NCBI GenBank assembly: GCA_041651055.1
Contig: JBAZJW010000001.1
Span: forward strand, 472,506 to 536,505
Reading direction: 5' to 3'
DNA from: Minisyncoccota bacterium
GTDB lineage: Bacteria > Patescibacteriota > Minisyncoccia > Phycocordibacterales > UBA5272
Length of the DNA: 64,000 nucleotides
Shown: in pieces, positions 1 through 64,000 of the stretch
Position numbering within the stretch: the first letter of the stretch is position 1
Layout of the letters: every line of letters begins with the position of its first letter
Made by a program: the position numbers and the translations under genes
Notes under the pieces: model-generated
What the model saw: only the letters and a program-made list of their open reading frames with translations
The model's database searches: none
What the model was told of the DNA's origin: nothing

Positions 1-69
1 CTTCCCTGTCGACACTAAAAGCCTTATCGTGAAGATGAGAATGAATGTCGAAAAACGCGTACTGCATAG

Positions 70-1515
70 TTATGGAAGACGATTAAAGAGTGGCTTCTCT
101 GGCATTGTACTGGAATGAATGCACTCGAGAATTTTGGCAGACGTTTTTGGAATAAATGAAGAAAGGTTTTCTGCAATTGTTTCTAACGAAATCAAACAAT
201 GCTCTATCATTTCTCTTCCTTTCTGAGCGTCTACCTTAACCACTTTAAATGGTTCATTCGTTGCGATATATTCATCAAGCATTCCAATCTCTTTCATAAT
301 ATCTTTAATTGCTGCGTTCGTATCGAAGTTGTGTATCTCTTTTCGGCTTCTAGCTTCTAGCTTCTCGCTTCGTACTTCATTTGCCGTGGCCATTTTCATG
401 ACACGACTCGTAAGGTTCCCAATACCATTTGCAAGATATGCTGTGTATGCCGTCTTAATAGATTCGATCGTAATATCGCCGTCTTCAAATGAAGGCACTT
501 CGTGGAGCAAAATAAAACGCAGCACATCTTCTGGACAATCAGTCACATCTTTAAACATTTCAAGAATATCAAATGGATTAATTACATTTCCAATAGACTT
601 ACTCATTTTCTGTCCACCGGAAATAATAAAACCATCGATAATAATATTCGTTGTATTTGGAATATCTGCTGCAAGCAGCATTGCCTGCCAAATAGCAGAC
701 TGTTGGCGAAGATTATCTTTTCCACAATACTGAATCACTTCACGAGATTCTCCTTGTGCCCAATATGTCTCAAAGTCTTTAGACTCTGGCCAATTTAATG
801 TAGAGATATATGAAGTGAGCGCGTCAAACCACACATACATCACATGATCATCATCCCCTGGCACGGGCACACCCCATGGCATTTTTTCTTTAAGACGTGA
901 AATAGAAAAATCTTCAAGACCTCTATCAAGAAAAGCTTTGATTTCATTGAAACGAAAATCTGGGATTACAAGTGATGGATTCTTTTCATAGAGCTCACGC
1001 AGTTTTCCTTCTAGTTTTGAGAATGCAAAGAAATAATTTTCTTCTTTAATAACCTCAATGGCACGGTTTGGATGAAGCAGGCACAGTCCGTGCTCTAGTT
1101 CACTGTCTGTTTTATATAATTCACAACCAACACAATACTTTGCCTCATATTCTTTTTTGTAAATATATCCATTTGCATCACATCTCTTCCACATCTCTTG
1201 CGCAGCTTTGATATGCTTCTCTTCTGACGTACGAATGAAATGTATCTCTGGGGAGATACCGAGCTTTGGATATAATTCCTTAAATCGCGCAGCGTTTCTA
1301 TCTACATATTCTTGTACTTCTATTCCTTCTTTTTCCGCTGCTTCCAAAATCTTCGTACCGTGTTCATCTGTTCCTGTATTAAAAAATACATCATACCCAA
1401 GCGATTTCTTGTATCGTGCGATTACGTCGGCACGAACAAATTCAAGAGCATGACCTAAGTGAGGCTCAGCGTTTACATACGGAAGTGTGGTGGTGATATA
1501 GAATGGTTTGTTCAT
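70..1515 (-). CDS. metG: Methionyl-tRNA synthetase (class I aaRS, minimal form)
   Basis: HIGH-type motif PYVNAEPHLGHA near the N-terminus. KMSKS motif present (GGQKMSKSIGN). Confidence 0.9.
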   Translation of the reverse strand: MNKPFYITTTLPYVNAEPHLGHALEFVRADVIARYKKSLGYDVFFNTGTDEHGTKILEAAEKEGIEVQEYVDRNAARFKELYPKLGISPEIHFIRTSEEKHIKAAQEMWKRCDANGYIYKKEYEAKYCVGCELYKTDSELEHGLCLLHPNRAIEVIKEENYFFAFSKLEGKLRELYEKNPSLVIPDFRFNEIKAFLDRGLEDFSISRLKEKMPWGVPVPGDDDHVMYVWFDALTSYISTLNWPESKDFETYWAQGESREVIQYCGKDNLRQQSAIWQAMLLAADIPNTTNIIIDGFIISGGQKMSKSIGNVINPFDILEMFKDVTDCPEDVLRFILLHEVPSFEDGDITIESIKTAYTAYLANGIGNLTSRVMKMATANEVRSEKLEARSRKEIHNFDTNAAIKDIMKEIGMLDEYIATNEPFKVVKVDAQKGREMIEHCLISLETIAENLSSFIPKTSAKILECIHSSTMPEKPLFNRLP

Positions 1516-1527
1516 ACGAAGTAAATA

Positions 1528-2577
1528 TTATAGTTGTGGCGGATTCTTTCGCTTTTGTAAATCAGATGCGAGCTCCATGAAAATAGAGGCGACAGGAACG
1601 GAGAGGAGAACCCCCCACATACCAGCTAACTTCGCCCCAACAACAAGTGCAATAATAACAACCACCGACGGCACACCGACAAGTTTGTTCATAACACGCG
1701 GATAGAGCACGTGACTTTCAAGCTGACTAATAACAATGTAAATAATAGCGATGATGGTAAGAAGAGAGGTCCCGCCATGGGTGTACGCCAAGAAAAGCGC
1801 TGGCACCATGGCAAAAGTAAGACCAACCATTGGAATTAATTCTCCTACAAAGGCAAGCACCGAGAGAAGTGCTGCGTACGGCATGTTAAGGATAAGGTTC
1901 GGAATATACACAAGAAGAGCGACAAAGAGTGAAAGCAATATTTGTCCCTGCATCCAAAGACCAATTTTCTTTTGAGCTCTCGTCCACAAATCTTCTACAT
2001 AACTTTCGTGCACTTTAGGAACGATAAGTCGTAAAAATTTCTGCACACCTCGCTCTTCAAGGGCGAGATAAAAAGCGAGAACAAACGTAAGCACAAGGTT
2101 TACTACTCCGTGAAGCACCACCGATGTCGTAGCAAAGAAACCACTTGAACCAAAGATAGCATTCTTTATTACACTCAATATTTGACCCTTTGAAATATCT
2201 TTTGAAAGATCTGCAATGGACAAAGAGAGATCTTTGAATCCCATATCACGACCAAAGATACGAACCGAGTCGAGTATTTGCGGAAGTGCTTGTACGAACC
2301 GAGCAAGATCATCTGCCAGTGGTGGTATAAAAATAAAAGCGACAGACGCGACAACTGCAATAAGAGAAAGGAAGATAAAAGAAACTGCAAGACCTCGTGG
2401 AAGGCCCCATCTGATTAACATTTTTACAGGGAGCTCTGCAGCTGATGCGAGCACGACCGAAACCATAAGTGCAATAATAAAATCACTCACGTATACCATT
2501 CCTGCAAAGACAGCAATCCACATAAGTGTTTTGATGATTGTGCCAGAAGCAATAGTGATTCTTGTCTCGTCTTTCAT
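1528..2577 (-). CDS. AI-2E family (PerM/UPF0118-like) membrane transporter
   Basis: 349 aa with multiple TM helices. Overall architecture typical of AI-2E transporters. Confidence 0.55.
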   Translation of the reverse strand: MKDETRITIASGTIIKTLMWIAVFAGMVYVSDFIIALMVSVVLASAAELPVKMLIRWGLPRGLAVSFIFLSLIAVVASVAFIFIPPLADDLARFVQALPQILDSVRIFGRDMGFKDLSLSIADLSKDISKGQILSVIKNAIFGSSGFFATTSVVLHGVVNLVLTFVLAFYLALEERGVQKFLRLIVPKVHESYVEDLWTRAQKKIGLWMQGQILLSLFVALLVYIPNLILNMPYAALLSVLAFVGELIPMVGLTFAMVPALFLAYTHGGTSLLTIIAIIYIVISQLESHVLYPRVMNKLVGVPSVVVIIALVVGAKLAGMWGVLLSVPVASIFMELASDLQKRKNPPQL

Positions 2578-2637
2578 ACTCGTATCCTATCATAAAATAA
2601 GTCGAAAGTCCGTAAAGTCTAAAGTCTATAAAGGAAA

Positions 2638-2670
2638 TACAGGGGCGTCGCCATAGGCGACGCCCCTGTA
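2638..2670. terminator. GC-rich perfect hairpin (15-bp arms) with flanking T/A tracts; copy 1 of a repeat
   Basis: tacaggggcgtcgcc-ata-ggcgacgcccctgta followed by ttttag. A related copy lies at 4642-4674. Confidence 0.6.
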
Positions 2671-2724
2671 TTTTAGAATTTCACTTTTAACCTTATGAAC
2701 TTTACAGACTTTATGGACTACGTT

Positions 2725-4611
2725 TTATTTATCCACCACAATAGAAGGATTATCTTTCCATATTTCCCCATTGATTTGCGTCGTGAGTGCTGGAATATTC
2801 ATTCGAACATGGGTCTTTGCAATCTCTTCATCCGCATCAAGCACAATACCAGAAGTGATAGATGGAATTTGATTCACATGACTTTGAGAAGGAAGTACAG
2901 AAAGACCAATGTCTATGCTTGTCATACTGCCAGCACCAATAGCGGAAGGTGTCCAGGTAACCGTTCGTGTTTTTGCATCATAAGACACTTTCGTAGAGTC
3001 ACTTGTTACGTTGCGCCATGTTACGTATGCAGGAAGAAGAAAGGAAACTTTCGCATTAACGAGCGCATTTTGTGCAGACACTGTCATATGTGCTGTGTAT
3101 GTCGTAGCAGTGTTTGGATGAGGAGGAATTGGGCCTGTATTTGGAAATGGAGAATTTTTATATGCAGTCTTGGCACTCAAACTCGCGCTTCCTTGAACAA
3201 TCCATGTCTTATCGAGAGCTGCAACAATGTCATTTTTTGATTGTAGTGTGGCGACCCCTGTCATTGTAAGAGTAAGTGCGGGGGAATTATTTCCACTAAG
3301 AACTATCGGTATAGTTACACGGAAAACACCCTCTTTATGAGCTTCAATAAGAGCGAGTTCAGGAACAGAAGCCTTGTCCCAGGAAATGGTTTTCTTAATT
3401 GAGTCATAGTATCCGCTCGTTGAATTAATTTGTTTATAGAGAGGAGCTTCTCCTTCTATCGCAAGTACAAACGATGTATCAAGAAGCGGGAGGTCGCTTG
3501 TATTTTTATACGTAATCAAAAGGGTCGTCTTATCTCCATAACGAAGTGAATTAATAACACCCCGTTCTGTGTCGAGTGCTATAGAAAACGTCAAAGGAGA
3601 AGATCGAAGGGCGATATCAAATGTTTGTGTCGCATATACAAATCCGATAATAGCAGCACCACTACCGGTAGAACCAAGCACGGCACGCAACGTTGTCACA
3701 TCTCCACTAGAGACAGATCCTGTAAGAGTGATGTTTCGTGACTCACCGGCTTCTAACGCAGGTATCGCCCAAACAGACCCACGAGCACTTGGTTTCGGAT
3801 TCATGTTTGCAAGTGTAAAGGTATTCGGAAGTGTAAGCTGCATAACACTTGGGAGTGAGGTTGTCGAGGTGTTATTTTTTACTGAAATAGTAAAGATGCC
3901 GCTCTGTCCAGAAGACAACGTCTGAGGGCCGTCAATATGAAGAGATATTGGAGGTGTTCTTAGTGCGACAGGCGTCACAAGAACTTTACTAAAAAGAGCA
4001 TTCTGACCCGCAACTTTATATTCAAGCTTAAGTGTAAGATCACGAACCTCGGATTCACTTCCATATACCGTCACATCAAAGAATTGCTGTTTATTTTCAC
4101 CTGCACCCAATGTGCCAATATCACGCTTCACCTGAACCTTCTCCTGTTCATCTTGCGCACCTGTCCCTTGTTTGTAGGTAAGCGTTACGGTTGAGGCTTC
4201 TATTGCTGCTGTATTACGATTGCGCACCGTAAATGTAAGAGGTGTGACCTCACCTCCTTCTACAGAAGAACTAATTTCTGCTGCCATGTCGATATTTATA
4301 CCCGAAACAATATTACGAGAAGAAAGAACACGCCATGCAGCAAAAGAAAGCGCAGCCAGAAGAAGAACAGAAGACACAAGGAGAAGCTTTGCTCCAAAAG
4401 AAAATCCTTCGTCTACTTTTTCTCCAACAATAACCGCATTCTGTTCTCCCCATGAAGCTGGGAGATCTCTCATCTTCGCATCACGAACACGATGTATTAT
4501 CACATCGTCCATTTTATTCTTTGGATCATTGAGTTCGTGCTCAACCATGTCGAGCGCACTATTTTCTTGTTCAGGTAAATCCATGTTCTTTAGTATACCA
4601 GTACAGTCCAT
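2725..4611 (-). CDS. Hypothetical large surface protein
   Basis: 628-aa ORF with a single TM near aa 77-97. Large extracytoplasmic region rich in T/S/G with internal repeats (DUF11/CARDB-like). Confidence 0.6.
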   Translation of the reverse strand: MDCTGILKNMDLPEQENSALDMVEHELNDPKNKMDDVIIHRVRDAKMRDLPASWGEQNAVIVGEKVDEGFSFGAKLLLVSSVLLLAALSFAAWRVLSSRNIVSGINIDMAAEISSSVEGGEVTPLTFTVRNRNTAAIEASTVTLTYKQGTGAQDEQEKVQVKRDIGTLGAGENKQQFFDVTVYGSESEVRDLTLKLEYKVAGQNALFSKVLVTPVALRTPPISLHIDGPQTLSSGQSGIFTISVKNNTSTTSLPSVMQLTLPNTFTLANMNPKPSARGSVWAIPALEAGESRNITLTGSVSSGDVTTLRAVLGSTGSGAAIIGFVYATQTFDIALRSSPLTFSIALDTERGVINSLRYGDKTTLLITYKNTSDLPLLDTSFVLAIEGEAPLYKQINSTSGYYDSIKKTISWDKASVPELALIEAHKEGVFRVTIPIVLSGNNSPALTLTMTGVATLQSKNDIVAALDKTWIVQGSASLSAKTAYKNSPFPNTGPIPPHPNTATTYTAHMTVSAQNALVNAKVSFLLPAYVTWRNVTSDSTKVSYDAKTRTVTWTPSAIGAGSMTSIDIGLSVLPSQSHVNQIPSITSGIVLDADEEIAKTHVRMNIPALTTQINGEIWKDNPSIVVDK

Positions 4612-4641
4612 AAAGTTCTTAAAGTAGAAAGTTCATAAAGT

Positions 4642-4674
4642 AATTCGGGGCGCCGCCTACGGCGGCGCCCCGAA
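4642..4674. terminator. GC-rich hairpin; copy 2 of the repeat at 2638-2670
   Basis: attcggggcgccgcc-tac-ggcggcgccccgaat followed by ttgg. The stem keeps pairing with different sequence than copy 1. The downstream ~45 bp (cacttttaac(c)ttatgaactttat...ggact) is shared with copy 1. Confidence 0.55.
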
Positions 4675-4752
4675 TTTGGAATCCCACTTTTAACTTTATG
4701 AACTTTATGGACTGTGTATACTTTACGAACTTTCGTAACTTTTTACTGTATG

Positions 4753-5307
4753 CTACAACTGTACTTCTTCAAGAACCGCAGTGACGTGAGCACGCACAGC
4801 ATCATGAGAAAGAAGGAGGTGTGTATACAAATCATCCACACTCCACGCAAGATATTCTTTCAAGGTTTCAGCACCAATCGCTTTCGCATCAGCGTAGCCA
4901 AGCTCTACGAGCACAATGTAATAGAGAAGGAGGCGGGACTTTTGAATATCGTACATAGGTGCGACGTCGAGAAATTGAATAAGTCTATCGTACAACGCTT
5001 CATGCGCACCCTCTCCACGAATGAATCTTTTAACAAGACCAATCACACTGTGTGCAATAAGAGGAATAGCTCGTTGCTCTTCTGCACCCACAAGTCGCCA
5101 GACATCTTTCCCTTGGACGAGGGTCACAAGACTCATGGTGCGAGGAAGAATGTGTGCACGGAGTTTGCTTTCTAATTTACGAACACTCTTGGCGTGTGCA
5201 GTAAGCATACCGAACTCACGCGTAAATAGTTTATACACACGATCATGTTCTCCTTGATCATAGGCTTCAATAACGAGGCACTTGGTGACGTATTTTTCTA
5301 TGGCCAT
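4753..5307 (-). CDS. recO: DNA repair protein RecO-like (short form)
   Basis: N-terminal OB-fold region resembles RecO. At 184 aa it lacks a recognisable C-terminal zinc module. Confidence 0.45.
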   Translation of the reverse strand: MAIEKYVTKCLVIEAYDQGEHDRVYKLFTREFGMLTAHAKSVRKLESKLRAHILPRTMSLVTLVQGKDVWRLVGAEEQRAIPLIAHSVIGLVKRFIRGEGAHEALYDRLIQFLDVAPMYDIQKSRLLLYYIVLVELGYADAKAIGAETLKEYLAWSVDDLYTHLLLSHDAVRAHVTAVLEEVQL

Positions 5308-5353
5308 GAGGGGTAGTATACAGTCGACAGTTTACAGCTAAGAGTAATACAGG

Positions 5354-5386
5354 GCAAAGAGCGGCCACTTCGTGGCCGCTCTTTGC
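5354..5386 (-). terminator. Hairpin just downstream of the ileS stop codon
   Basis: gcaaagagcggccac-ttcg-tggccgctctttgc abuts the ileS stop. Confidence 0.5.
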
Positions 5387-8300
5387 TATTTGATATCAAA
5401 TGACACCGTGCCGATTGAAGTTTCTGCAGTATACGAACCGTCCCCTTCAACAATTGAACCAACTCTACAGGTACCCATGAGAGTATCTTTGAATTGTTCT
5501 GGAATAGCGTAGCTCGTTACAAGCGTTACTAGATCTTTCGGTGTAAGGCCTTTTTCTTTTCGCGCATCTTGTACCGCGCGCATTAGATTACGAACGTCCC
5601 CTTCCTTTTGTAACTCTTCTGTAATAACAAGATCAAGCGCACATACGTCTGTGATAGTAGCGTCAAAGGCGAGCTCTTTCACATTGAGTTCATCCAAAAG
5701 AATCTGATGATACTCTAACGGAATCTCATTCTTAAGTGTTAGCTTTTGGAGTGGTTGACGAACGGCGATTTTCGCTTGTGTACGAAGGGAAAGAGCAGAG
5801 GTTACTACATCTCGTACGAGCTTCATTTCTTCTCGTACAGAGGCGTCAGATTCTGGCGCTTCTGGCCACACATCCAAATGCACTGATTCACGATCTCCTC
5901 CAATAGTCTGATACACACGTTCAGCGAGGAATGGCATAACCGGTGCAATGACTTTTGAAAATGTAAGTAGTACGTATGCCAATGTTTCCTGTGCATTCTT
6001 TTTATCATCTTCCCCTGTTTCACCTTTTAATCTATCTCGTGATCTACGTACATACCATACAGAAAGATCGTCAACGAGTGCTTCGATTGGCCGTGTCGCA
6101 TCATCGAGAATATAGTCGTCGTATCCTTTGGTCGTCGAGGCGACAACCTCATTCACACGAGAAAGAATCCATCTATCCAAAACATTTTTAGAATCGGCGT
6201 TTCCTTTCACCTCCTCTTCTTTATTCATCTCATATAGAGAAAGAACATTCTCAAGACGTGAAATAACTTTCTTGTACACATCTTCAACAAGTGAATCTCC
6301 GAAAAGAATATTTTCGCCTTTAACCACAGAACTAGAAAGAAGAGCATAACGCATTGCATCCGCTCCATACTTTTCTACAAGTTCGAGTGGGTCAGTGTAA
6401 TTCTTTTCACTCTTGGAAAGCTTTACTCCTGATTCTGCCATAACAAGACCGTTTACAATCACATGCTTATACGGTGCCTTGTCGAACAATCCGACACCCA
6501 GATTAATAAGTGAGTAAAACCATCCTCTCGTTTGATCCAAACCTTCAGCAATGAAATCTGCAGGATAATTTTTATCAAAGATTTCTTTATTCTCAAACGG
6601 ATAATGAACCGATGCAAAAGGCATTGACCCAGACTCAAACCAACAATCAAACACGTCCGGTATACGAGTGTAGATAACACCATCAACAGAAAGTTTTATT
6701 TCATCGATGTACGGACGATGAAGATTAATAGCACCTGTCTCATCTCGTGGCACAAATTTCACATCTAGTTTTGTGAAGGCTCCATTTTTAAGATACATAT
6801 GCGTGTGCTCGAGAGCTTCATCTGCAATTACCTCTTCCTCTGTTGCAAGATTTGATCCAGCAATAACCATTCGAAGTGGTCCACCATGAGTGACAAGAAG
6901 AATATTTTTACCTTCATTATTTTTTTCTTCATCATACACACATGCCATCATTCTGTTCATTATTTCTTCATGCGTCTCCCCTCCTTGTGGGCGATGATCA
7001 AAACGTAAGAAATCAAGTTTTCCGTTTACCTTAAGATAGTCTGCTATTTTCCACCCATCATAAATACCGAGATGATTTTCTGAAAGACGATTATCCACCA
7101 CTACATCCTTCACACCAAGAATATCCGCAATAATCTTGGCTGTTTCTTCCGAACGAATAAACGGTGACATAACAATACGATCAATGTGCATGTCTTTCAA
7201 TTTTTCAGCGCTAGCTCTGATTTGTTCTTTGCCTTTTTCGGTAAGGTGGTTATTTGGATCACCCACGGTATCTAGTATTTCGTCAACATTACTCTGTGCT
7301 TCACCATGACGAATAGCATAGAAATTATTTTTTGCGGCGTAGGCATTTTTCTCCGCAAGATCTTTTAGGGAGCCGATCATCACCGCATCACCATTTTCAT
7401 TTTTCCATACAGGAAGTGGCGCACCCCAATACCGTGTGCGCGATACCGCCCATTCACGAGCCCCCTCCAGCCATTTACCAAATCGCCCGTCACGTGTATG
7501 CGCTGGTGTCCATCCAATCTTCTGATTTTCGGAAATGAGCTTATCTTTTATCTTTGGCACATCTACGAACCAACTCGATGTCGCATAATTAAGAAGCGGT
7601 GTTTTACATCGCCAACAAAGTGGATACGAGTGAATGATTTTATGCTTCTCAAAAAGCAGACCATTATGTGCGAGATACTTTATGATTTCAATATCCGCTG
7701 ACTGCGTGTCATCTTTTACTTTCACTTTCATTCCTGCAAAATCAGTGACAGCCGGAATAAACGTGCCATCCATTTTCACATGCTTAATCACAGGAATATT
7801 GTTTGCCTTGGCAAGCTCCATATCTTCGGCACCGAAAGCTGGTGCTTCATGTGCGATACCCGTACCTGTGTCGAGTGTGATAAAATCTGCATGCCAGATT
7901 TTGAAAATGTTTTCTTTATGTTCGATGTCAGCATTTTGAAAATATGGGAATACTGGTTTGTATGATTTTCCAATTAAAGTTTCACCAGAAAAAGTATCAA
8001 TTACCTCATACTTCATTTCTTTTAATACATCTTCTTTTCTATCATTTGCAAGAATATACAACCCCTCCATATCTTCAATAGAAACTTTTATATAGAGAGC
8101 TTTTCTAGAAAGTGCAAGAGCAACGTTTCCTGGAAGTGTCCACGGTGTCGTTGTCCACGCAAGAACAAAAGTTCCTGGTTCATCTGTAAGTTCAAACTTT
8201 GCCGTCACAGAAAGATCTGTTACATCGTGATACTCAAGACCTACCTCTGATTGAGCAAGAGGTGTCTCACATCTCGGACAGATGTGCATCATTTTGTTTC

Positions 8301-8829
8301 CTTCATACGCTAGCCCTTTTTCATACAAGGTCTTCCATGCCCACCAAATACTTTCGGTGTATGTCGCATCCATTGTTTTGTATGGATGATCCATATCTAC
8401 GAAACGACCAAGACGTGGAATAACCTTTTTCCATTCTTCTTCATACTGAAGCACGCTCTCATACGCATCTTTATTAAACTTTCCAATACCAAATTCTTCA
8501 ATATCTTTTTTACTTGCGAGACCAAGTTTCTTTTCTATCAAGTTCTCAACAGGAAGGCCGTGGCAGTCCCATCCCCAAACACGACGAACACTTTTACCGT
8601 TCATTGTCTGATATCTGGGAATAGCATCTTTGATAGTGCCTGCCAAGATATGACCAAAGTGTGGAAGACCTGTCGCAAATGGTGGACCGTCATAAAATGA
8701 AAACGATTCTTTTTCTGCTTCCCCTTCCGGCGTTTCTATAGACTTTTCAAAAATCTTTTTGTCCTGCCAAAAAAGAAGCGTCTCTTGCTCCTTTTCATTT
8801 ATTGTTTTTGGGGTTGAGTTGTTGTTCAT
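5386..8829 (-). CDS. ileS: Isoleucyl-tRNA synthetase (type 2, eukaryote-like) with an inserted histidine-phosphatase (PGAM-like) domain
   Basis: HIGH-type motif PPFATGLPHFGH and KMSKS variant GVKLSKSEK. Editing-domain and WGAPLPVW / DCWFESGSMP blocks present. Residues ~493-700 are an in-frame insertion carrying the catalytic RHGE and LVTHGGPLR motifs. Confidence 0.9.
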   Translation of the reverse strand: MNNNSTPKTINEKEQETLLFWQDKKIFEKSIETPEGEAEKESFSFYDGPPFATGLPHFGHILAGTIKDAIPRYQTMNGKSVRRVWGWDCHGLPVENLIEKKLGLASKKDIEEFGIGKFNKDAYESVLQYEEEWKKVIPRLGRFVDMDHPYKTMDATYTESIWWAWKTLYEKGLAYEGNKMMHICPRCETPLAQSEVGLEYHDVTDLSVTAKFELTDEPGTFVLAWTTTPWTLPGNVALALSRKALYIKVSIEDMEGLYILANDRKEDVLKEMKYEVIDTFSGETLIGKSYKPVFPYFQNADIEHKENIFKIWHADFITLDTGTGIAHEAPAFGAEDMELAKANNIPVIKHVKMDGTFIPAVTDFAGMKVKVKDDTQSADIEIIKYLAHNGLLFEKHKIIHSYPLCWRCKTPLLNYATSSWFVDVPKIKDKLISENQKIGWTPAHTRDGRFGKWLEGAREWAVSRTRYWGAPLPVWKNENGDAVMIGSLKDLAEKNAYAAKNNFYAIRHGEAQSNVDEILDTVGDPNNHLTEKGKEQIRASAEKLKDMHIDRIVMSPFIRSEETAKIIADILGVKDVVVDNRLSENHLGIYDGWKIADYLKVNGKLDFLRFDHRPQGGETHEEIMNRMMACVYDEEKNNEGKNILLVTHGGPLRMVIAGSNLATEEEVIADEALEHTHMYLKNGAFTKLDVKFVPRDETGAINLHRPYIDEIKLSVDGVIYTRIPDVFDCWFESGSMPFASVHYPFENKEIFDKNYPADFIAEGLDQTRGWFYSLINLGVGLFDKAPYKHVIVNGLVMAESGVKLSKSEKNYTDPLELVEKYGADAMRYALLSSSVVKGENILFGDSLVEDVYKKVISRLENVLSLYEMNKEEEVKGNADSKNVLDRWILSRVNEVVASTTKGYDDYILDDATRPIEALVDDLSVWYVRRSRDRLKGETGEDDKKNAQETLAYVLLTFSKVIAPVMPFLAERVYQTIGGDRESVHLDVWPEAPESDASVREEMKLVRDVVTSALSLRTQAKIAVRQPLQKLTLKNEIPLEYHQILLDELNVKELAFDATITDVCALDLVITEELQKEGDVRNLMRAVQDARKEKGLTPKDLVTLVTSYAIPEQFKDTLMGTCRVGSIVEGDGSYTAETSIGTVSFDIK

Positions 8830-9171
8830 AATGATTAGATTGTGTTGATAGTATGACCCGCGATCTGCCGAGGTAAAAATAAAAATCGTCCTTGAGAAAC
8901 AACTTTTTACTGTTGTTTTTCAAGGACGATTTTTATACCGTGGTACCACCTTGTTTTTCCTTTGATTCCCTCTCGATATTGCTCGGGGTAAATCTCGGGA
9001 CTCATTTGTTGGGTTCTACTAGCTTTTCAGCGTTCTTCCCGAAGCTCTGGGGTGATTAGTCCCGTCGCTGCTTATGAGTTCATAATACATCAAAACCATA
9101 TAAACGTAAACAATCTTTCTGTGACCTGGCCTTTTTATTACTTAAGCCACGTAACAATATTGGAGCTATTT
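8830..9171 (-). promoter_or_regulatory. T-box-like riboswitch leader of ileS with terminator hairpin
   Basis: Minus-strand motif caaGGUGGUACCaCGG (8938-8950, one mismatch to the AGGGUGGNACCGCG consensus). A 23-bp perfect hairpin follows at 8881-8936, then a U-tract, about 45 nt before the ileS ATG. Candidate AUC specifier in cuaAUCAcc. Confidence 0.55.
8881..8936 (-). terminator. Intrinsic terminator/attenuator hairpin of the ileS leader
   Basis: aaaaatcgtccttgagaaacaac / gttgtttttcaaggacgattttt palindrome with a T-run on the minus strand. Confidence 0.65.
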
Positions 9172-10029
9172 TTATTTAATAATCCTTGCAAATAAACTCT
9201 CAGTAATGTCACCTGACCCAGCACCTTCTTTTGTTGTTATGTAACCAGTTTCACCTCTTTCGTATGCAAAGAGAGCTGCAGCAGACAAAAGCTTATCTTT
9301 CTCATCCTTGAGATCAATTGAATTATATACAGCGTGAAGTGACTGAAGTACGTCACTGCGATGACGGTAAGTTTCTTCTAGGTGTTTTTCAGCATTATAG
9401 TTTTTTCTAAAAAATTGAACAATCTGAAAAAAGAAGAAGGCCAGCACTGCTTTTAAGATAAACACAACCAAAGAAAGATTGTACATAACATCTTCTGCTA
9501 GATGTGATTTTATAAATTTATAGTCGGAAATATTTACAAAAAATAATAACCCTATAACAAATAGCAGCATTGTTATTGCTATAAAATACCAGTTACGCAT
9601 ATTGTTTGCCAAAACCTCATGACGACCGGCTGTTGTTGAAAAAGTTTTTGAATATGCTGCAAGGGCAGTTGCCCCACTGGCTAGTTTTGCTACACGATTA
9701 AGATCTTCTAAATCAGAACTACTTTCTTGAACTTTATTTGCAAGAACATCAACGTTTTTCCCTAATTTTTTTAGATCAGTATCTTTGTAGATTTTCCAAG
9801 CAATATATTTGATAATAATATCTGCAAAATAATCACGATAACCATTAATTACGTTCGGGTTATCTTTTAGTTGTTGTACTAACCCTTTGTGTTGTTGATT
9901 TAGCAGGTTTTGAAAACCGCTATCAAGAACCACTTCTGTAAGAAGAGCCCAATCTTCACCGCCTGCCGAAATTGCTGAACTTTTTATTGCTTCTGGTGTT
10001 GCCATTTTATTTTTTATTACCGTAAACAA
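9172..10029 (-). CDS. Hypothetical protein with two central TM helices
   Basis: 285-aa ORF in a ~30% GC block. Soluble N-domain (~145 aa), 2 TM, soluble C-tail. Confidence 0.5.
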   Translation of the reverse strand: MFTVIKNKMATPEAIKSSAISAGGEDWALLTEVVLDSGFQNLLNQQHKGLVQQLKDNPNVINGYRDYFADIIIKYIAWKIYKDTDLKKLGKNVDVLANKVQESSSDLEDLNRVAKLASGATALAAYSKTFSTTAGRHEVLANNMRNWYFIAITMLLFVIGLLFFVNISDYKFIKSHLAEDVMYNLSLVVFILKAVLAFFFFQIVQFFRKNYNAEKHLEETYRHRSDVLQSLHAVYNSIDLKDEKDKLLSAAALFAYERGETGYITTKEGAGSGDITESLFARIIK

Positions 10030-10708
10030 TGTACAAAATTAAGCGATAATAAATCAATACATAGAAAAGGAAAGAAATAAAAGCAAGTATTGGTACAATT
10101 ATTGTGGCTTCTACGTAGAAGATAATACTAGGTTTAAAATTTATAATAGCAGATGATAAGTTTGTTACATCTTTTAAGTTTTGGTCATAGAAACTGATGC
10201 CGTGAAAATAACATTTTCTACTTTTATCTTCGTTAAATTGTTTTTTGATAACATCAGAAAATATGTCTAATGAAGTTGCTTGTGCTTTTTCGTAGCTTAA
10301 AGTTTTTAGATATGATGAGTATAATACTTTTGATATACCTTCTAAATATTTTTCTGGATTTTTAACACAAAAAGTTCCTTCTTCTATTTTACCTAAAGAA
10401 TATTCAGAAATATAATCTATACTACCGTCTACTAAAAGACCAAACTCTCCTTCTTGTTTAAAGAAAGTTGGAATAGTATTATTACTATCTTCTCCGTTGT
10501 AATTTTCTGTAAACTGGTAAAGTGTATTTTTGATAACGATATTATGTTTACTGAAAAAAGCTCTATCTGGGTAAAAGATAATACTTATATAGGAAGCAAT
10601 GGCTATAATTGAAAAAAGTGATATAAAAATTACTTTTATTAATCTATGCCACCAGTGTTTATTTAATTCTAAACTTTCACGAAATAACCAAGATTTTATT
10701 TTTTCCAT
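10007..10708 (-). CDS. Hypothetical membrane protein with N- and C-terminal TM helices
   Basis: 233-aa ORF overlapping the downstream gene by 23 nt. AT-rich. Confidence 0.5.
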   Translation of the reverse strand: MEKIKSWLFRESLELNKHWWHRLIKVIFISLFSIIAIASYISIIFYPDRAFFSKHNIVIKNTLYQFTENYNGEDSNNTIPTFFKQEGEFGLLVDGSIDYISEYSLGKIEEGTFCVKNPEKYLEGISKVLYSSYLKTLSYEKAQATSLDIFSDVIKKQFNEDKSRKCYFHGISFYDQNLKDVTNLSSAIINFKPSIIFYVEATIIVPILAFISFLFYVLIYYRLILYIVYGNKK

Positions 10709-10752
10709 AATTAAAGTTTACTCCTATTCATAAATAAAACTAGTCGATTAAA

Positions 10753-10930
10753 ACCCTTCGAGTACGGTGCGTCTCGTGGTGATTTTTAGGCGATAAGCCA
10801 AACCAACACATCCCTCGACCACTATGTGTCTCGGGATGATTTTCCGGCCAATGGTTCACACCGAAACAATTTACCCTTCGACCGCGATGCGTCTCAGGGT
10901 GATTTTCCGATAAGGGGCTCAAATCGGAAA
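10753..10930. repeat. Three degenerate tandem ~60-bp repeats
   Basis: Units share tcgaNNNNNNNGTGNGTCTCNGGGTGATTTTYMGG. The nested 60-aa ORF shows a periodic ENHPETH(R/S)GR peptide. Confidence 0.6.
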
Positions 10931-10931
10931 A

Positions 10932-12635
10932 TCACATCCTCTCTGGGGCGACAATGCCGAGAGTATATAATCCATGCGCCAAAATATTCTTCACCGCTTG
11001 TGAAAGCATTACGTAGTACGCACTCTTTTCTTTATCTTCTCCGACTATTTGCACGCGACTATACATGTTGTTGAATGCACGTGTGAGCAAAAGCAAATGC
11101 TGAACAATATGATGAGGCCCTAGTTCTTTATATGCTTTATCGAGCACTTGTGTGTACCCGATAATAACTTGCTCAAGCTCTCTTTCTGGTTTTTCTATGC
11201 TATAACTTTCTATTTCAATATCCGCTTCGATTGCTTTATCCAAAAGCGCACAGAGTCGAGCGTGAGTGTACTGAAGGTATGGACCAGAATCCCCTTCGAA
11301 TGAAATTGACTTTTCAAAATCAAAAACCATATCTTTCCCTGGCGCACCTTTCAAAATAGAAAACTTCACCGCACCGACAGCGATATCATTTATGAGCTGT
11401 GCTTTATCTTTTTCATCCACACGTAACTCTTCAATACGAGAAGCAATTTTCTCGGCCACTGCATCGAGCAAATCTTCTCCACCAATAACATTCCCTGTTC
11501 GAGACGACATCTTACCTGACTCGAGACGCATCATGCCGTGCGTGATGTGGACGAGCTTACCTGCAAGTTCTGGGTGCATCTTTTCTTCGACTTTGTTCAC
11601 TACCTTAAAATATTCTTTTTGCTCAACGGCAGTTACCGTCACATACTGATACGCGTCCGGAAGCAATGAAATTTTCTTTTCGTAATTTCCTATGTCTTTA
11701 GTTTCGTATGTCGGAAGGCCGACACTATTAATAAACACACGCGTATGAAGGCCGTCTTGTTCACCCTTGTATACAACAGCACCGTCTGACTCTTCAAAAA
11801 GACCCTTCTTCAAATATTCTTGTACAATAGCAAGCCCCGGTTCTGCAACTTCTGACTCAAAAACGAAAGCGTCGAATGTCGTACCAAGCTTAGCGTAAAG
11901 CTGATCAAAATATTCAAGCGACAACGCACGACCTTCTGCGTACACCTCCATAACTTTCGCATCGCTACCAGCATAAATCGCTTTGTTCACTTCTATGATT
12001 TCTGCTTTCGATGTTTCGTTTGTTTCAAATTCTCCATTTGCAAAAGCGTAACACATGCCAAGAAATGAAACCTTGTCTTTAAGTGATGCGTCACTCTTTG
12101 GCTTTTCACTTTCTTTTTTCATAACACCCCACACACCCATGGCGACATTCCGGCCGATGTCTGACGGATAACACACACGAGTCACCTCGTACCCACTTGC
12201 TTCATAAAGTCGCGCTGTCGCTTCACCAATGGTGTTGGCCATCAAGTGTCCAATATGAAAGACCTTGAAACAATTCGGATCAGTGTACTCTACGAGAACT
12301 TTTCCCTTACCTCTTACGTTTGTAATATCGCTAAGGGCAATGCTTTCTGCTTCATCGGTACGCACATCATCGTACAAGAAAAAGTTAATGAACCCCGGAC
12401 CTGCAACTTCTATTTTTTCCACCACCTCCGTAAGTGCTTCAGTTAATTCTGACACCAACCCATCTGCCACTTCCTTTGGTGATGCTCCGAGAGACTTCGA
12501 AAGAGCAAAGGCGATGTTCGTCGCATAGTCACCATGAAGGACATCTTCGGGTTGATCAAGAGAAAAACGAGAAGTAACCCCCTTCTCTTCCAAAAGCTGC
12601 ATGAGCACGTTATTGATAGTCTCGTAGGAATTCAT
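10932..12635 (-). CDS. argS: Arginyl-tRNA synthetase
   Basis: Class I HIGH-like motif (FHIGHLMAN) and GKMSSRTG (KMSKS variant). Length and domain order typical of ArgRS. Confidence 0.85.
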   Translation of the reverse strand: MNSYETINNVLMQLLEEKGVTSRFSLDQPEDVLHGDYATNIAFALSKSLGASPKEVADGLVSELTEALTEVVEKIEVAGPGFINFFLYDDVRTDEAESIALSDITNVRGKGKVLVEYTDPNCFKVFHIGHLMANTIGEATARLYEASGYEVTRVCYPSDIGRNVAMGVWGVMKKESEKPKSDASLKDKVSFLGMCYAFANGEFETNETSKAEIIEVNKAIYAGSDAKVMEVYAEGRALSLEYFDQLYAKLGTTFDAFVFESEVAEPGLAIVQEYLKKGLFEESDGAVVYKGEQDGLHTRVFINSVGLPTYETKDIGNYEKKISLLPDAYQYVTVTAVEQKEYFKVVNKVEEKMHPELAGKLVHITHGMMRLESGKMSSRTGNVIGGEDLLDAVAEKIASRIEELRVDEKDKAQLINDIAVGAVKFSILKGAPGKDMVFDFEKSISFEGDSGPYLQYTHARLCALLDKAIEADIEIESYSIEKPERELEQVIIGYTQVLDKAYKELGPHHIVQHLLLLTRAFNNMYSRVQIVGEDKEKSAYYVMLSQAVKNILAHGLYTLGIVAPERM

Positions 12636-12695
12636 ATCTTTTCTCTTATACTAACGTGTTATCGACAAATAAAGAAATACGTAAAGCAGGCAACT

Positions 12696-13877
12696 TTATT
12701 TCACTGCACTTCGTAAAACCTCGTCGATTCTTTTTGCGATGACTTTCATATCTTTTTCTTTCTTTCCACGAGTGGTTTCTGCAGCAGTGCCCAATCTGAT
12801 ACCGGACGGATCCATCACACCACGTGGATCTTGAGGGATAGTATTCATGTTCACGATGATGCCGGCAGCCTCAAGAGCATCTGATGCCACTTTTCCTGAT
12901 ACACCCTTACCTTGTGCCCACGTGTCCACCAAGAGTAGGTGTGAGTCTGTTCCACCTGTGATAACTTTCCATCCACGAACTTCCAATTCTTTGGCGAGCG
13001 CTTGTGCATTCTTAACAACATTCTTTGCATACGTTTTGAATGCTGGAGCAGCAGCCTCACGAAGCGCTACCGCAACCGCAGCGATCTGATTATTGTGAGG
13101 CCCACCTTGAAGACCAGGAATAATTGTCTTGTCTATTTTCTTATCCATTTCTCGTTTATCCTTCTTTACAAAAATCATTGCCGAGCGTGGACCACGAAGT
13201 GTCTTGTGTACCGTAGTAGTCACAACATCAGCATACGGGAACGGTGACGGATACGCTTCTCCTGCGACGAGACCTGCGAAGTGTGACATATCCACCATGA
13301 GCAGTGAGCCAGATTTCTTAGCAATCGCTGCGAACTTCTTGAAATCAACAATACGTGGATACGCTGTGAAGCCGCACACAATAATGTCTGGTTTTTCTGT
13401 CACCGCGATTTTTTCTAACTCTTTGTAATTAAGCGTTTCGGTTGTTGCATCTACTTCATACGGAACTTGCTTCCAGATTTTTCCCGTCATTGATACTGAT
13501 TGTCCATGTGTAAGATGTCCTCCACTTGAAAGTTTGAGACCCATGATCTTACCGCCGAGAGGAACAAGTGCAGAATACACGGCGAGATTTGCTGGTGACC
13601 CCGAGAGAGGTTGTACGTTCACGTGCCACTTCTTTTGATCAAGTTTAAACAATGAAAGTGCACGCTCTTGGGCGAGTGATTCTACTTCATCAATAATTTC
13701 ATTTCCTCCGTAATAGCGCTTACCTGGATACCCTTCTGAATATTTATTCGTAAGCGATGAGCCGAGCGCAGTGAGAACATCATCAGAAACGTAGTTTTCT
13801 GAGGCGATTAAATTGATGACACTGTGCTGGCGCTTGTCTTCTGCTTTTAATAACTTTTCAATGGCTTTGTCTTTCAT
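12696..13877 (-). CDS. glyA: Serine hydroxymethyltransferase
   Basis: Conserved SHMT blocks GYPGKRYYGG, SGSPANLAVY and TTTVHKTLRGPR. Confidence 0.9.
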   Translation of the reverse strand: MKDKAIEKLLKAEDKRQHSVINLIASENYVSDDVLTALGSSLTNKYSEGYPGKRYYGGNEIIDEVESLAQERALSLFKLDQKKWHVNVQPLSGSPANLAVYSALVPLGGKIMGLKLSSGGHLTHGQSVSMTGKIWKQVPYEVDATTETLNYKELEKIAVTEKPDIIVCGFTAYPRIVDFKKFAAIAKKSGSLLMVDMSHFAGLVAGEAYPSPFPYADVVTTTVHKTLRGPRSAMIFVKKDKREMDKKIDKTIIPGLQGGPHNNQIAAVAVALREAAAPAFKTYAKNVVKNAQALAKELEVRGWKVITGGTDSHLLLVDTWAQGKGVSGKVASDALEAAGIIVNMNTIPQDPRGVMDPSGIRLGTAAETTRGKKEKDMKVIAKRIDEVLRSAVK

Positions 13878-13941
13878 GATTGTGGTTTTTGGAAATTACT
13901 ACGCGAATATATCCTAAGAATACCATAAACGGAAATACTTA

Positions 13942-14514
13942 TCAGGGCACCAAAAACTCGTTTGCTTTCCTGATTTCCATGCACTCTTTTGCCCAGTTTT
14001 TGACTTCTTGCACATCTTCAAACTTTTTATACGTATCTGGCAAAAAAACTTTTCTAATTCCTGCCTTATTCATTTTCCCCCAACAACTGCCACAACACCA
14101 GTAATGCCCATACATGTACATATCAGCACCTCGCAAATCTACACCCAAATCAACAGCCTTTCTAATTAAATTAGATTCAGCATGAAAATCAGTATGACAC
14201 CCGATACATAAATCAAATTCTTCCCCCGGTTTAATTTTTTCACCACCGTTTTTTACCCTCTCTTGACTCACAAACCTTCTACGACAACCCTCGATGTGAC
14301 CCTCTGCGTGAATATTAGATTCATGATAACCATTACCATTACCTGATGCACATAGAATGTCTTTACCCTTAACTGCCAATATTCCGATTGGGTAAAGGGG
14401 TGTTAAAGAATACTTGGTAGCTGCTTCTTTTGCGGCCTGCATCAGGAAATCAGTCTCTGGAACAAAAGAGTATAAATTTATATCTTTGAATTTATTGTTT
14501 AGACTATTTTTCAT
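13942..14514 (-). CDS. Cytidine/deoxycytidylate deaminase family protein (dCMP deaminase-like)
   Basis: HAE zinc-ligand motif (NIHAEGH) and a CCGSC zinc motif. Confidence 0.55.
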   Translation of the reverse strand: MKNSLNNKFKDINLYSFVPETDFLMQAAKEAATKYSLTPLYPIGILAVKGKDILCASGNGNGYHESNIHAEGHIEGCRRRFVSQERVKNGGEKIKPGEEFDLCIGCHTDFHAESNLIRKAVDLGVDLRGADMYMYGHYWCCGSCWGKMNKAGIRKVFLPDTYKKFEDVQEVKNWAKECMEIRKANEFLVP

Positions 14515-14602
14515 TGGTTTTTAGAGGCTTCAATCCCTTTCATATTACGATCATTGTCAGAAATAACCTAAACTGTATACTGCAGTATACTAGATAAATA
14601 AA

Positions 14603-15145
14603 ATGAAAAATATATCATTCCCAATCACTCAAGTAATAAAAGCTGTCAATACTGCTAAAAATGAAGGAAGAAAAGTCGTTCTTACTTTAGGCTCTTGGGA
14701 TATGCTTCATGTTGGACACATGAGATATATAGAAGAAGCAAAGAAATTGGGCGACTTATTGGTTGTCGGAGTAGACTCTGACGCAAAAATAAAGGAGAGA
14801 AAAGGAAAAGATAGACCAATAGTAAAGCAGAAAGAGAGGGTCGAAATGCTTTCTCATTTACAACATATAGATTTGCTATTCATTTTGAGTGGTGAGGATA
14901 CCTCTATTTCTGTTACAGAGAAAATTAAGCCCAGCATACTGGTTCTTTCTAAGACATCTCAGAACAAAGATAATGAACTAAGGCTAAAAAAGAGCTGCGG
15001 CTCAATCGTTGTCTTGCCAGCGCAAGCAGAAACAAGCACAACAGCAAAAATAAGAAAACTTCACATAGATGGAATGAAGCGACTCTATAGCTCTATCAGT
15101 ATAGAGATAAATAATATTATTAAGAAAGAGGTAGAGAAAATGTAA
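14603..15145 (+). CDS. Cytidylyltransferase-like nucleotidyltransferase (HldE/RfaE domain II-like)
   Basis: TLGSWDMLHVGHMRYI matches the (T/H)xGH nucleotidyltransferase motif. VGVDSD and KERKG blocks resemble heptose-1-P adenylyltransferase. Confidence 0.55.
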   Translation: MKNISFPITQVIKAVNTAKNEGRKVVLTLGSWDMLHVGHMRYIEEAKKLGDLLVVGVDSDAKIKERKGKDRPIVKQKERVEMLSHLQHIDLLFILSGEDTSISVTEKIKPSILVLSKTSQNKDNELRLKKSCGSIVVLPAQAETSTTAKIRKLHIDGMKRLYSSISIEINNIIKKEVEKM

Positions 15146-15658
15146 CTACTTTTTCTTCCAACCCAACGGAACGGAGAGAACTTCCCTGTTTTCTTTTTGT
15201 TCTTCTTGACTACTGTTGCCAACGATAATCTGGAAATGCAAATGACTCAAGGAACTACAAGTAAATCTAGAGTCTCCAAATCTTAAGAAAAGAGAAGCCC
15301 CTGGAATTTTTCTCTCCTCTACCACCCAGTCAATCATTTCCTTCAAATCAACCCAGCTGTCAATATCTATTTCTTCTACATTTGAAATATGTTTTTTGGG
15401 TATTATGAGAACATGGTGATTTGTTCCCGAGTACGGAAATGCGTTATCAGTCACCAGGAAGGTTTTATTTTGATGTAAAATGGGCAGCTTATGGATCTCC
15501 TTCAATCCTTTTTCGCAAAAAATACAAACTTTGTTTTCCTGTGACATTTGCATTCGAAGCCTTTGATTCTCTTCTCTGGCATTATTCATATTTATTAATT
15601 TTTCTTCCATATTAAAAGCTGCTAGACAGCTGACGGGATTATCATTTTTGGATGACAA
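15146..15658 (-). CDS. HIT (histidine triad) family hydrolase
   Basis: CIFC zinc motif and histidine-triad-like SHLHFQII near the C-terminus. Confidence 0.55.
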   Translation of the reverse strand: MSSKNDNPVSCLAAFNMEEKLINMNNAREENQRLRMQMSQENKVCIFCEKGLKEIHKLPILHQNKTFLVTDNAFPYSGTNHHVLIIPKKHISNVEEIDIDSWVDLKEMIDWVVEERKIPGASLFLRFGDSRFTCSSLSHLHFQIIVGNSSQEEQKENREVLSVPLGWKKK

Positions 15659-16491
15659 ATATAGTCCACTAATTCAAAATCATCAAACCTATACTCTTTG
15701 ATATCTTTTTTTGTATTTTTTATTACTAATTCGGGAAAAACCCTAGAATCTCTCGCAAGTATTTCTTTTGCTTCTTCTAATTGATTTTCGTAAATATGCG
15801 CATCTCTCAAATAAAATATTAGACGCCTAGCCTTAAGACCAGTCACAGATTCTACCATTTTTAAAAGTGCGCAATACGATATCATGTCATTTGGGAAACC
15901 TAGCAGAACGTCCGCTGATCTGTGGTCAGAGATGAGATCCAAGTTTCCATTTATGACCCTAAAATGTAGGTTCCCATGGCACGGAGTAATAACTGACTTC
16001 TGTCTACCGCCGTAACCATTCATAAATGGTATCCAAGAAGTCACATAAATAGTCCTCCTGTTTCTTAATTTTTCATCTGATAACATTTCTATTGCATTTT
16101 TAATTTGGTCAAACCCTCCCTCACCATCAGGAAAAGCTGCAAAGGCTGGGCCATAAGACCCGCCCCCTAAGCACCCCCTCTTAGCTCCAGCCTTTTCACA
16201 CTTTTCATCAGAAATCCATGGATCCCAGAAAGGACCAGGGACGGAATACTTTTCTTTCATAATAGAAAAATCTTGTTCCCCATTTATGAAAGCGCACATT
16301 TCCCCAATCGCCCCTTTAATACCTAACTGCCTCTCGGTTATTATCGGTGTACCGTTTGATAAATCATATACAAGGGGGGCTGTCGTACCGAAGCAGGTTA
16401 AAGCGTCAATTTTTTGTGGAGTTGTTACTTTTTCACCGTTAGATAAAATAAACCTAATCAAATTTTTGTATTGTTCGTCGGGATGTTTCAT
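15622..16491 (-). CDS. thyA: Thymidylate synthase (ThyA, divergent)
   Basis: TPCHGNLHF (catalytic Cys-His) and DAHIYENQ blocks. Sits in a folate/dTMP gene cluster. Confidence 0.75.
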   Translation of the reverse strand: MKHPDEQYKNLIRFILSNGEKVTTPQKIDALTCFGTTAPLVYDLSNGTPIITERQLGIKGAIGEMCAFINGEQDFSIMKEKYSVPGPFWDPWISDEKCEKAGAKRGCLGGGSYGPAFAAFPDGEGGFDQIKNAIEMLSDEKLRNRRTIYVTSWIPFMNGYGGRQKSVITPCHGNLHFRVINGNLDLISDHRSADVLLGFPNDMISYCALLKMVESVTGLKARRLIFYLRDAHIYENQLEEAKEILARDSRVFPELVIKNTKKDIKEYRFDDFELVDYICHPKMIIPSAV

Positions 16492-16533
16492 GTAAAAAAG
16501 TTTAGCTCACAAAATCAGCTAAGTACATATATT

Positions 16534-17208
16534 TTATTCTACAGTAAAGGTGTTATCCGTTCCGTAATATTCTGGCCAATGAGTGTTGTAATGCGCAAAC
16601 ATTCTTTCGAGACGACCTTGGGGCAGTTCTTCTGTTCCCATACGCTCCATAAAAGAAAGAAGACTCTCTTTTGTTTCTTGTACGAGAGCTTGATCATCGA
16701 CAACTTTCTCAAACTCAGCAAGGTATCCATACCCAGCATTTTTATCAAGACATACAGTAATGCCTTCTCCTTCATACTCTTCTCTTTGACGAGACCACTT
16801 GGCCTGATATTGTAACCCTGAGTCTAAAAGTATTTGATCTAGTTCGACAAGTGTCATTGGCATTTCTATTTCGAATTCCATTCGAGCAACACCATTTGAA
16901 CTGGAATCATCCCCCAAAGAAGCTTTTACAACGAGAAGCACTTTGTCGTTGGACTGACGTGTACGAATAGAAAAATTACTACCTTCTTTGATTGTTTTGA
17001 CAAAGAGATCTTTCTTTTCTTCTGGAACATACGGAAGAGTTGTCTCAAGAAACATTTCTAAATCGGAATACGTAAAGTAATGATTAAGTTGAGTGCTCCT
17101 TTTTGGAGAATCGATAACAAAACCGGCCCGTGCAAGATTTTGTATCAATGTATCTGCTTTATCTCTCGTTCCCAGAAGGCTCTTTATTTCAACTTCGTAC
17201 TGTGACAT
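16534..17208 (-). CDS. CYTH-domain protein (CyaB/thiamine-triphosphatase-like)
   Basis: N-terminal YEVEIK (ExExK) motif. Start taken at the internal Met of the longer 17337 ORF. Confidence 0.5.
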   Translation of the reverse strand: MSQYEVEIKSLLGTRDKADTLIQNLARAGFVIDSPKRSTQLNHYFTYSDLEMFLETTLPYVPEEKKDLFVKTIKEGSNFSIRTRQSNDKVLLVVKASLGDDSSSNGVARMEFEIEMPMTLVELDQILLDSGLQYQAKWSRQREEYEGEGITVCLDKNAGYGYLAEFEKVVDDQALVQETKESLLSFMERMGTEELPQGRLERMFAHYNTHWPEYYGTDNTFTVE

Positions 17209-17267
17209 GGCTGTAAAATAGTATCTATACTTTAATAATATTGTTAGTATACTAAATAACAACATCC

Positions 17268-17759
17268 ATGTCTTCTTCAAGAATAAGCATAATTGCAGCA
17301 ATAGGAAAGAATCGAGAATTAGGTAAAAACAATACACTTTTGTGGAAAATACCTGATGATTTGAAGCGTTTCAAGGTTTTGACTTCTGGTCACCCTGTCG
17401 TTATGGGAAGAAAAACTTTTGAATCACTTGGCAGACCCCTCCCTAACAGGGTAAACATTGTTGTAACACGCAATGAAACCTGGAAACCAGAAGGTGTGAC
17501 TATTGTACATTCTCTTTCAGATGGGATTTCTTTGGCTCAACAGTTAGACAGTGTAGAGATTTTTATTCTTGGAGGAGGAGAGATCTACAGCGAAGCTCTT
17601 CCGCTCTCAAACAGACTATATCTCACTGTGATTAATGATGAAAAAGAAGCTGATACTTTTTTTCCTGAGTACAAGAATCTCTTCAATCTTACATCCGAAG
17701 AAAAGCATCATGACGCGCAACTTGGAATAGATTACTCATTTCAGATATTAGAAAAATAA
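17268..17759 (+). CDS. folA: Dihydrofolate reductase
   Basis: IIAAIGKNRELGKNN...LLW and VVMGRKTFESLG motifs. Confidence 0.85.
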   Translation: MSSSRISIIAAIGKNRELGKNNTLLWKIPDDLKRFKVLTSGHPVVMGRKTFESLGRPLPNRVNIVVTRNETWKPEGVTIVHSLSDGISLAQQLDSVEIFILGGGEIYSEALPLSNRLYLTVINDEKEADTFFPEYKNLFNLTSEEKHHDAQLGIDYSFQILEK

Positions 17760-17763
17760 AAAG

Positions 17764-17807
17764 CCCGTTCGAGAAATCGGTGCGAAGCGCACACGTTCTG
17801 CGAACGG
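17764..17807. terminator. Bidirectional terminator between folA and rplK
   Basis: cccgttcg...cgaacgg inverted repeat followed by ttctttaaaaa. Confidence 0.55.
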
Positions 17808-17876
17808 TTCTTTAAAAACAAACCATCCGCCAGAAGCGGATAGTTTGTAAGAATTCTTTAAATTTTTCTTCGTGTG

Positions 17877-18287
17877 TTAGATAACTTTGATACCAGCAGA
17901 ACGCGCAGTACCTTCGATAATCTTCATCCCCTGTTCAATCGTATGAGCAGTAAGGTCCTTTAGCTTGAGCTCTGCAATTTCGCGGATTTTATCTTTTGAA
18001 ATTGTTCCTGCTCCCCCTTTACTGTTTCCTTTTGCAACGTTCGCTGACTTCATCACGAGTGATGTTGCTGTCGGAGTCTTGATAACGAAATCATAGGTAC
18101 GATCTTCGTACACATAGATTTTTACTGACATTCTTCCTTGCTGTCCTTGGGTTGCTGCGTTAAATTTATTAACGAAATCTCCAATCTGAACACCGGCCTG
18201 TCCGAGGGCAGGACCAAGTGGTGGAGCAGGAGTAGCTTTACCCGCTTCAATCTGAACCTTTACGTATTTTGTAATTTTCTTAGCCAT
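17877..18287 (-). CDS. rplK: Ribosomal protein L11
   Basis: [30 protein letters not shown]-terminus. Start taken at the internal Met of the longer ORF. Confidence 0.9.
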
Positions 18288-18360
18288 ATATATAAGTTGT
18301 GGTATTTTAGCACGTTTTTGTATTTTCTTCAACAGCACCCTCGCCTTCCCCTAAAAAGGT

Positions 18361-18460
18361 TTAGATTGTGCCAGGTTCTAGGCGTAAGCAAATTTTGTGA
18401 CCAAAATGTACGAATAGTACATTGCGGGAACAAAATTTGCTTACAACGACGAAGATGGCA
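18361..18460 (-). promoter_or_regulatory. Structured leader element upstream of rplK: ATGTAC-N5-GTACAT palindrome inside a 12-bp enclosing stem
   Basis: aatgtacgaatagtacatt (18395-18413) flanked by gtaagcaaatttt / aaaatttgcttac. Homologous copy at 20372-20430 with a compensating stem. Confidence 0.5.
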
Positions 18461-18474
18461 TGATATAAACCTTT

Positions 18475-19020
18475 TTAGACTTTTTTGATTTGGAGGAAGT
18501 CTAGCTCAACCGGAGTCTCTCTTCCAAACATATTCACCAAGACCTTAAGCTTTCCTCGTGCCTTGTCAACTTCACTGACCTTTCCTTCAAAATCCTTAAA
18601 TGGACCTTCTATGATCGAAACAAGTTCTCCGACTGCGACAGTGATTTCATGTTCAACTTCTCCGTTATTCATACGACCAAAGAGGAAGTCAATCTCTTCT
18701 TGCTTTAGAGGTACGGGGGTTGTCCCTGCTCCTACGAATCCAGTTACACGGGGAGTATTACGAACAACGTACCAACTATTATCATCCACGATCATATCCA
18801 CAAGAATGTATCCTGGGTAAATCTTTTCCTCAACCTCGACACGCTTTGTTCCTTTTACTTTAATTTTCTTTTCAACGGGAACAACCACGGCAAAGATTTT
18901 GTTCTCCATACCGAGAGATTCGATACGTTGTTTCAAATTACGCTGTACAGCGTTCTCATATCCACTGTAGGTGTGAATGGCGTACCAATGACGCTCTCCT
19001 GTAAATTCTTGTTTGGCCAT
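18475..19020 (-). CDS. nusG: Transcription antitermination factor NusG
   Basis: NGN and KOW regions. Sits in the secE-nusG-rplK block. Confidence 0.9.
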   Translation of the reverse strand: MAKQEFTGERHWYAIHTYSGYENAVQRNLKQRIESLGMENKIFAVVVPVEKKIKVKGTKRVEVEEKIYPGYILVDMIVDDNSWYVVRNTPRVTGFVGAGTTPVPLKQEEIDFLFGRMNNGEVEHEITVAVGELVSIIEGPFKDFEGKVSEVDKARGKLKVLVNMFGRETPVELDFLQIKKV

Positions 19021-19082
19021 AGGGGTAGTAATTAGTTAATAGTAATTAGTAATTCGTTAATACAAATACACGCGATGCAATA

Positions 19083-19265
19083 CTAGCGGACGAGAAGCTT
19101 TGTAAGCGCTTCACGGAGACCGAAGTCTGTTCCACCAAGCAACGCAGCCACTATCACAGAGAGCGCAATAACGGCTAACGTGTACGTAATAGTCTGTGTA
19201 GCACTTGGAAATGTTACTTCTTTGAGCTCCGCTTTTGTTTCTTTGAGGTATTGGAAAAGATTCAT
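19083..19265 (-). CDS. secE: Preprotein translocase subunit SecE
   Basis: 60 aa with a single C-terminal TM. Lies upstream of nusG. Confidence 0.7.
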   Translation of the reverse strand: MNLFQYLKETKAELKEVTFPSATQTITYTLAVIALSVIVAALLGGTDFGLREALTKLLVR

Positions 19266-19354
19266 AATAGTGTGATAAGACGTTTATTCTAAAAAACGCC
19301 CCCGTGGGCATTTATAGGTACAATGATACCAAACCAATTGCCACTTGTCAATCA

Positions 19355-19384
19355 AAAAACCAGTCCCCTTATGGACTGGTTTTT
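19355..19384 (-). terminator. Intrinsic terminator downstream of the SIMPL gene
   Basis: aaaaaccagtcc-cctta-tggactggttttt. Confidence 0.6.
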
Positions 19385-19402
19385 GTTGCACGAGTGGTAA
19401 TT

Positions 19403-20230
19403 CTACTTTAGAGAATACGTAACTGTTACACTTGATTTAATAACACTTTCTCCTTGTGGAAGACTAACGCTCATAGGACTTTTTGATGAAACCATATCCA
19501 TTCTCGCGTATGTAGAGTAGTTACCGTTATCGCTAAACTGTGTAACTTCACCGAGATGAGCACCAAGAGCTTTTGCTGTAGCTTCGGCTTTTACCTTTGC
19601 TTGTGCGATAGCCTTTGCTTTTGCTTCCGCCTCTGCAGCATCCATATTGTCCACCGTAAATTCTGGGCCAGAAATTTCTGTAACATTTACACCGCCAAGA
19701 GCGCCGACAACGGCACCGGCTTGGTCAATTTTTCTCACTTTGATTTGTATAACTTCTGCGACCTCGTAGCCAACAACAACGGTACGCCCTTGTGGACAAG
19801 GAATCGTAATACAATAAATCTGAGCTGTCTCATATTTTGGATTAACAGTATATGAAAGTGTTTTTGTATCCTTCTTGTCAACAGAAAGCGCTGAAACAGC
19901 CGCGAGAACTGCTGACATTTTCGTCTCTGCAATTTTCTGAGCTTCAGGAACAGTCTTGGCAGATTCACGAACAGTAAAAGTAACCGTAGCGATATCTGGT
20001 AACGCTGTTACCTCCCCTTCACCTAAAACGGTAATCGTTGGAACTGTCCCGTTCGGATAGTTAACTAATTTCAAACTACTGATTCCTGTAGCAAGAGACA
20101 CGAAAGCGATGCCGATAAGTGCGACACCTCCTGCAATCCATGTATATTTTTTGTAATCGAATGATTCCATATAGTGTGTGTGATTAATGATGATAATTAG
20201 CCTACTTTCACAGGGCAAAGATTGTTTCAA
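19403..20230 (-). CDS. SIMPL/DUF541-domain periplasmic protein
   Basis: N-terminal TM anchor. ITVLGEGEV...PD.A.V.F.V pattern typical of DUF541. Confidence 0.55.
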   Translation of the reverse strand: MKQSLPCESRLIIIINHTHYMESFDYKKYTWIAGGVALIGIAFVSLATGISSLKLVNYPNGTVPTITVLGEGEVTALPDIATVTFTVRESAKTVPEAQKIAETKMSAVLAAVSALSVDKKDTKTLSYTVNPKYETAQIYCITIPCPQGRTVVVGYEVAEVIQIKVRKIDQAGAVVGALGGVNVTEISGPEFTVDNMDAAEAEAKAKAIAQAKVKAEATAKALGAHLGEVTQFSDNGNYSTYARMDMVSSKSPMSVSLPQGESVIKSSVTVTYSLK

Positions 20231-20254
20231 TTACGCGAAGATGGATGTTTTTTC

Positions 20255-20440
20255 GAGGAAGATGTACATATCGTACATTGACCGAGAAAAAGCGTTCATC
20301 GACAAAGTAAGTGGAACAATATATGCCTTGTGACTAAATTCTGAGCCAGAAATTGCTTTAGATGCAAGGCGTCAGAGATTTTTATGACCAAGATGTACGA
20401 ATAGTACTTCGCGGGAATAAAAATCTCTGGCAACGAAGCA
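20255..20440 (-). promoter_or_regulatory. Leader of the SIMPL gene with two copies of the ATGTAC-N5-GTACAT motif
   Basis: atgtacatatcgtacat (20261-20277). atgtacgaatagtac (20393-20407) enclosed by the cagagattttt / aaaaatctctg stem. Confidence 0.5.
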
Positions 20441-20458
20441 GATGAAGTAATTTATGGC

Positions 20459-21250
20459 TTAGAAACGAGCGTTGGAGTACATATAGCCCAGTAAGAGAAG
20501 TATAACAACTAACATCGCAGCCGCAAGCGCTATTATTTTCTCATCTTTTCCTGTCAGCGGCGTCTTGGCAATACGCACGTTATCAATAACGATATGCTTC
20601 TCGATAATCTTTTCCTTTTCCACAACCTTCACAGCTTCCTTTACATCTTTTCCTTCTTCGACTTTTGGCGTTGGCATGATTTCTCCAAAAAAGATATCTT
20701 TATATCTCGAGAATGGCCACACGGACTCAGTGCTTTCGAAAGGACGAAGAGGAAGGTTATGAGGAATTTCAGCCTCTACTTTCTGTAGAGATTTTTCTTT
20801 CGCCGCAATATACTCGACAGGCTCAATGAGTGATTGAGGTTCGCTCACTTTAATCTCCGCCACTTCATACTTCGTTATTTCGGGAACCACTTCAGGAACT
20901 ACCACTGTGGCCTCTGCGGGAATAGGTAACACCTCTTCTGCTGCCGGACCCTCAACTGACTCTATAACCGGCTCCACAGGTAGCTCTTCTTGTGGATTAT
21001 GTTCAAGAAGTTCATGTGTTTCGTCGATCATTTCCGGAAGTACATGCGATGCTTCTGTAGGAACGAGAAGTACTTCTGGTTTTTCAGCGCTGAGAGACTT
21101 CCCTTTTCCACGGAAAAGAACCACTGCGTCAGCAATGGTTCTTTCGTCCCACCCTCCTGCAGTGAGCAGTGTTGTAAGCATCGCCTCATCTAATTGTGGA
21201 TGACGTGCTTCGAGTGTGTTAAGGATGGTTTCTACCTCACGTAAGGTCAT
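20459..21250 (-). CDS. Hypothetical E/P-rich protein with C-terminal TM
   Basis: 263-aa ORF. Its start overlaps the upstream gene's stop (TAATG). Confidence 0.5.
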   Translation of the reverse strand: MTLREVETILNTLEARHPQLDEAMLTTLLTAGGWDERTIADAVVLFRGKGKSLSAEKPEVLLVPTEASHVLPEMIDETHELLEHNPQEELPVEPVIESVEGPAAEEVLPIPAEATVVVPEVVPEITKYEVAEIKVSEPQSLIEPVEYIAAKEKSLQKVEAEIPHNLPLRPFESTESVWPFSRYKDIFFGEIMPTPKVEEGKDVKEAVKVVEKEKIIEKHIVIDNVRIAKTPLTGKDEKIIALAAAMLVVILLLLGYMYSNARF

Positions 21251-23265
21251 TATTTTTTAACAGCTGGAGCTGCTGTCGGCTGTACAGATGTAAGAAACTT
21301 CTGTAGATCAGCATTTCCAGGATTACGTCTGAGCAATTCTTCACCGATAGTCTTTGCTAAATCCGGGCGACCTCCATCACGAAGTGAGAGTGCAAGGAAG
21401 TACGCAACATTAGCGTTATTTGGATCCTTCTCAAGCGCTGTCTTAAGAGCAGTTACTGCATTTTGATAATCTTTCTTTCCGTAGAAAAGAAGGCCGGCCT
21501 GAATGTACGTAAGAGGATCATTCGGAGCATTCTTCACTGCTTCGATAGCATATGCGAGTGCTTCGTTTCCTTTACTTTCTGAAGCCTCAAGCTGGCTCAT
21601 GAGATAGAGGGCATCTGCAAAATTCTGCTTCTTCTTAAGTGCTTCGGTAAGCTGTGCTCGCACACCTTCTTTTGTTCCAGCTGATGCTTCAAGTCGGGCA
21701 AGCATCACATAGAGGTAAGGATTTTCTGGGTAGAGTTTAATAGCTTCCTGATATGACTTCTTCGCGCGATCGTACCCCCCTTCTTTATCAAAAGGAACAG
21801 CGAGTTCGTATGCTCGTCCAAGTGACACGTAGTTCTGGTAATTATCGGAGTTTGCCTTCACTGCTGCGAGACCTGCATCAACAGCTATTGCTGCAGTTTT
21901 CAAATACTCAGTCTTAAGAGCTTCCTGATCAAGTGCTGCACTTGAAACAAGTGCTCGGTTAGAAGCGATGGCAACCTCAACCTGTGTTCGGTAGAACCCA
22001 TCAAATCCGTACAAAGAAATAGCCTTTGCAAGAAGAGGAGAAACATCCTGTGTTTGTGCTAATGATTGCGCCTTACTAAAGAGAGCGAAAGCACGAGTTC
22101 TTTGCACAAGCATGACCGCATTGACCGCGAGCAAGACTGCGAGAGGAATGAGGAGAATTGCAAGCTTCTTACTTGGGTGGTATTCCGTAAGTTTTGCCTT
22201 TGCAAGGCCTAAGCCCCCAACGCTCACCCACACGACAAGCATTGCAAAGGAAAGAGGAACCGTAAAAGCAACGAGCACAAAGTAAAGCAAGATAAGGGAA
22301 AGTAGTCCTAGAATGGTACGATCATTGCCTTGGCCCGCCTGTCTATAACTAATAAATGTACTGTAAAGCGCTGATAGCATGAGCATCAAGAATGCAAGAA
22401 CCCCAAGAATTCCAATAGTTACAAAAAGAGTACTCACCGTATCTGATCCTTGTGTAAAGTCATAACCAAAGTATGGAGAAGCAATGACACTTTCTGGGCG
22501 ATACAACTGCCATGCACGACTAAAATTTCCAGCCCCTATACCAAAGACACCGTCGTGAAGCAAGACACTCTTTCCAACAGAGACTGTACTTGAAAGGTTC
22601 GGACGAACATTCTCTTGTGACGAAAGCGCAACAGCCCATGCTACGAAAAATACTGCGGTAATAATAACTGCAGTCTTGTATGTTTTTGAAACCTTAAGCT
22701 TTTGAACAAAAAAGAAACAAGCAAGAGCGAAGAGCCCTAGGTATGCAGCAAACGAAACTGAGTTTGAAAACCCTAAGAAAAGCTGCTTAACGGTCTCAAC
22801 AAGTGAGCCACTAAACATAAGAGCAGACACGAACACAAAAGCAGAAATACTTAACACAATAAGTAGTATGTACTTGAGTTTCTGTCGTAATGCTTCAGGT
22901 AGTGTACGAACAAGGTACATGACAACAGGAAGAGAGAGAAGTGACACCGCAGAGAGAGTGTTGAAAGCATCCCCAAAGAGGGCGACTCGTGGATCTTTTG
23001 CAAACAAAACAGATCCCAGAAGCGCAAGTGTGAACGCAAAGTATGAAAGAAACTCCAACTTCGAAACACTGTGCCACGACCGCGTAATTACCGCAGAAAC
23101 AACATATGACACAAGTGCCACTGCCACGAGAATCATCATGGTGATGTAATAGGTTGTTTCTGGTGTGAACCCTGTTCCTGGAATAAAGAAAAGTGGTGAC
23201 CCTACAACAATAAACATTGTCGCGTACTGATAAAGTCGAGAGAAGAACGATGCTAATAGTTTCAT
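21250..23265 (-). CDS. O-antigen-ligase-like polytopic membrane protein with C-terminal TPR repeats
   Basis: ~12 TM helices followed by repeated TPR-like A.AY...G...A motifs. Confidence 0.55.
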   Translation of the reverse strand: MKLLASFFSRLYQYATMFIVVGSPLFFIPGTGFTPETTYYITMMILVAVALVSYVVSAVITRSWHSVSKLEFLSYFAFTLALLGSVLFAKDPRVALFGDAFNTLSAVSLLSLPVVMYLVRTLPEALRQKLKYILLIVLSISAFVFVSALMFSGSLVETVKQLFLGFSNSVSFAAYLGLFALACFFFVQKLKVSKTYKTAVIITAVFFVAWAVALSSQENVRPNLSSTVSVGKSVLLHDGVFGIGAGNFSRAWQLYRPESVIASPYFGYDFTQGSDTVSTLFVTIGILGVLAFLMLMLSALYSTFISYRQAGQGNDRTILGLLSLILLYFVLVAFTVPLSFAMLVVWVSVGGLGLAKAKLTEYHPSKKLAILLIPLAVLLAVNAVMLVQRTRAFALFSKAQSLAQTQDVSPLLAKAISLYGFDGFYRTQVEVAIASNRALVSSAALDQEALKTEYLKTAAIAVDAGLAAVKANSDNYQNYVSLGRAYELAVPFDKEGGYDRAKKSYQEAIKLYPENPYLYVMLARLEASAGTKEGVRAQLTEALKKKQNFADALYLMSQLEASESKGNEALAYAIEAVKNAPNDPLTYIQAGLLFYGKKDYQNAVTALKTALEKDPNNANVAYFLALSLRDGGRPDLAKTIGEELLRRNPGNADLQKFLTSVQPTAAPAVKK

Positions 23266-23571
23266 AAATACTTTGTGTTATTAATAAATAAATTGATATT
23301 GTATCACTACAGTATATCTTGCATCTATCTCTCGTCACTGTGGACAGATATATGTGAACAACATACAAAAAACAAGCTATACTGTTATGAGTTATGGACA
23401 CCACTACCAACGAACAAACACCTTCTCTCTCGAGGGCTCCTGTACAAGAGATTGCGGTCACAAAAGAAGTAAACATCTACCCTGTTATGCGCACGATTTT
23501 ACTTGTTGTATTTCTTGTGCTCGTTGTATGTGTCGCACTTTTCGTAATCTACCACAACGGTAAAAGTATTT

Positions 23572-25140
23572 ATGAACGTGGTATCTAATATTCTTTCTGG
23601 TGTTCCACCTCTTTTCTCCTCTCTTGCAAACACCCTTTCTGGTGAAATAGACTGCTCACAGCAAACACTACAATCCCATAGCGTAGATGGATCCCCTTTG
23701 ATCATTCGTCCCCAGGCTGTCATTTATCCAAAGCACGCGGGCGACATCAAGCAAGCCATTTCTTTTGCAAAAGAATATAATATGCCACTTACGGTGTGTG
23801 GAAATGGTAAAGCTCATACAGGAGGAGCTCTTGGCGAAGGAATTATTCTTAACATGACGAGACATTTTACACACATTCGTCAGGTTAATATGATGGAGCA
23901 TACGATAACCGTCGACGCAGGAGTTACCATAAAAACCCTTCGTGAAAAACTTCGTGGTTGGCATATGGAAATACCGATACTCACATCAGCGGACAACGAC
24001 ACAACTATCGGGGCACTCGTTGCAACTAAAAGTGCAAGCCCTTCAACGTTCCATCATGGAACCATTCGCGAATGGACAGAGGCATTAACTGTTGTCGTAG
24101 ACACAGGAGAAGAACATCGCATTGCAGATGGCATCACACCAAGTGGTCGCCTTCTTGGTATTTACCAAACCATTTTCCCACTCCTAACAGAAAACGGGCC
24201 AACACTTCGTGCATCAAAACCTGAGACGAGAGACGATGCGACGGGATACTGTGTATGGAACACTTCTATTGGACCACGACAGCTCATCGATGAACTCGTC
24301 GGAGGAGAGGGTACGCTTGGCATTATTACTTCTGTCACTCTTAGACTTGTTCCTCTCAAACCACATGCACATACAACATGTATATCAATGCAGGATACAT
24401 CGCTTCTTGTATCATTACTCGAAATAGCTAAGCACCACAAAGCAGAGCATATATTTTTATGTGATGAAACATATAGCAATCTTACAAATCGCTATCATCC
24501 AGGACTTATCAAGGAAACAGGTCGCAGTATGTACACACTCTTTGTAACACACTTCGATACCGACAAAGAAAGACTGCACGACACCGTGAGAACCTTCACC
24601 CGTGCACTTCCAGACCCCTCTTTGTCTTTATTTTTTTATGAGGACACATCCTTCATAGAACGTATCACGGAGGGGGGATTTCTTCTTTCTCTTTGCAATG
24701 CTTACACTGGGGGAGCTCATATACCGAGCACGTTTGGTGACGGCATTATCGTGCCTCTTATGCATTATGCCAAGATGCTGAATGATCTCGATACCTACCT
24801 TGCTTCAACAGGGAAACTCTACACAATATCAGGAAATGCGGGGAGTGGGCATATTTCGGTAGTCACTCTCTTTGACCAAAAGGCACCGTCGTACACCCAC
24901 GACCTTGATAGATACATGCAGTCTCTTTCTGCAATTGTAGAAAAACATAAAGGAGGACTAAGTGCAGTAAGTGGTGACGGACTTATGCGAACCCCTTTTC
25001 TGTCATATATCTACAACGAAGCCACACGTGAAGTATTTCGCAAAACAAAAGAAGCGTGGGATCCGAAAGGAATACTTGGTCCTGGTAAAAAAACTGGGAG
25101 CACTACAGACTTTTTATATAAACATCTTTCACACAAATAA
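23572..25140 (+). CDS. FAD-binding (PCMH-type) oxidoreductase
   Basis: N-terminal FAD-binding block LTVCGNGKAHTGGALGEGIILNM. 522 aa. Confidence 0.65.
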   Translation: MNVVSNILSGVPPLFSSLANTLSGEIDCSQQTLQSHSVDGSPLIIRPQAVIYPKHAGDIKQAISFAKEYNMPLTVCGNGKAHTGGALGEGIILNMTRHFTHIRQVNMMEHTITVDAGVTIKTLREKLRGWHMEIPILTSADNDTTIGALVATKSASPSTFHHGTIREWTEALTVVVDTGEEHRIADGITPSGRLLGIYQTIFPLLTENGPTLRASKPETRDDATGYCVWNTSIGPRQLIDELVGGEGTLGIITSVTLRLVPLKPHAHTTCISMQDTSLLVSLLEIAKHHKAEHIFLCDETYSNLTNRYHPGLIKETGRSMYTLFVTHFDTDKERLHDTVRTFTRALPDPSLSLFFYEDTSFIERITEGGFLLSLCNAYTGGAHIPSTFGDGIIVPLMHYAKMLNDLDTYLASTGKLYTISGNAGSGHISVVTLFDQKAPSYTHDLDRYMQSLSAIVEKHKGGLSAVSGDGLMRTPFLSYIYNEATREVFRKTKEAWDPKGILGPGKKTGSTTDFLYKHLSHK

Positions 25141-25141
25141 A

Positions 25142-25546
25142 TTAATGCTTCTTCTCAAGTAGATGCTGTATCTGATCGCGAGGGTCATAACTCGCACGAA
25201 CAACTTCACGAGCCCATACACGAAACTCTTTGCCCCATTCACCTTTAACACGAAATCCGATAGCAATAACCACGTCTGAGTTATAGACATATACCTTTCT
25301 TTCTACTTTTTTTGTACCCTCTTTTTGAGTAATCATAAGAGCTCTCTCACTTGCCGCTTTCATTAATTCTCGTTCACGATATATTTTTTTCAAATGATCG
25401 TTGATGGTTGGAATACTTCTGCCATAAATACGAGCAATACGTTTTTGCGTACTCCACACTTCGTCATCAACAATAAAAACCCCTTCTTTAACGAGCTTAG
25501 GGTACTGATCCATATGGACGCGAGGAATATCCTCATTGTTTTTCAT
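25142..25546 (-). CDS. RhuM-family protein (virulence-associated, DNA-binding)
   Basis: C-terminal IAIGFRVKGEWGKEFRVWA matches the RhuM core (SVGYRVKS..G.QFRIWAT). Confidence 0.5.
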   Translation of the reverse strand: MKNNEDIPRVHMDQYPKLVKEGVFIVDDEVWSTQKRIARIYGRSIPTINDHLKKIYRERELMKAASERALMITQKEGTKKVERKVYVYNSDVVIAIGFRVKGEWGKEFRVWAREVVRASYDPRDQIQHLLEKKH

Positions 25547-25561
25547 ATAAAAAGTATACCA

Positions 25562-27394
25562 CTACAGCGCCCGTAGTGCATTTAGAATCACGAGCACATC
25601 AATACCTTCCTGAAGAATAGCTCCCTCTACGGGAGGCAAATATCCGAAGAGAGCTGCTGTCATCGCCATCACACTTAAACCCATACCGAAAAACATTGAC
25701 TGCTTGGCGATACGCACGGTGTGCTTACTTATTTTGAGCAAGTACACAATCCTTTCCAAATCATCAACCATAATTACCGCATCTGCGATATCCGTAGAAG
25801 CTGTCGCCCCGTGCGAACCAAGAGCAACCCCAAGCGACGCTGCTGCCAACGAGGGTGCATCGTTCACACCATCCCCAATCATAGCAACAGGCATACCTTC
25901 ACGTTCGTACGCTTGTATCAAATCAACTTTATCTTTAGGAAGACAGTTTGCTTTAATCGTAACAAAACCAAGAGATGATCCAACCTCTCTCGCGCGCACT
26001 TCGCCATCCCCTGTAATGAGAACAAGATCCACACCCTCCTGTAAAGCACGAACTTCATCAAGTGTTTCTTTCGCATGTTTCCGCACCGTATCTGAGAAGA
26101 CAATACTTCCGAGAAGCGTTTTCTCTTCCGCAAGGTATACCGTTGGTTTTGCTTTTACATCGTCTTTTCCTATTTCCTCACCTGAAAAAGAAACACCAAA
26201 GGTTTTTAAATATGAAAGCTTTCCAATATGGAACCTTCTTCCTTCAAGCGTCCCACTAATCCCTTCCCCGGTTGTCTCTGTGACAGAAGTCGGTGTAAAG
26301 AGAACAACTTTTTCCGCCTGGGCCTTACTCACAATACCTTGTGCGAAAACATGAACAGACACTTGTTCGAGTGACGCAGCATACTTAATGACATCATTTT
26401 GTGAAAAAGATTCCGTGTGTGTTTTCACCAAAGATACCTGTGGTAAACCAAGTGTCAGTGTTCCCGTTTTATCAAAAAAGAAAGCTTTCACATTAAGAAT
26501 GGCTTCAAAAACCCCTCCATGTTTTACAATAATCCCCTTCTTTGCCGACTTACTCATGCCAGCAATAAATGCTATCGGTGCTGCAAGAATAAGCGGACAC
26601 GGCGTCGCAACAACAAGTACTGCAGTTGCCAAATGTGGATCTTTAAGAAAGGCAACACCGGCAATACTAAATGTAAACAAGGTAAAGTACAAACTGTACT
26701 TATCTGCAAGACGTACCGTTGGTGCCTTTTCTTTTTCTGCCTGTTCGACGAGGTGCACAATGCCAGAAAAAACACTCTTATCATACGTCGCTGTTGCTTC
26801 TATAGTAAAAAAATCTCCAGAGTTTGTTGTGCCGCTCACAACAGTATCTCCGACAGCAATGTCTCGAGGGATTGGTTCGCCGGTAATTACAGATTCGTCG
26901 ACACTCGAAGTGCCTTCATAGACAGTACCGTCAACAGGGATAACCTCCCCTTTCTTTATACCCAAAACATCTCTAACTTTCACCTCATTAATAGAAACTG
27001 TTTGAAAAAGACCATTCTTGTAGAGAGACGCCACAACAGGAACTCTTTGCAAAAGTTTTTCAAGAGAACTTCTTGCTCTATTTTCTGCAAATCGTTCGAG
27101 CGATTCACCTCCGGAGAGCATTAACAAAACAATCCCGGCCGCAAGTGTTTCTCCTGTACTAAGCGCTGCAATAATTGCCACAATAGCGATGACATCGACT
27201 CCAAAAACCCCTCGCCGTAATGACGAAACAATACCAAAAACAAGTGGAAGAGAACCGACAATCACCGTGCCGTAAAGAATGGTGTACCACAAAGCTTTAT
27301 CTGCTGGAGAAAAAAACAAACCAGAGAGAAGTACGAAGGCTATACCAAGAGCCACAACGAGATCCACATTAAGATATGTTTTAATCATTGTCAT
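25562..27394 (-). CDS. P-type cation-transporting ATPase (P1B-like, no N-terminal metal-binding domain)
   Basis: DKTGTLT phosphorylation motif, GDGVNDAPSL hinge and a TPCP motif in a TM helix. Confidence 0.85.
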   Translation of the reverse strand: MTMIKTYLNVDLVVALGIAFVLLSGLFFSPADKALWYTILYGTVIVGSLPLVFGIVSSLRRGVFGVDVIAIVAIIAALSTGETLAAGIVLLMLSGGESLERFAENRARSSLEKLLQRVPVVASLYKNGLFQTVSINEVKVRDVLGIKKGEVIPVDGTVYEGTSSVDESVITGEPIPRDIAVGDTVVSGTTNSGDFFTIEATATYDKSVFSGIVHLVEQAEKEKAPTVRLADKYSLYFTLFTFSIAGVAFLKDPHLATAVLVVATPCPLILAAPIAFIAGMSKSAKKGIIVKHGGVFEAILNVKAFFFDKTGTLTLGLPQVSLVKTHTESFSQNDVIKYAASLEQVSVHVFAQGIVSKAQAEKVVLFTPTSVTETTGEGISGTLEGRRFHIGKLSYLKTFGVSFSGEEIGKDDVKAKPTVYLAEEKTLLGSIVFSDTVRKHAKETLDEVRALQEGVDLVLITGDGEVRAREVGSSLGFVTIKANCLPKDKVDLIQAYEREGMPVAMIGDGVNDAPSLAAASLGVALGSHGATASTDIADAVIMVDDLERIVYLLKISKHTVRIAKQSMFFGMGLSVMAMTAALFGYLPPVEGAILQEGIDVLVILNALRAL

Positions 27395-27439
27395 AGTGTG
27401 TAGGTTTTATACATACCTGTGGCATGTGCTTGTAGAGAA

Positions 27440-28411
27440 TTATACCGTTACTTCATTTAATCCTTTTCCTTTTTCAAAAAAATGAATAACGTTTTCCGCC
27501 ACGCTCTCCGACATCTTTTGTCTCACACTATCTCGTGATGATGCAATATGTGGTGTCAGAACAACATTTGGAAGTGCGAGCAATTCACGCGACACCGAAG
27601 GCTCGAATTCGTACACATCGAGTCCGGCACCTTTGATGAGCCCTCCTGTAAGTGCGATGATGAGAGCCCCTTCGTCAACCACTGGTCCACGGGACGTGTT
27701 GATGAGGAATGCACTTTTTTTCATCTGCAATAACGCATCTTTATCAATTAAATGTTTCGTTGAAGGAAGGAGTGGTACGTGAAGAGAAATAATATCACTT
27801 GTTTGTAGCAATGTTTCCTTGTCGACATAGGTTGCTCCATATTTTTCTTCGATGACACTATTTCGAGCAACATCACTATAGATAATCGGACAATTAAAAC
27901 CACCGTGCACTATCGCTGCCACCTCTTGACCAATAGCTCCTCCTCCAAAAAGTCCTATCGTTTTCCCTGTAAGGTCGGTACCGTTGAAAAGATATGGTGA
28001 CCAGCCTTTGTATTTGTCTGCTCTCATAAAAAGATCACCTTCTATTGTTCGTGTGGTGAGCGATAGCATGAGAGCGACAGCGTGTTCGGCGACAGCACGA
28101 GACGATGTTCCGGGGGTGTTCGTTACGACAACATTTCTCTTCTTTGCCTCTTCAATATTAATGTTGTTGTAGCCGACGGAGTACTGAGCAAAGATTTTTG
28201 CTGTCGGACAAGCATCAAACAGCGCAGCATCAACCTCATCCGTAAGAAAACAAATAACCGCATCATATGGTTTTTGAGAAAGCGCGTGGACGAGTTCTTT
28301 GTGTGTAGGCGCTTCTTCTTTTTCACCAACATCTACCGTATATCCTTTTTCTTTAAGCAGTGCGACACCATTTTCTGGAATGCGGCGTGTTATATAAATG
28401 AGTTTTGACAT
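27440..28411 (-). CDS. D-isomer-specific 2-hydroxyacid dehydrogenase (glycerate/hydroxypyruvate reductase-like)
   Basis: NAD-binding GLFGGGAIGQEVA. Catalytic R/E/H framework typical of the family. Confidence 0.8.
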   Translation of the reverse strand: MSKLIYITRRIPENGVALLKEKGYTVDVGEKEEAPTHKELVHALSQKPYDAVICFLTDEVDAALFDACPTAKIFAQYSVGYNNINIEEAKKRNVVVTNTPGTSSRAVAEHAVALMLSLTTRTIEGDLFMRADKYKGWSPYLFNGTDLTGKTIGLFGGGAIGQEVAAIVHGGFNCPIIYSDVARNSVIEEKYGATYVDKETLLQTSDIISLHVPLLPSTKHLIDKDALLQMKKSAFLINTSRGPVVDEGALIIALTGGLIKGAGLDVYEFEPSVSRELLALPNVVLTPHIASSRDSVRQKMSESVAENVIHFFEKGKGLNEVTV

Positions 28412-28420
28412 AGCGTTAAA

Positions 28421-29206
28421 TTAGAGAACTTTATGAGCCTCTGCATTAGAAATAATTCTATCCATCATCTCTACGGTCTCGATAGGATGTTCTCCTTCAG
28501 TAGTTTCTTCGGACAACATCACTGCACTCGCTCCACCTGTAACGGCGAATGCTACATCAGTTACCTCCGCTCGTGTCGGTCTTTTTGCGTGCACCATAGA
28601 AAGAAGCATTTCGGTTGCAACAATAACAAATTTATTCTTCTTTATGCATGATGATAGTATTCTTCGTTCAAGGAACGGCACCTCTTCTATTGGAAATGCC
28701 TGACCGAGATCACCGCGCGCAATCATGACTGCATCTGCTGCATCAATAATTGCTTCAATATCTTCCACTGCCTCGACCCTCTCGATCTTAGCAATGATAG
28801 GAATGTGCGCTCCGAGCTTTTCAATGTGTGAACGAAGAAGCGTCACATCCTCTGCTTTTCCTACATAGGAAAGGGCAATGTAGTCAACAGCGTGTGCAAC
28901 ACCAAATGTGAGGTCATCTAAATCTTTCTCAGTAAGAACACTCTCTCTATCACCATTAAAATGATGTCCACCTTCTTCTTGTGTTCGAGGACCAGACAAA
29001 TCCTGTATGATAGAGATTGTTTTTCCATGCTCAACACTAATTCTTCTTACCGTTTCAATATAGTGCTCCATGTCATCATGCGTACCCCATGAAAAGTTGA
29101 GTCGCACCATATCAAGATGTGGGAGCATTGCCACAAGAACTTCTTCCGCCCGAGTAGCGGGACCCAGTGTTGCAATTATTTTTGTTTTTCTTTCTGTGTG
29201 TTCCAT
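28421..29206 (-). CDS. pyk: Pyruvate kinase, minimal (barrel domain only)
   Basis: KIIATLGPA N-terminus, MIARGDLG and VATEMLLSM blocks. Only 261 aa, so the lid (B) and C-terminal domains appear absent. Confidence 0.65.
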   Translation of the reverse strand: MEHTERKTKIIATLGPATRAEEVLVAMLPHLDMVRLNFSWGTHDDMEHYIETVRRISVEHGKTISIIQDLSGPRTQEEGGHHFNGDRESVLTEKDLDDLTFGVAHAVDYIALSYVGKAEDVTLLRSHIEKLGAHIPIIAKIERVEAVEDIEAIIDAADAVMIARGDLGQAFPIEEVPFLERRILSSCIKKNKFVIVATEMLLSMVHAKRPTRAEVTDVAFAVTGGASAVMLSEETTEGEHPIETVEMMDRIISNAEAHKVL

Positions 29207-29224
29207 ACGTAGTAATAAGTGGTA

Positions 29225-30448
29225 TTAATTTTTTTGTATTGCAAGCAGTCGTGCGTACTTCACCTCGCGCTCTTTCGGTCCACGAGCACCAGACTTCATG
29301 CCGAAACAATAGAATGCAGATGTAATATCTGCAATCATTGTATCTGACGTCTCCCCACTTCTGTGACTCACGATACACTTGATTCCTTTTTCTTCCGCAT
29401 ACCTTATCGTATCAATTGTTTCTGACAGTGTACCTATTTGATTCGGCTTCACAAGGAGACCTGAAATACTTCCCATTTCAACAGCTTGTGTTACACGCAG
29501 AATATTCGTTACCGTAAGGTCATCGCCGACAATTATCACATCCGGAATATCCTTTTTTAGTTGTGAGAACGATTCAAAATCTTCTTCATAAAAAGGATCC
29601 TCTATTGAAATAAGGGGGAAGGCCTCCACAAGAGAAACATAGGTATCATGAAGCTCTTCTTGTGTATGTTGTTCACCTCCGATGGTATACATTTTTGTTG
29701 CTTCGTCATAGAAAGATGTGGCTGCAACATCGAGCGCAAACATCACTTCATTTTCAACACCGCATTGCTTCACCGCTTGAGAGAGGAGTTCGAGCGGTTC
29801 ACGAATATTATCCGTTGGAACAGCGTACCCTCCCTCGTCCCCGCGCGCGACTTCACCATATTTTTCTTTCACGATTTCACCCAGTGTATCTTGTACCTTC
29901 TGTGCGATTTCGAGTGATCTTGAAATGCTGTGAACCGTTGGCACGAGATGATATTCCTGAAACGAAAGCGCGGTAGACGCATGCTTGCCGCCATTGATAA
30001 GATTAAAATAAAGAAGCGGACACTTTTCTTCTGACGAAACTTCTGCAAGGCTTTGCAAATATTCGTAAAATTCTTTACCGAGAGATTGCGCTGCCGCTTT
30101 ACCACATGCAACGCTCACACCGAGAATACTATTCCCTCCTAACTTTTCTTTATTCGGTGTACCGTCCATTTCTATAAGAAGCGCATCGATACCCCGCTGA
30201 TCAGTAACATCAAAACCTTCAAGTGCGGGGGCAATAACAGTATTAATAATTTCTTGTGCCTTCGTGACGCCACCATGAGATGTGCCGTCATCACGAAGCT
30301 CAAAAGCCTCATACTTTCCTGTGCTTGCGCCTGAGGGCACAGCACATACCCCTACACCTCCTCCGCTTGTCGTTACCGTAACCGAAAGCGTTGGTACGTT
30401 TCGTGAGTCTTCTATAATGTCCGCAACGATTGAAGTAATGGTATTCAT
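29225..30448 (-). CDS. eno: Enolase
   Basis: SHRSGETSDT signature. Full-length enolase blocks. Confidence 0.9.
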   Translation of the reverse strand: MNTITSIVADIIEDSRNVPTLSVTVTTSGGGVGVCAVPSGASTGKYEAFELRDDGTSHGGVTKAQEIINTVIAPALEGFDVTDQRGIDALLIEMDGTPNKEKLGGNSILGVSVACGKAAAQSLGKEFYEYLQSLAEVSSEEKCPLLYFNLINGGKHASTALSFQEYHLVPTVHSISRSLEIAQKVQDTLGEIVKEKYGEVARGDEGGYAVPTDNIREPLELLSQAVKQCGVENEVMFALDVAATSFYDEATKMYTIGGEQHTQEELHDTYVSLVEAFPLISIEDPFYEEDFESFSQLKKDIPDVIIVGDDLTVTNILRVTQAVEMGSISGLLVKPNQIGTLSETIDTIRYAEEKGIKCIVSHRSGETSDTMIADITSAFYCFGMKSGARGPKEREVKYARLLAIQKN

Positions 30449-30451
30449 ATA

Positions 30452-31720
30452 TTAATTTCGTATCATGAGATATAAATCAGATACATTACTTCCTGTATCT
30501 CCTGTAATAATTGCATCTCCTGTTTCCATAAAAAGTTCACTGTCTTTATTTTCTTCGTGATAGGCTTTACTGTCTATGTTTTTTTCTTGTAATTTCTTTT
30601 TTGTATCTGCATCTGCAATGGCACCAGCAGCGACAGATTTGTTATCAATACCATCAGAAGCAAAAGCAATGAACATATCATTCTCACCGATAATATCCAG
30701 TGCCTGATTCGCAATATATAAATTCCTTCCTCCTACTCCCCCACTTTTTGAAAGAGCAATAGAAAGCTCTCCTCCTGCGATAACCATTGTCTTTGGTTTC
30801 AGTAGACTCTCTGCATTTTTGAGAAATACGTCAGGACTATCGTATACTTCATCTCCAAGAATAATAACCTCGTACCCCCTTCTCTTTCCCTCTGCTTCCA
30901 TTTTCCAAAGGGCTTCTTTGTTCGAGATAAAAGGAATATTCCTAACCTTCGTAAACACCTGCTCGTCTTTTGGCGTCTCATTAAAGATAAAATGTTCGTT
31001 AACATTATGTTTTACTAAAAGATTTTCAGCGTCCGAGATTGTGGTTGTATCCAAATACGTCGGACCAGATGCTACGTCTTTAAAATGATCTCCTGGGACA
31101 TCAGAAAAAATAAGACTTACCACCGTTGCAGGATGTAACATCTTCGCCAACCCTCCACCCTTAATAGATGACACATGCTTACGCAGTGTGTTGAGATCTT
31201 TAATATTCCCTCCAGCTTTAAGCAACTCTGAATACAGGAGCGCCCCCTGTTCACACTCAGAGAGAGGTAAACAAAGAAGGGCCGATCCTCCGCCGGACAC
31301 AATAACAATCGCCAAATCTTTTTCGGTAAGAGATTCTGCAAGATCTGCAATTTTTTGTGACACCTCGACATTGTGTGGACTTGGAAGCGGGTGTGTTCCC
31401 TCGAACACTTCTACGACATCACATTTCGTTGCATGTTTATCAATAACAATTCCTTCCGTCAAAAAATCCCCCAATATGCGTTCAAGTTCTTTCGCAGCCT
31501 TGCATGAAGCTTTTCCAAAACCAATGATCACGACTCGTTCATACTGGCTGAGCTCATATGGATGCCCTTGTATAGAAAGAGTCCCATCCTCTAGTGTTAT
31601 TTTAGAAGTCATTGCAGACACCGTATCGATTGCCCTGTACCCCTCTTCGATGATTGACAAAGCGTCTATGCGTAGCTGGTTTGTAGCAAGACTGTCGAAA
31701 TTAGAAATGATGCGAGACAT
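30452..31720 (-). CDS. Glycerate kinase (MOFRL family, glycerate 2-kinase-like)
   Basis: DUF4147 N-terminal and MOFRL C-terminal pattern. VSGGGSALL block. Confidence 0.65.
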   Translation of the reverse strand: MSRIISNFDSLATNQLRIDALSIIEEGYRAIDTVSAMTSKITLEDGTLSIQGHPYELSQYERVVIIGFGKASCKAAKELERILGDFLTEGIVIDKHATKCDVVEVFEGTHPLPSPHNVEVSQKIADLAESLTEKDLAIVIVSGGGSALLCLPLSECEQGALLYSELLKAGGNIKDLNTLRKHVSSIKGGGLAKMLHPATVVSLIFSDVPGDHFKDVASGPTYLDTTTISDAENLLVKHNVNEHFIFNETPKDEQVFTKVRNIPFISNKEALWKMEAEGKRRGYEVIILGDEVYDSPDVFLKNAESLLKPKTMVIAGGELSIALSKSGGVGGRNLYIANQALDIIGENDMFIAFASDGIDNKSVAAGAIADADTKKKLQEKNIDSKAYHEENKDSELFMETGDAIITGDTGSNVSDLYLMIRN

Positions 31721-31787
31721 ATGAAAAGTATATCACACGAAAAACGCTTATATTGTAAGCAAAGAACTCTTTGTTCTCAGGGAGAAT

Positions 31788-32690
31788 TTACCCTCTTTTC
31801 AAATACACTTTTACAAAACTACTCTTTAACTCTGCCGCCTGAGATGACAAAACTTCTACATTATTATCTCTCGCCGAAGAAACCACCTGTTCTAATTTTT
31901 GACGAATTGTTTGTATTTCTGTGTCATTAGCAAGATCTTCAACCGCTTTTAATTTATCATTTACTTCAGGGTACACAGAAATAATTTGTGTTGCATTTTT
32001 TTCATCTGCTGCTGTAATTATTTTTTCCATAGCATCATGAAAATCTACAAGATAAACCGCAAGCATTGAAAAATTATTTCTTTTCAAAATATCCTGAAAT
32101 AGTGGACGCACCAACTCAAACTCTTTATGTGTTCTAGGAAGGTCACCACTTGCAACATTTTCTTTAAGAGAAGCGATAATATCTTGTATGTGCTTAATGT
32201 CTGCATTAAACTTTACATCCCCAGAAATAACATAAGGGTGATATTTAGAATATTTCTGATAAAAAATATCATACTCAGTTACAAGATTTGCATAATTATT
32301 CAAAGACTCTGCCCTGTTATTCTGTCCCGTGTAAAAAAGAGTTTGTTTGTAGTATTGATTCATCTTTGAATAATCCTCAAGGAAAAACTTTTTAGTAAAA
32401 AAGTTACTATAATAACTTCCAAGCGCAGCGATCAAAATAAACACCAGAAAGGCAAAAAACTTTCCTACTTTTGATTCAGACTTTTCTTCCGCAGGACATG
32501 TTTTTATTCCGAGCAATGTATACAATCCGCAAAATCTAAACGAAGCCGTGACTAGCATGGCCGCCGCAAGAACATACAAAACTATTTGCACAGCACCGTA
32601 TGTCCAGAAAAACGCCAGCAGGAAAAAGATTTCGGCAAAGATAAATCTAATAACTCTATCGAGGGTGCCTATATTTTTTGTGATGTTCAT
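31788..32690 (-). CDS. Hypothetical membrane protein
   Basis: 300-aa ORF. N-terminal TM helices and C-terminal coiled region. Confidence 0.45.
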   Translation of the reverse strand: MNITKNIGTLDRVIRFIFAEIFFLLAFFWTYGAVQIVLYVLAAAMLVTASFRFCGLYTLLGIKTCPAEEKSESKVGKFFAFLVFILIAALGSYYSNFFTKKFFLEDYSKMNQYYKQTLFYTGQNNRAESLNNYANLVTEYDIFYQKYSKYHPYVISGDVKFNADIKHIQDIIASLKENVASGDLPRTHKEFELVRPLFQDILKRNNFSMLAVYLVDFHDAMEKIITAADEKNATQIISVYPEVNDKLKAVEDLANDTEIQTIRQKLEQVVSSARDNNVEVLSSQAAELKSSFVKVYLKRG

Positions 32691-32695
32691 ATATT

Positions 32696-33091
32696 TTATT
32701 TTTGTATAAGTTCTGGTGCTAACTGAAGCCCTCCACGTAATTCATAAATACTTTTTATACCATTGGCTTTCATGACTGCCACAGCCTGACCAGACCTATT
32801 CCCTGAACGACAATATATGAAGTATGTTTTTGCTGCATCTAAATTTTTAATCTCCGAAACAAAAGAAGCGTTTTCAAAATCGATATTTATTGCATCATTA
32901 ATATGTCCAGAAGCAAATTCATTTGGAGTACGAACATCGACAAGTACGGCATTCGCAGTTTTGTTATATTTGTCCAAAAAATCTATACCAGACAGTTTAA
33001 TTCCTCCTCCTTGAGAAAACAACACAAATAAAGCAACAATAGCCACACCAATACTTCCCCAAATTACAAGATTGTTATTTTTCTTTTTCAT
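32696..33091 (-). CDS. Rhodanese-domain sulfurtransferase
   Basis: Active-site loop YCRSGNRS. N-terminal signal/TM. Confidence 0.75.
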   Translation of the reverse strand: MKKKNNNLVIWGSIGVAIVALFVLFSQGGGIKLSGIDFLDKYNKTANAVLVDVRTPNEFASGHINDAINIDFENASFVSEIKNLDAAKTYFIYCRSGNRSGQAVAVMKANGIKSIYELRGGLQLAPELIQK

Positions 33092-33099
33092 GTAGACAA

Positions 33100-33339
33100 T
33101 TAGCCATTAATAAGTTTCTCAAAAACATCTGGCTGGAAACCTACAATAATCTGACCATTGATATCTATAACAGGTACGCCCATCTGACCACTCTTTGTTA
33201 TCATTTCTTGAGCAGCGACTCTATCAACTCCGACATTTTTATCTTCATAAGCAACTCCCATTTTTCCAAAATAATCTTTTGCCATGACACAATAGTGACA
33301 TGTTGGTGTTGAGTAAATAATAATCTTTTTTGTATTCAT
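33100..33339 (-). CDS. Glutaredoxin-like protein (NrdH/Grx fold)
   Basis: CHYC redox motif at the N-terminus. 79 aa. Confidence 0.7.
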   Translation of the reverse strand: MNTKKIIIYSTPTCHYCVMAKDYFGKMGVAYEDKNVGVDRVAAQEMITKSGQMGVPVIDINGQIIVGFQPDVFEKLING

Positions 33340-33350
33340 ATTTTTGTAAT

Positions 33351-33617
33351 TTACTTTGATAAATCTAGTAACAGCCTAGAAACCTGTAATACTTTTTTAT
33401 TCTTAATAACGTATATCTGTTTTTTACCATCACGATTGCACACAGCAACCCCTCCTTCTTTTAAAATAGACAAATGCTGAGAAAGAGCCGATTGAGAAAG
33501 TTTACAGTGGGCACGTAATTCCGTAACACTTTTAGGTGTCGATAAGCAAGCTATCAACTTCACTCTATTTTCGTTTGAAAACACTTTATAGATATCTGTT
33601 GTATTTTTCGTATCCAT
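33351..33617 (-). CDS. ArsR/SmtB-family transcriptional regulator
   Basis: Winged-HTH block VTELRAHCKLSQSALSQHLSILKEGG. Confidence 0.75.
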   Translation of the reverse strand: MDTKNTTDIYKVFSNENRVKLIACLSTPKSVTELRAHCKLSQSALSQHLSILKEGGVAVCNRDGKKQIYVIKNKKVLQVSRLLLDLSK

Positions 33618-33623
33618 ATTGTC

Positions 33624-33643
33624 ATATTAGCATATGCTAATAT
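33624..33643. promoter_or_regulatory. 20-bp perfect palindrome, likely ArsR operator
   Basis: ATATTAGCATATGCTAATAT lies 7 bp upstream of the arsR start codon. Confidence 0.55.
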
Positions 33644-33704
33644 GAAAAAGCAACACCATAACGCTACGTCACTTTTTATATTTAGTGTACTATCGTAGAC
33701 GGGA

Positions 33705-34100
33705 TTAGAACTGAGGTCCGAATTTTAAATTTGGAAATTTAACAAGGGTATCCACGTAATCTTTACAGGAATTTACGTGACTAGAGCCCCTCGTGTCCGA
33801 AGAATATGGTTTAACTAGATCACAAACACTTTTATCCTTCATAAATCCTGCTTGCTTCTGATAGCATAATGCTTTTATATCTTCTCTGGTAATATCAAAT
33901 CCATTAAGAAATAATACTGGAGTTTTTATCTTACTACATATAGTTAGGTCTTTCTCAGTCGCTGCCATGTAAGCAATCCTTTCTGCATCCATTGCCCCGT
34001 CCGCTAGGTAAGGATAGGAATTTCTATATACCCCAAAGACTACTACAGCAATTAGCAAAAGCAATGCAATAATCCCAAATACTTTAAAGAGTGTTTTCAT
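33705..34100 (-). CDS. Hypothetical secreted protein
   Basis: 131-aa ORF with N-terminal signal/TM. Confidence 0.4.
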   Translation of the reverse strand: MKTLFKVFGIIALLLLIAVVVFGVYRNSYPYLADGAMDAERIAYMAATEKDLTICSKIKTPVLFLNGFDITREDIKALCYQKQAGFMKDKSVCDLVKPYSSDTRGSSHVNSCKDYVDTLVKFPNLKFGPQF

Positions 34101-34144
34101 ATTATGAAGTATACACTTTTTTGGTGTTACAGAGGAGGTTAGAA

Positions 34145-34894
34145 CTATGGTTCATGAACAGGAAAAATGAACTTCTTAGGGTCCATATTTGGAACAACCA
34201 CTCCTTCGAGAAAAACTTTATTTTTATCCGCAGCATAACCATCTTCATACTCAGAATTAAAAGTACTAAGATCTGCACCTATTACTTCTGCACTCTTGTA
34301 GTAAATATGACTTTTGTCTCGACTATAATTTCCGCCAACTCGCCAACCATTACTTAGCACACCCAAAGGCTTAAAACTAGCTGAATCAACTTTTGGAAGA
34401 ATAACCTCACCCTTGTAATAAGAATTACTTACATCTTGTGCATAAACCTGTTCTGTTCCTAACACATCAGGCCAAACCACTACAAAACTCGTACCATCAG
34501 CACTTTGTATTACTTTCCCGTCATAATAAACTTTATTTTTATCTTTTGAGTAGTGTGCAATATTCTCACCAGAATATCTCCTTGTTGGAAAAGGATTTTG
34601 GTCGATTATTTGGAAAGATTTTTGTTCAGCATCTTCTATCTTCAGACCGTCAAAATAAACATTCCCATTACCGGAGGTGTACTTATGTTTTTCATCAGAC
34701 CAAATTACCAAACCGTCTAACTGAAGTGAGCTAGATGTTGAAACATTTGTTTCAACTATTTTTGAATTTTGCTGAGTGGTAGTTGCGGTGGCTGGCACAG
34801 AAACCTGTTGAGATTGTGTAGACATGGCGGTATGTCCAAATAACCCTGAAAATAAAGCGATGATACCTGCAAACAAAGTAGCTAATGTGTTCAT
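34145..34894 (-). CDS. Hypothetical secreted protein with DKNKVYYDG-type repeats
   Basis: Signal peptide. Threefold repeated DK..(V/I)Y(Y/L).G motif. Confidence 0.45.
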   Translation of the reverse strand: MNTLATLFAGIIALFSGLFGHTAMSTQSQQVSVPATATTTQQNSKIVETNVSTSSSLQLDGLVIWSDEKHKYTSGNGNVYFDGLKIEDAEQKSFQIIDQNPFPTRRYSGENIAHYSKDKNKVYYDGKVIQSADGTSFVVVWPDVLGTEQVYAQDVSNSYYKGEVILPKVDSASFKPLGVLSNGWRVGGNYSRDKSHIYYKSAEVIGADLSTFNSEYEDGYAADKNKVFLEGVVVPNMDPKKFIFPVHEP

Positions 34895-35326
34895 GTGAGA
34901 AGTATAACATCCTCATTTCCAGCAGGCGCTGTAATTGGGAGCAAAACCAAAAGATATCACTACAATTTTCAAACAAAAAGACTGACTATCGGGGATGTTT
35001 TCCACAAGTTTCGTCTCGTCGCCACTCAACGAACTCACCTTGTCCTCACGGCATGATTTACTAATCAACCGCCGCTCGTGGTTTCACGCACAGGGGTCGC
35101 CTCTCCCGACTTGCTTGAGTACAAGCTTTGCTGGACTGCGATTTCAACAGGCCGAGTACGGTCTAAGAAATCGGGAGCGTACTGCTGTACTCGAGACCTA
35201 CGTCTTCTCGTCGAAGACTGCGGGCAACGATAAATCTTTTGCACTGCAGTTTCAACGGATTGATTACAATCCAAGAAACTGGTAGCCCGCGGTTCGACCC
35301 CCGATAGCCACTACAATTTTCTATAA

Positions 35327-35357
35327 CAAAAATCGCAAGCATGTCGCTTGCGATTTT
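35327..35357. terminator. Perfect hairpin downstream of tRNA-His
   Basis: aaaaatcgcaagc-atgt-cgcttgcgattttt. Confidence 0.6.
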
Positions 35358-35369
35358 TGTTTGAAATTG

Positions 35370-35441
35370 TGTGACTATCGGGGGTCGAACCCGAACTGAG
35401 GGCTCCACAAGCCCGCGTGCTACCATTACACTATAGTCACC
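35370..35441 (-). tRNA. tRNA-His (GTG)
   Basis: Cloverleaf with anticodon loop TTGTGGA, extra 5' G (G-1) and T-arm TCGGG-TTCGACC-CCCGA. No encoded CCA. Confidence 0.85.
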
Positions 35442-35605
35442 ATCTGCTCAATTCGTTTCCGAATTAGGTTTTTACTCTAACACATTTCCGCACTTTTTTG
35501 AAGGGTGCGATTTTTTGTGGAAGTGCTAAGATTAGGCCCACGTAGCTCTTTAATTCCATTTTGTTTTATTGAGCCCCTTTAACCCGTACAAAGAAGGAGA
35601 CATTC

Positions 35606-36133
35606 ATGATACGGAAAATAGTGGCGTTAACCGCAGTTCTTGCGGCGATGATCTGCCCTACTACTTCCAATGCGGGAGAAAAGGATTTCCCTTGGTGCAA
35701 GAGTATTGCGTACACCTTCTGGACACATTCGAAGCATCCAGGAGGAGATAGAAATGGTCGTCTCAACCAAGATAACGGGGGCATAGGCTTCAAATGTTTT
35801 CTCGAAAAAGAAAACTCCATGTTCCTCAGCATGGACGCTCTCGAGAATAGTCAATTCGGAAGCACAATTACCGCGGGCATCGGAAAGCAAATTGACCTGC
35901 TTAAGATATCGCGAGTAAGTATCTATGTTGGAGGGGAGTTAAGTCTGGTCAACTACGATGTTCCGAGAAAACATGAAGCAATTTTCGGAGTGATGCCAAG
36001 TCTCTATCGTGGCATTGGGTATTCCCTTCCGTATGGGTTTGGTATCGTTTCCTTCGAGGAAAAGCTTCTCCTTGGAGACATTCGACTTCGGTCGTGGGGA
36101 TGGCAATACAAGAAAAGTGTGAATATTTTCTGA
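35606..36133 (+). CDS. Hypothetical secreted protein
   Basis: 175 aa with a signal peptide. Followed by a terminator. Confidence 0.5.
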   Translation: MIRKIVALTAVLAAMICPTTSNAGEKDFPWCKSIAYTFWTHSKHPGGDRNGRLNQDNGGIGFKCFLEKENSMFLSMDALENSQFGSTITAGIGKQIDLLKISRVSIYVGGELSLVNYDVPRKHEAIFGVMPSLYRGIGYSLPYGFGIVSFEEKLLLGDIRLRSWGWQYKKSVNIF

Positions 36134-36149
36134 CGATGTTCATACTGCA

Positions 36150-36177
36150 AAGGCCACGTCTTGGACGTGGCCTTTTT
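36150..36177 (+). terminator. Intrinsic terminator
   Basis: aaggccacgtc-ttgg-acgtggcc followed by ttttt. Confidence 0.7.
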
Positions 36178-36192
36178 ATTTTTGATACAAGA

Positions 36193-36422
36193 GAACTTGG
36201 TCACAAAGTCTATTTTTGATCCGCCGGCTGGCGGACAAAAATATAAGACTTCGCGAAGTCGACTGGTAAATTAGTCGACACCTGTAGACGGCCCTATTTA
36301 AGTCCTACGGAAGTGACGTAGGCCATTCTAGGACTTGGTCACAAAGTCTATTTTTGAGTACAAAAATATAAGACTTCGCGACCCCTATTCAAGTCCTCAC
36401 GTATCGCACGCAGGTGCGATAC
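36193..36422. repeat. Two tandem copies (R1, R2) of a composite structured repeat downstream of tRNA-Leu
   Basis: Each copy begins with a partial tRNA-Leu T-arm copy (ggacttg / aacttgg), then gtcacaaagtctatttttg...caaaaatataagacttcgcga. R2 ends in the hairpin gtatcgcac-GCAG-gtgcgatac. R1 carries an extra gtcgac palindrome. Confidence 0.6.
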
Positions 36423-36427
36423 TTCCT

Positions 36428-36483
36428 GGGCACAAAATACAAAAAGCAAAGTCATATGACTTTGCTTTTTGTATTTTGTGCCC
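36428..36483. repeat. 56-bp perfect AT-rich palindrome abutting the tRNA-Leu 3' end
   Basis: gggcacaaaatacaaaaagcaaagtcatatgactttgctttttgtattttgtgccc. The conserved arm cacaaaatacaaaaag is shared with the palindromes at 38050 and 59578. Confidence 0.7.
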
Positions 36484-36562
36484 AGGAGAGGACTTGAACC
36501 TCCATGCCGTTGCCAGCGCTACCACCTCAAGGTAGTGCGTCTACCAGTTTCGCCACCTGGGC
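36479..36562 (-). tRNA. tRNA-Leu (GAG)
   Basis: Long variable arm, anticodon loop TTGAGGT, acceptor GCCCAGG/CCTGGGC. Confidence 0.85.
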
Positions 36563-36647
36563 ATATATCTATCTTTCTTCTCTTGAGGTATTGAAATACT
36601 AACACAAAAGAAGCCAAAACAAAACCCGCATTTCTGCGGGTTTTGTT

Positions 36648-37076
36648 TTATGCCGTTGCCTCTTCCGGTGTATCTTCTACGACAGCTTCTGTTGTTGTAG
36701 TTGACCCCTTCTTGATAACACGAGTGTCTTTCTTTAACTTACGACGGACATCACGTAGAGCCTTGTCACGAACGTAGTACAACTTACTACGACGAGTTCG
36801 TGCACGACGGACGATTTCAATTTTATCAATCATCACAGAGAAAAGTGGGAATACACGTTCTACTCCTACACCTGATGCTACGCGGCGAACCGTAAACGTA
36901 GAACCAATTTCTTGACCATGCTTTCGAGCGAGAACCATTCCTTCAAAGGCTTGAAGACGTGTCTTGCCGTTATCTTCCTTAATTTTGTTCCATACACGGA
37001 CGACGTCTCCAGAAGAGAAATCGAGCGCCTTGCGGGCATCCATGTCGACAGGTGTTAGTTGTATCGTTGTTTTCAT
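36648..37076 (-). CDS. rplS: Ribosomal protein L19 with basic C-terminal extension
   Basis: L19 core blocks (GDVVRVWNKIKE...RLQAFEGMVL). Confidence 0.8.
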   Translation of the reverse strand: MKTTIQLTPVDMDARKALDFSSGDVVRVWNKIKEDNGKTRLQAFEGMVLARKHGQEIGSTFTVRRVASGVGVERVFPLFSVMIDKIEIVRRARTRRSKLYYVRDKALRDVRRKLKKDTRVIKKGSTTTTEAVVEDTPEEATA

Positions 37077-37147
37077 AGAAATGACTTAGTAGAGAAATAC
37101 TATCACAAAAAATGACTCTTCGCAAGAGGCAAAAGGCTTTACCCTTC

Positions 37148-37882
37148 CTACAAATCTACTTGGAAATTAAGGGCTCGTAGCGTTTCCTTCATATCCTTAG
37201 GAACAGGTGAGACAATAGTCATCTCATTTTTCCCTTCTTTTTCTGCAGGAACTTCAATCGTAAGTGAATACGCGTGAAGCATAGAACGAGGAGCCTCGTC
37301 CTTGCCCTTTAATGACCCATAGAGGTCGTCTCCAATGATGGGGTGACGAATACCTCTAAAGTGCGCACGAATCTGATGTGTACGGCCTGTGAGGGGGTAA
37401 CATTCCACATACGTATAATTCTTACCCTCTTTTGAGGTGGCTCGAGCCAAAACCTTATACCTTGTAATTGCTTCCCGTTCTTCTCCGCGTGCATCTCCTG
37501 AAAAGGCGTCCACGACAGTACGTTTACGGAAATCACTTCGAGCACGAGCAATCGGAAGCGATATCATTCCTGTCTCATGACGAATATGTCCTTCGACAAT
37601 TGCTCGATATACCTTGCGTGCCGTATGGTCACGAAACTGTTTCTTGAATGTGGTGTATGCCACATTGTCTTTTGCGAGCATGATCACGCCCGTCGTATTG
37701 CGATCCAGTCGATGAACAATTCCTTCTCGCCCTTCATCCCCTATGCCTTTGACACCGTAGGTTTCTTTCATCCAATCGGCGATAGTGTACTCTTCTTGTC
37801 GGTCATCTGGGTGCGCAATAATACCCACCGGTTTATCGATGGCGACAGCATGCACATTCTCAAAGAGAATAGGAAGTTTCAT
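37148..37882 (-). CDS. RluA-family pseudouridine synthase
   Basis: HRLDRNTTGV catalytic-Asp motif. Confidence 0.8.
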   Translation of the reverse strand: MKLPILFENVHAVAIDKPVGIIAHPDDRQEEYTIADWMKETYGVKGIGDEGREGIVHRLDRNTTGVIMLAKDNVAYTTFKKQFRDHTARKVYRAIVEGHIRHETGMISLPIARARSDFRKRTVVDAFSGDARGEEREAITRYKVLARATSKEGKNYTYVECYPLTGRTHQIRAHFRGIRHPIIGDDLYGSLKGKDEAPRSMLHAYSLTIEVPAEKEGKNEMTIVSPVPKDMKETLRALNFQVDL

Positions 37883-37981
37883 ATAAAGTACACTCTACCA
37901 TATTTAAAGGCGAAAAGGCATGTTGCAGAGATGTTAGCACTTGAATATACTGTAAGATATGGTATAGTTGATGGGGATTAC

Positions 37982-38054
37982 GGGCGATTAGCTCAGTTGG
38001 TAGAGCAGCGCATTTACACTGCGAAGGTCAGAGGTTCGACCCCTCTATTGCCCA
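37982..38054 (+). tRNA. tRNA-Val (TAC)
   Basis: Cloverleaf with anticodon loop TTTACAC, acceptor GGGCGAT/ATTGCCC. Confidence 0.8.
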
Positions 38055-38105
38055 CAAAATACAAAAAGCACCATCTTTCGATGGTGCTTTTTGTATTTTG
38101 TGGGC
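38050..38105. repeat. 56-bp AT-rich palindrome abutting the tRNA-Val 3' end
   Basis: gcccacaaaatacaaaaagcacc-atctttcgat-ggtgctttttgtattttgtgggc. Confidence 0.7.
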
Positions 38106-38267
38106 AATAAGCAAATGACCTTCGTCACTTGCGTGAGGGGTCGAATACGGGTCGGAAAATCTTTTGTTTTGAGTGAAGCGAAAAACTGATTTTGTGACCG
38201 ACCCCCCTATTACTAAAAACCCTATCGTCTCTTTCAAAAATTTCTGCTAGTATACATACGTATCCAT

Positions 38268-38339
38268 GCCCCTGTAGTTAAATGGATATAACTGCGGACT
38301 TCTAAGCCGTTATTGCTGGTTCGATTCCAGCCGGGGGCA
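38268..38339 (+). tRNA. tRNA-Arg (TCT)
   Basis: Acceptor GCCCCTG/CGGGGGC (one G-U). Anticodon loop CTTCTAA. T-arm GCTGG-TTCGATT-CCAGC. Confidence 0.75.
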
Positions 38340-38426
38340 CAAAACGTTAAGAAAATCTTTTCTGCTAAAGATTTTTAGTTTTGTGTGCCGCAGTGATGTT
38401 TTGTTTTTATTGTCTTCCAGACAAAA

Positions 38427-38482
38427 ACAAAACCACGAGGCGGGCCGTCTACAGGTGTCGACTAATTTACCAGTCGACTTCG
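38427..38482. repeat. Inverted partial copies of repeat arms found near other tRNAs
   Basis: 38442-38482 is the reverse complement of the gtcgac-palindrome segment of R1 (36253-36293). 38427-38441 (aaaccacgaggcggg) is an inverted ccgccgctcgtggttt arm. Confidence 0.55.
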
Positions 38483-38579
38483 AGAGTACTTATGAGCAAC
38501 TCATACGAAGTATGATTAGTGCAATTAGTAACTCGTGACCAAAGTGTAAAGAAATCTCCCTTACGGGAGATTTCTATTT

Positions 38580-38837
38580 TTAATGGTAGATAATTTTTTC
38601 AGCTTTCTGCAAAGCCCCACTCGGATCTCGTAAGTATTCTTCTAATAATCCAGAATCAGCTTTGAGCATTAGGTCGACATCATTTGCATGTTTATCTATA
38701 AAAACAAAAATATCCTCTTGATGTCTACCTGCGAGCTCTACTTGTAACTTATTTCGAAGGCCAACAATATCTTCTGCGGACATTTGCATCTGTTCATTTA
38801 CTGGCACCCCTGTTCCTCCCATTTGTTCCATGTTCAT
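38580..38837 (-). CDS. Hypothetical small protein (possibly YbaB/EbfC-like)
   Basis: 85 aa. Q/M-rich N-terminus then a beta-rich segment. Confidence 0.35.
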   Translation of the reverse strand: MNMEQMGGTGVPVNEQMQMSAEDIVGLRNKLQVELAGRHQEDIFVFIDKHANDVDLMLKADSGLLEEYLRDPSGALQKAEKIIYH

Positions 38838-38846
38838 ATATAAAAA

Positions 38847-39080
38847 TTATTCGTACTCTACTTCCCTCTTCAGTCTATCCTCCAATTTCCTTCCCAGCAT
38901 TCTCCTCGCGTCCCCTGTTCCACATACGACCACGTTATCCTTGCCAATTTTGTGCACGACCATATCGAGAACTTCGTTGATAGCTCGTGTTATTTCTTTT
39001 TCTATTACAAGCTTACCGACCGGGATCATTTCACCGTCGAAGGTAATGTAATCATCTTGTATACAGATATGGTGCGTCAT
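38847..39080 (-). CDS. Hypothetical small protein
   Basis: 77-aa ORF. Confidence 0.35.
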   Translation of the reverse strand: MTHHICIQDDYITFDGEMIPVGKLVIEKEITRAINEVLDMVVHKIGKDNVVVCGTGDARRMLGRKLEDRLKREVEYE

Positions 39081-39082
39081 GT

Positions 39083-39706
39083 CTAAAGTATACCCCGCAC
39101 TTTAAGCAAGACATAGAGAGCAATGAGCGCAACAAGAATAATTGTTGCATTCTTTGTGTGCTTCAATATGTAAACGCGAGCTTCTTTTCCAAAATAGAAT
39201 GAGAAGTACGCAACGATTCCCACACGAATAAAACGTCCGAGGAAAAAGGCTACGAGCACCACGGGAAGTGACAAAGAAAATACTCCCGACAAAAAAGCAA
39301 ACACCCTGTCCGGAAGAGGCGTAAACGCTGCCAAAAATAAACTTACGAAAGTATTGTGCGCAAAAAGACTTTGTGTGTATGTTGCCAAGCTAGATGAACT
39401 AAATAAGGTGTGGAAAAAAGCTTCGTACGATCTATACAAATACTTGCCTAAAAAATAAAGAAGACCTGCTCCAAGTGTGGACCCTGCTGCTGAAATCGCA
39501 CTTAGTAATTTCCATGAAATATCTTTACGATATGAAAGCACCGCAGCAACCACAAGCTCAGGAAGAAGTGGTGAAATAGTCGTCTCAAGAAAAGCTACGA
39601 CAAATATTCCTGTCTTTATCCATGTACGCGTCGCAACATATTTAACCCACCTATCAATACGAGTTACTTCTTCTTGTAAATTTTTCTCAACGAAGTCTTG
39701 TTCCAT
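39083..39706 (-). CDS. DedA/TVP38-family membrane protein
   Basis: FLETTISPLLPEL and LGRFIRVG blocks resemble DedA signature regions. Start taken at an internal Met to reduce overlap. Confidence 0.5.
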   Translation of the reverse strand: MEQDFVEKNLQEEVTRIDRWVKYVATRTWIKTGIFVVAFLETTISPLLPELVVAAVLSYRKDISWKLLSAISAAGSTLGAGLLYFLGKYLYRSYEAFFHTLFSSSSLATYTQSLFAHNTFVSLFLAAFTPLPDRVFAFLSGVFSLSLPVVLVAFFLGRFIRVGIVAYFSFYFGKEARVYILKHTKNATIILVALIALYVLLKVRGIL

Positions 39707-40070
39707 TTGGGAGAATTTTTGTTGGATTAAGCAGTGCGAGAGTCTCACCCTCACTTCCGGCGAGAATCATACCTTGTGATTCGTATCCACGAAGCATGCG
39801 CGGTGCGAGATTTGTTACGAAAGGAAACTGCTTTCCGAGCAAGTCTTCAGCTTGCACGTATTCACGTATACCAGACAAAATCTGTCGCGGTTTTTCTTCT
39901 CCGAGATCCACGGATAAAATGTAGAGCTTGTCTGCCCCTTCTACAACAGCCACCGAAAGCACGGTGCCCATACGTATTTCGATTTTCTGAAAATCATCAA
40001 TCGTAGCGAAAACTTTTTCCGGAACCACTGTCACATTTTCCTTTTTTATATCTTCAGTTGTTTCGTTCAT
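39687..40070 (-). CDS. tRNA-binding protein (CsaA/Trbp111-like Myf domain)
   Basis: IDDFQKIEIRMGTVLSV...ADKLY...QILSGI...FPFVTNLAPRMLRGYESQGMILA pattern. Confidence 0.7.
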   Translation of the reverse strand: MNETTEDIKKENVTVVPEKVFATIDDFQKIEIRMGTVLSVAVVEGADKLYILSVDLGEEKPRQILSGIREYVQAEDLLGKQFPFVTNLAPRMLRGYESQGMILAGSEGETLALLNPTKILPNGTRLR

Positions 40071-40079
40071 ATCTTCACT

Positions 40080-40535
40080 TTACCAATTATCTGCATTTGT
40101 GTCATCCTCTTCCTCATCATCCCCCACTTCTTCGTCAGAGATACTTGGTCCATTAACTTTATCCAAGTGTCGCTGAAGCACGATAGCCGCCGCCTGATCA
40201 TCCACATTATGATTCCCTTCATTGCCTGGCTGCTTGCGCGCCTCCACGGTCGAGTACCACTCCTTTTCAAAAACAACACGTACATCGATAGCATTTTCTA
40301 TCTGTGTGCCGAAAGCTCTCGCCTCTTTAGCGATAGCGTTTGGTTTTCCTTTTTGATCGACACTTTCCCCGATGACAACGGTACTGAATTTCATTTCGCG
40401 AATAAGTTCTAGTGTGTCGGGAAGAAGTGACTTGTCGTTCGGCGAAATCATCAAAGGATACGCCATGCGTCCTTCGTCATCTGATTGTGCGAACCCTACT
40501 TTTTTAGATCCAAAATCTATTCCTAAATATTTCAT
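40080..40535 (-). CDS. ruvX: Holliday junction resolvase-like RuvX/YqgF
   Basis: MKYLGIDFGSKKVG N-terminus (RNase H fold) and an acidic C-terminal tail. Confidence 0.8.
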   Translation of the reverse strand: MKYLGIDFGSKKVGFAQSDDEGRMAYPLMISPNDKSLLPDTLELIREMKFSTVVIGESVDQKGKPNAIAKEARAFGTQIENAIDVRVVFEKEWYSTVEARKQPGNEGNHNVDDQAAAIVLQRHLDKVNGPSISDEEVGDDEEEDDTNADNW

Positions 40536-40742
40536 GAAGAACAGTTTACCGTTTTTTGGAAGAAAATTCTAGGGATTTGAGATGTGTGATTTTCCTGCAA
40601 ATTTCATGTCGCTGTCGCTGAACAAAAATGGCCCACCAATTTCTTGGTGGACACATTTTTATACGAGGATATTTGCGGAGGCATATCCATAGTCGCGAGT
40701 ACGCTCGCGATTTTGCGGAGGAGGTGAGATTCGGTTACAAAG

Positions 40743-40819
40743 TCTAGTTTTGTGAATACACAAAACAGAAGACTTCGCGACCCCTATTCTCATCTCGCGC
40801 AAGTGACGCAGGTCACTTG
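40743..40819. repeat. Copy R3 of the composite repeat, directly after the partial tRNA-Ser copy
   Basis: ggttacaaagtctagttttgtgaatacacaaaacagaagacttcgcgacccctattc, then the hairpin gcaagtgac-GCAG-gtcacttgc. The stem is compensated relative to R2; the loop is conserved. Confidence 0.6.
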
Positions 40820-40836
40820 CTACTGTCCCTCGCTGT

Positions 40837-40880
40837 GAATATAAAAAGCACAAGGTTGAAACCTTGTGCTTTTTATATTC
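40837..40880. repeat. 44-bp AT-rich palindrome
   Basis: gaatataaaaagcacaaggtt-gaaa-ccttgtgctttttatattc. Confidence 0.6.
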
Positions 40881-41010
40881 AAGCGGTGATGTCGGGTTAA
40901 GTGCCCACAGGGTCAACCCACATAAGGGTATTCTAGCATCTTTTACTTAGTGGATTCGAGGACAGTGGGTCGGGTCTTAATAGACAGAATAGACACTATA
41001 AAAAGAAGAG

Positions 41011-42135
41011 CTAATGTTTATGACCGTGTGTGCTTTCCGCATCAGATACCTTTCCATGAAGCATATATGAAGCAATAAGTGTTGTTATTGGAACGGCAAG
41101 AACTAGGCCAATACTACCAATTAAAATACGAACCACTTCTGTTGCAAATACTTCACTATTTAAAATAAAGAGAACTCCAACAGTCGAACTCTGTATAAGC
41201 AGCAGCAATGGAAGAGATGCTCCGACATATGCGATGGCCAGAGTATTTACCAAAGCACCAATATGCTCTCGACCAATACGTATTCCTCGCTTATAAACTT
41301 CTTTACGCGTCATATGCTTGCCAGCTCTAAACAACTCTTCTATCGCGATTGCTTGCCCTATTGCAATGTCATAGAGAACCCCAAGAAGTCCTATCATAAT
41401 CCCGCCGAACAAAAGCCCAACCATACTTATCACTCCACGACTATCTAGTGTAAGATAGGTGGCCTCCTCTGAGCTATATCCACTAAGATTTCCTGCGTGC
41501 ACCACACAGTATGCGGCGAGGCCTGCCATGATAACAGTGATAATCATGCCGACTACTGCGGCAGTAGTTGTTCTGTTAAAGCCGTGAGTAATATACGACC
41601 CAGCAACAATAATTAAAGAAGCCACACCAATACTTACCAGTACCGCATTGTATCCGCCGTAGATACCGGGAATAAGAAGATAGAAGATTAGGAAGAAGCT
41701 ACCTATCAAACTAGCCAATCCACGCACTCCTTGAATGCCACCGAAAACAAATATAAGAACTACAAAAGTAACGGCTAGCCACAAAAGAATATCGAGCCGG
41801 TACGGGTCAGCCACCGACCAGTAGTCAGAACCATCTAAATGATTACTTTGGTGTCGAGCATAAAAGATCTCCCCTTCTTTTAGTTGAATATAATCATTCT
41901 TAAAGGTTGCTGTCTTCCCCTGATCTTTACCGCTGATGACTTCTATTTTTATGGTTTGTGTTTGGCCTACGGTATCAGTTCCAGGAATAGTTGTTGTTCC
42001 ATGATCTAAAATTTGAACTACTTTAGCTTTTTCGAAAGTTTCAGTATCTGCTACAAGTGTTGCGTCTTGAGCAAATGACAAAGTAGGCATAAGAGTGAGA
42101 CTAAACAATGATAGGAAAAGTAGCTTCTTTAACAT
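41011..42135 (-). CDS. YibE/F-family membrane protein
   Basis: Signal peptide, soluble N-domain, then ~8 TM with YibE/F-like glycine-rich helices. Confidence 0.65.
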   Translation of the reverse strand: MLKKLLFLSLFSLTLMPTLSFAQDATLVADTETFEKAKVVQILDHGTTTIPGTDTVGQTQTIKIEVISGKDQGKTATFKNDYIQLKEGEIFYARHQSNHLDGSDYWSVADPYRLDILLWLAVTFVVLIFVFGGIQGVRGLASLIGSFFLIFYLLIPGIYGGYNAVLVSIGVASLIIVAGSYITHGFNRTTTAAVVGMIITVIMAGLAAYCVVHAGNLSGYSSEEATYLTLDSRGVISMVGLLFGGIMIGLLGVLYDIAIGQAIAIEELFRAGKHMTRKEVYKRGIRIGREHIGALVNTLAIAYVGASLPLLLLIQSSTVGVLFILNSEVFATEVVRILIGSIGLVLAVPITTLIASYMLHGKVSDAESTHGHKH

Positions 42136-42153
42136 AGTGTAAGTATACCAATC

Positions 42154-42585
42154 TTATTTTTTACTGCAGGCTTTACAAAGACCGAAGAACTCAAGCGAGT
42201 GAGAGTTAATGATAGAAAAGTTCTTTGAAGACTTAAGAACTTCTTTCTGAAGATTGGCCTGTTCACAGTGTTCAATATCTTCAATCTTCCCACATCTCTC
42301 ACATACGATGTGATGATGGTGGTGGTCTTCATGAAGAAATTCATAATAGGCAGCGGTGTCTTGGAGATTAATCTTTCCAACGATTTTTGAGGTTACAAAA
42401 TCCTCTAGCGCACGATAGAGCGTAACCTTGTCCATTACCTCTCCCATTTCCTTTTGTATCTCTCCTGCAGTTAAGGGTTTCTTGGAGCGACTAAGAAATG
42501 ATAGAAGTGCGATTCGCCCGGGTGTAATTCTGTACCCGTGCTCCCGCAATAACTCTTCGTGTCCCAAAGTGTCTTTAGATTTCAT
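42154..42585 (-). CDS. Fur-family metalloregulator
   Basis: Winged HTH, HHHHH and CxxC...CxxC metal sites. Confidence 0.8.
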   Translation of the reverse strand: MKSKDTLGHEELLREHGYRITPGRIALLSFLSRSKKPLTAGEIQKEMGEVMDKVTLYRALEDFVTSKIVGKINLQDTAAYYEFLHEDHHHHHIVCERCGKIEDIEHCEQANLQKEVLKSSKNFSIINSHSLEFFGLCKACSKK

Positions 42586-42670
42586 AGTTGCATTAGTATA
42601 CCACTAACGCAACTCTATTGCAATAGTAAGTTAGATGTTGTATATTCTATATGCAACTCATTTGTGTTAT

Positions 42671-43498
42671 ATGAAAATAGCATTCGTCGGAAAAGGAGGC
42701 AGTGGAAAAAGCTCCGTATCATGGCTAGCTGTTAAGACTATAGAAGATATAGGGTCTTCAGTCTTGGCTATTGATGCTGACCATAATATGGATCTTACTT
42801 CTAACTTAGGACTTGATCCTGAGACTACTCCTCTTATGCATAAAACTGAACAAGAGTTTATGGAGCAAGTAGGTGTTTCAAAAGTAAGCGGTGTACTTAA
42901 CAAAGACATAACCACTCTTCCTTCATTTACGACAGACCCTCAGGACTCATACACAGCGTCTATAGCTACATATGTGAGTGATAAAATTTCTCTTATCAAT
43001 ATCGGACTAGGAGCGCCTGATGTTATGTTTTCGGGTAAATGCGCTCACGGTCTATCTGGTCCGCTTAAATACTATCTTGGATTGCTCGATGAAAAGGACG
43101 ACTTTGTAGTAATCGACAGTGTTGCGGGTGCTGACATGCTTAATTACGGACTCTACGCAGGAATTGATGCAGTGATTGGGGTTGTGGAGCCACACAGAAA
43201 CAGCGTTAAAGTATTTGAGCAGATACAGGATATTTGCCGCAAGTCTTTGATTCCATGTTTTGCTGTTGTTAATAAACCGACAGATAATGAATTCTATAAA
43301 GACTTTGTTTCAAAGAATGGCGAGAAGATTTTAGGAGAAATTCCATTTGATGAAAATGTAATGTCTTATAACTACACAAGGGTACAAACAAAAACAAAAC
43401 AAGCTATGACTTCTGTATTAGAAAAGATTAAGCGCTTAAAGAAGAGGGGCAATCTTACAACTATCAAGAGTTTTCAAGATATGAAGACAAGTAAGTAG
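42671..43498 (+). CDS. ParA/MinD/CooC-family P-loop ATPase
   Basis: Deviant Walker A KIAFVGKGGSGKSS. Start taken at the internal Met of the longer ORF. Confidence 0.65.
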   Translation: MKIAFVGKGGSGKSSVSWLAVKTIEDIGSSVLAIDADHNMDLTSNLGLDPETTPLMHKTEQEFMEQVGVSKVSGVLNKDITTLPSFTTDPQDSYTASIATYVSDKISLINIGLGAPDVMFSGKCAHGLSGPLKYYLGLLDEKDDFVVIDSVAGADMLNYGLYAGIDAVIGVVEPHRNSVKVFEQIQDICRKSLIPCFAVVNKPTDNEFYKDFVSKNGEKILGEIPFDENVMSYNYTRVQTKTKQAMTSVLEKIKRLKKRGNLTTIKSFQDMKTSK

Positions 43499-43586
43499 TG
43501 CTCAATACGTTTTGTCTGCATTTGAATATGCAGGTAAAACGTCAGAGTGCTCCTTATCATCAATCCAACTTCATGGAGAAGTCATC

Positions 43587-43937
43587 ATGTCTTTGCCTTC
43601 AATCGCAACTGTCGATACCAAGAACCTCAAGCCCGAACAGCTGGAAGACCTGCTGTTTGAGGCCATCAAGAAAGACCTTCCCTTGGCGTTCGCCTGGTTC
43701 AAGAACTTGAGCCTGGGCGTCCACCACAAGGAAGACCCCGCGACGCCGCTCGCTTCCCAGATCAAACGTGTCGTTGCCGACGGCATGCGCCACGTTCTCG
43801 AGAAGAAGCTGTTTGACGGCAAGCGGATCGTGTTTGCGAACTGCTGCGACGTGATCGTTGATCCCCCGAAGGGCTTCAACGCCGTCCTGTTCCAGTTCGA
43901 GACACAGAATGGGAAGCTCAACTATGCCGACTGCTGA
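43587..43937 (+). CDS. Hypothetical protein, GC-rich cassette gene 1
   Basis: ~57% GC against a ~40% background. Start chosen at the ATG preceded by ggagaag. Confidence 0.5.
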   Translation: MSLPSIATVDTKNLKPEQLEDLLFEAIKKDLPLAFAWFKNLSLGVHHKEDPATPLASQIKRVVADGMRHVLEKKLFDGKRIVFANCCDVIVDPPKGFNAVLFQFETQNGKLNYADC

Positions 43938-44295
43938 GAGTTCGTTCAGCGCTTTCCTAGCCGAAAACGCGGATCATCTCCTCCTGCTTTGCCGAAAGGA
44001 AGGCTTTGCGTTCTCGGTGAAAGAAAGTTCGCGGTGCATAACCGTGCGGTGTACGCTGCCTGGGGGTCACGTCCGCTTCGTCATCTTTGACGATCATCGG
44101 ATTGAAAATCCTCACGGTGGCAAACCGCACGTGTGCAACCAATGGCACAAGGCGGTCGGCGACCCCATCTCGTACACGATGGGGAAAGACATGGCTGATG
44201 CTTCGCAGTTAGAAAGTGTGCTTCGTGCCACAGCTGTGATGTGTCTTACGCAAAGCGAAGCGTACAACACCATGAAGGAAACAATCTTCCAGTAG
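43924..44295 (+). CDS. Hypothetical protein, GC-rich cassette gene 2 (Rx4H HEPN-like motif)
   Basis: ATG overlaps the upstream stop (ATGCCGACTGCTGA). Contains DDHRIENPHGG. Followed by a terminator. Confidence 0.5.
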   Translation: MPTAESSFSAFLAENADHLLLLCRKEGFAFSVKESSRCITVRCTLPGGHVRFVIFDDHRIENPHGGKPHVCNQWHKAVGDPISYTMGKDMADASQLESVLRATAVMCLTQSEAYNTMKETIFQ

Positions 44296-44333
44296 TAATC
44301 TTCTTCTGCTGCAACAAGTCTCCTAATGTGGGA

Positions 44334-44362
44334 GCGGCCCGATTTCAGTCGGGCTTTTTTAT
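44334..44362 (+). terminator. Intrinsic terminator after the GC-rich cassette
   Basis: gcccga-tttcag-tcgggc followed by tttttt. Confidence 0.7.
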
Positions 44363-44386
44363 TGTTTTAAAAAGGTATATACCATT

Positions 44387-45067
44387 TTAGTAACTGGAAT
44401 ACTTATATCTTTCCTCTTCAGTTTCTTGAACAACGAAATCTACTCGCTTCGCACTTCCATCAAACATATTGTCATCAAGCGAATAGGTAACTGGTTTTCC
44501 TCGTGCTGAGTACTCGAGTGTCTTGAACAGATATCCAAGGAACGAGCCTGTATACCTGTATCTGCGAGTGCACCCAAGAATGATTTGGTCTATCTCGTCT
44601 TGAAATCCTTTCCATTTGTGAATCTGGTAATACTTATCTATCCATTCATCAACAACGCACCGTACCCATCTGACAATCTCATTGCTCGCTACCATGTTTC
44701 CTTTCTGGGATACTCTGACTAAGCGAATGATTATCTTGTTCCGTAGGTTTCTGTCATGCTCATCTTGCGGAGCAATAAATATGTAAAGCTTCTTCTGATA
44801 CTTTATTAAAATCTTATCTACCTCTTCTTGTTTGCTGTACTGCTTACGAACTCTCACTCTGTACCGTGCCCATCGCTTCGCATGTGATCTCTCGATTGAA
44901 GAAGTTATGGTATCCCAATCGATACTTCCGTCTTCGGTTCGTATGTTGTTTCGGAAATAATGATAGACAGTTTGTAGATGCTTAAATATCCAAGAGCTAC
45001 TGAATGTCTCTGGCTGTAGTTCTGCTAATTTTGAGTTGAGTTGTGCTATGGCTCTATCAAAATTCAT
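44387..45067 (-). CDS. Hypothetical protein
   Basis: 226-aa ORF inside the island. Confidence 0.5.
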   Translation of the reverse strand: MNFDRAIAQLNSKLAELQPETFSSSWIFKHLQTVYHYFRNNIRTEDGSIDWDTITSSIERSHAKRWARYRVRVRKQYSKQEEVDKILIKYQKKLYIFIAPQDEHDRNLRNKIIIRLVRVSQKGNMVASNEIVRWVRCVVDEWIDKYYQIHKWKGFQDEIDQIILGCTRRYRYTGSFLGYLFKTLEYSARGKPVTYSLDDNMFDGSAKRVDFVVQETEEERYKYSSY

Positions 45068-45076
45068 TTCTCATAA

Positions 45077-45373
45077 TTATCCTCTCACAAAGCCCATCAG
45101 TAAACCAAGTGCAATCATGCCACCAACACCGATAAGGATCCACTTCATAGTAAGTTTGAAATCTTTACTCATTCCTTGTGGCTGTTCAACAACGTGACCC
45201 GCAATGTGAACGTCTTTTGTTAAAGCCCATACGAGTGCAACTACCCAACCGATGAATGTCCACCCTAAGAAGATGTTTAACATGAGCACTGCCATTCTGT
45301 TTAACTTCTTGTTGTTAAACGCAATGATGGATGGAATAAAGTAGAGAACTGTGAGAATTATAAATAGAACCAT
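45077..45373 (-). CDS. Small membrane protein (3 TM)
   Basis: 98-aa hydrophobic ORF. Confidence 0.5.
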   Translation of the reverse strand: MVLFIILTVLYFIPSIIAFNNKKLNRMAVLMLNIFLGWTFIGWVVALVWALTKDVHIAGHVVEQPQGMSKDFKLTMKWILIGVGGMIALGLLMGFVRG

Positions 45374-45804
45374 AGTTATTTAATTAATTGATAACTGTGG
45401 TGAGATACAAAAAGCCCACCACGTGAGTGAAGTCTTGCGACTTCCATATCCGTTTCCAGATATGACCGGTAAAGGTAAATCCCACATGATGGGTTCTTTA
45501 TCCTTTACCGGGTTTTCGACCATACCTTACAAGAAATTCTCACAAGGGTTAGGTCTCTTTATTGATTTGTTGTTTTATTTTATCACTTTTAGTGACTTTT
45601 GCATCCTAGCTTAGCTTCAGGTGTTTGTGTAGTCTTGACTTCAACCAAGTGTGAGGCATACACTGGGAGCAGTTCAGAAGCAAAACGAAATACCTACCTA
45701 AACAGAAGAGGACGGAATACCCATTCCCAACCCTCGCTTGTTTGGGTGGGTATTTTTGTTTCTGACATACCTAAACGGATTTACTAATTAACAATATATT
45801 TGTT

Positions 45805-47133
45805 ATGAATAATCTAAACATTGTGTATGTTAGCGTAACAGACATTAAGCCCGCAGAATATAATCCGCGCAAGTGGAGCGAAACTCAAGCGGAAGCTCTT
45901 AAGGAGAGCATTACTAGATTCGGTATGGTGGACCCACTCATCTGTAATTTATTTGAGGGACGAAAGAATATTCTCATCGGAGGACATTTCCGTTTCAAGA
46001 TTGCACAGGACTTAGGATTCGCTGAAGTTCCTGTGGTGTATGTTTCAATCTCTGACCTTGCTAAGGAAAAGGAACTCAACCTTCGTCTTAATAAGAATGT
46101 CGGTGAGTTTGACTTCACTCTTCTCAAAGAGTTTGATGAAGCATTCCTTGAAGATATTGGTTTTGGTTCTTCTGAACTAGATACTATCTTCGATATAGAA
46201 ACCGTTGAAGAGGTATTTGATTTAGAAAAGGAACTTAAGAAGTTAGATATTAATGAAGTAAACGTAAAGAAAGGAGATATCTATGAACTCGATGGCTCAC
46301 GCCTTATGTGTGGTGATTCAACAGTAGACGGTCAGTGGGAAACACTTTGTAACGGTAACCTTGCAGACATGTGCTTCACAGACCCGCCATATATTTTGGA
46401 CTATCTTCATGGCAAGACTCGTAACGGTAAAGCAACAGAAGGATTCGGTACAAAGAAGAATCGCAGGTATTTAGAAACAGAATCATTACCAGATAATTTC
46501 ACTGACCTTTGGATGGAACAAATTGCTAAAGTGCAGAAGAAGGACTTCTCAATCATCGTGTATGAGAATCCAAAGAACCTGCGAACCATTTGGAACGCAC
46601 TTGAGAAACATTGGAAGTACCGCAATACGATTATCTGGCACTTACCAAACCGTATGCAGGGATTCTCTGCGAAGTACAAGTTCTTCAATAAGCATGACTT
46701 CGCTATTGTTGGATCAATTGGAAACGTGGAACTCAATCTTAAAGACGAGGACGATCTCTTCCAAACGGAATACGAGACAGCGCTCTTTGCAACGTCTGGC
46801 TCACCTTATTGGGAATCCTATGGTAAAGGCAAGAAGTACTGCCCAACGGATTTCATTGAGTACAAGTCATCGGATGCAAAATCTTCTGGGCAAGGAATAA
46901 TCTTCGGTACGAAACCACTGGAGATTCTCATCTCGTATATCAAAGTACTCACTAAACGCAATGACTTAATCCTAGAGCCGTTTGGAGGGTCAGGAAGCAC
47001 GTTAATTGCTTCAGTTAAGATGGGACGTCGCTGTTACATTATGGAAAAGTCACCAGTATACGCAGAAGTAATTCTCAAGCGCTGGGAGAAGGCCACTGGA
47101 AAGAAACCAGTTAAGGTAGAACTCCATGGCTAG
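45805..47133 (+). CDS. ParB-like N-terminal domain fused to an N6/N4 DNA methyltransferase (beta class)
   Basis: ParB/Srx block IGGHFRF. DPPY motif IV (CFTDPPYILDY) precedes FxGxG motif I (EPFGGSGSTLIA). Confidence 0.8.
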   Translation: MNNLNIVYVSVTDIKPAEYNPRKWSETQAEALKESITRFGMVDPLICNLFEGRKNILIGGHFRFKIAQDLGFAEVPVVYVSISDLAKEKELNLRLNKNVGEFDFTLLKEFDEAFLEDIGFGSSELDTIFDIETVEEVFDLEKELKKLDINEVNVKKGDIYELDGSRLMCGDSTVDGQWETLCNGNLADMCFTDPPYILDYLHGKTRNGKATEGFGTKKNRRYLETESLPDNFTDLWMEQIAKVQKKDFSIIVYENPKNLRTIWNALEKHWKYRNTIIWHLPNRMQGFSAKYKFFNKHDFAIVGSIGNVELNLKDEDDLFQTEYETALFATSGSPYWESYGKGKKYCPTDFIEYKSSDAKSSGQGIIFGTKPLEILISYIKVLTKRNDLILEPFGGSGSTLIASVKMGRRCYIMEKSPVYAEVILKRWEKATGKKPVKVELHG

Positions 47134-47788
47134 TCGTAGGGCTAGCAAAACACCTAAACAGAAAAAGTCTCCTCAATCTGAAACGGCGACCCAGAAAGAG
47201 AAACTACTTGTGCAGTTAACCAAAGTTCCCATTGTGCAGATTGCCACAGAGCGAGTCGGTATAGGACGCTCTACGTATTACGCGTGGCGAGATACCGATG
47301 AAGAGTTTCGAGAGCTAGCAGACAAGGCATTACGAGAAGGAAACTGTGTCATCAATGACTTGGCTGAATCTCGCCTTATTAAGAATATTCAAGAAGGCAA
47401 CAATACTTCGATTATCTTCTGGCTGAAGAACCACAGCAGTAACTACTCAGACCGTATCGTTCACCAAATGGAACTTCCTAAGTTTACAGCGGAAGACGCA
47501 AAAGAACTTGGGCAGACATTCCTTCGAGCATTTGGTGGGTCGCTTGCTAAAGTTCCTCAACATATCGTTGACGAGTTCCAGGACAAGAATTGGGAGTTAG
47601 ATGAAGATGAGCTTGAAACTCTTAACGAGCACATGAAGCAAGATGTGATTGTTCCGCTTACCGAGGAAGACATGGAAATGACTGATGAGGAAAATGAAGT
47701 TGTCGATCTTCCACCACCAAAGTCATCTCCAAATACGAAACGACGAGGTGTTAATTTGCAAGAGTTTGAGAAACGGAGGAAGAAGTAG
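47126..47788 (+). CDS. HTH DNA-binding protein, phage terminase-small-subunit-like
   Basis: HTH segment VQIATERVGIGRSTYYAWRD. Overlaps the MTase stop by 8 nt. Acidic C-terminus. Confidence 0.45.
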   Translation: MASRRASKTPKQKKSPQSETATQKEKLLVQLTKVPIVQIATERVGIGRSTYYAWRDTDEEFRELADKALREGNCVINDLAESRLIKNIQEGNNTSIIFWLKNHSSNYSDRIVHQMELPKFTAEDAKELGQTFLRAFGGSLAKVPQHIVDEFQDKNWELDEDELETLNEHMKQDVIVPLTEEDMEMTDEENEVVDLPPPKSSPNTKRRGVNLQEFEKRRKK

Positions 47789-47795
47789 ATAGAAT

Positions 47796-47818
47796 AAAAC
47801 CCACGTTACGTGGGTTTT
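47796..47818. terminator. Bidirectional hairpin between convergent genes
   Basis: aaaacccacgt-t-acgtgggtttt. Confidence 0.55.
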
Positions 47819-47850
47819 ATTCTTCAGACAATATGGTAGTAACTTGCATA

Positions 47851-48738
47851 CTACTCAGGTTGTGCTTGAGACTCTGCTTGTTTCTTAGCTACAGTCTTGT
47901 CGACAACCTCAAGTAAATGACTGAGCATTATTATTCTTGAGGCTGCTTCATGTGGTGGCAACTGATCTACGTTACCGTGACCAACAATGTTCTTACACCA
48001 TTGCATTGCACCCATAGCAACTAGCATAAATCCCTCTTTCTCATCCATTGGATTTGCAATCGCACTTCCATGGTATCGAGAGACATCTATTAGTGGGGTA
48101 TCTTTGTTGAATACTTGTGCCATAAGGTTACGTCCGAATTGACCATGTACCCCTGACCACCTCATGATTTCTGTTTCTGTAATTTCTCCAGCTTTCCTCA
48201 CTGACTCATTCATGTAGCCATCCTTGAATAAAGGGATAACATCAGACAATAATGTCTTATGCAGCCCGATGCCTTGTAGTGATTGAAGGATCACTGGGTT
48301 CGGAGGTGTTATCGCTGGACGTGTAATAGGTAATTCAAGTTCATCTATTTCCTTTCTCAGATCAATGCCGAACTCCAGGAGCTTCTCTTTGAACAAATCT
48401 GCTTCTGGTCTTAACCAAGGATTACCCTGTGAACGACATCTTATGATGCAATCTGCAAGAATGTCATTTATCAAACGCTTCAACGTTTTCGGATGTGCTT
48501 TATGTACAGCAGAAATGAAGTGAGTGAATTGCTTCTTTTTGCTCTGTCCTTCAAGGAAGTACTTCGATAGACCTTTGTTTTTTGCAATCTTCTGTAAACA
48601 AAACGGGCTACGAGACGTTGCAGGGAGTAATTTACCCAACATTTCTGCAAGATCTTGGATCACTTGCTGTTGTCTGGGCGAATAGCGTTTCCTTGATGGA
48701 ACTGCTTTTCTTTTCGCCTTTTTAATGACTTTCTTCAT
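47851..48738 (-). CDS. Hypothetical protein (possible Abi/Ymh-like C-terminal region)
   Basis: 295-aa ORF with a basic N-terminus. C-terminal block HGQFGRN...VGHGNVDQLPPHEAASRII. Confidence 0.45.
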   Translation of the reverse strand: MKKVIKKAKRKAVPSRKRYSPRQQQVIQDLAEMLGKLLPATSRSPFCLQKIAKNKGLSKYFLEGQSKKKQFTHFISAVHKAHPKTLKRLINDILADCIIRCRSQGNPWLRPEADLFKEKLLEFGIDLRKEIDELELPITRPAITPPNPVILQSLQGIGLHKTLLSDVIPLFKDGYMNESVRKAGEITETEIMRWSGVHGQFGRNLMAQVFNKDTPLIDVSRYHGSAIANPMDEKEGFMLVAMGAMQWCKNIVGHGNVDQLPPHEAASRIIMLSHLLEVVDKTVAKKQAESQAQPE

Positions 48739-48750
48739 AGGAAGAATTTA

Positions 48751-49536
48751 TTACTCTTCCGAAACATTAACTTCAGGCACCATCTCTTTGAGGTGTGCAT
48801 TAGAAAATGCTGTTAGCGCAGTACGGGCATCTTTCAAATCCCCATCAGCGATAGCATTCGATGTTGCTTCATTGCGTGGAATAATGAGCTTAATTCCGCC
48901 TTTGAAATTGAAAACGAAACTGTCGGTCTCTTCTGCTCTGACAGTGTTTGAAAGTGAGGGTGCTTTTTCTGTAACCTTATTTGGTGTTACAGTAGTCTCA
49001 GTTGGAATTACTTCACTTGCTCCTTGTAACTCTGATAAAACCAATATTTCGTTCTGCATCATTCCAGAGTATTCTGCTGATCTTACGAAATTTCTTGCTG
49101 CAGTATCTTTCGCCGCCGCTTCAATACCGTAGTCGTGTACTAAAAGGTTACCGAGTGTCTGAACTTCTGGCAACTTCTTACCTTTGAAGACCTCAACTAA
49201 TTCTCCATAGAGTTGAGGGGCAACGAACGCTTTACGTATCGCTTGAACTTTCGATGGTTCATCTCGCGGAAACGCTATCTCTTTTCCTAGTGGAGAAAGA
49301 GATAGTTTGCCGCTTTCCTGATTTATTAGGCCGAACTGTTTAGCAGAGCTCACACGACCGATAAAAGTCGAGTTGTTTACTGCCTTACCCATATGTGCGG
49401 CGACAGCATCACCAGATACTCTATTTCCACCCAGAGTATTTACGATACCGATAAACGTGATAACTTCCTCAAGGTCATAGCGGGGGTATAACCTACTTCT
49501 TGCCTTTGTTTCCTTTTCTTTTGGTGTATTTTCCAT
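48751..49536 (-). CDS. Hypothetical protein
   Basis: 261-aa ORF upstream of the 47851 gene, same strand with a 12-nt gap. Confidence 0.45.
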   Translation of the reverse strand: MENTPKEKETKARSRLYPRYDLEEVITFIGIVNTLGGNRVSGDAVAAHMGKAVNNSTFIGRVSSAKQFGLINQESGKLSLSPLGKEIAFPRDEPSKVQAIRKAFVAPQLYGELVEVFKGKKLPEVQTLGNLLVHDYGIEAAAKDTAARNFVRSAEYSGMMQNEILVLSELQGASEVIPTETTVTPNKVTEKAPSLSNTVRAEETDSFVFNFKGGIKLIIPRNEATSNAIADGDLKDARTALTAFSNAHLKEMVPEVNVSEE

Positions 49537-49763
49537 ATAAATTAACTTTTAGTGTGATTAACGGAGTTTGTGCCTCCTGTTTGATATCGTACCAAATAAA
49601 TGGAAGTAAAGTCAAGTGTTTGTGCAAGAACTTCTACCTGTTTTATAAATCCCTTATTTATCAAGCACTTATGTATAGTTATCCACATAGAAAGCAGTGA
49701 TTAGGAGTGGAATACAAAACCGTATATTACCTACTTGACTAGTCCAGGGCCCTGCGTCATTCA

Positions 49764-51098
49764 TTGGTGTATATGAGCAATACAGTACAGACACCATTTG
49801 GGACACCAAATAAGGAGGTTCTAGAACCCTTGAGGCTAAAATACTGCCTTTACGCACGCAAAAGCACCGAAGCCGAGGAAAGGCAGATGCTTTCGATAGA
49901 TTCACAAATAAAAGAGATGTTACTACTGGCTGAACGTGAAGGACTGGAGATAGTAGCCATGAAGCGAGAATCTCACTCCGCCAAGGAAACAGGACAACGA
50001 CCAGTGTTTAATGAAATCATCAACGAGATTAAAGAAGGTAAATATAATGGCATTCTTACATGGGCGCCTGATCGAATTTCCCGTAACGCAGGAGACTTAG
50101 GGAAAGTCGTAGACCTTATGGACAGAGGAACACTGAAAGAAATACGCACCTACGGGCAAAGCTTCAGTAATTCACCGAATGAAAAGTTCCTTCTCATGAT
50201 ACTCGGTTCTCAGGCAAAGCTTGAAAACGATAACCGAGGCATTAATGTGAAGCGTGGATTGCGCATGAGGGCAGAGATGGGGTTATGGTGTGGCAAGGCA
50301 CCGCTCGGCTACCTCAATCAGAAAGATATGGATAAGAAGTGTCAGGTATTAGTAGACCCACTACGCGCACCAATCATTAAGAAAATGCACGAGAGAGTTG
50401 CGTACGAAAAGTGGAGTGGAAGGAAGTTGTACAACTGGTTGCGATTTGAATGTAATTTCTACACAAGAGGAAACAAACCACTCACACTTGCAGGTGTATA
50501 CAGAACACTAGAAAATCCTTTTTACTACGGGGTGTTCGAGAGACCAAAAGGAAGTGGTGAATGGCATCAAGGAAAGCATCAACCCATCATTGACCAAGAG
50601 CTCTTTGAGAAAGCGAGAGCACAACTGAAACGTGACCAGATAGTTCGTGAGAGTAAAGAATTTGCATTCACTAAGATGTTTACCTGTGGTTACTGTAGTA
50701 GTGGCATCTCAGCAGAAGAGAAGTGGAAAGAGTTGAAAGGTGGAGGAGCAAACAGATACATCTACTATAGTTGTTCTCGGGCGAGAGATAGAAATTGTAA
50801 GAATAAGTATATTCGTGAAGAAGACTTGATACTGGAATTGTTAAAAATACTGGATGAGCTAGATATCAATGAACTTGGTATGAGACAGCGCCTCGAAGAA
50901 GAAATTGCCAGGTTCAATATATTTCAAAGGTCTGTACTTGGTGCAAAGGAAAAGTTGGAAACGAACAAGGAAACAGATATACGGAACTATGCGAAATATA
51001 TCCTTAAAGAAGGAACTACCGATGAAAAAAGACAGTTACTCGGTAATCTTAGAACAAGAATTATATATAAGGATAAAAAATTAGAGTTAACTAAATAA
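49764..51098 (+). CDS. Large serine recombinase (resolvase/invertase N-domain, recombinase domain and zinc ribbon)
   Basis: YARKSTEAEERQ...SIDSQ catalytic-Ser region. Recombinase-domain blocks GKAPLGY. CxxC...CxxC zinc ribbon. Confidence 0.85.
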   Translation: MVYMSNTVQTPFGTPNKEVLEPLRLKYCLYARKSTEAEERQMLSIDSQIKEMLLLAEREGLEIVAMKRESHSAKETGQRPVFNEIINEIKEGKYNGILTWAPDRISRNAGDLGKVVDLMDRGTLKEIRTYGQSFSNSPNEKFLLMILGSQAKLENDNRGINVKRGLRMRAEMGLWCGKAPLGYLNQKDMDKKCQVLVDPLRAPIIKKMHERVAYEKWSGRKLYNWLRFECNFYTRGNKPLTLAGVYRTLENPFYYGVFERPKGSGEWHQGKHQPIIDQELFEKARAQLKRDQIVRESKEFAFTKMFTCGYCSSGISAEEKWKELKGGGANRYIYYSCSRARDRNCKNKYIREEDLILELLKILDELDINELGMRQRLEEEIARFNIFQRSVLGAKEKLETNKETDIRNYAKYILKEGTTDEKRQLLGNLRTRIIYKDKKLELTK

Positions 51099-51127
51099 TC
51101 ATCTTTATTTTTTGTTATAATCTAGTC

Positions 51128-52198
51128 ATGAGCCAAGTATTCATTGCTTTTTATGGACACCCTGAACCTGTTATGAAACAGGAAGAGAATATTTATGTGA
51201 CTGCTGAAAATTTTGAATGCTGGAATTTACGGAATTTCTCTGCAGAAGAGTTTATGAATACTATAAAAACTAAGATACCTCCTATTAATGATAATGTGCT
51301 AATAAATTATCTGAATGAAGGAGCGGGTTCGGGTGGTATAAGTAAAGAACAGTATGGTGACTGTCTCTGGGGGTTATTGTTACCTGATCCAGAAAGAAAT
51401 TTTAGTAACTCGAAAGAAGTAAACTCTCTCCTGAATCTGTTTTCAACTAAGTATATGAGTCCCGCTTTCTTTGTTACAGACATGGGAATACGAAAAGAGA
51501 ATAAGTTCATAGGAGTTGACGTCGAACCGAATGATCATCAAAGGTACGAGGATTTTAAAACGACTGATTTTGTTTCTTTCTATAATACTATGATTGACCA
51601 GATGAAGTATTTCACCTGGAGAAGAGATACTGCTACGACTTGGACGGAAGAAGATTGGAGATTATTTATGGCAGCTGGTTTTTATGAGGGATTAGAAGAA
51701 TACAGTAAAGGCAAGACGTCTTACACATGGCAGAGAGAGTCCGCAGATATGGCGACTTTGTTAGAAACATTATTTACAGCTGGTGACTCTCAAAACGAAG
51801 AAATTGGATATAGGCTAAGAAAAAGAGTTGGATCATTGATAAAGTGGAAATTCAACGATATCGAAAAAGAAATAAAGGTTCTATATAAAGACCGCAGTGA
51901 TTTTGTTCATGGTAATTATTACACCAGGATTATTAGAGAGATGAGAGGTAACCAAAATGATAACGCAATGCTACCTCCACCAGATTTCGAGAAACTCTAT
52001 ACCACGAAAGAACGCATAAGATTTATCTTTGTTGCATACTTATATTTACATAAAACGATGATGTCTCGTTCTGAACAATCTTTTGCTACATATACTAGCG
52101 TTCAACAAATGCTGGAGGATGCTGTTTTAGATACAGAATTAAGATTAAAGATAATTGAAACTATCGAACCCGTAATAGATTTATTGCCTGAAGCTTAA
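51128..52198 (+). CDS. Hypothetical protein with C-terminal Rx4H (HEPN-like) motif
   Basis: 356 aa and AT-rich. Contains DRSDFVHGNYY. Confidence 0.45.
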   Translation: MSQVFIAFYGHPEPVMKQEENIYVTAENFECWNLRNFSAEEFMNTIKTKIPPINDNVLINYLNEGAGSGGISKEQYGDCLWGLLLPDPERNFSNSKEVNSLLNLFSTKYMSPAFFVTDMGIRKENKFIGVDVEPNDHQRYEDFKTTDFVSFYNTMIDQMKYFTWRRDTATTWTEEDWRLFMAAGFYEGLEEYSKGKTSYTWQRESADMATLLETLFTAGDSQNEEIGYRLRKRVGSLIKWKFNDIEKEIKVLYKDRSDFVHGNYYTRIIREMRGNQNDNAMLPPPDFEKLYTTKERIRFIFVAYLYLHKTMMSRSEQSFATYTSVQQMLEDAVLDTELRLKIIETIEPVIDLLPEA

Positions 52199-52626
52199 GA
52201 AAAGATACCAAGAGCATGACCATGGTTTATATTAAAACTTATCTCTCCTAATAAAATGACTCCCTCAGGGGTCTTAATATTCAAAAGATATATTCTCTTT
52301 GATTCCGAAATTCTTTTTGGGTGATGACCAGAGTATCCTTTTTGTTCTGACTTAAAAAGAGTGCTTATATTTTTATCCACATTGCTAATGTCAACATCCA
52401 AGGTTCCATAGTTCTGATCCCAACGTGCAGTAAAAAATGGCAGCATACCATCAAGTGGTTCAACCTTAAAAAGTACCAGTAATCCAGTATCTGATAATTT
52501 TTGAGATTCGTCTATTTTAAAAAGATAGTTTGAGCTAATAAATTCTTCCTTGAATTCAAGGTTTGACACCTTGTCGACCCTGAAGACATTCACTCCATCT
52601 TTTTTGAAGACATTGTCTTTTTGCAT
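52195..52626 (-). CDS. Hypothetical protein
   Basis: 143-aa ORF convergent with the upstream gene. AT-rich. Confidence 0.4.
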   Translation of the reverse strand: MQKDNVFKKDGVNVFRVDKVSNLEFKEEFISSNYLFKIDESQKLSDTGLLVLFKVEPLDGMLPFFTARWDQNYGTLDVDISNVDKNISTLFKSEQKGYSGHHPKRISESKRIYLLNIKTPEGVILLGEISFNINHGHALGIFS

Positions 52627-52650
52627 GTTTTTTTAATTTTACCACCCCCA

Positions 52651-52682
52651 GTACAAAGTGACCCACTATAGGGATAGTGGGT
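52651..52682 (-). terminator. Hairpin immediately downstream of tRNA-Ser
   Basis: agtgacccactat-aggg-atagtgggtcact. Confidence 0.55.
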
Positions 52683-52706
52683 CACTCCGATACTTAATTA
52701 TTTATG

Positions 52707-52794
52707 CGGAGGAGGTGAGATTCGAACTCACGGTCCGATTACTCAGACTTCTGTTTTCAAGACAGATGCGATAGACCAACTCTGCCACTCCTCC
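52707..52794 (-). tRNA. tRNA-Ser (TGA)
   Basis: Long variable arm. Anticodon loop CTTGAAA. Acceptor GGAGGAG/CTCCTCC. T-arm GTGAG-TTCGAAT-CTCAC. Confidence 0.85.
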
Positions 52795-53051
52795 CTGTTT
52801 ACCAATTGTTTTACCAATTGTTGCAATACTATACCACGTTTTATCAATTTTTGAAATACTTGAAAATGTCTACAAATGATGTTCCTCGTAGTGACAATTC
52901 GGGCAAATTAATTCCAAGTTTTCTAAACTGTTGTCGCTTCTGTTTCTGTTTTTATGATGAATTTGTAGTATTCCGCTTTTGTCATAACTACACCAGCAAA
53001 CTAGTCGACACAAGGATCTTTCTTGTCTTAAGCAAAGAACCGGCCCACCTC

Positions 53052-53984
53052 TTACTTTGTAACATCTACTTTCTTTACTTTCTCAAGCTGTTCTGATGTC
53101 GTTTTTGAAACAATCTTAAGTAGAGAAAAATCTGTACTGTCATCAAAATACTTACCCAAATCATTTACGCTATCTATTTTTTTACCTATACACACCCTTT
53201 TTTCTTCCACGGTATCGAGTATCAATCGATCGTTAAAGATAGTATATGTTTCAACCGAATTACAAGGATACAGCCCAAACGGCCTCATGCCATAAACCTT
53301 AATCTGATCAGTCTCTTTATCATATATAGCATTGGTAATATCTTTCTGAACATGTGCTTCGGAATCAAGATATGGAAGTGGTTCTACTATAACACTTGAA
53401 TCTCCCATAAAAGTAGCCATGTATGTTGTGCTAAATATATTATATACACCTGAGTTCACCATATCACTCAGAATAAAAAGAACTGAGCCATCTTTTCTGT
53501 AATAACTATCAATACGAAATGGATCGAATCCATCCCACGATTCAAAAGCATCTATAATACTTGCGCCAGGCATGTCTGTCGGCAACTCTCCAAAGCGGTT
53601 TCCAAGCTTAAGAAAAACATAGTCATCAAAGATGGACTTCCATGTCGCCTCGTTGCTTTTATTTGTGCGACTTTGTGTTAGATAGTTCTCGACATCCTTA
53701 TGATTGTTATCCATGAGCTTCCACCTGCGTATTCGAAGATCTTTTACAGCCTTATCATCTGAGGTTTCTTGAGATTGACGTGTGTTTATTTCTTTGGTGA
53801 CTGCCTCTATCTCTGAAATAAAAGGTGATTCGACTAATGTTTCATTGTTAGTTTTTTTACCAAGAAAAAACCATATGTTTTTATTACTATTTTTATTTTT
53901 TAAAACTAAAAAAACTGAGACAATAACAAGTAAAACAAAAAGGAGAATTAAGCTAATTATTTTTTTATGAGAAAAGTTTTTCAT
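53052..53984 (-). CDS. Hypothetical membrane-anchored protein
   Basis: 310 aa with an N-terminal TM. AT-rich. Confidence 0.45.
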   Translation of the reverse strand: MKNFSHKKIISLILLFVLLVIVSVFLVLKNKNSNKNIWFFLGKKTNNETLVESPFISEIEAVTKEINTRQSQETSDDKAVKDLRIRRWKLMDNNHKDVENYLTQSRTNKSNEATWKSIFDDYVFLKLGNRFGELPTDMPGASIIDAFESWDGFDPFRIDSYYRKDGSVLFILSDMVNSGVYNIFSTTYMATFMGDSSVIVEPLPYLDSEAHVQKDITNAIYDKETDQIKVYGMRPFGLYPCNSVETYTIFNDRLILDTVEEKRVCIGKKIDSVNDLGKYFDDSTDFSLLKIVSKTTSEQLEKVKKVDVTK

Positions 53985-54145
53985 AGGTAAAGTATACCCT
54001 AAATAATCGGCATTAGGTTGTCGGGCCGTAGCGATCGTCCTATATAGGAGTGCTCCTGTCTCTAAAAAAGAAGAACAAACAAAAACATCGAAGGTGAACC
54101 TTCGATGTTTTTGTTGAAAAAATTATGTTACAACCTGACGTCTTT

Positions 54146-54829
54146 TTATTTAAGACCGTGCCCCATAGACCATGCAGGAAGTGTTATTCCGGCATTCGTA
54201 AGAAGCGTCTTGGCTTCTGTTTGCTTGCCAGCTTCCATAAGTATATGAGCCTGCTTCATGACTTCTTTCTGTGCATCAGTAAGAGACGCAAAGAATGAAT
54301 TCATTTCGCCTGCGCCACGATGTCCTCCTGCTGGCATTTTGATTCCAGCTGCATCAAGCAATGCTTGTGCTTCTGTATTCTTTCCTGCCGCGAAGAGTGC
54401 TTTCGCTTGTGTCATTGTCGCCTTCTGTGCGTCAGTTAGATTTTGCATTTGCATCCCCATTCCCTTTTCTCCAGCCTGGTCACCGTGCATGCCTTTTTTA
54501 CCGAGCACTGGTGGTTTGATACCAGCTTCGTCGAGAAGTTTCTTGGCGCCTGCAATATCTCCATTTGCACGAAGTTTGTTAGCAGAAACCATAGCATTAA
54601 ACTGCGCTTCAGTAATTGTGTTTACACCCGCTTTACTATTTTTTGTTGCGGCAATGAATGCCTGGTAGTCACCATTGGTAACTGCCTGTTTAATAGCGGT
54701 ACGTGTTTGGTCACGAACATTTGATGGAGTTCCTGCTGGTAATGATGCGGCACTTACGGACGCAAATGCGCCGAGTGCCCCTATTCCTGCCAATGAGAAG
54801 GCGAGGAACTGTTTGCGTTTTGAATTCAT
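54146..54829 (-). CDS. Secreted protein with three ~45-aa internal repeats
   Basis: Signal peptide. Repeated DAQK..M.QA..L..AGK.TEA..LL..AGI motif. Confidence 0.5.
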   Translation of the reverse strand: MNSKRKQFLAFSLAGIGALGAFASVSAASLPAGTPSNVRDQTRTAIKQAVTNGDYQAFIAATKNSKAGVNTITEAQFNAMVSANKLRANGDIAGAKKLLDEAGIKPPVLGKKGMHGDQAGEKGMGMQMQNLTDAQKATMTQAKALFAAGKNTEAQALLDAAGIKMPAGGHRGAGEMNSFFASLTDAQKEVMKQAHILMEAGKQTEAKTLLTNAGITLPAWSMGHGLK

Positions 54830-54906
54830 AAGAATTGTAGTGTTTAGAAATTAAAGTAATTTGTTGGTGTATCTATGTGACGTCATTGTGCAACCAACAC
54901 TCTTTA

Positions 54907-55722
54907 CTACGCTCCCACATTTACTTTTCTTTCACCTCCTCGCATATGATTTTTCATATCATCGAGCAAGGTTGTACAATCAGGATTTTTGTTCTGCAAT
55001 GATGGCAACAACAACATCTGCTTGCGCATTGGAGGAGCTGCGCGCGGAAATGCACCAATATCCCAAGGGAATACCATGCATGCCACGAACACACGCTCGC
55101 CCGTTGTCGTTCCTATAATTCTTATACTTTTTCCCTCTTCAACAAAAGGAAATGTTGTCGTTCCAAAACCAGAAAAATCAATAACCCAGACCACGTCATC
55201 TTTGTCACGAAGAACAACCCTCGAGTCCTCTTTCTTTTCTACATAACCTGCAAGTCTTCCTTCTGAAAGAGAAGACCACACGCGCTGCTCTCGCTCGTGC
55301 ACCGGATAACGAATCACACTATCCACCTCAAAAGAGTCATCTATTTTGTAAATAATAATTCCAAGAACCACACTTGTCGTAACGCTTCCAAGTAAAATCC
55401 AATGTAATGAATATCTATATCCAAAATGTGTCGTGCGTAATGCCTTCACAATAAACCCACCGAATAACGCAAAGGAGAGAACCCATATAAATGGAATATT
55501 TGCGGTAATAAAATCAAACTGTGAAGCATAGACAAACTCCTGATATTCCCAGCCAGTGTGCATGCTTGCAAAGAGCCCTCCTGCAACAGCGACAGCACCG
55601 AGCAATGTCACCGCAATTCCTGGAATCCAAAGAGCCGCATGTTCCACAACAAAATACCACTTTGCTTTTGGTTTAATATTTTCTTTATGTATCTTTGTGA
55701 GAATTGTTTCTGATGTTGTCAT
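54907..55722 (-). CDS. Putative anti-sigma factor (membrane protein)
   Basis: 4-nt ATGA overlap with the ECF sigma gene. Cytoplasmic N-segment, TM helices, extracytoplasmic C-domain. Confidence 0.45.
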   Translation of the reverse strand: MTTSETILTKIHKENIKPKAKWYFVVEHAALWIPGIAVTLLGAVAVAGGLFASMHTGWEYQEFVYASQFDFITANIPFIWVLSFALFGGFIVKALRTTHFGYRYSLHWILLGSVTTSVVLGIIIYKIDDSFEVDSVIRYPVHEREQRVWSSLSEGRLAGYVEKKEDSRVVLRDKDDVVWVIDFSGFGTTTFPFVEEGKSIRIIGTTTGERVFVACMVFPWDIGAFPRAAPPMRKQMLLLPSLQNKNPDCTTLLDDMKNHMRGGERKVNVGA

Positions 55723-56351
55723 GGTGTTTTTTTATCTGCGTCTACGTATCCTTTCAATGTGTCTTGAAGAATCTTTTTTGCTCGCGACAAACGTATCGCA
55801 ACGGTCCCTGGAGGGATTTGTAAAATGTCCGAGATCTCTTCATAACTCTTGTCTTCAAAAAAACGTAGGAAAATAATTTCCTGATATTTCGGGTCAAGTT
55901 TTTTTATGATGTCTCCGATTTCCTTTTTTGTTTCTGTTTGTATCGCTTCTTTTTCTATATTAATATCTCCAGCAATAGAAGCGAAAATATCTTCATCATC
56001 GGCAGACGAAACAAATTGTGGATTTCTTTTTTGTTTACGATACCAATCAATGAGCTCGTTGTGCGTGATGCGATATGCCCATGATGAGAAGCTGAGCGTC
56101 GTATCGAAGTCGTTAATGTTCCGGTACATCTTTATGAAACTACTCTGTACAATATCTTCTGCGTCTTCTTTTGTGGCCTTGGAGCGACGCATCACGTATC
56201 GAAGAAGCACAGTTTCGTAACGTTTAATAAGTTCGCCAAAATAGGCAGTGTCAGAAACACTAAGCTTTACAAGCTCTTCATCTGTACAGTTTGTGATATT
56301 GTGCACAATATAGAGTATATACGAAGATGGGGAGTAAATTCTTTCAAACAC
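55719..56351 (-). CDS. ECF-type RNA polymerase sigma-70 family factor
   Basis: Region 2 (FIKMYRNINDFD...SWAYRITHNELIDWYRK) and region 4 HTH (YEEISDILQIPPGTVAIRLSRAKKIL). Confidence 0.8.
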   Translation of the reverse strand: MFERIYSPSSYILYIVHNITNCTDEELVKLSVSDTAYFGELIKRYETVLLRYVMRRSKATKEDAEDIVQSSFIKMYRNINDFDTTLSFSSWAYRITHNELIDWYRKQKRNPQFVSSADDEDIFASIAGDINIEKEAIQTETKKEIGDIIKKLDPKYQEIIFLRFFEDKSYEEISDILQIPPGTVAIRLSRAKKILQDTLKGYVDADKKTP

Positions 56352-56432
56352 CTTCTTCTTCGATTTTTTAACACAGAGAAAAAAGAAAAGCCCTGTCTCA
56401 ATATACGAGACAGGGCGCTTGAAACAAGGTCG

Positions 56433-58394
56433 TCAGCCTTGTATTGTCAGACGTTTAGACACAATATCGACAACCAGCCCGTCATAGTTGACTGCCGTCA
56501 TTTCCACATCAGGTGAAGCCGTGAAGCCGAACGAGTTAAACAGCTTGCACATTTTCGTGTTGCTCTTGTAGGTGATTGCGTGCAACTTCTCTACCTCTGC
56601 CTCCTTCGCCCAATCAACCAAAGTACACATGAGATGCTGCCCTATCCCCTCTCCTTCGCGACCGCTTAGTCGAGAGAAGGCAACCTCATACTCCTTTTCA
56701 CCTTCAACTTTGAATGCGTGCGCCACTCCAATAATGGCACCATGTAATTCAACGACGAAGGCGGCGTGCTTCACAAAATCAAGCGAATGAACATACCAAT
56801 CGTTCATACGTTTGTCAGACGTAAGATACGAAACACTTACCGTTCCCATGTATCGACTGGCGAGGTCTGAGGTCGACTGAGAATTAAGGTATGTTCTGAT
56901 TGCGGGAATATCGTTTGATGTTGCTGGACGAACAGTTACATGCTCACCGCTTTTCAAAAGAACGATTCGTGGGGGAATGACCCCGACCCCTTGCATTGCA
57001 GGAAGAAGCCCCACTTTTCTCTCAAGCGAGAATCTCCACTTCGGACAAGAGACCTCCAACATTGCTTCTACTCGTTGACGGTCCGAGCGACCTCGCAAGT
57101 CGGCAACACCTTGCTCAGTTATTACAACGAGAGGCAAGTTGGCACTAATGGTGTAATGAGACCCTTCTGCGTGGACATCAACAATCTTGCCCTCTTCCGT
57201 TCCTTCCCCTAAGAAAACGGAACTTCGGAAAGCAATGATGGAGACCCCTCCACGAGAACGACGCGCTCCGTAAGCGAAATCGTACTGACCACCAACATCG
57301 GAGTAATACTCCTTGCCAATCATCGACGCAACAACTTGACCAAGCAGACTCACAGCAAGTGCTGTGTTAATGCTAGCCATATAGTCATTACGCCCAATCA
57401 TGAAAGGATCGTTCACAATTTCTTGTGGAAGCACCACAAAGTCGTGATTCTCGTGCATCGTCTCATACAACTCTTTCGAGCCAAGGACGAATCCGACAAC
57501 GATACGGTCGCGGAGATACTCCCCTCGAGTGTTCCGAATCAATCCTGCTTTGTAGAGCTGAAGGACCCCATCTGAGAACATTTCAGACCAAATGCCGCGA
57601 ACAGACACCCCAAGTGTCGCAAGCATTTCTGCGAACGCATTTGGAATAGCTCCGATACCCAGCTGAAGTGTGTGGGGAAGCTCAGAAACCTCGGAATAAG
57701 AAGACAGGAATCTGACAATCTTGCTCGCAACCGCTTTAGACGGCAAGACATCCTTCGGTTTGATCTTCATCGCGTGCTCAAGGAGTATTTCATCCTGATA
57801 CACTACGAGGTCGAACTCATCGAGGAACATCGCGCATCCGTAATCGATCTCGAGGCCAGTCTCCTTATCCTTGATCTTTCCAATTGCGAAGCGAGGCATA
57901 TTACTATTCACGACCGCGATCTTGAATTTCGCATTCCTGACTGCGGAGATGTCGAGTCCAGCATTCAAGCCGAGTGTGACACGTCCAAGGTCATCAGGAG
58001 ACGAAACGTGCGCGAACGCAACATCAGGACGCCAGAGTCCTTCGAAAAGTTCGTGCACGTTGGAAAGATGTTCATGAATATTGTCCGCATGTCCTTCGTT
58101 TACCAGATCACGAACCCCGGGTCCAATGAATGGTGTTACAGGCCTCACGCCGTGTGCAACTGCTTTCCTCCATCCATGTTTATCGCCGAGTGAGAGTGTC
58201 TGAAACACATAGGTCAGCTCACCTCCAGTAATAATCCGTGCATTAGTGAACAAGAGTTCTTCGAGCCATCCAATTCTTCCTGTGTTACCAGGAATGTAAA
58301 GAACTGGAGTCTTCCCCTCTTTTTGAATCAAACCAAAAATCTCCCCTACGTAGTTCATGGCAACGGGGGCAGTGCAAACCTTTTTGTTAGTCAT
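56433..58394 (-). CDS. Acetyl-CoA hydrolase/transferase-family domain fused to a C-terminal GNAT acetyltransferase domain
   Basis: SDVGGQYDFAYGA (GGQxDF family hallmark) in the first ~480 aa. C-terminal ~160 aa has GNAT motif A (LSGREGEGIGQHLM). Confidence 0.7.
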   Translation of the reverse strand: MTNKKVCTAPVAMNYVGEIFGLIQKEGKTPVLYIPGNTGRIGWLEELLFTNARIITGGELTYVFQTLSLGDKHGWRKAVAHGVRPVTPFIGPGVRDLVNEGHADNIHEHLSNVHELFEGLWRPDVAFAHVSSPDDLGRVTLGLNAGLDISAVRNAKFKIAVVNSNMPRFAIGKIKDKETGLEIDYGCAMFLDEFDLVVYQDEILLEHAMKIKPKDVLPSKAVASKIVRFLSSYSEVSELPHTLQLGIGAIPNAFAEMLATLGVSVRGIWSEMFSDGVLQLYKAGLIRNTRGEYLRDRIVVGFVLGSKELYETMHENHDFVVLPQEIVNDPFMIGRNDYMASINTALAVSLLGQVVASMIGKEYYSDVGGQYDFAYGARRSRGGVSIIAFRSSVFLGEGTEEGKIVDVHAEGSHYTISANLPLVVITEQGVADLRGRSDRQRVEAMLEVSCPKWRFSLERKVGLLPAMQGVGVIPPRIVLLKSGEHVTVRPATSNDIPAIRTYLNSQSTSDLASRYMGTVSVSYLTSDKRMNDWYVHSLDFVKHAAFVVELHGAIIGVAHAFKVEGEKEYEVAFSRLSGREGEGIGQHLMCTLVDWAKEAEVEKLHAITYKSNTKMCKLFNSFGFTASPDVEMTAVNYDGLVVDIVSKRLTIQG

Positions 58395-58593
58395 TTAGAA
58401 TTCCCTCACGAGTGACTGTTGATAAAGAACCGTATTTTTATATGAGTGATATACATCACCTGTCTCTACAAACACCCTACCATATTATCTATAAGGGGTG
58501 CAATAATTTTGATCTATTCCAAAACTCCAATAAGGAACTTTTAAAAAACCGAAATTCGGCATACACTAGAAACTATTACACGAACACTCCCTA

Positions 58594-58847
58594 TTTAAGC
58601 CCGGCTCTTACACATGCCACAACCGAAACGTATTTCTTGGTCGCTACGTATGCCTTCTCTGTAGCGTTGGCACAATTAATAAGTACGAGTCCTGTTTTTG
58701 TTTGCTTTGCACTTTTTTCTTGTAGCTGTGTAAGTGCGATGTTAGCAGTATTAAGCTTTGCAACCTGTGCTGTGTGGTCAAAAAAGAAGGCCACCGACAC
58801 GCCAATTAAGAGAACGCTGAGCAAAACGATTGAAATTGTTTTCATAA
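58594..58847 (-). CDS. Small secreted hypothetical protein
   Basis: 84 aa with an N-terminal signal-like helix (MKTISIVLLSVLLIGVSVA). Start chosen inside the longer ORF. Confidence 0.3.
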
Positions 58848-58939
58848 AAATGTATAGAGATAGTATACAACATAATGAGGAGGAGTTGGGGGATAAGTGA
58901 GAATAAAAAAGCCCCCACGTTTCCGTGAGGGGTGGGCGA

Positions 58940-59356
58940 TTAGCCGAGTTGTCCGTGTCGCGTCCATGCGCGCCGCGTGCAGGTGAGTGCAACGAGGGCG
59001 GCGCCGAAAGCGGAAAAGACACAGGCCCAGAGCGTGCTGGTGCGTGCGAACTCTTCAACACTGGCGTACAACTCCAGATCCTTCATCTGCGGAATCATCA
59101 GGCCGGAGCCGACGAGGCCTGCAAGGCAGATGACCAGCCATCCGATGAGGAACAGCAGGCGGGCGCGCTTGGTGACGGCAACCTCCTTCAACGCAAAGTG
59201 CAGTACGAAGTACTGGAACACAAAGCTATTGAAGAAAATCAGGACGCCGATAAAGGCCAGTGCCCCCGACAAGGCCAGGCCGGTCACGCCCGAAAGCGCA
59301 AGGGTGGCCAAGAAGCTGTACAGAATGCGGGCGACAAGGTGAAGTTCTTTGATCAT
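58940..59356 (-). CDS. Hypothetical 4-TM membrane protein in a GC-rich (~58%) block
   Basis: 138-aa ORF. Composition strongly deviates from the flanks. Confidence 0.5.
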   Translation of the reverse strand: MIKELHLVARILYSFLATLALSGVTGLALSGALAFIGVLIFFNSFVFQYFVLHFALKEVAVTKRARLLFLIGWLVICLAGLVGSGLMIPQMKDLELYASVEEFARTSTLWACVFSAFGAALVALTCTRRAWTRHGQLG

Positions 59357-59446
59357 GCTATGTTCTCCGGGTTGTTAAAGGACTTAACCAGTATAGCATG
59401 AAAAATAGACTGTGTCAATAGCTTGCGAAGAGATCGGCTCTCGGCA

Positions 59447-59463
59447 GGAATCGGCTACAAATC
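59447..59463. repeat. 17-bp direct repeat of the tRNA-Arg(GCG) 3' end
   Basis: gctctcggcaggaatcg is identical to 59630-59646. Followed by gctacaaatc...tcgtcgccactcaa...ccgccgctcgtggttt, an arm homologous to 35020-35086. Confidence 0.6.
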
Positions 59464-59577
59464 TTTTTTCGTCGCCACTCAAAAAGTTCGCAGCCCGCCG
59501 CTCGTGGTTTTTCTTGCTAGAAAAACATCACTGCGCCCATTCGATTCCTGACGAAAAGCGCGCAGGCGCTTTTCTCC

Positions 59578-59635
59578 GAGAGCACAAAATACAAAAACCA
59601 CTTCTTTATGAAGTGGTTTTTGTATTTTGTGCTCT
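59578..59635. repeat. 58-bp AT-rich palindrome abutting the tRNA-Arg(GCG) 3' end
   Basis: gagagcacaaaatacaaaaaccacttc-tttatg-aagtggtttttgtattttgtgctctc. Confidence 0.7.
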
Positions 59636-59700
59636 CGGCAGGAATCGAACCTGCATCGCAAGTACCGCAAACTTGAATTCTATCCATTGAACTACGAGAG
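59629..59700 (-). tRNA. tRNA-Arg (GCG)
   Basis: Acceptor GCTCTCG/CGAGAGC. Anticodon stem CAAGT/ACTTG with loop TTGCGGT. T-arm GCAGG-TTCGATT-CCTGC. Confidence 0.7.
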
Positions 59701-59863
59701 CATGTGTACCACGAAAGTTTTCTCACGTGATACCGTACACCGCACGAGAAGTTTCTCTAGAAACTGAATGCAGTACGAGGAGCTTAGAAATTTTTGGAAG
59801 TAAGGCGTACATGCTAGTACGACGACTGAGAAAAATTCCGTAGCGACAACGTAATGCGTCAGT

Positions 59864-60130
59864 TTATTTAGAAACTTTCGCTACAGCCTTTGCGAGGCGT
59901 GACTTCTTGCGGTTCGCAGTCCCCTTCTTGATAGTACCCTTCTTTGCAGCTTTATCGAGAGCTTTGAAAGCGAGAGAAAGATCTGAAGTGAGTGCTTTCG
60001 CATCCTTACTTACAACATCTTTGCGGACAGTTTTCACAGCTTCCTTCATTGTACGACGAACACGGTCGTTAACGACTCGCTTTCTATCGCTTACACGTAA
60101 TGCTTTCTTTGCGTTTTTTGTAATTGCCAT
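59864..60130 (-). CDS. rpsT: Ribosomal protein S20
   Basis: Basic 88-aa protein. MAITKNAKKALR...RNR pattern. Confidence 0.8.
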   Translation of the reverse strand: MAITKNAKKALRVSDRKRVVNDRVRRTMKEAVKTVRKDVVSKDAKALTSDLSLAFKALDKAAKKGTIKKGTANRKKSRLAKAVAKVSK

Positions 60131-60292
60131 ATCTTTTTTGTATGCCTCACTATACCACGTATCGTCAACCTTTTCAAGGCGAACAATACGTCAAAAAATG
60201 AAAAGTCCATAAAGTGAAAAGTGGGGGCAATTTCATTCCCTATACAAACCCACAACCTAACACCCACAAACTATTCCTGATATACTACCCCC

Positions 60293-60853
60293 ATGATTGG
60301 ATTTCTTCGCGGCAAAGCCCTAATAAGTAATGAAAGCGCTGTACTGCTTGATGTTTCTGGTGTTGGCTATCGCGTCCACTGTCCTTTACCTCTTCTTGTT
60401 TCTGTAACGGTTGGCCAAGAAATGTCTCTCTATATTCATTCTCATATACGTGAAGACCAGTTCACGTTGTATGGATTCAAGGATGAACTCGATCTTTTCC
60501 TTTTTGAAAAACTTATAGGTGTCTCTGGTATCGGACCGAAATCTGCGCTTGCCATGCTGTCTGTTCATTCCCCTGCTTCTATCGCGGACGCTGTCGAAAG
60601 AGAAGATGTTTCTGCTCTTTCGCACACACCAGGTGTTGGTAAAAAAACTGCTGAGAAAATTATACTCGAACTTCGAGGAAAACTTTCTCATCTCGTAGGA
60701 ACAAAAGAAACTGACACAACCTACGAAGTTCGTCTTGCTCTTGAAACCCTCGGATACTCTTCAAAAGAAATTCATGACGTTCTCCAAAAACTTCATGTCG
60801 ACAAGAAAACAACCAGTGCACTTATCAAAGAAGCCTTAAGTCTCCTTCAATAA
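60293..60853 (+). CDS. ruvA: Holliday junction DNA helicase subunit RuvA
   Basis: MIGFLRG...VGYRV N-terminal OB domain. Two HhH motifs (GIGPKSA, GVGKKTAEKI). Confidence 0.85.
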   Translation: MIGFLRGKALISNESAVLLDVSGVGYRVHCPLPLLVSVTVGQEMSLYIHSHIREDQFTLYGFKDELDLFLFEKLIGVSGIGPKSALAMLSVHSPASIADAVEREDVSALSHTPGVGKKTAEKIILELRGKLSHLVGTKETDTTYEVRLALETLGYSSKEIHDVLQKLHVDKKTTSALIKEALSLLQ

Positions 60854-60857
60854 TTAT

Positions 60858-62165
60858 ATGGAAAAAATTCTACGCGCCATCGAAAATCTCATTCCAAAAA
60901 AACTCTACTCATTCTTTCAGCCAATCTATCATTTCCTTCTTGCTCTGACCGGCACCTATCTTTACCGAAATCCATCTCGAAACATTTTTGTCATCGGTGT
61001 CACGGGCACGAAAGGAAAATCTTCAACAACAGAATTCATTAATGCTGTGCTCGAAGCCTCTGGAAAGAAAACTGCAATTCTTTCAACAATACGTTTTAAG
61101 GTTGGAGAAGACAGTCATGCCAACAAATATAAAATGACAATGCCGGGAAGATTCTTCACACAAAAGTTTCTCCGCGATGCGGTAGATGCGAAGTGTGAAT
61201 ACGCGATTATTGAAATGACCTCTGAAGGTGCACGCTTCTATCGTCATGTTGGTGTCGAAATGGATGCGCTTGTGTTCACCAACCTCTCCCCTGAGCACAT
61301 CGAGTCCCATGGGTCGTTTGAAAAATACAAAGCCGCAAAGCTTCGTCTCGTAAGACATCTCGCCAAAAGTCCGAAGGCAGTGCGCATGTCTATCGCAAAC
61401 GTGGACAATGAACACGCTCCCTCTTTTCTTGTTCATGATGTTGAAAAAAACATTGGCTACTCGCTCAAGGATGTAGAAATTATTTCTGAAACAGAAACAT
61501 CAAGTACTGTGCTGTGGCAAGATACAAAAATAACCATACCTCTTCCGGGTAAATTTAATATTTCAAATGCAGTCGCAGCACTCACGCTTGCGCGAGAGTT
61601 AGGAGTTTCTGTGGAAGATGCCAAGAAAGGAATCGAAGGGCTGTCGCTTATTCGCGGACGAGTAGAAAGAATTGAGATGGAACCTCTCGAAGGAACTCGA
61701 GGTAAACAAGATTTCACGGTCATCGTCGACTACGCACACACCGATGATTCTCTTCGCAAGTTGTATGAAGCGTTTCCTTTGTCTCGAAAGATTGCCGTGC
61801 TCGGCTCTACCGGTGGAGGAAGAGATTCTTGGAAGCGTCCCGTCTTAGGAAAAATTGCAGACGAACTGTGTGAAGAAATTATCATCACCAACGAAGATCC
61901 GTATGATGAAAATCCTATGAAAATTATTAACGAAGTGGCAAGCGGTGTAACCAACCATATCCCTATTATTCTTCCGGATCGTCGTGAAGCAATAGCAAAA
62001 GCAATTTCACTCGCGCGTACTGGTGATGTCGTTCTCATCAGCGGGAAAGGTACCGATCCGTACATCATGGGTCCACATGGTGCGAAAGAAGTGTGGGACG
62101 ACGCGACCGTGGCGAGGGAGGAGTTGGGGAAGAAGTTAGGAGAACGAAGTAGGGAGCATGAATAA
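60858..62165 (+). CDS. Mur ligase family protein (MurE-like)
   Basis: P-loop GVTGTKGKSST. DYAHTDDSL and GSTGGGRDSWKRP C-terminal blocks. Confidence 0.65.
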   Translation: MEKILRAIENLIPKKLYSFFQPIYHFLLALTGTYLYRNPSRNIFVIGVTGTKGKSSTTEFINAVLEASGKKTAILSTIRFKVGEDSHANKYKMTMPGRFFTQKFLRDAVDAKCEYAIIEMTSEGARFYRHVGVEMDALVFTNLSPEHIESHGSFEKYKAAKLRLVRHLAKSPKAVRMSIANVDNEHAPSFLVHDVEKNIGYSLKDVEIISETETSSTVLWQDTKITIPLPGKFNISNAVAALTLARELGVSVEDAKKGIEGLSLIRGRVERIEMEPLEGTRGKQDFTVIVDYAHTDDSLRKLYEAFPLSRKIAVLGSTGGGRDSWKRPVLGKIADELCEEIIITNEDPYDENPMKIINEVASGVTNHIPIILPDRREAIAKAISLARTGDVVLISGKGTDPYIMGPHGAKEVWDDATVAREELGKKLGERSREHE

Positions 62166-62520
62166 AATACAAACATTTACAGACCTAATTACTTGGCAAG
62201 AAGGACATGTTCTTGTTCTTGAAATTTACAAAATAACAAAAACATTACCAAGGCAAGAACAGTACGGAATAACCAGTCAAATACAGCGCGCTGCAGTATC
62301 CGTAACATGTAACATTGCAGAAGGATTTGGAAGAAGAGGTCAAAAAGAAAAAGTTCAATTCTACTATATTGCTCATGGATCATTAACAGAAACACAGAAC
62401 TTACTGTTTATCTTACGAGATACGGGATTTATTTCTCAAGAACTAGCAGTTTCCGTATTTGCTCAGACCGCTAAAGTCCAATCACTCCTTAATGGTTTAA
62501 TACGAAGCACAAAGGAATAG
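62158..62520 (+). CDS. Four-helix-bundle protein (TIGR02436-like)
   Basis: NIAEGFGR motif and overall 120-aa helical pattern. Confidence 0.65.
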   Translation: MNKIQTFTDLITWQEGHVLVLEIYKITKTLPRQEQYGITSQIQRAAVSVTCNIAEGFGRRGQKEKVQFYYIAHGSLTETQNLLFILRDTGFISQELAVSVFAQTAKVQSLLNGLIRSTKE

Positions 62521-62567
62521 TGTTCATACTTCTTGCTCCATACTTCATTCTTCTGTAGAGTATATCC

Positions 62568-63488
62568 ATGCCAGAACTCCCCGAGGTACATACTACCGTC
62601 ACCGGTTTACAAAACGTTTTACCGAATCTTTCTATCACGGATATTTGGTCAGATATGTGGAGCGAGTCAAAACTTGCGAAGAATACGATTAAAGATCGTG
62701 ATTATTTTTCCTATTTCAAAAAATACACACTCAATCAAAAAGTTCTTCAGGTGAGACGTCGCGCAAAATATATTCTCATTGATTTAGAAAATGGTTTCAC
62801 GATAGTTGTTCATATGAAGATGACAGGCCATCTCATGTATGGAATGTACAAGCATGATGCAAACTACAATGGTCGGGAATGGTCATGGATTCCGACCGAA
62901 AAAGATTCACCTCTCCACGATTCATACAACCGTCACATTCACGTCGTGTTCACACTTTCCAATAAAAAGCAGTTGGTGTTTTGTGACTCTCGCAAGTTCG
63001 GCACCATTGTTGTACAGAAAACAGATACGTTACACACCGACAAACTTGCTCACCTTGGCCCCGAACCTCTCGAAACGTCGTTTACCTTTCCTCTCTTTGC
63101 GGAACGACTCATGAAATCCCCTGCTCGCGCCATCAAAACAGTTCTCATGGACCAAACAATTATTTCCGGTATTGGAAATATTTATTCTGATGAAATGTTG
63201 CACCGCGCGCACATTCTTCCTACACGTACACCAAAAAGTCTCAATGAAAAAGAAAAGAAATTATTGTATGTATCACTACGCGAAGTTTTGAAAAAAGGAA
63301 TTGATTTCGGTGGTGACAGTATGAGTGATTACAGAAACATAGAAGGGTCTCGTGGTGAGTTTCAGAAAAAGCACCTCGTCTATTTAAGAACAAAAGAAAA
63401 ATGTTTTACCAGAGGATGTAGTGGAACAATTGAAAAGAAAACAATAGGAGGAAGATCTGCGCATTTTTGTCCAAAGTGTCAGAAATAG
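62568..63488 (+). CDS. mutM: Formamidopyrimidine-DNA glycosylase (Fpg/Nei family)
   Basis: N-terminal MPELPEV with catalytic Pro2/Glu3. H2TH region. C-terminal zinc finger CxxC...CPKCQ. Confidence 0.85.
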   Translation: MPELPEVHTTVTGLQNVLPNLSITDIWSDMWSESKLAKNTIKDRDYFSYFKKYTLNQKVLQVRRRAKYILIDLENGFTIVVHMKMTGHLMYGMYKHDANYNGREWSWIPTEKDSPLHDSYNRHIHVVFTLSNKKQLVFCDSRKFGTIVVQKTDTLHTDKLAHLGPEPLETSFTFPLFAERLMKSPARAIKTVLMDQTIISGIGNIYSDEMLHRAHILPTRTPKSLNEKEKKLLYVSLREVLKKGIDFGGDSMSDYRNIEGSRGEFQKKHLVYLRTKEKCFTRGCSGTIEKKTIGGRSAHFCPKCQK

Positions 63489-64000
63489 AAAAGAGGAGAG
63501 CGTGTAAAGTTTAGAGAGATACAAAATACAATGACCGTCATTGTATTTGAATATTGATTATTGTTTCATTGAATATTATTTCTCCTGCTATACTATTCCT
63601 CATATGGGAGTACTTCTAAAAATCTTCTTCGGCTTCTGGCTCGTATGGCTACTCTGGTATGTTACTGGTGGACCTCTTCGTGACGACAGATCAAAACCAT
63701 ATATTGGGTTTAATCAAGGAGGACAATTAGAAAACTTTGGAACGAGCACGGTCAAATAGGTTCCTTGGTCGCTCTTCCCAGACTGGAAAAGCGTTGTATT
63801 TTGTGATAGTATGTTAAAACGTTATTCGAAAAGACTTTATTGTGTTTGGTTTTTCTAAAGTCTAATGTCTAATGTCTAAAATCTGTTTCCGTGTCCCTGT
63901 GGCTCGAGCGGCTCGGCCGCGAGATGTCGTAAGCTAGCAAGCGTCGACGCAAGTCGGTAGATATAGCAAAGCGTGCACATGGTGAGTAGGTAGTAAAATA

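Follow-up and report, generated by a model that had tools for sequence, protein, structure and literature searches.

In the SCCmec and ACME elements, the large serine recombinase (LSR) Ccr targets the very 3' end of a conserved housekeeping gene, which is not inactivated, an att-like site is regenerated when SCC integrates, and autonomous as well as recombinase-less cassettes stack in composite islands with adaptive or defence genes as cargo. The tycheposons of Prochlorococcus are tRNA-specific cargo elements that form tandem arrays or islands in streamlined genomes, where the integrase clade sets which tRNA is targeted; tyrosine recombinases are present in 910/937 of the tycheposon-type elements, and many come with primase/helicase replication modules (Hackl et al., bioRxiv 10.1101/2020.12.28.424599). 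Here, a 64-kb stretch of a CPR genome (the window, to which all coordinates refer) was analyzed and found very probably to carry a mobile island of ~11.8 kb, inserted by a serine recombinase where a tRNA-Ser gene ends. We consider it highly likely that this island spans ~40887-52705 and separates the tRNA-Ser from its cognate RNA element.

Like SCC, the CPR island and its relatives combine a gene-end LSR target that is left intact with defence cargo and tandem cassettes (four junctions in L047 and two in L041, LSR-less cassettes in L005 and L007), the window itself holding a single cassette unit. Unlike SCC, the target is tRNA-Ser and not rlmH, the host is a CPR bacterium, one LSR takes the place of the CcrAB pair, the backbone is made of a ParB-methyltransferase, an HTH protein and LOOT RNA, and the P arm of the attachment site mimics the tRNA 3' end. 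As in tycheposons, particular tRNAs are targeted by LSR sub-clades (Ser, Gln, Asp, Glu, Trp or Asn), but the window island has an LSR and lacks replication genes. The Resolvase, Recombinase, and zinc ribbon architecture is that of the phiC31, Bxb1, A118, and TP901-1 integrases, and simple att sites of ~50 bp, a very short core and the lack of long direct repeats are shared with phage-type large serine integrases in general, from which the island differs by having no phage structural genes, by its target (a tRNA 3' end), by an attP arm that resembles the attB arm, and in that no candidate recombination directionality factor was identified within it. Islands and prophages inserted by tyrosine integrases at tRNAs have a similar layout, with the island directly 3' of the tRNA and a copy of the tRNA 3' end at the far side; here, in contrast, there is no tyrosine recombinase and the far-side copy pre-exists in an RNA element.

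The LSR is encoded on the plus strand at 49764..51098 (Pfam, PHROG; gene callers place the start at 49773). It is full length, has its catalytic Ser in a YARKS35T motif and retains the zinc ribbon, with matches to Resolvase (PF00239, E = 4e-18), Recombinase (PF07508, E = 6e-10), and Zn_ribbon_recom (PF13408, E = 3e-8) in Pfam and to a PHROG integrase (E = 1e-54), while searches with Pfam, PHROGs, and NCBIfam detected no tyrosine recombinase (Phage_integrase) in any island ORF. More than 120 homologs at ~80% identity were found in unrelated flanking contexts of MAGs labelled as Giovannonibacteria, Minisyncoccia, Paceibacterota, and Patescibacteria, and one at 95% identity exists elsewhere. These taxonomy labels are mutually inconsistent, and the nearest relatives of the window genome are labelled Saccharibacteria. 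Wherever an LSR locus (≥ 55% identity) had a detected downstream tRNA, it was a tRNA-Ser on the opposite strand, 0.8–4.6 kb past the LSR stop and with its 3' end facing the LSR (window, L036, L038, L041, L049, L050, L051, L057, L059, and L074); some further LSR loci, with no tRNA within the available sequence, are outside this count, and in L047 the tRNA-Ser lies ~9 kb off, past three stacked cassettes. The original prediction of an island with the LSR as its integrase was thus strengthened, both by at least 10 independent loci of LSR relatives that share this geometry and a junction motif, and by a syntenic relative (L015) without the genes of the interval.

The intact tRNA-Ser(TGA) occupies 52706..52794 on the minus strand (ARAGORN; 55.5 bits with the Rfam tRNA model), and its 3' end provides the B arm of the attL junction (52660..52709, minus strand), in which the core CCGC (52709-52706) is followed by a conserved P' arm with the motif TAAGTATCGGAGTGACCC (52696-52679, minus strand). 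The P' profile gave a single significant match in the 64 kb (E = 1e-10). The motif stands 8–12 nt past tRNA-Ser in the window, L036, L038, L041, L045, L047, L049, L051, L057, and L059, follows tRNA-Ser in every island locus with an LSR identity ≥ 67%, and is absent from the island-free L015. At the opposite end, attR (40882..40936, minus strand) consists of the P arm, termed X (...CTGTGGGCACTTAACCCGACATCACCGC), with the core CCGC at 40886-40883; its profile likewise had one significant match in the window (E = 1e-16), and the conserved end module extends to ~40999, with L005 homology over 40959-40999. The X arm was also observed at the distal ends of LSR-less cassettes in L005 (twice) and L007 (twice), each time followed, as in the window island, by a hairpin and an RNA element, and in the distant relative L041 it is directly fused to P', forming an attP-like junction. 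The left boundary of the island is at ~40883-40886, i.e., ~150 bp inside the left copy of the repeat by which the interval had been delimited. The only sequence common to attL and attR is CCGC (~4 nt), which fits the expectation for a serine recombinase; that the P and P' arms are only weakly palindromic speaks against this reading. P' and X are conserved together with the LSR across loci and no long repeat was made by integration; judged by these sequence features, together with its catalytic, Recombinase, and zinc-ribbon domains and its short core, the island appears to fit an LSR integrative element.

Next to attR, a perfect hairpin with a 22-bp stem (40836..40881, found by repeat search), orthologous to hairpin 2 of L015, corresponds to B', the original sequence just past tRNA-Ser. 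The reconstructed attB (...CTCCTCCGC joined to TTGAATATAAAAAGCACAAGG) has the same form as the natural junction of L015 (...AATCCGC joined to TTGAATAGAAAAAGTACAAGG). A second tRNA-Ser-like end, ATGCCTCCGCA (40674..40684, minus strand), is an unoccupied pseudo-attB, and the P' motif follows its homolog in L003. From L19 to RuvX, L015 and the window share 78–90% aa identity, with the match resuming past tRNA-Arg(GCG), and in L015 only 2.3 kb, with zero interval genes, separate its tRNA-Ser(TGA) from RuvX; past the tRNA, the order is hairpin, element, hairpin, element. It is not a clean empty site, as two unrelated ORFs lie between the elements and RuvX, and it has two elements versus one in the window. 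The earlier proposal to look for an empty site among related genomes was therefore answered by another species only, as neither a same-species empty site nor a circular junction was found in the contig collection, in which all three contigs with the flanking proteins are occupied.

Within the window, the 20-mer TGCGGAGGAGGTGAGATTCG has exactly two perfect copies, 40714-40733 and 52705-52724, both on one strand (zero expected by chance in 100 shuffles), and the identity grows to 23 nt when one mismatch is allowed. The original prediction had located the right copy correctly and placed the left one 9 nt off, at 40723-40742; the co-orientation of the copies, and of the tRNA-Ser 3' end into the interval, was confirmed (the tRNA is on the minus strand). 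Its left copy is formed by the last 20 nt (40733-40714) of a structured RNA element at 40714..40833 on the minus strand (CM R1, 85 bits, E = 3e-20), which is cognate to tRNA-Ser(TGA) and lies outside the island. The element is ~120 nt long, and its 3' strand reproduces the tRNA sequence that runs from C56 in the T-loop to the 3' end, with up to 22/22 matching nt for Arg, Leu, and Val tRNAs. The order tRNA, long hairpin, element is usual at many tRNA genes of this lineage; nhmmer recovered 47 copies, and the four CM matches in the window are all tRNA-associated. In the alignment, 96.5% of the cells pair, versus 30–40% when slid, 16 of 27 pairs covary and G·U pairs are conserved. Rfam 15 contained no matching family at gathering thresholds, and its E-value mode returned only spurious miRNA matches to the hairpin; the element is thus predicted to be a previously undescribed structured RNA. 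Like viral TLS, mascRNA, and YrlA, it is structured, lies beside tRNA genes and contains T-arm and acceptor 3' sequence of tRNA origin; unlike them, it takes just the 3' strand from the T-arm, pairs it with a dedicated complementary strand (P3) and forms no cloverleaf, and each copy matches the sequence of its own adjacent tRNA.

Integration at the tRNA site, as first proposed, therefore stands as regards the island at tRNA-Ser and the LSR as integrase, and falls as regards the repeat, read then as an att duplication: the 20-mer is the 3' end of an RNA normally found 23–82 nt past its tRNA, at many tRNAs without islands, i.e., the widespread tRNA-adjacent repeat that had been named as the case against it. 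Nor was the idea borne out that the 40.7-kb copy is the scar of an older integration, as it belongs to the RNA element. Overall, the observation was partly confirmed and its interpretation partly supported.

The interval carries the genes originally listed (the LSR, a ParB_N-methyltransferase fusion, a terS-like HTH protein, a ParA-like ATPase, YibE/F, Fur, a GC-atypical ORF pair with 0.53–0.55 GC, and AT-rich unknowns adjoining the tRNA). Its backbone module consists of the fusion of ParB_N with an N6/N4 DNA methyltransferase (45805-47133, plus strand; Pfam, PHROG) and the small terS-like HTH protein (47126-47788, plus strand; PHROG terS E = 1e-9, Pfam below cut-off), with homologs at 58–80% and 30–44% identity, respectively, in the LSR islands L047, L049, and L045. 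A further backbone component, LOOT RNA (RF03000; 45429..45555, minus strand; 92.2 bits versus a gathering score of 46.4, model positions 1-121), lies 5' of an operon of two recurrent cargo genes on the minus strand, an Imm_superinfect protein (45077-45373; PF14373, E = 7e-18) and u226 (44387-45067; 52% homolog in the LSR island L045), and adjoins the ParB-methyltransferase gene in L047 and L049 too. Recurrent cargo is also represented by u356 (51128..52198, plus strand), with ~170 homologs in CPR and a 66% identical one in the same slot of L049; the Rx4H motif noticed before in this AT-rich, tRNA-side gene is real and invariant in the family (R256-x4-H261-G, with R256/H261/G262 invariant). The AF2 model of u356 (pLDDT 88) had no structural match and the protein no profile match; we regard it as a candidate HEPN-type effector. 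The variable cargo includes a Hypoth_Ymh protein (47851-48738, minus strand; PF09509, E = 8e-15), a homolog of which (38%) adjoins the LSR in L045, and u261 (48751-49536, minus strand), both possibly with a role in defence, as well as u143 (52195..52626, minus strand), an AT-rich ORF of unknown function in the variable slot between LSR and tRNA, with zero matches in Pfam, PHROG, PADLOC, and NCBIfam. The suggested search of the cargo with defence models yielded, in PADLOC, only methyltransferase models on the ParB-methyltransferase, and none on u356, u143, u261, Ymh, u226, u141, or u145. The islands of relatives carry Zorya-like, Shedu SduA_C, Type ISP and Type III R-M, AAA_15, and DUF4238 genes. 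A prophage or PICI-like satellite was ruled out, since Pfam and PHROG detected no phage structural or replication genes in the island and only the weak terS-like HTH protein, the ParB-methyltransferase, and Imm_superinfect are phage-like.

Given a complete tRNA, cargo and a 3' fragment identical at 20/20 positions, far beyond chance, the locus has the classic attL/attR layout, which L007 repeats at a 2.2-kb scale, and the repeat could be seen as an att duplication at the tRNA-Ser 3' end, with an island from 40734 to 52705 whose terminal arm would comprise hairpin and RNA element. We hold this to be very improbable: tRNAs for Arg, Leu, Val, Tyr, Phe, Gln, and Ser have the same tRNA-hairpin-element-fragment layout free of cargo (in L015, this holds for tRNA-Ser(TGA) itself), the fragment is base-paired within a covarying RNA structure, and LSR relatives in element-free lineages have the X and P' arms and no long tRNA-end repeat. 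An island of the tRNA-integrating tyrosine-integrase type was rejected, as the island ORFs have no tyrosine integrase match and the repeat is present without islands as part of the RNA element. It is also improbable, if less so, that the tRNA-adjacent elements are themselves miniature non-autonomous integrative elements, or remnants thereof, which recombine at the T-loop, so that the 20-mer would be an older att scar. The constant junction of the tRNA-derived segment at T-loop C56, the occurrence of copies in tandem, of which the one nearest the tRNA is the best match, and the decay and inconsistent pairing of the acceptor part of the fragment are consistent with this; against it, helices P2, P3, and P4 covary strongly, the kept G·U pairs would read as C·A mismatches on the opposite strand, no associated recombinase was found, the LSR's P' and X arms are absent from the minimal units, and the conserved GTGAC that precedes the fragment is no mimic of the T-stem in tRNAs other than Ser, so that there is no symmetry of the recombinase core type.

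How the 11.8-kb unit was assembled depends on a block of genes (block A, 41011..44295) made of YibE/F (41011-42135) and Fur (42154-42585) on the minus strand, a ParA/CbiA-like ATPase on the plus strand (42635-43498; all three by Pfam), and u141 (43512-43937) and u145 (ending at 44295), plus-strand ORFs with third-codon periodicity. L001, L002, and L007 have kept the whole block at 70–88% aa identity and L003, L005, and L006 part of it, in other contexts, whereas it is absent from the six other LSR islands compared. Block A lies within the att-bounded unit here, yet it is non-canonical island content, and since other LSR islands lack it and it is chromosomal in L005 and L007, the unit may not be a single arrival. 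A route in two steps, to which we assign a chance close to, but short of, even, would have trapped this chromosomal DNA next to a canonical element of ~8.4 kb (44.3–52.7 kb, u226 to u143), e.g., by fusion of neighbouring cassettes or by imprecise excision and re-integration. It agrees with the recurrence of u226, Ymh, u356, the ParB-methyltransferase, and the HTH protein in other islands, with the sharp end of cross-species homology at 44296, and with the position of block A just outside attR (X-hairpin-element), its relative gene order unchanged, in L005 and L007; it is at odds with the lack of any leftover P, P' or element around 44.3 kb (an intergenic gap of only 91 nt), with ParA-Fur-YibE/F downstream of the P' motif, i.e., within the cassette region, in L003, with the absence of block A from this locus in L015, and with the present att-bounded unit that takes it in. 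The caution expressed originally about YibE/F and Fur was thus justified insofar as they lie outside the backbone and cargo of the family elsewhere, but neither at 42.6 nor at 44.3 kb, where the boundary had been suspected, is there an att-like site. We further consider it unlikely that the island is a fixed relic, an immobile defence island which the LSR no longer mobilises or in which it acts as invertase or resolvase: although the lack of an empty site, circular form, and candidate directionality factor, and the occupation of every contig with identical flanking proteins, would suit a relic, the LSR has kept its full length, zinc ribbon and catalytic Ser, the two att arms have strong scores with the family profiles, and the 95%-identical LSR elsewhere and the ~80% homologs in many contexts argue for recent activity of the family.

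The features observed in the sequence and their conservation, together with the gap in synteny and the covariation of the RNA, are, in all likelihood, best explained as a whole by an LSR island inserted between tRNA-Ser(TGA) and its downstream hairpin and RNA element. The 11.8-kb element would have integrated there by recombination of an attB composed of the tRNA-Ser 3' end (B arm), the CCGC core and the hairpin start (B') with an attP composed of the X arm (P), CCGC and the TAAGTATCGGAGTGACCC arm (P'), with the crossover probably within CCGC. Integration would have spared the tRNA, left attL at 52709-52660 and attR at 40936-40883, and displaced the cognate RNA element by 11.9 kb, which would be why a second copy of the last 20 nt of the tRNA seems to stand at the far end; when and in which direction these events took place, like the present mobility of the island, is what we infer. 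The mobile family would share a backbone of ParB-methyltransferase, small HTH protein, LOOT RNA, and LSR, combined with variable, mostly defence-type cargo, and as its P arm appears to loosely mimic the T-arm and acceptor end of the tRNA, relatives would be able to stack as tandem cassettes in the manner of SCC.

The island-free relative L015 is syntenic with the window across L19, tRNA-Val, tRNA-Arg, VTT, tRNA_bind and RuvX (78–90% identity), and this synteny resumes past tRNA-Arg(GCG). In L015, RuvX and tRNA-Ser(TGA) lie only 2.3 kb apart without any gene of the window's interval between them, so that the interval is an insertion relative to a related genome and the island proposed at tRNA-Ser is real; this comparison is cross-species, and L015 carries extra genes of its own. 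Exact-protein look-ups of Fur, RuvX and u310 for an empty site in the same species gave occupied contigs only and no circle junction. Two Logan contigs of SRR8542065 (SRR8542065_550383 and SRR8542065_73212; L086, L013/L084) end or begin at window positions ~52707/52733, exactly at the tRNA-Ser 3' end and the att core, an ambiguous break that may reflect either a repeat common to another tRNA-Ser gene or heterogeneity of the attachment site. The other side of tRNA-Ser is variable too, as the distance to tRNA-Arg(GCG) is 6.8 kb in the window vs. 2.35 kb in L015. The lineage certainly belongs to the CPR; its finer label is uncertain, since relatives of YibE/F are found on MAG contigs labelled mostly Candidatus Saccharibacteria and a protein identical to u356 (a cargo ORF of the interval) is labelled Paceibacterota at NCBI.

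The original prediction rested on a 20-bp direct repeat of the tRNA-Ser 3' end as the signature of integration. The exact repeat (TGCGGAGGAGGTGAGATTCG) exists, with two plus-strand copies in the window where none is expected by chance, but the left one lies at 40714–40733, 9 nt away from the position first assigned to it (40723–40742). The right copy (52705–52724) is the 3' end of tRNA-Ser and points into the interval, as tRNA-Ser(TGA) occupies 52706–52794 on the minus strand. The left copy has another origin. The intergenic region 40536–41010 is homologous to other loci and to the regions directly downstream of tRNA-Leu and tRNA-Val in the window, and a covariance model (R1, filters off) detected four significant copies of an element of ~120 nt: 36318–36435 (–), 38098–38218 (+), 59438–59587 (–) and 40714–40833 (–). 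Three of the four directly follow tRNA-Leu, tRNA-Val and tRNA-Arg(GCG), while the copy at 40714–40833 ends exactly at the left 20-mer, so that this 20-mer forms the 3' strand of the element whose cognate is tRNA-Ser(TGA). That the left copy derives from a decayed tRNA or from a paralog of one was ruled out, its flanks being a conserved non-tRNA element. The repeat thus belongs to a widespread tRNA-adjacent RNA family and does not mark an att duplication; direct repeats of a tRNA 3' end are unreliable signs of integration in this lineage, since this abundant downstream RNA has a copy of that end built in.

Scanning metagenomes with the core pattern and nhmmer yielded 47 copies of the element, and the family also occurs in L002, L005, L007 and L014–L035. 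Usually, a long AT-rich hairpin follows the tRNA (Arg, Leu, Val, Tyr, Phe, Gln, Gly or Ser) and the element comes third; its last ~20 nt reproduce the sequence of that tRNA starting at T-loop C56, through the 3' end and into a few trailer bases, with matches of up to 22/22 for Val, Leu and Arg tRNAs. The element lies 23–82 nt from the tRNA, tandem arrays are frequent, and the proximal copy matches best; it was found apart from its tRNA in two places only, in the window (11.9 kb) and in L007 (2.2 kb, with a HaeIII-type restriction-modification cassette). An alignment of 30 sequences resolved a P2 hairpin, a P3 helix in which an 'anti-T' strand pairs with the T-arm portion of the copy, and a long P4 hairpin, with base pairing in 96.5% of cells (vs. 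30–40% with the partner slid) and double-sided changes in 16/27 pairs. Two G·U pairs kept in 26–29 of the 30 copies point to transcription as RNA in the same sense as the tRNA, and an invariant core, GAAUAGGGGUCGCGAA, lies beside the P3 antisense strand. An acceptor-like helix P1, between the 5' strand of the element and the acceptor part of the fragment, was unsupported (mean best helix 5.0 nt vs. 4.6 nt for mismatched partners). The hairpins between tRNA and element (38046–38109, 36440–36500 and 40836–40881) have uncommonly long, perfect stems (up to 30 bp), in many cases contain a sequence exactly complementary to the tRNA's acceptor 3' strand and discriminator, and covary between copies in their apical parts, all of which exceeds the needs of a plain intrinsic terminator. 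Just past the window's displaced element, a second tRNA-Ser-like end (ATGCCTCCGCA, 40674–40684, minus strand) follows a CGCGAGCGTACTCGCG hairpin and is unoccupied.

No Rfam family matches the element, and the literature search found no description of it, or of any tRNA-adjacent RNA, in Saccharibacteria; work on group I tRNA introns in Patescibacteria (PMC13011429) deals with the anticodon loop and has no bearing on the element. Two roles can be weighed. An interaction of the element with the tRNA or its precursor is suggested by its antisense strand, which together with the invariant GAA is complementary to T54–C65 of the real tRNA. For this reason the element could target or sense the cognate tRNA, mature or as pre-tRNA, with a part in 3' processing, quality control or the sensing of fragments. 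The other possible role is that of a decoy or additional attB site for a clade of serine recombinases directed at tRNA 3' ends. That we are dealing with an undescribed RNA 3' of tRNAs, holding a matched tRNA copy in P3 and serving one of these two roles, is the reading we favour by a modest margin of confidence. A strongly covarying family without an Rfam entry is in any case a new object for RNA biology.

The ends of the island are instead marked by two conserved arms. Every island locus has the P' motif, TAAGTATCGG(A/T)GTGACCC, starting 8–12 nt past the 3' end of tRNA-Ser (52696–52679 on the attL side of the window), and L015 lacks it. The P arm, X (...CTGTGGGCACTTAACCCGACATCACCGC), closes the far end of the island at 40910–40883; it likewise terminates those cassettes of L005 and L007 that lack a large serine recombinase (LSR), with a hairpin and an element after it in every case, and in the distant locus L041 it is joined straight to the P' motif in an attP-like junction, with four stacked junctions of the X–P' type below tRNA-Ser(GCT) in L047. 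In L003, the P' motif follows the homolog (~4100–4160) of the second tRNA-Ser-like end, which is thus a secondary attachment site there. Profiles of the arms run over the whole window returned one P' (E = 1e−10) and one P arm (E = 1e−16) and no more, hence no internal att site supports the nearer boundaries at 42.6 or 44.3 kb that had been considered. Identity between attL and attR is limited to CCGC (52709–52706 and 40886–40883), which fits a serine recombinase, as this should leave no long duplication. The island spans about 40887–52705 (11.8 kb), and the left 20-mer lies ~150 bp outside it. Judging from the arms, the circle junction (attP) is predicted to read TTGACCCTGTGGGCACTTAACCCGACATCACCGC|ATAAATAATTAAGTATCGGAGTGACCCAC and the empty attB ...GTTCGAATCTCACCTCCTCCGC|TTGAATATAAAAAGCACAAGG, the latter having the same form as the natural junction of L015.

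The recombinase itself (49764–51098, plus strand) is intact, with a YARKS35T motif, a zinc ribbon and the domains Resolvase, Recombinase and Zn_ribbon_recom. More than 120 homologs at ~80% identity come from MAGs labelled Giovannonibacteria, Minisyncoccia, Paceibacterota and Patescibacteria. In nine relative loci (L036, L038, L041, L049, L050, L051, L057, L059 and L074) tRNA-Ser lies 0.8–4.6 kb past the LSR stop, on the opposite strand and with its 3' end facing the LSR, a geometry identical to that of the window; in L047 it is ~9 kb away, past three stacked cassettes, in L045 and L055 array junctions take the place of the tRNA, and several more distant loci had no tRNA within the sequence examined. 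This repeated geometry and the conserved junction arms strongly support the proposed LSR integration at tRNA-Ser, on which the literature searches returned nothing relevant for CPR. Distant relatives (43–63% identity; L060, L068, L070, L072, L075, L077 and L079, IMG/VR) adjoin tRNA-Gln, Asp, Glu, Trp or Asn in the same geometry, suggesting that the whole clade is specialised on tRNA 3' ends, with sub-clades per tRNA. ARAGORN repeatedly called a tRNA-Ser with anticodon ACT (A34), mostly in tandem with tRNA-Ser(GCT) (L002 4013–4101, L003 3895–3982, L007 10533–10622, L029 265–352, L036 6011–6098, L059 13929–14016); it seems to be an unusual isoacceptor conserved in these CPR genomes, and serves as an LSR target too.

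Domain and profile searches matched the gene content described earlier. VTT, tRNA_bind and RuvX lie left of the repeat; inside, YibE/F, Fur, a ParA/CbiA-like ATPase, two GC-rich ORFs, u226 and Imm_superinfect are followed by a ParB_N + N6_N4_Mtase fusion, a terS-like HTH protein, Hypoth_Ymh, u261, the LSR, u356 and u143. Several of these recur in other LSR islands, namely the ParB-methyltransferase (58–80% identity), the small HTH protein after it (30–44%), u226 (52%), Ymh (38%) and u356 (66%, occupying the equivalent position beside the tRNA). A LOOT RNA (RF03000; 92 bits, 45429–45555, minus strand) is present as well, also in L047 (3788–3898) and L049 (2075–2193), always 5' of a small operon adjoining the ParB-methyltransferase gene; it is a conserved component of this island family, which gives an orphan RNA a mobile-element context. 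When the cargo was compared with defence models as had been proposed, PADLOC recognised the methyltransferase alone; cargo of other LSR islands includes Zorya-like ZorAB, Shedu SduA_C, Type ISP, Type III and BpuSI restriction-modification, AAA_13, AAA_15, DUF4238 and Mrr. The u356 family comprises ~170 CPR-restricted proteins with an invariant R-x4-H-G motif, and its confident AF2 model (pLDDT 88) is alpha/beta in the N-terminal domain and helical in the C-terminal one; as no structural or profile match was found, we offer HEPN as a hypothesis for u356. GC content is 0.409 in the island and 0.414 in the genome, the only AT-rich stretch being u356-u143-tRNA-u310. Its part upstream of tRNA-Ser (52795–54000, GC 0.34) is as AT-rich as the u356-u143 side and encodes u310, with a weak YoqO-like match only.

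The status of the first genes of the island, block A (YibE/F-Fur-ParA/CbiA-like-u141-u145, 41011–44295), is less clear-cut. Other species keep it at 70–88% amino acid identity with different neighbours each time, and homology to them stops at 44296; it is absent from other LSR islands, chromosomal and directly outside an attR in L005 and L007, and downstream of P' in L003. It lies within the present att-bounded unit, but we tentatively regard it, at slightly below even confidence, as probably captured and not original cargo. The GC-rich u141/u145 region was also considered as a hidden large RNA, which is ruled out by substitutions with third-codon periodicity; both ORFs encode proteins.

Arrays of two to four cassettes occur downstream of tRNA-Ser(GCT) in L047 (12980–20685) and L041 (10533–11491), each junction consisting of a pseudo-tRNA 3' end, e.g., AGTTCGAATCGCTTGGTCCCCGCC, and then the P' motif. 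Most of these cassettes lack a recombinase, and they carry, for example, an ABC transporter, Fic/AEP/helicase, a methyltransferase or a cohesin-dockerin protein. No complete LSR island with both ends was found in another genome within the flanking sequence examined. A tyrosine-integrase tRNA island, a prophage and a PICI were each ruled out for the window, as the defining features of each were tested and do not hold; domain and profile searches found no tyrosine integrase in the interval. Mechanistically, the island is an LSR integrative element, strongly supported at tRNA-Ser. In behaviour, the island family comes closest to SCC elements and to tycheposons (bioRxiv 10.1101/2020.12.28.424599), with integration at the very 3' terminus of a conserved gene, a regenerated att-like site and tandem cassettes, autonomous as well as non-autonomous. 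The island family differs from both in its target (tRNA-Ser), its host (CPR), a P arm resembling the tRNA end, and a backbone of ParB-methyltransferase, HTH protein and LOOT RNA.

The predicted attP and attB of the CPR family are directly testable, and such compact tRNA-targeting serine integrases are candidate tools. The tiny genomes of CPR/Patescibacteria are considered poor in mobile elements. The present analysis defines a very successful integrative family among them, with an LSR ~80% identical across many lineages that hits the last bases of tRNA-Ser without harming the gene. The family also strings together tandem arrays of defence cassettes, with restriction-modification, Zorya-like, Shedu-like and AAA_15 systems as well as unknown effectors such as the Rx4H protein u356, and the wider clade of serine recombinases at tRNA 3' ends probably builds such SCC-like arrays across the CPR.
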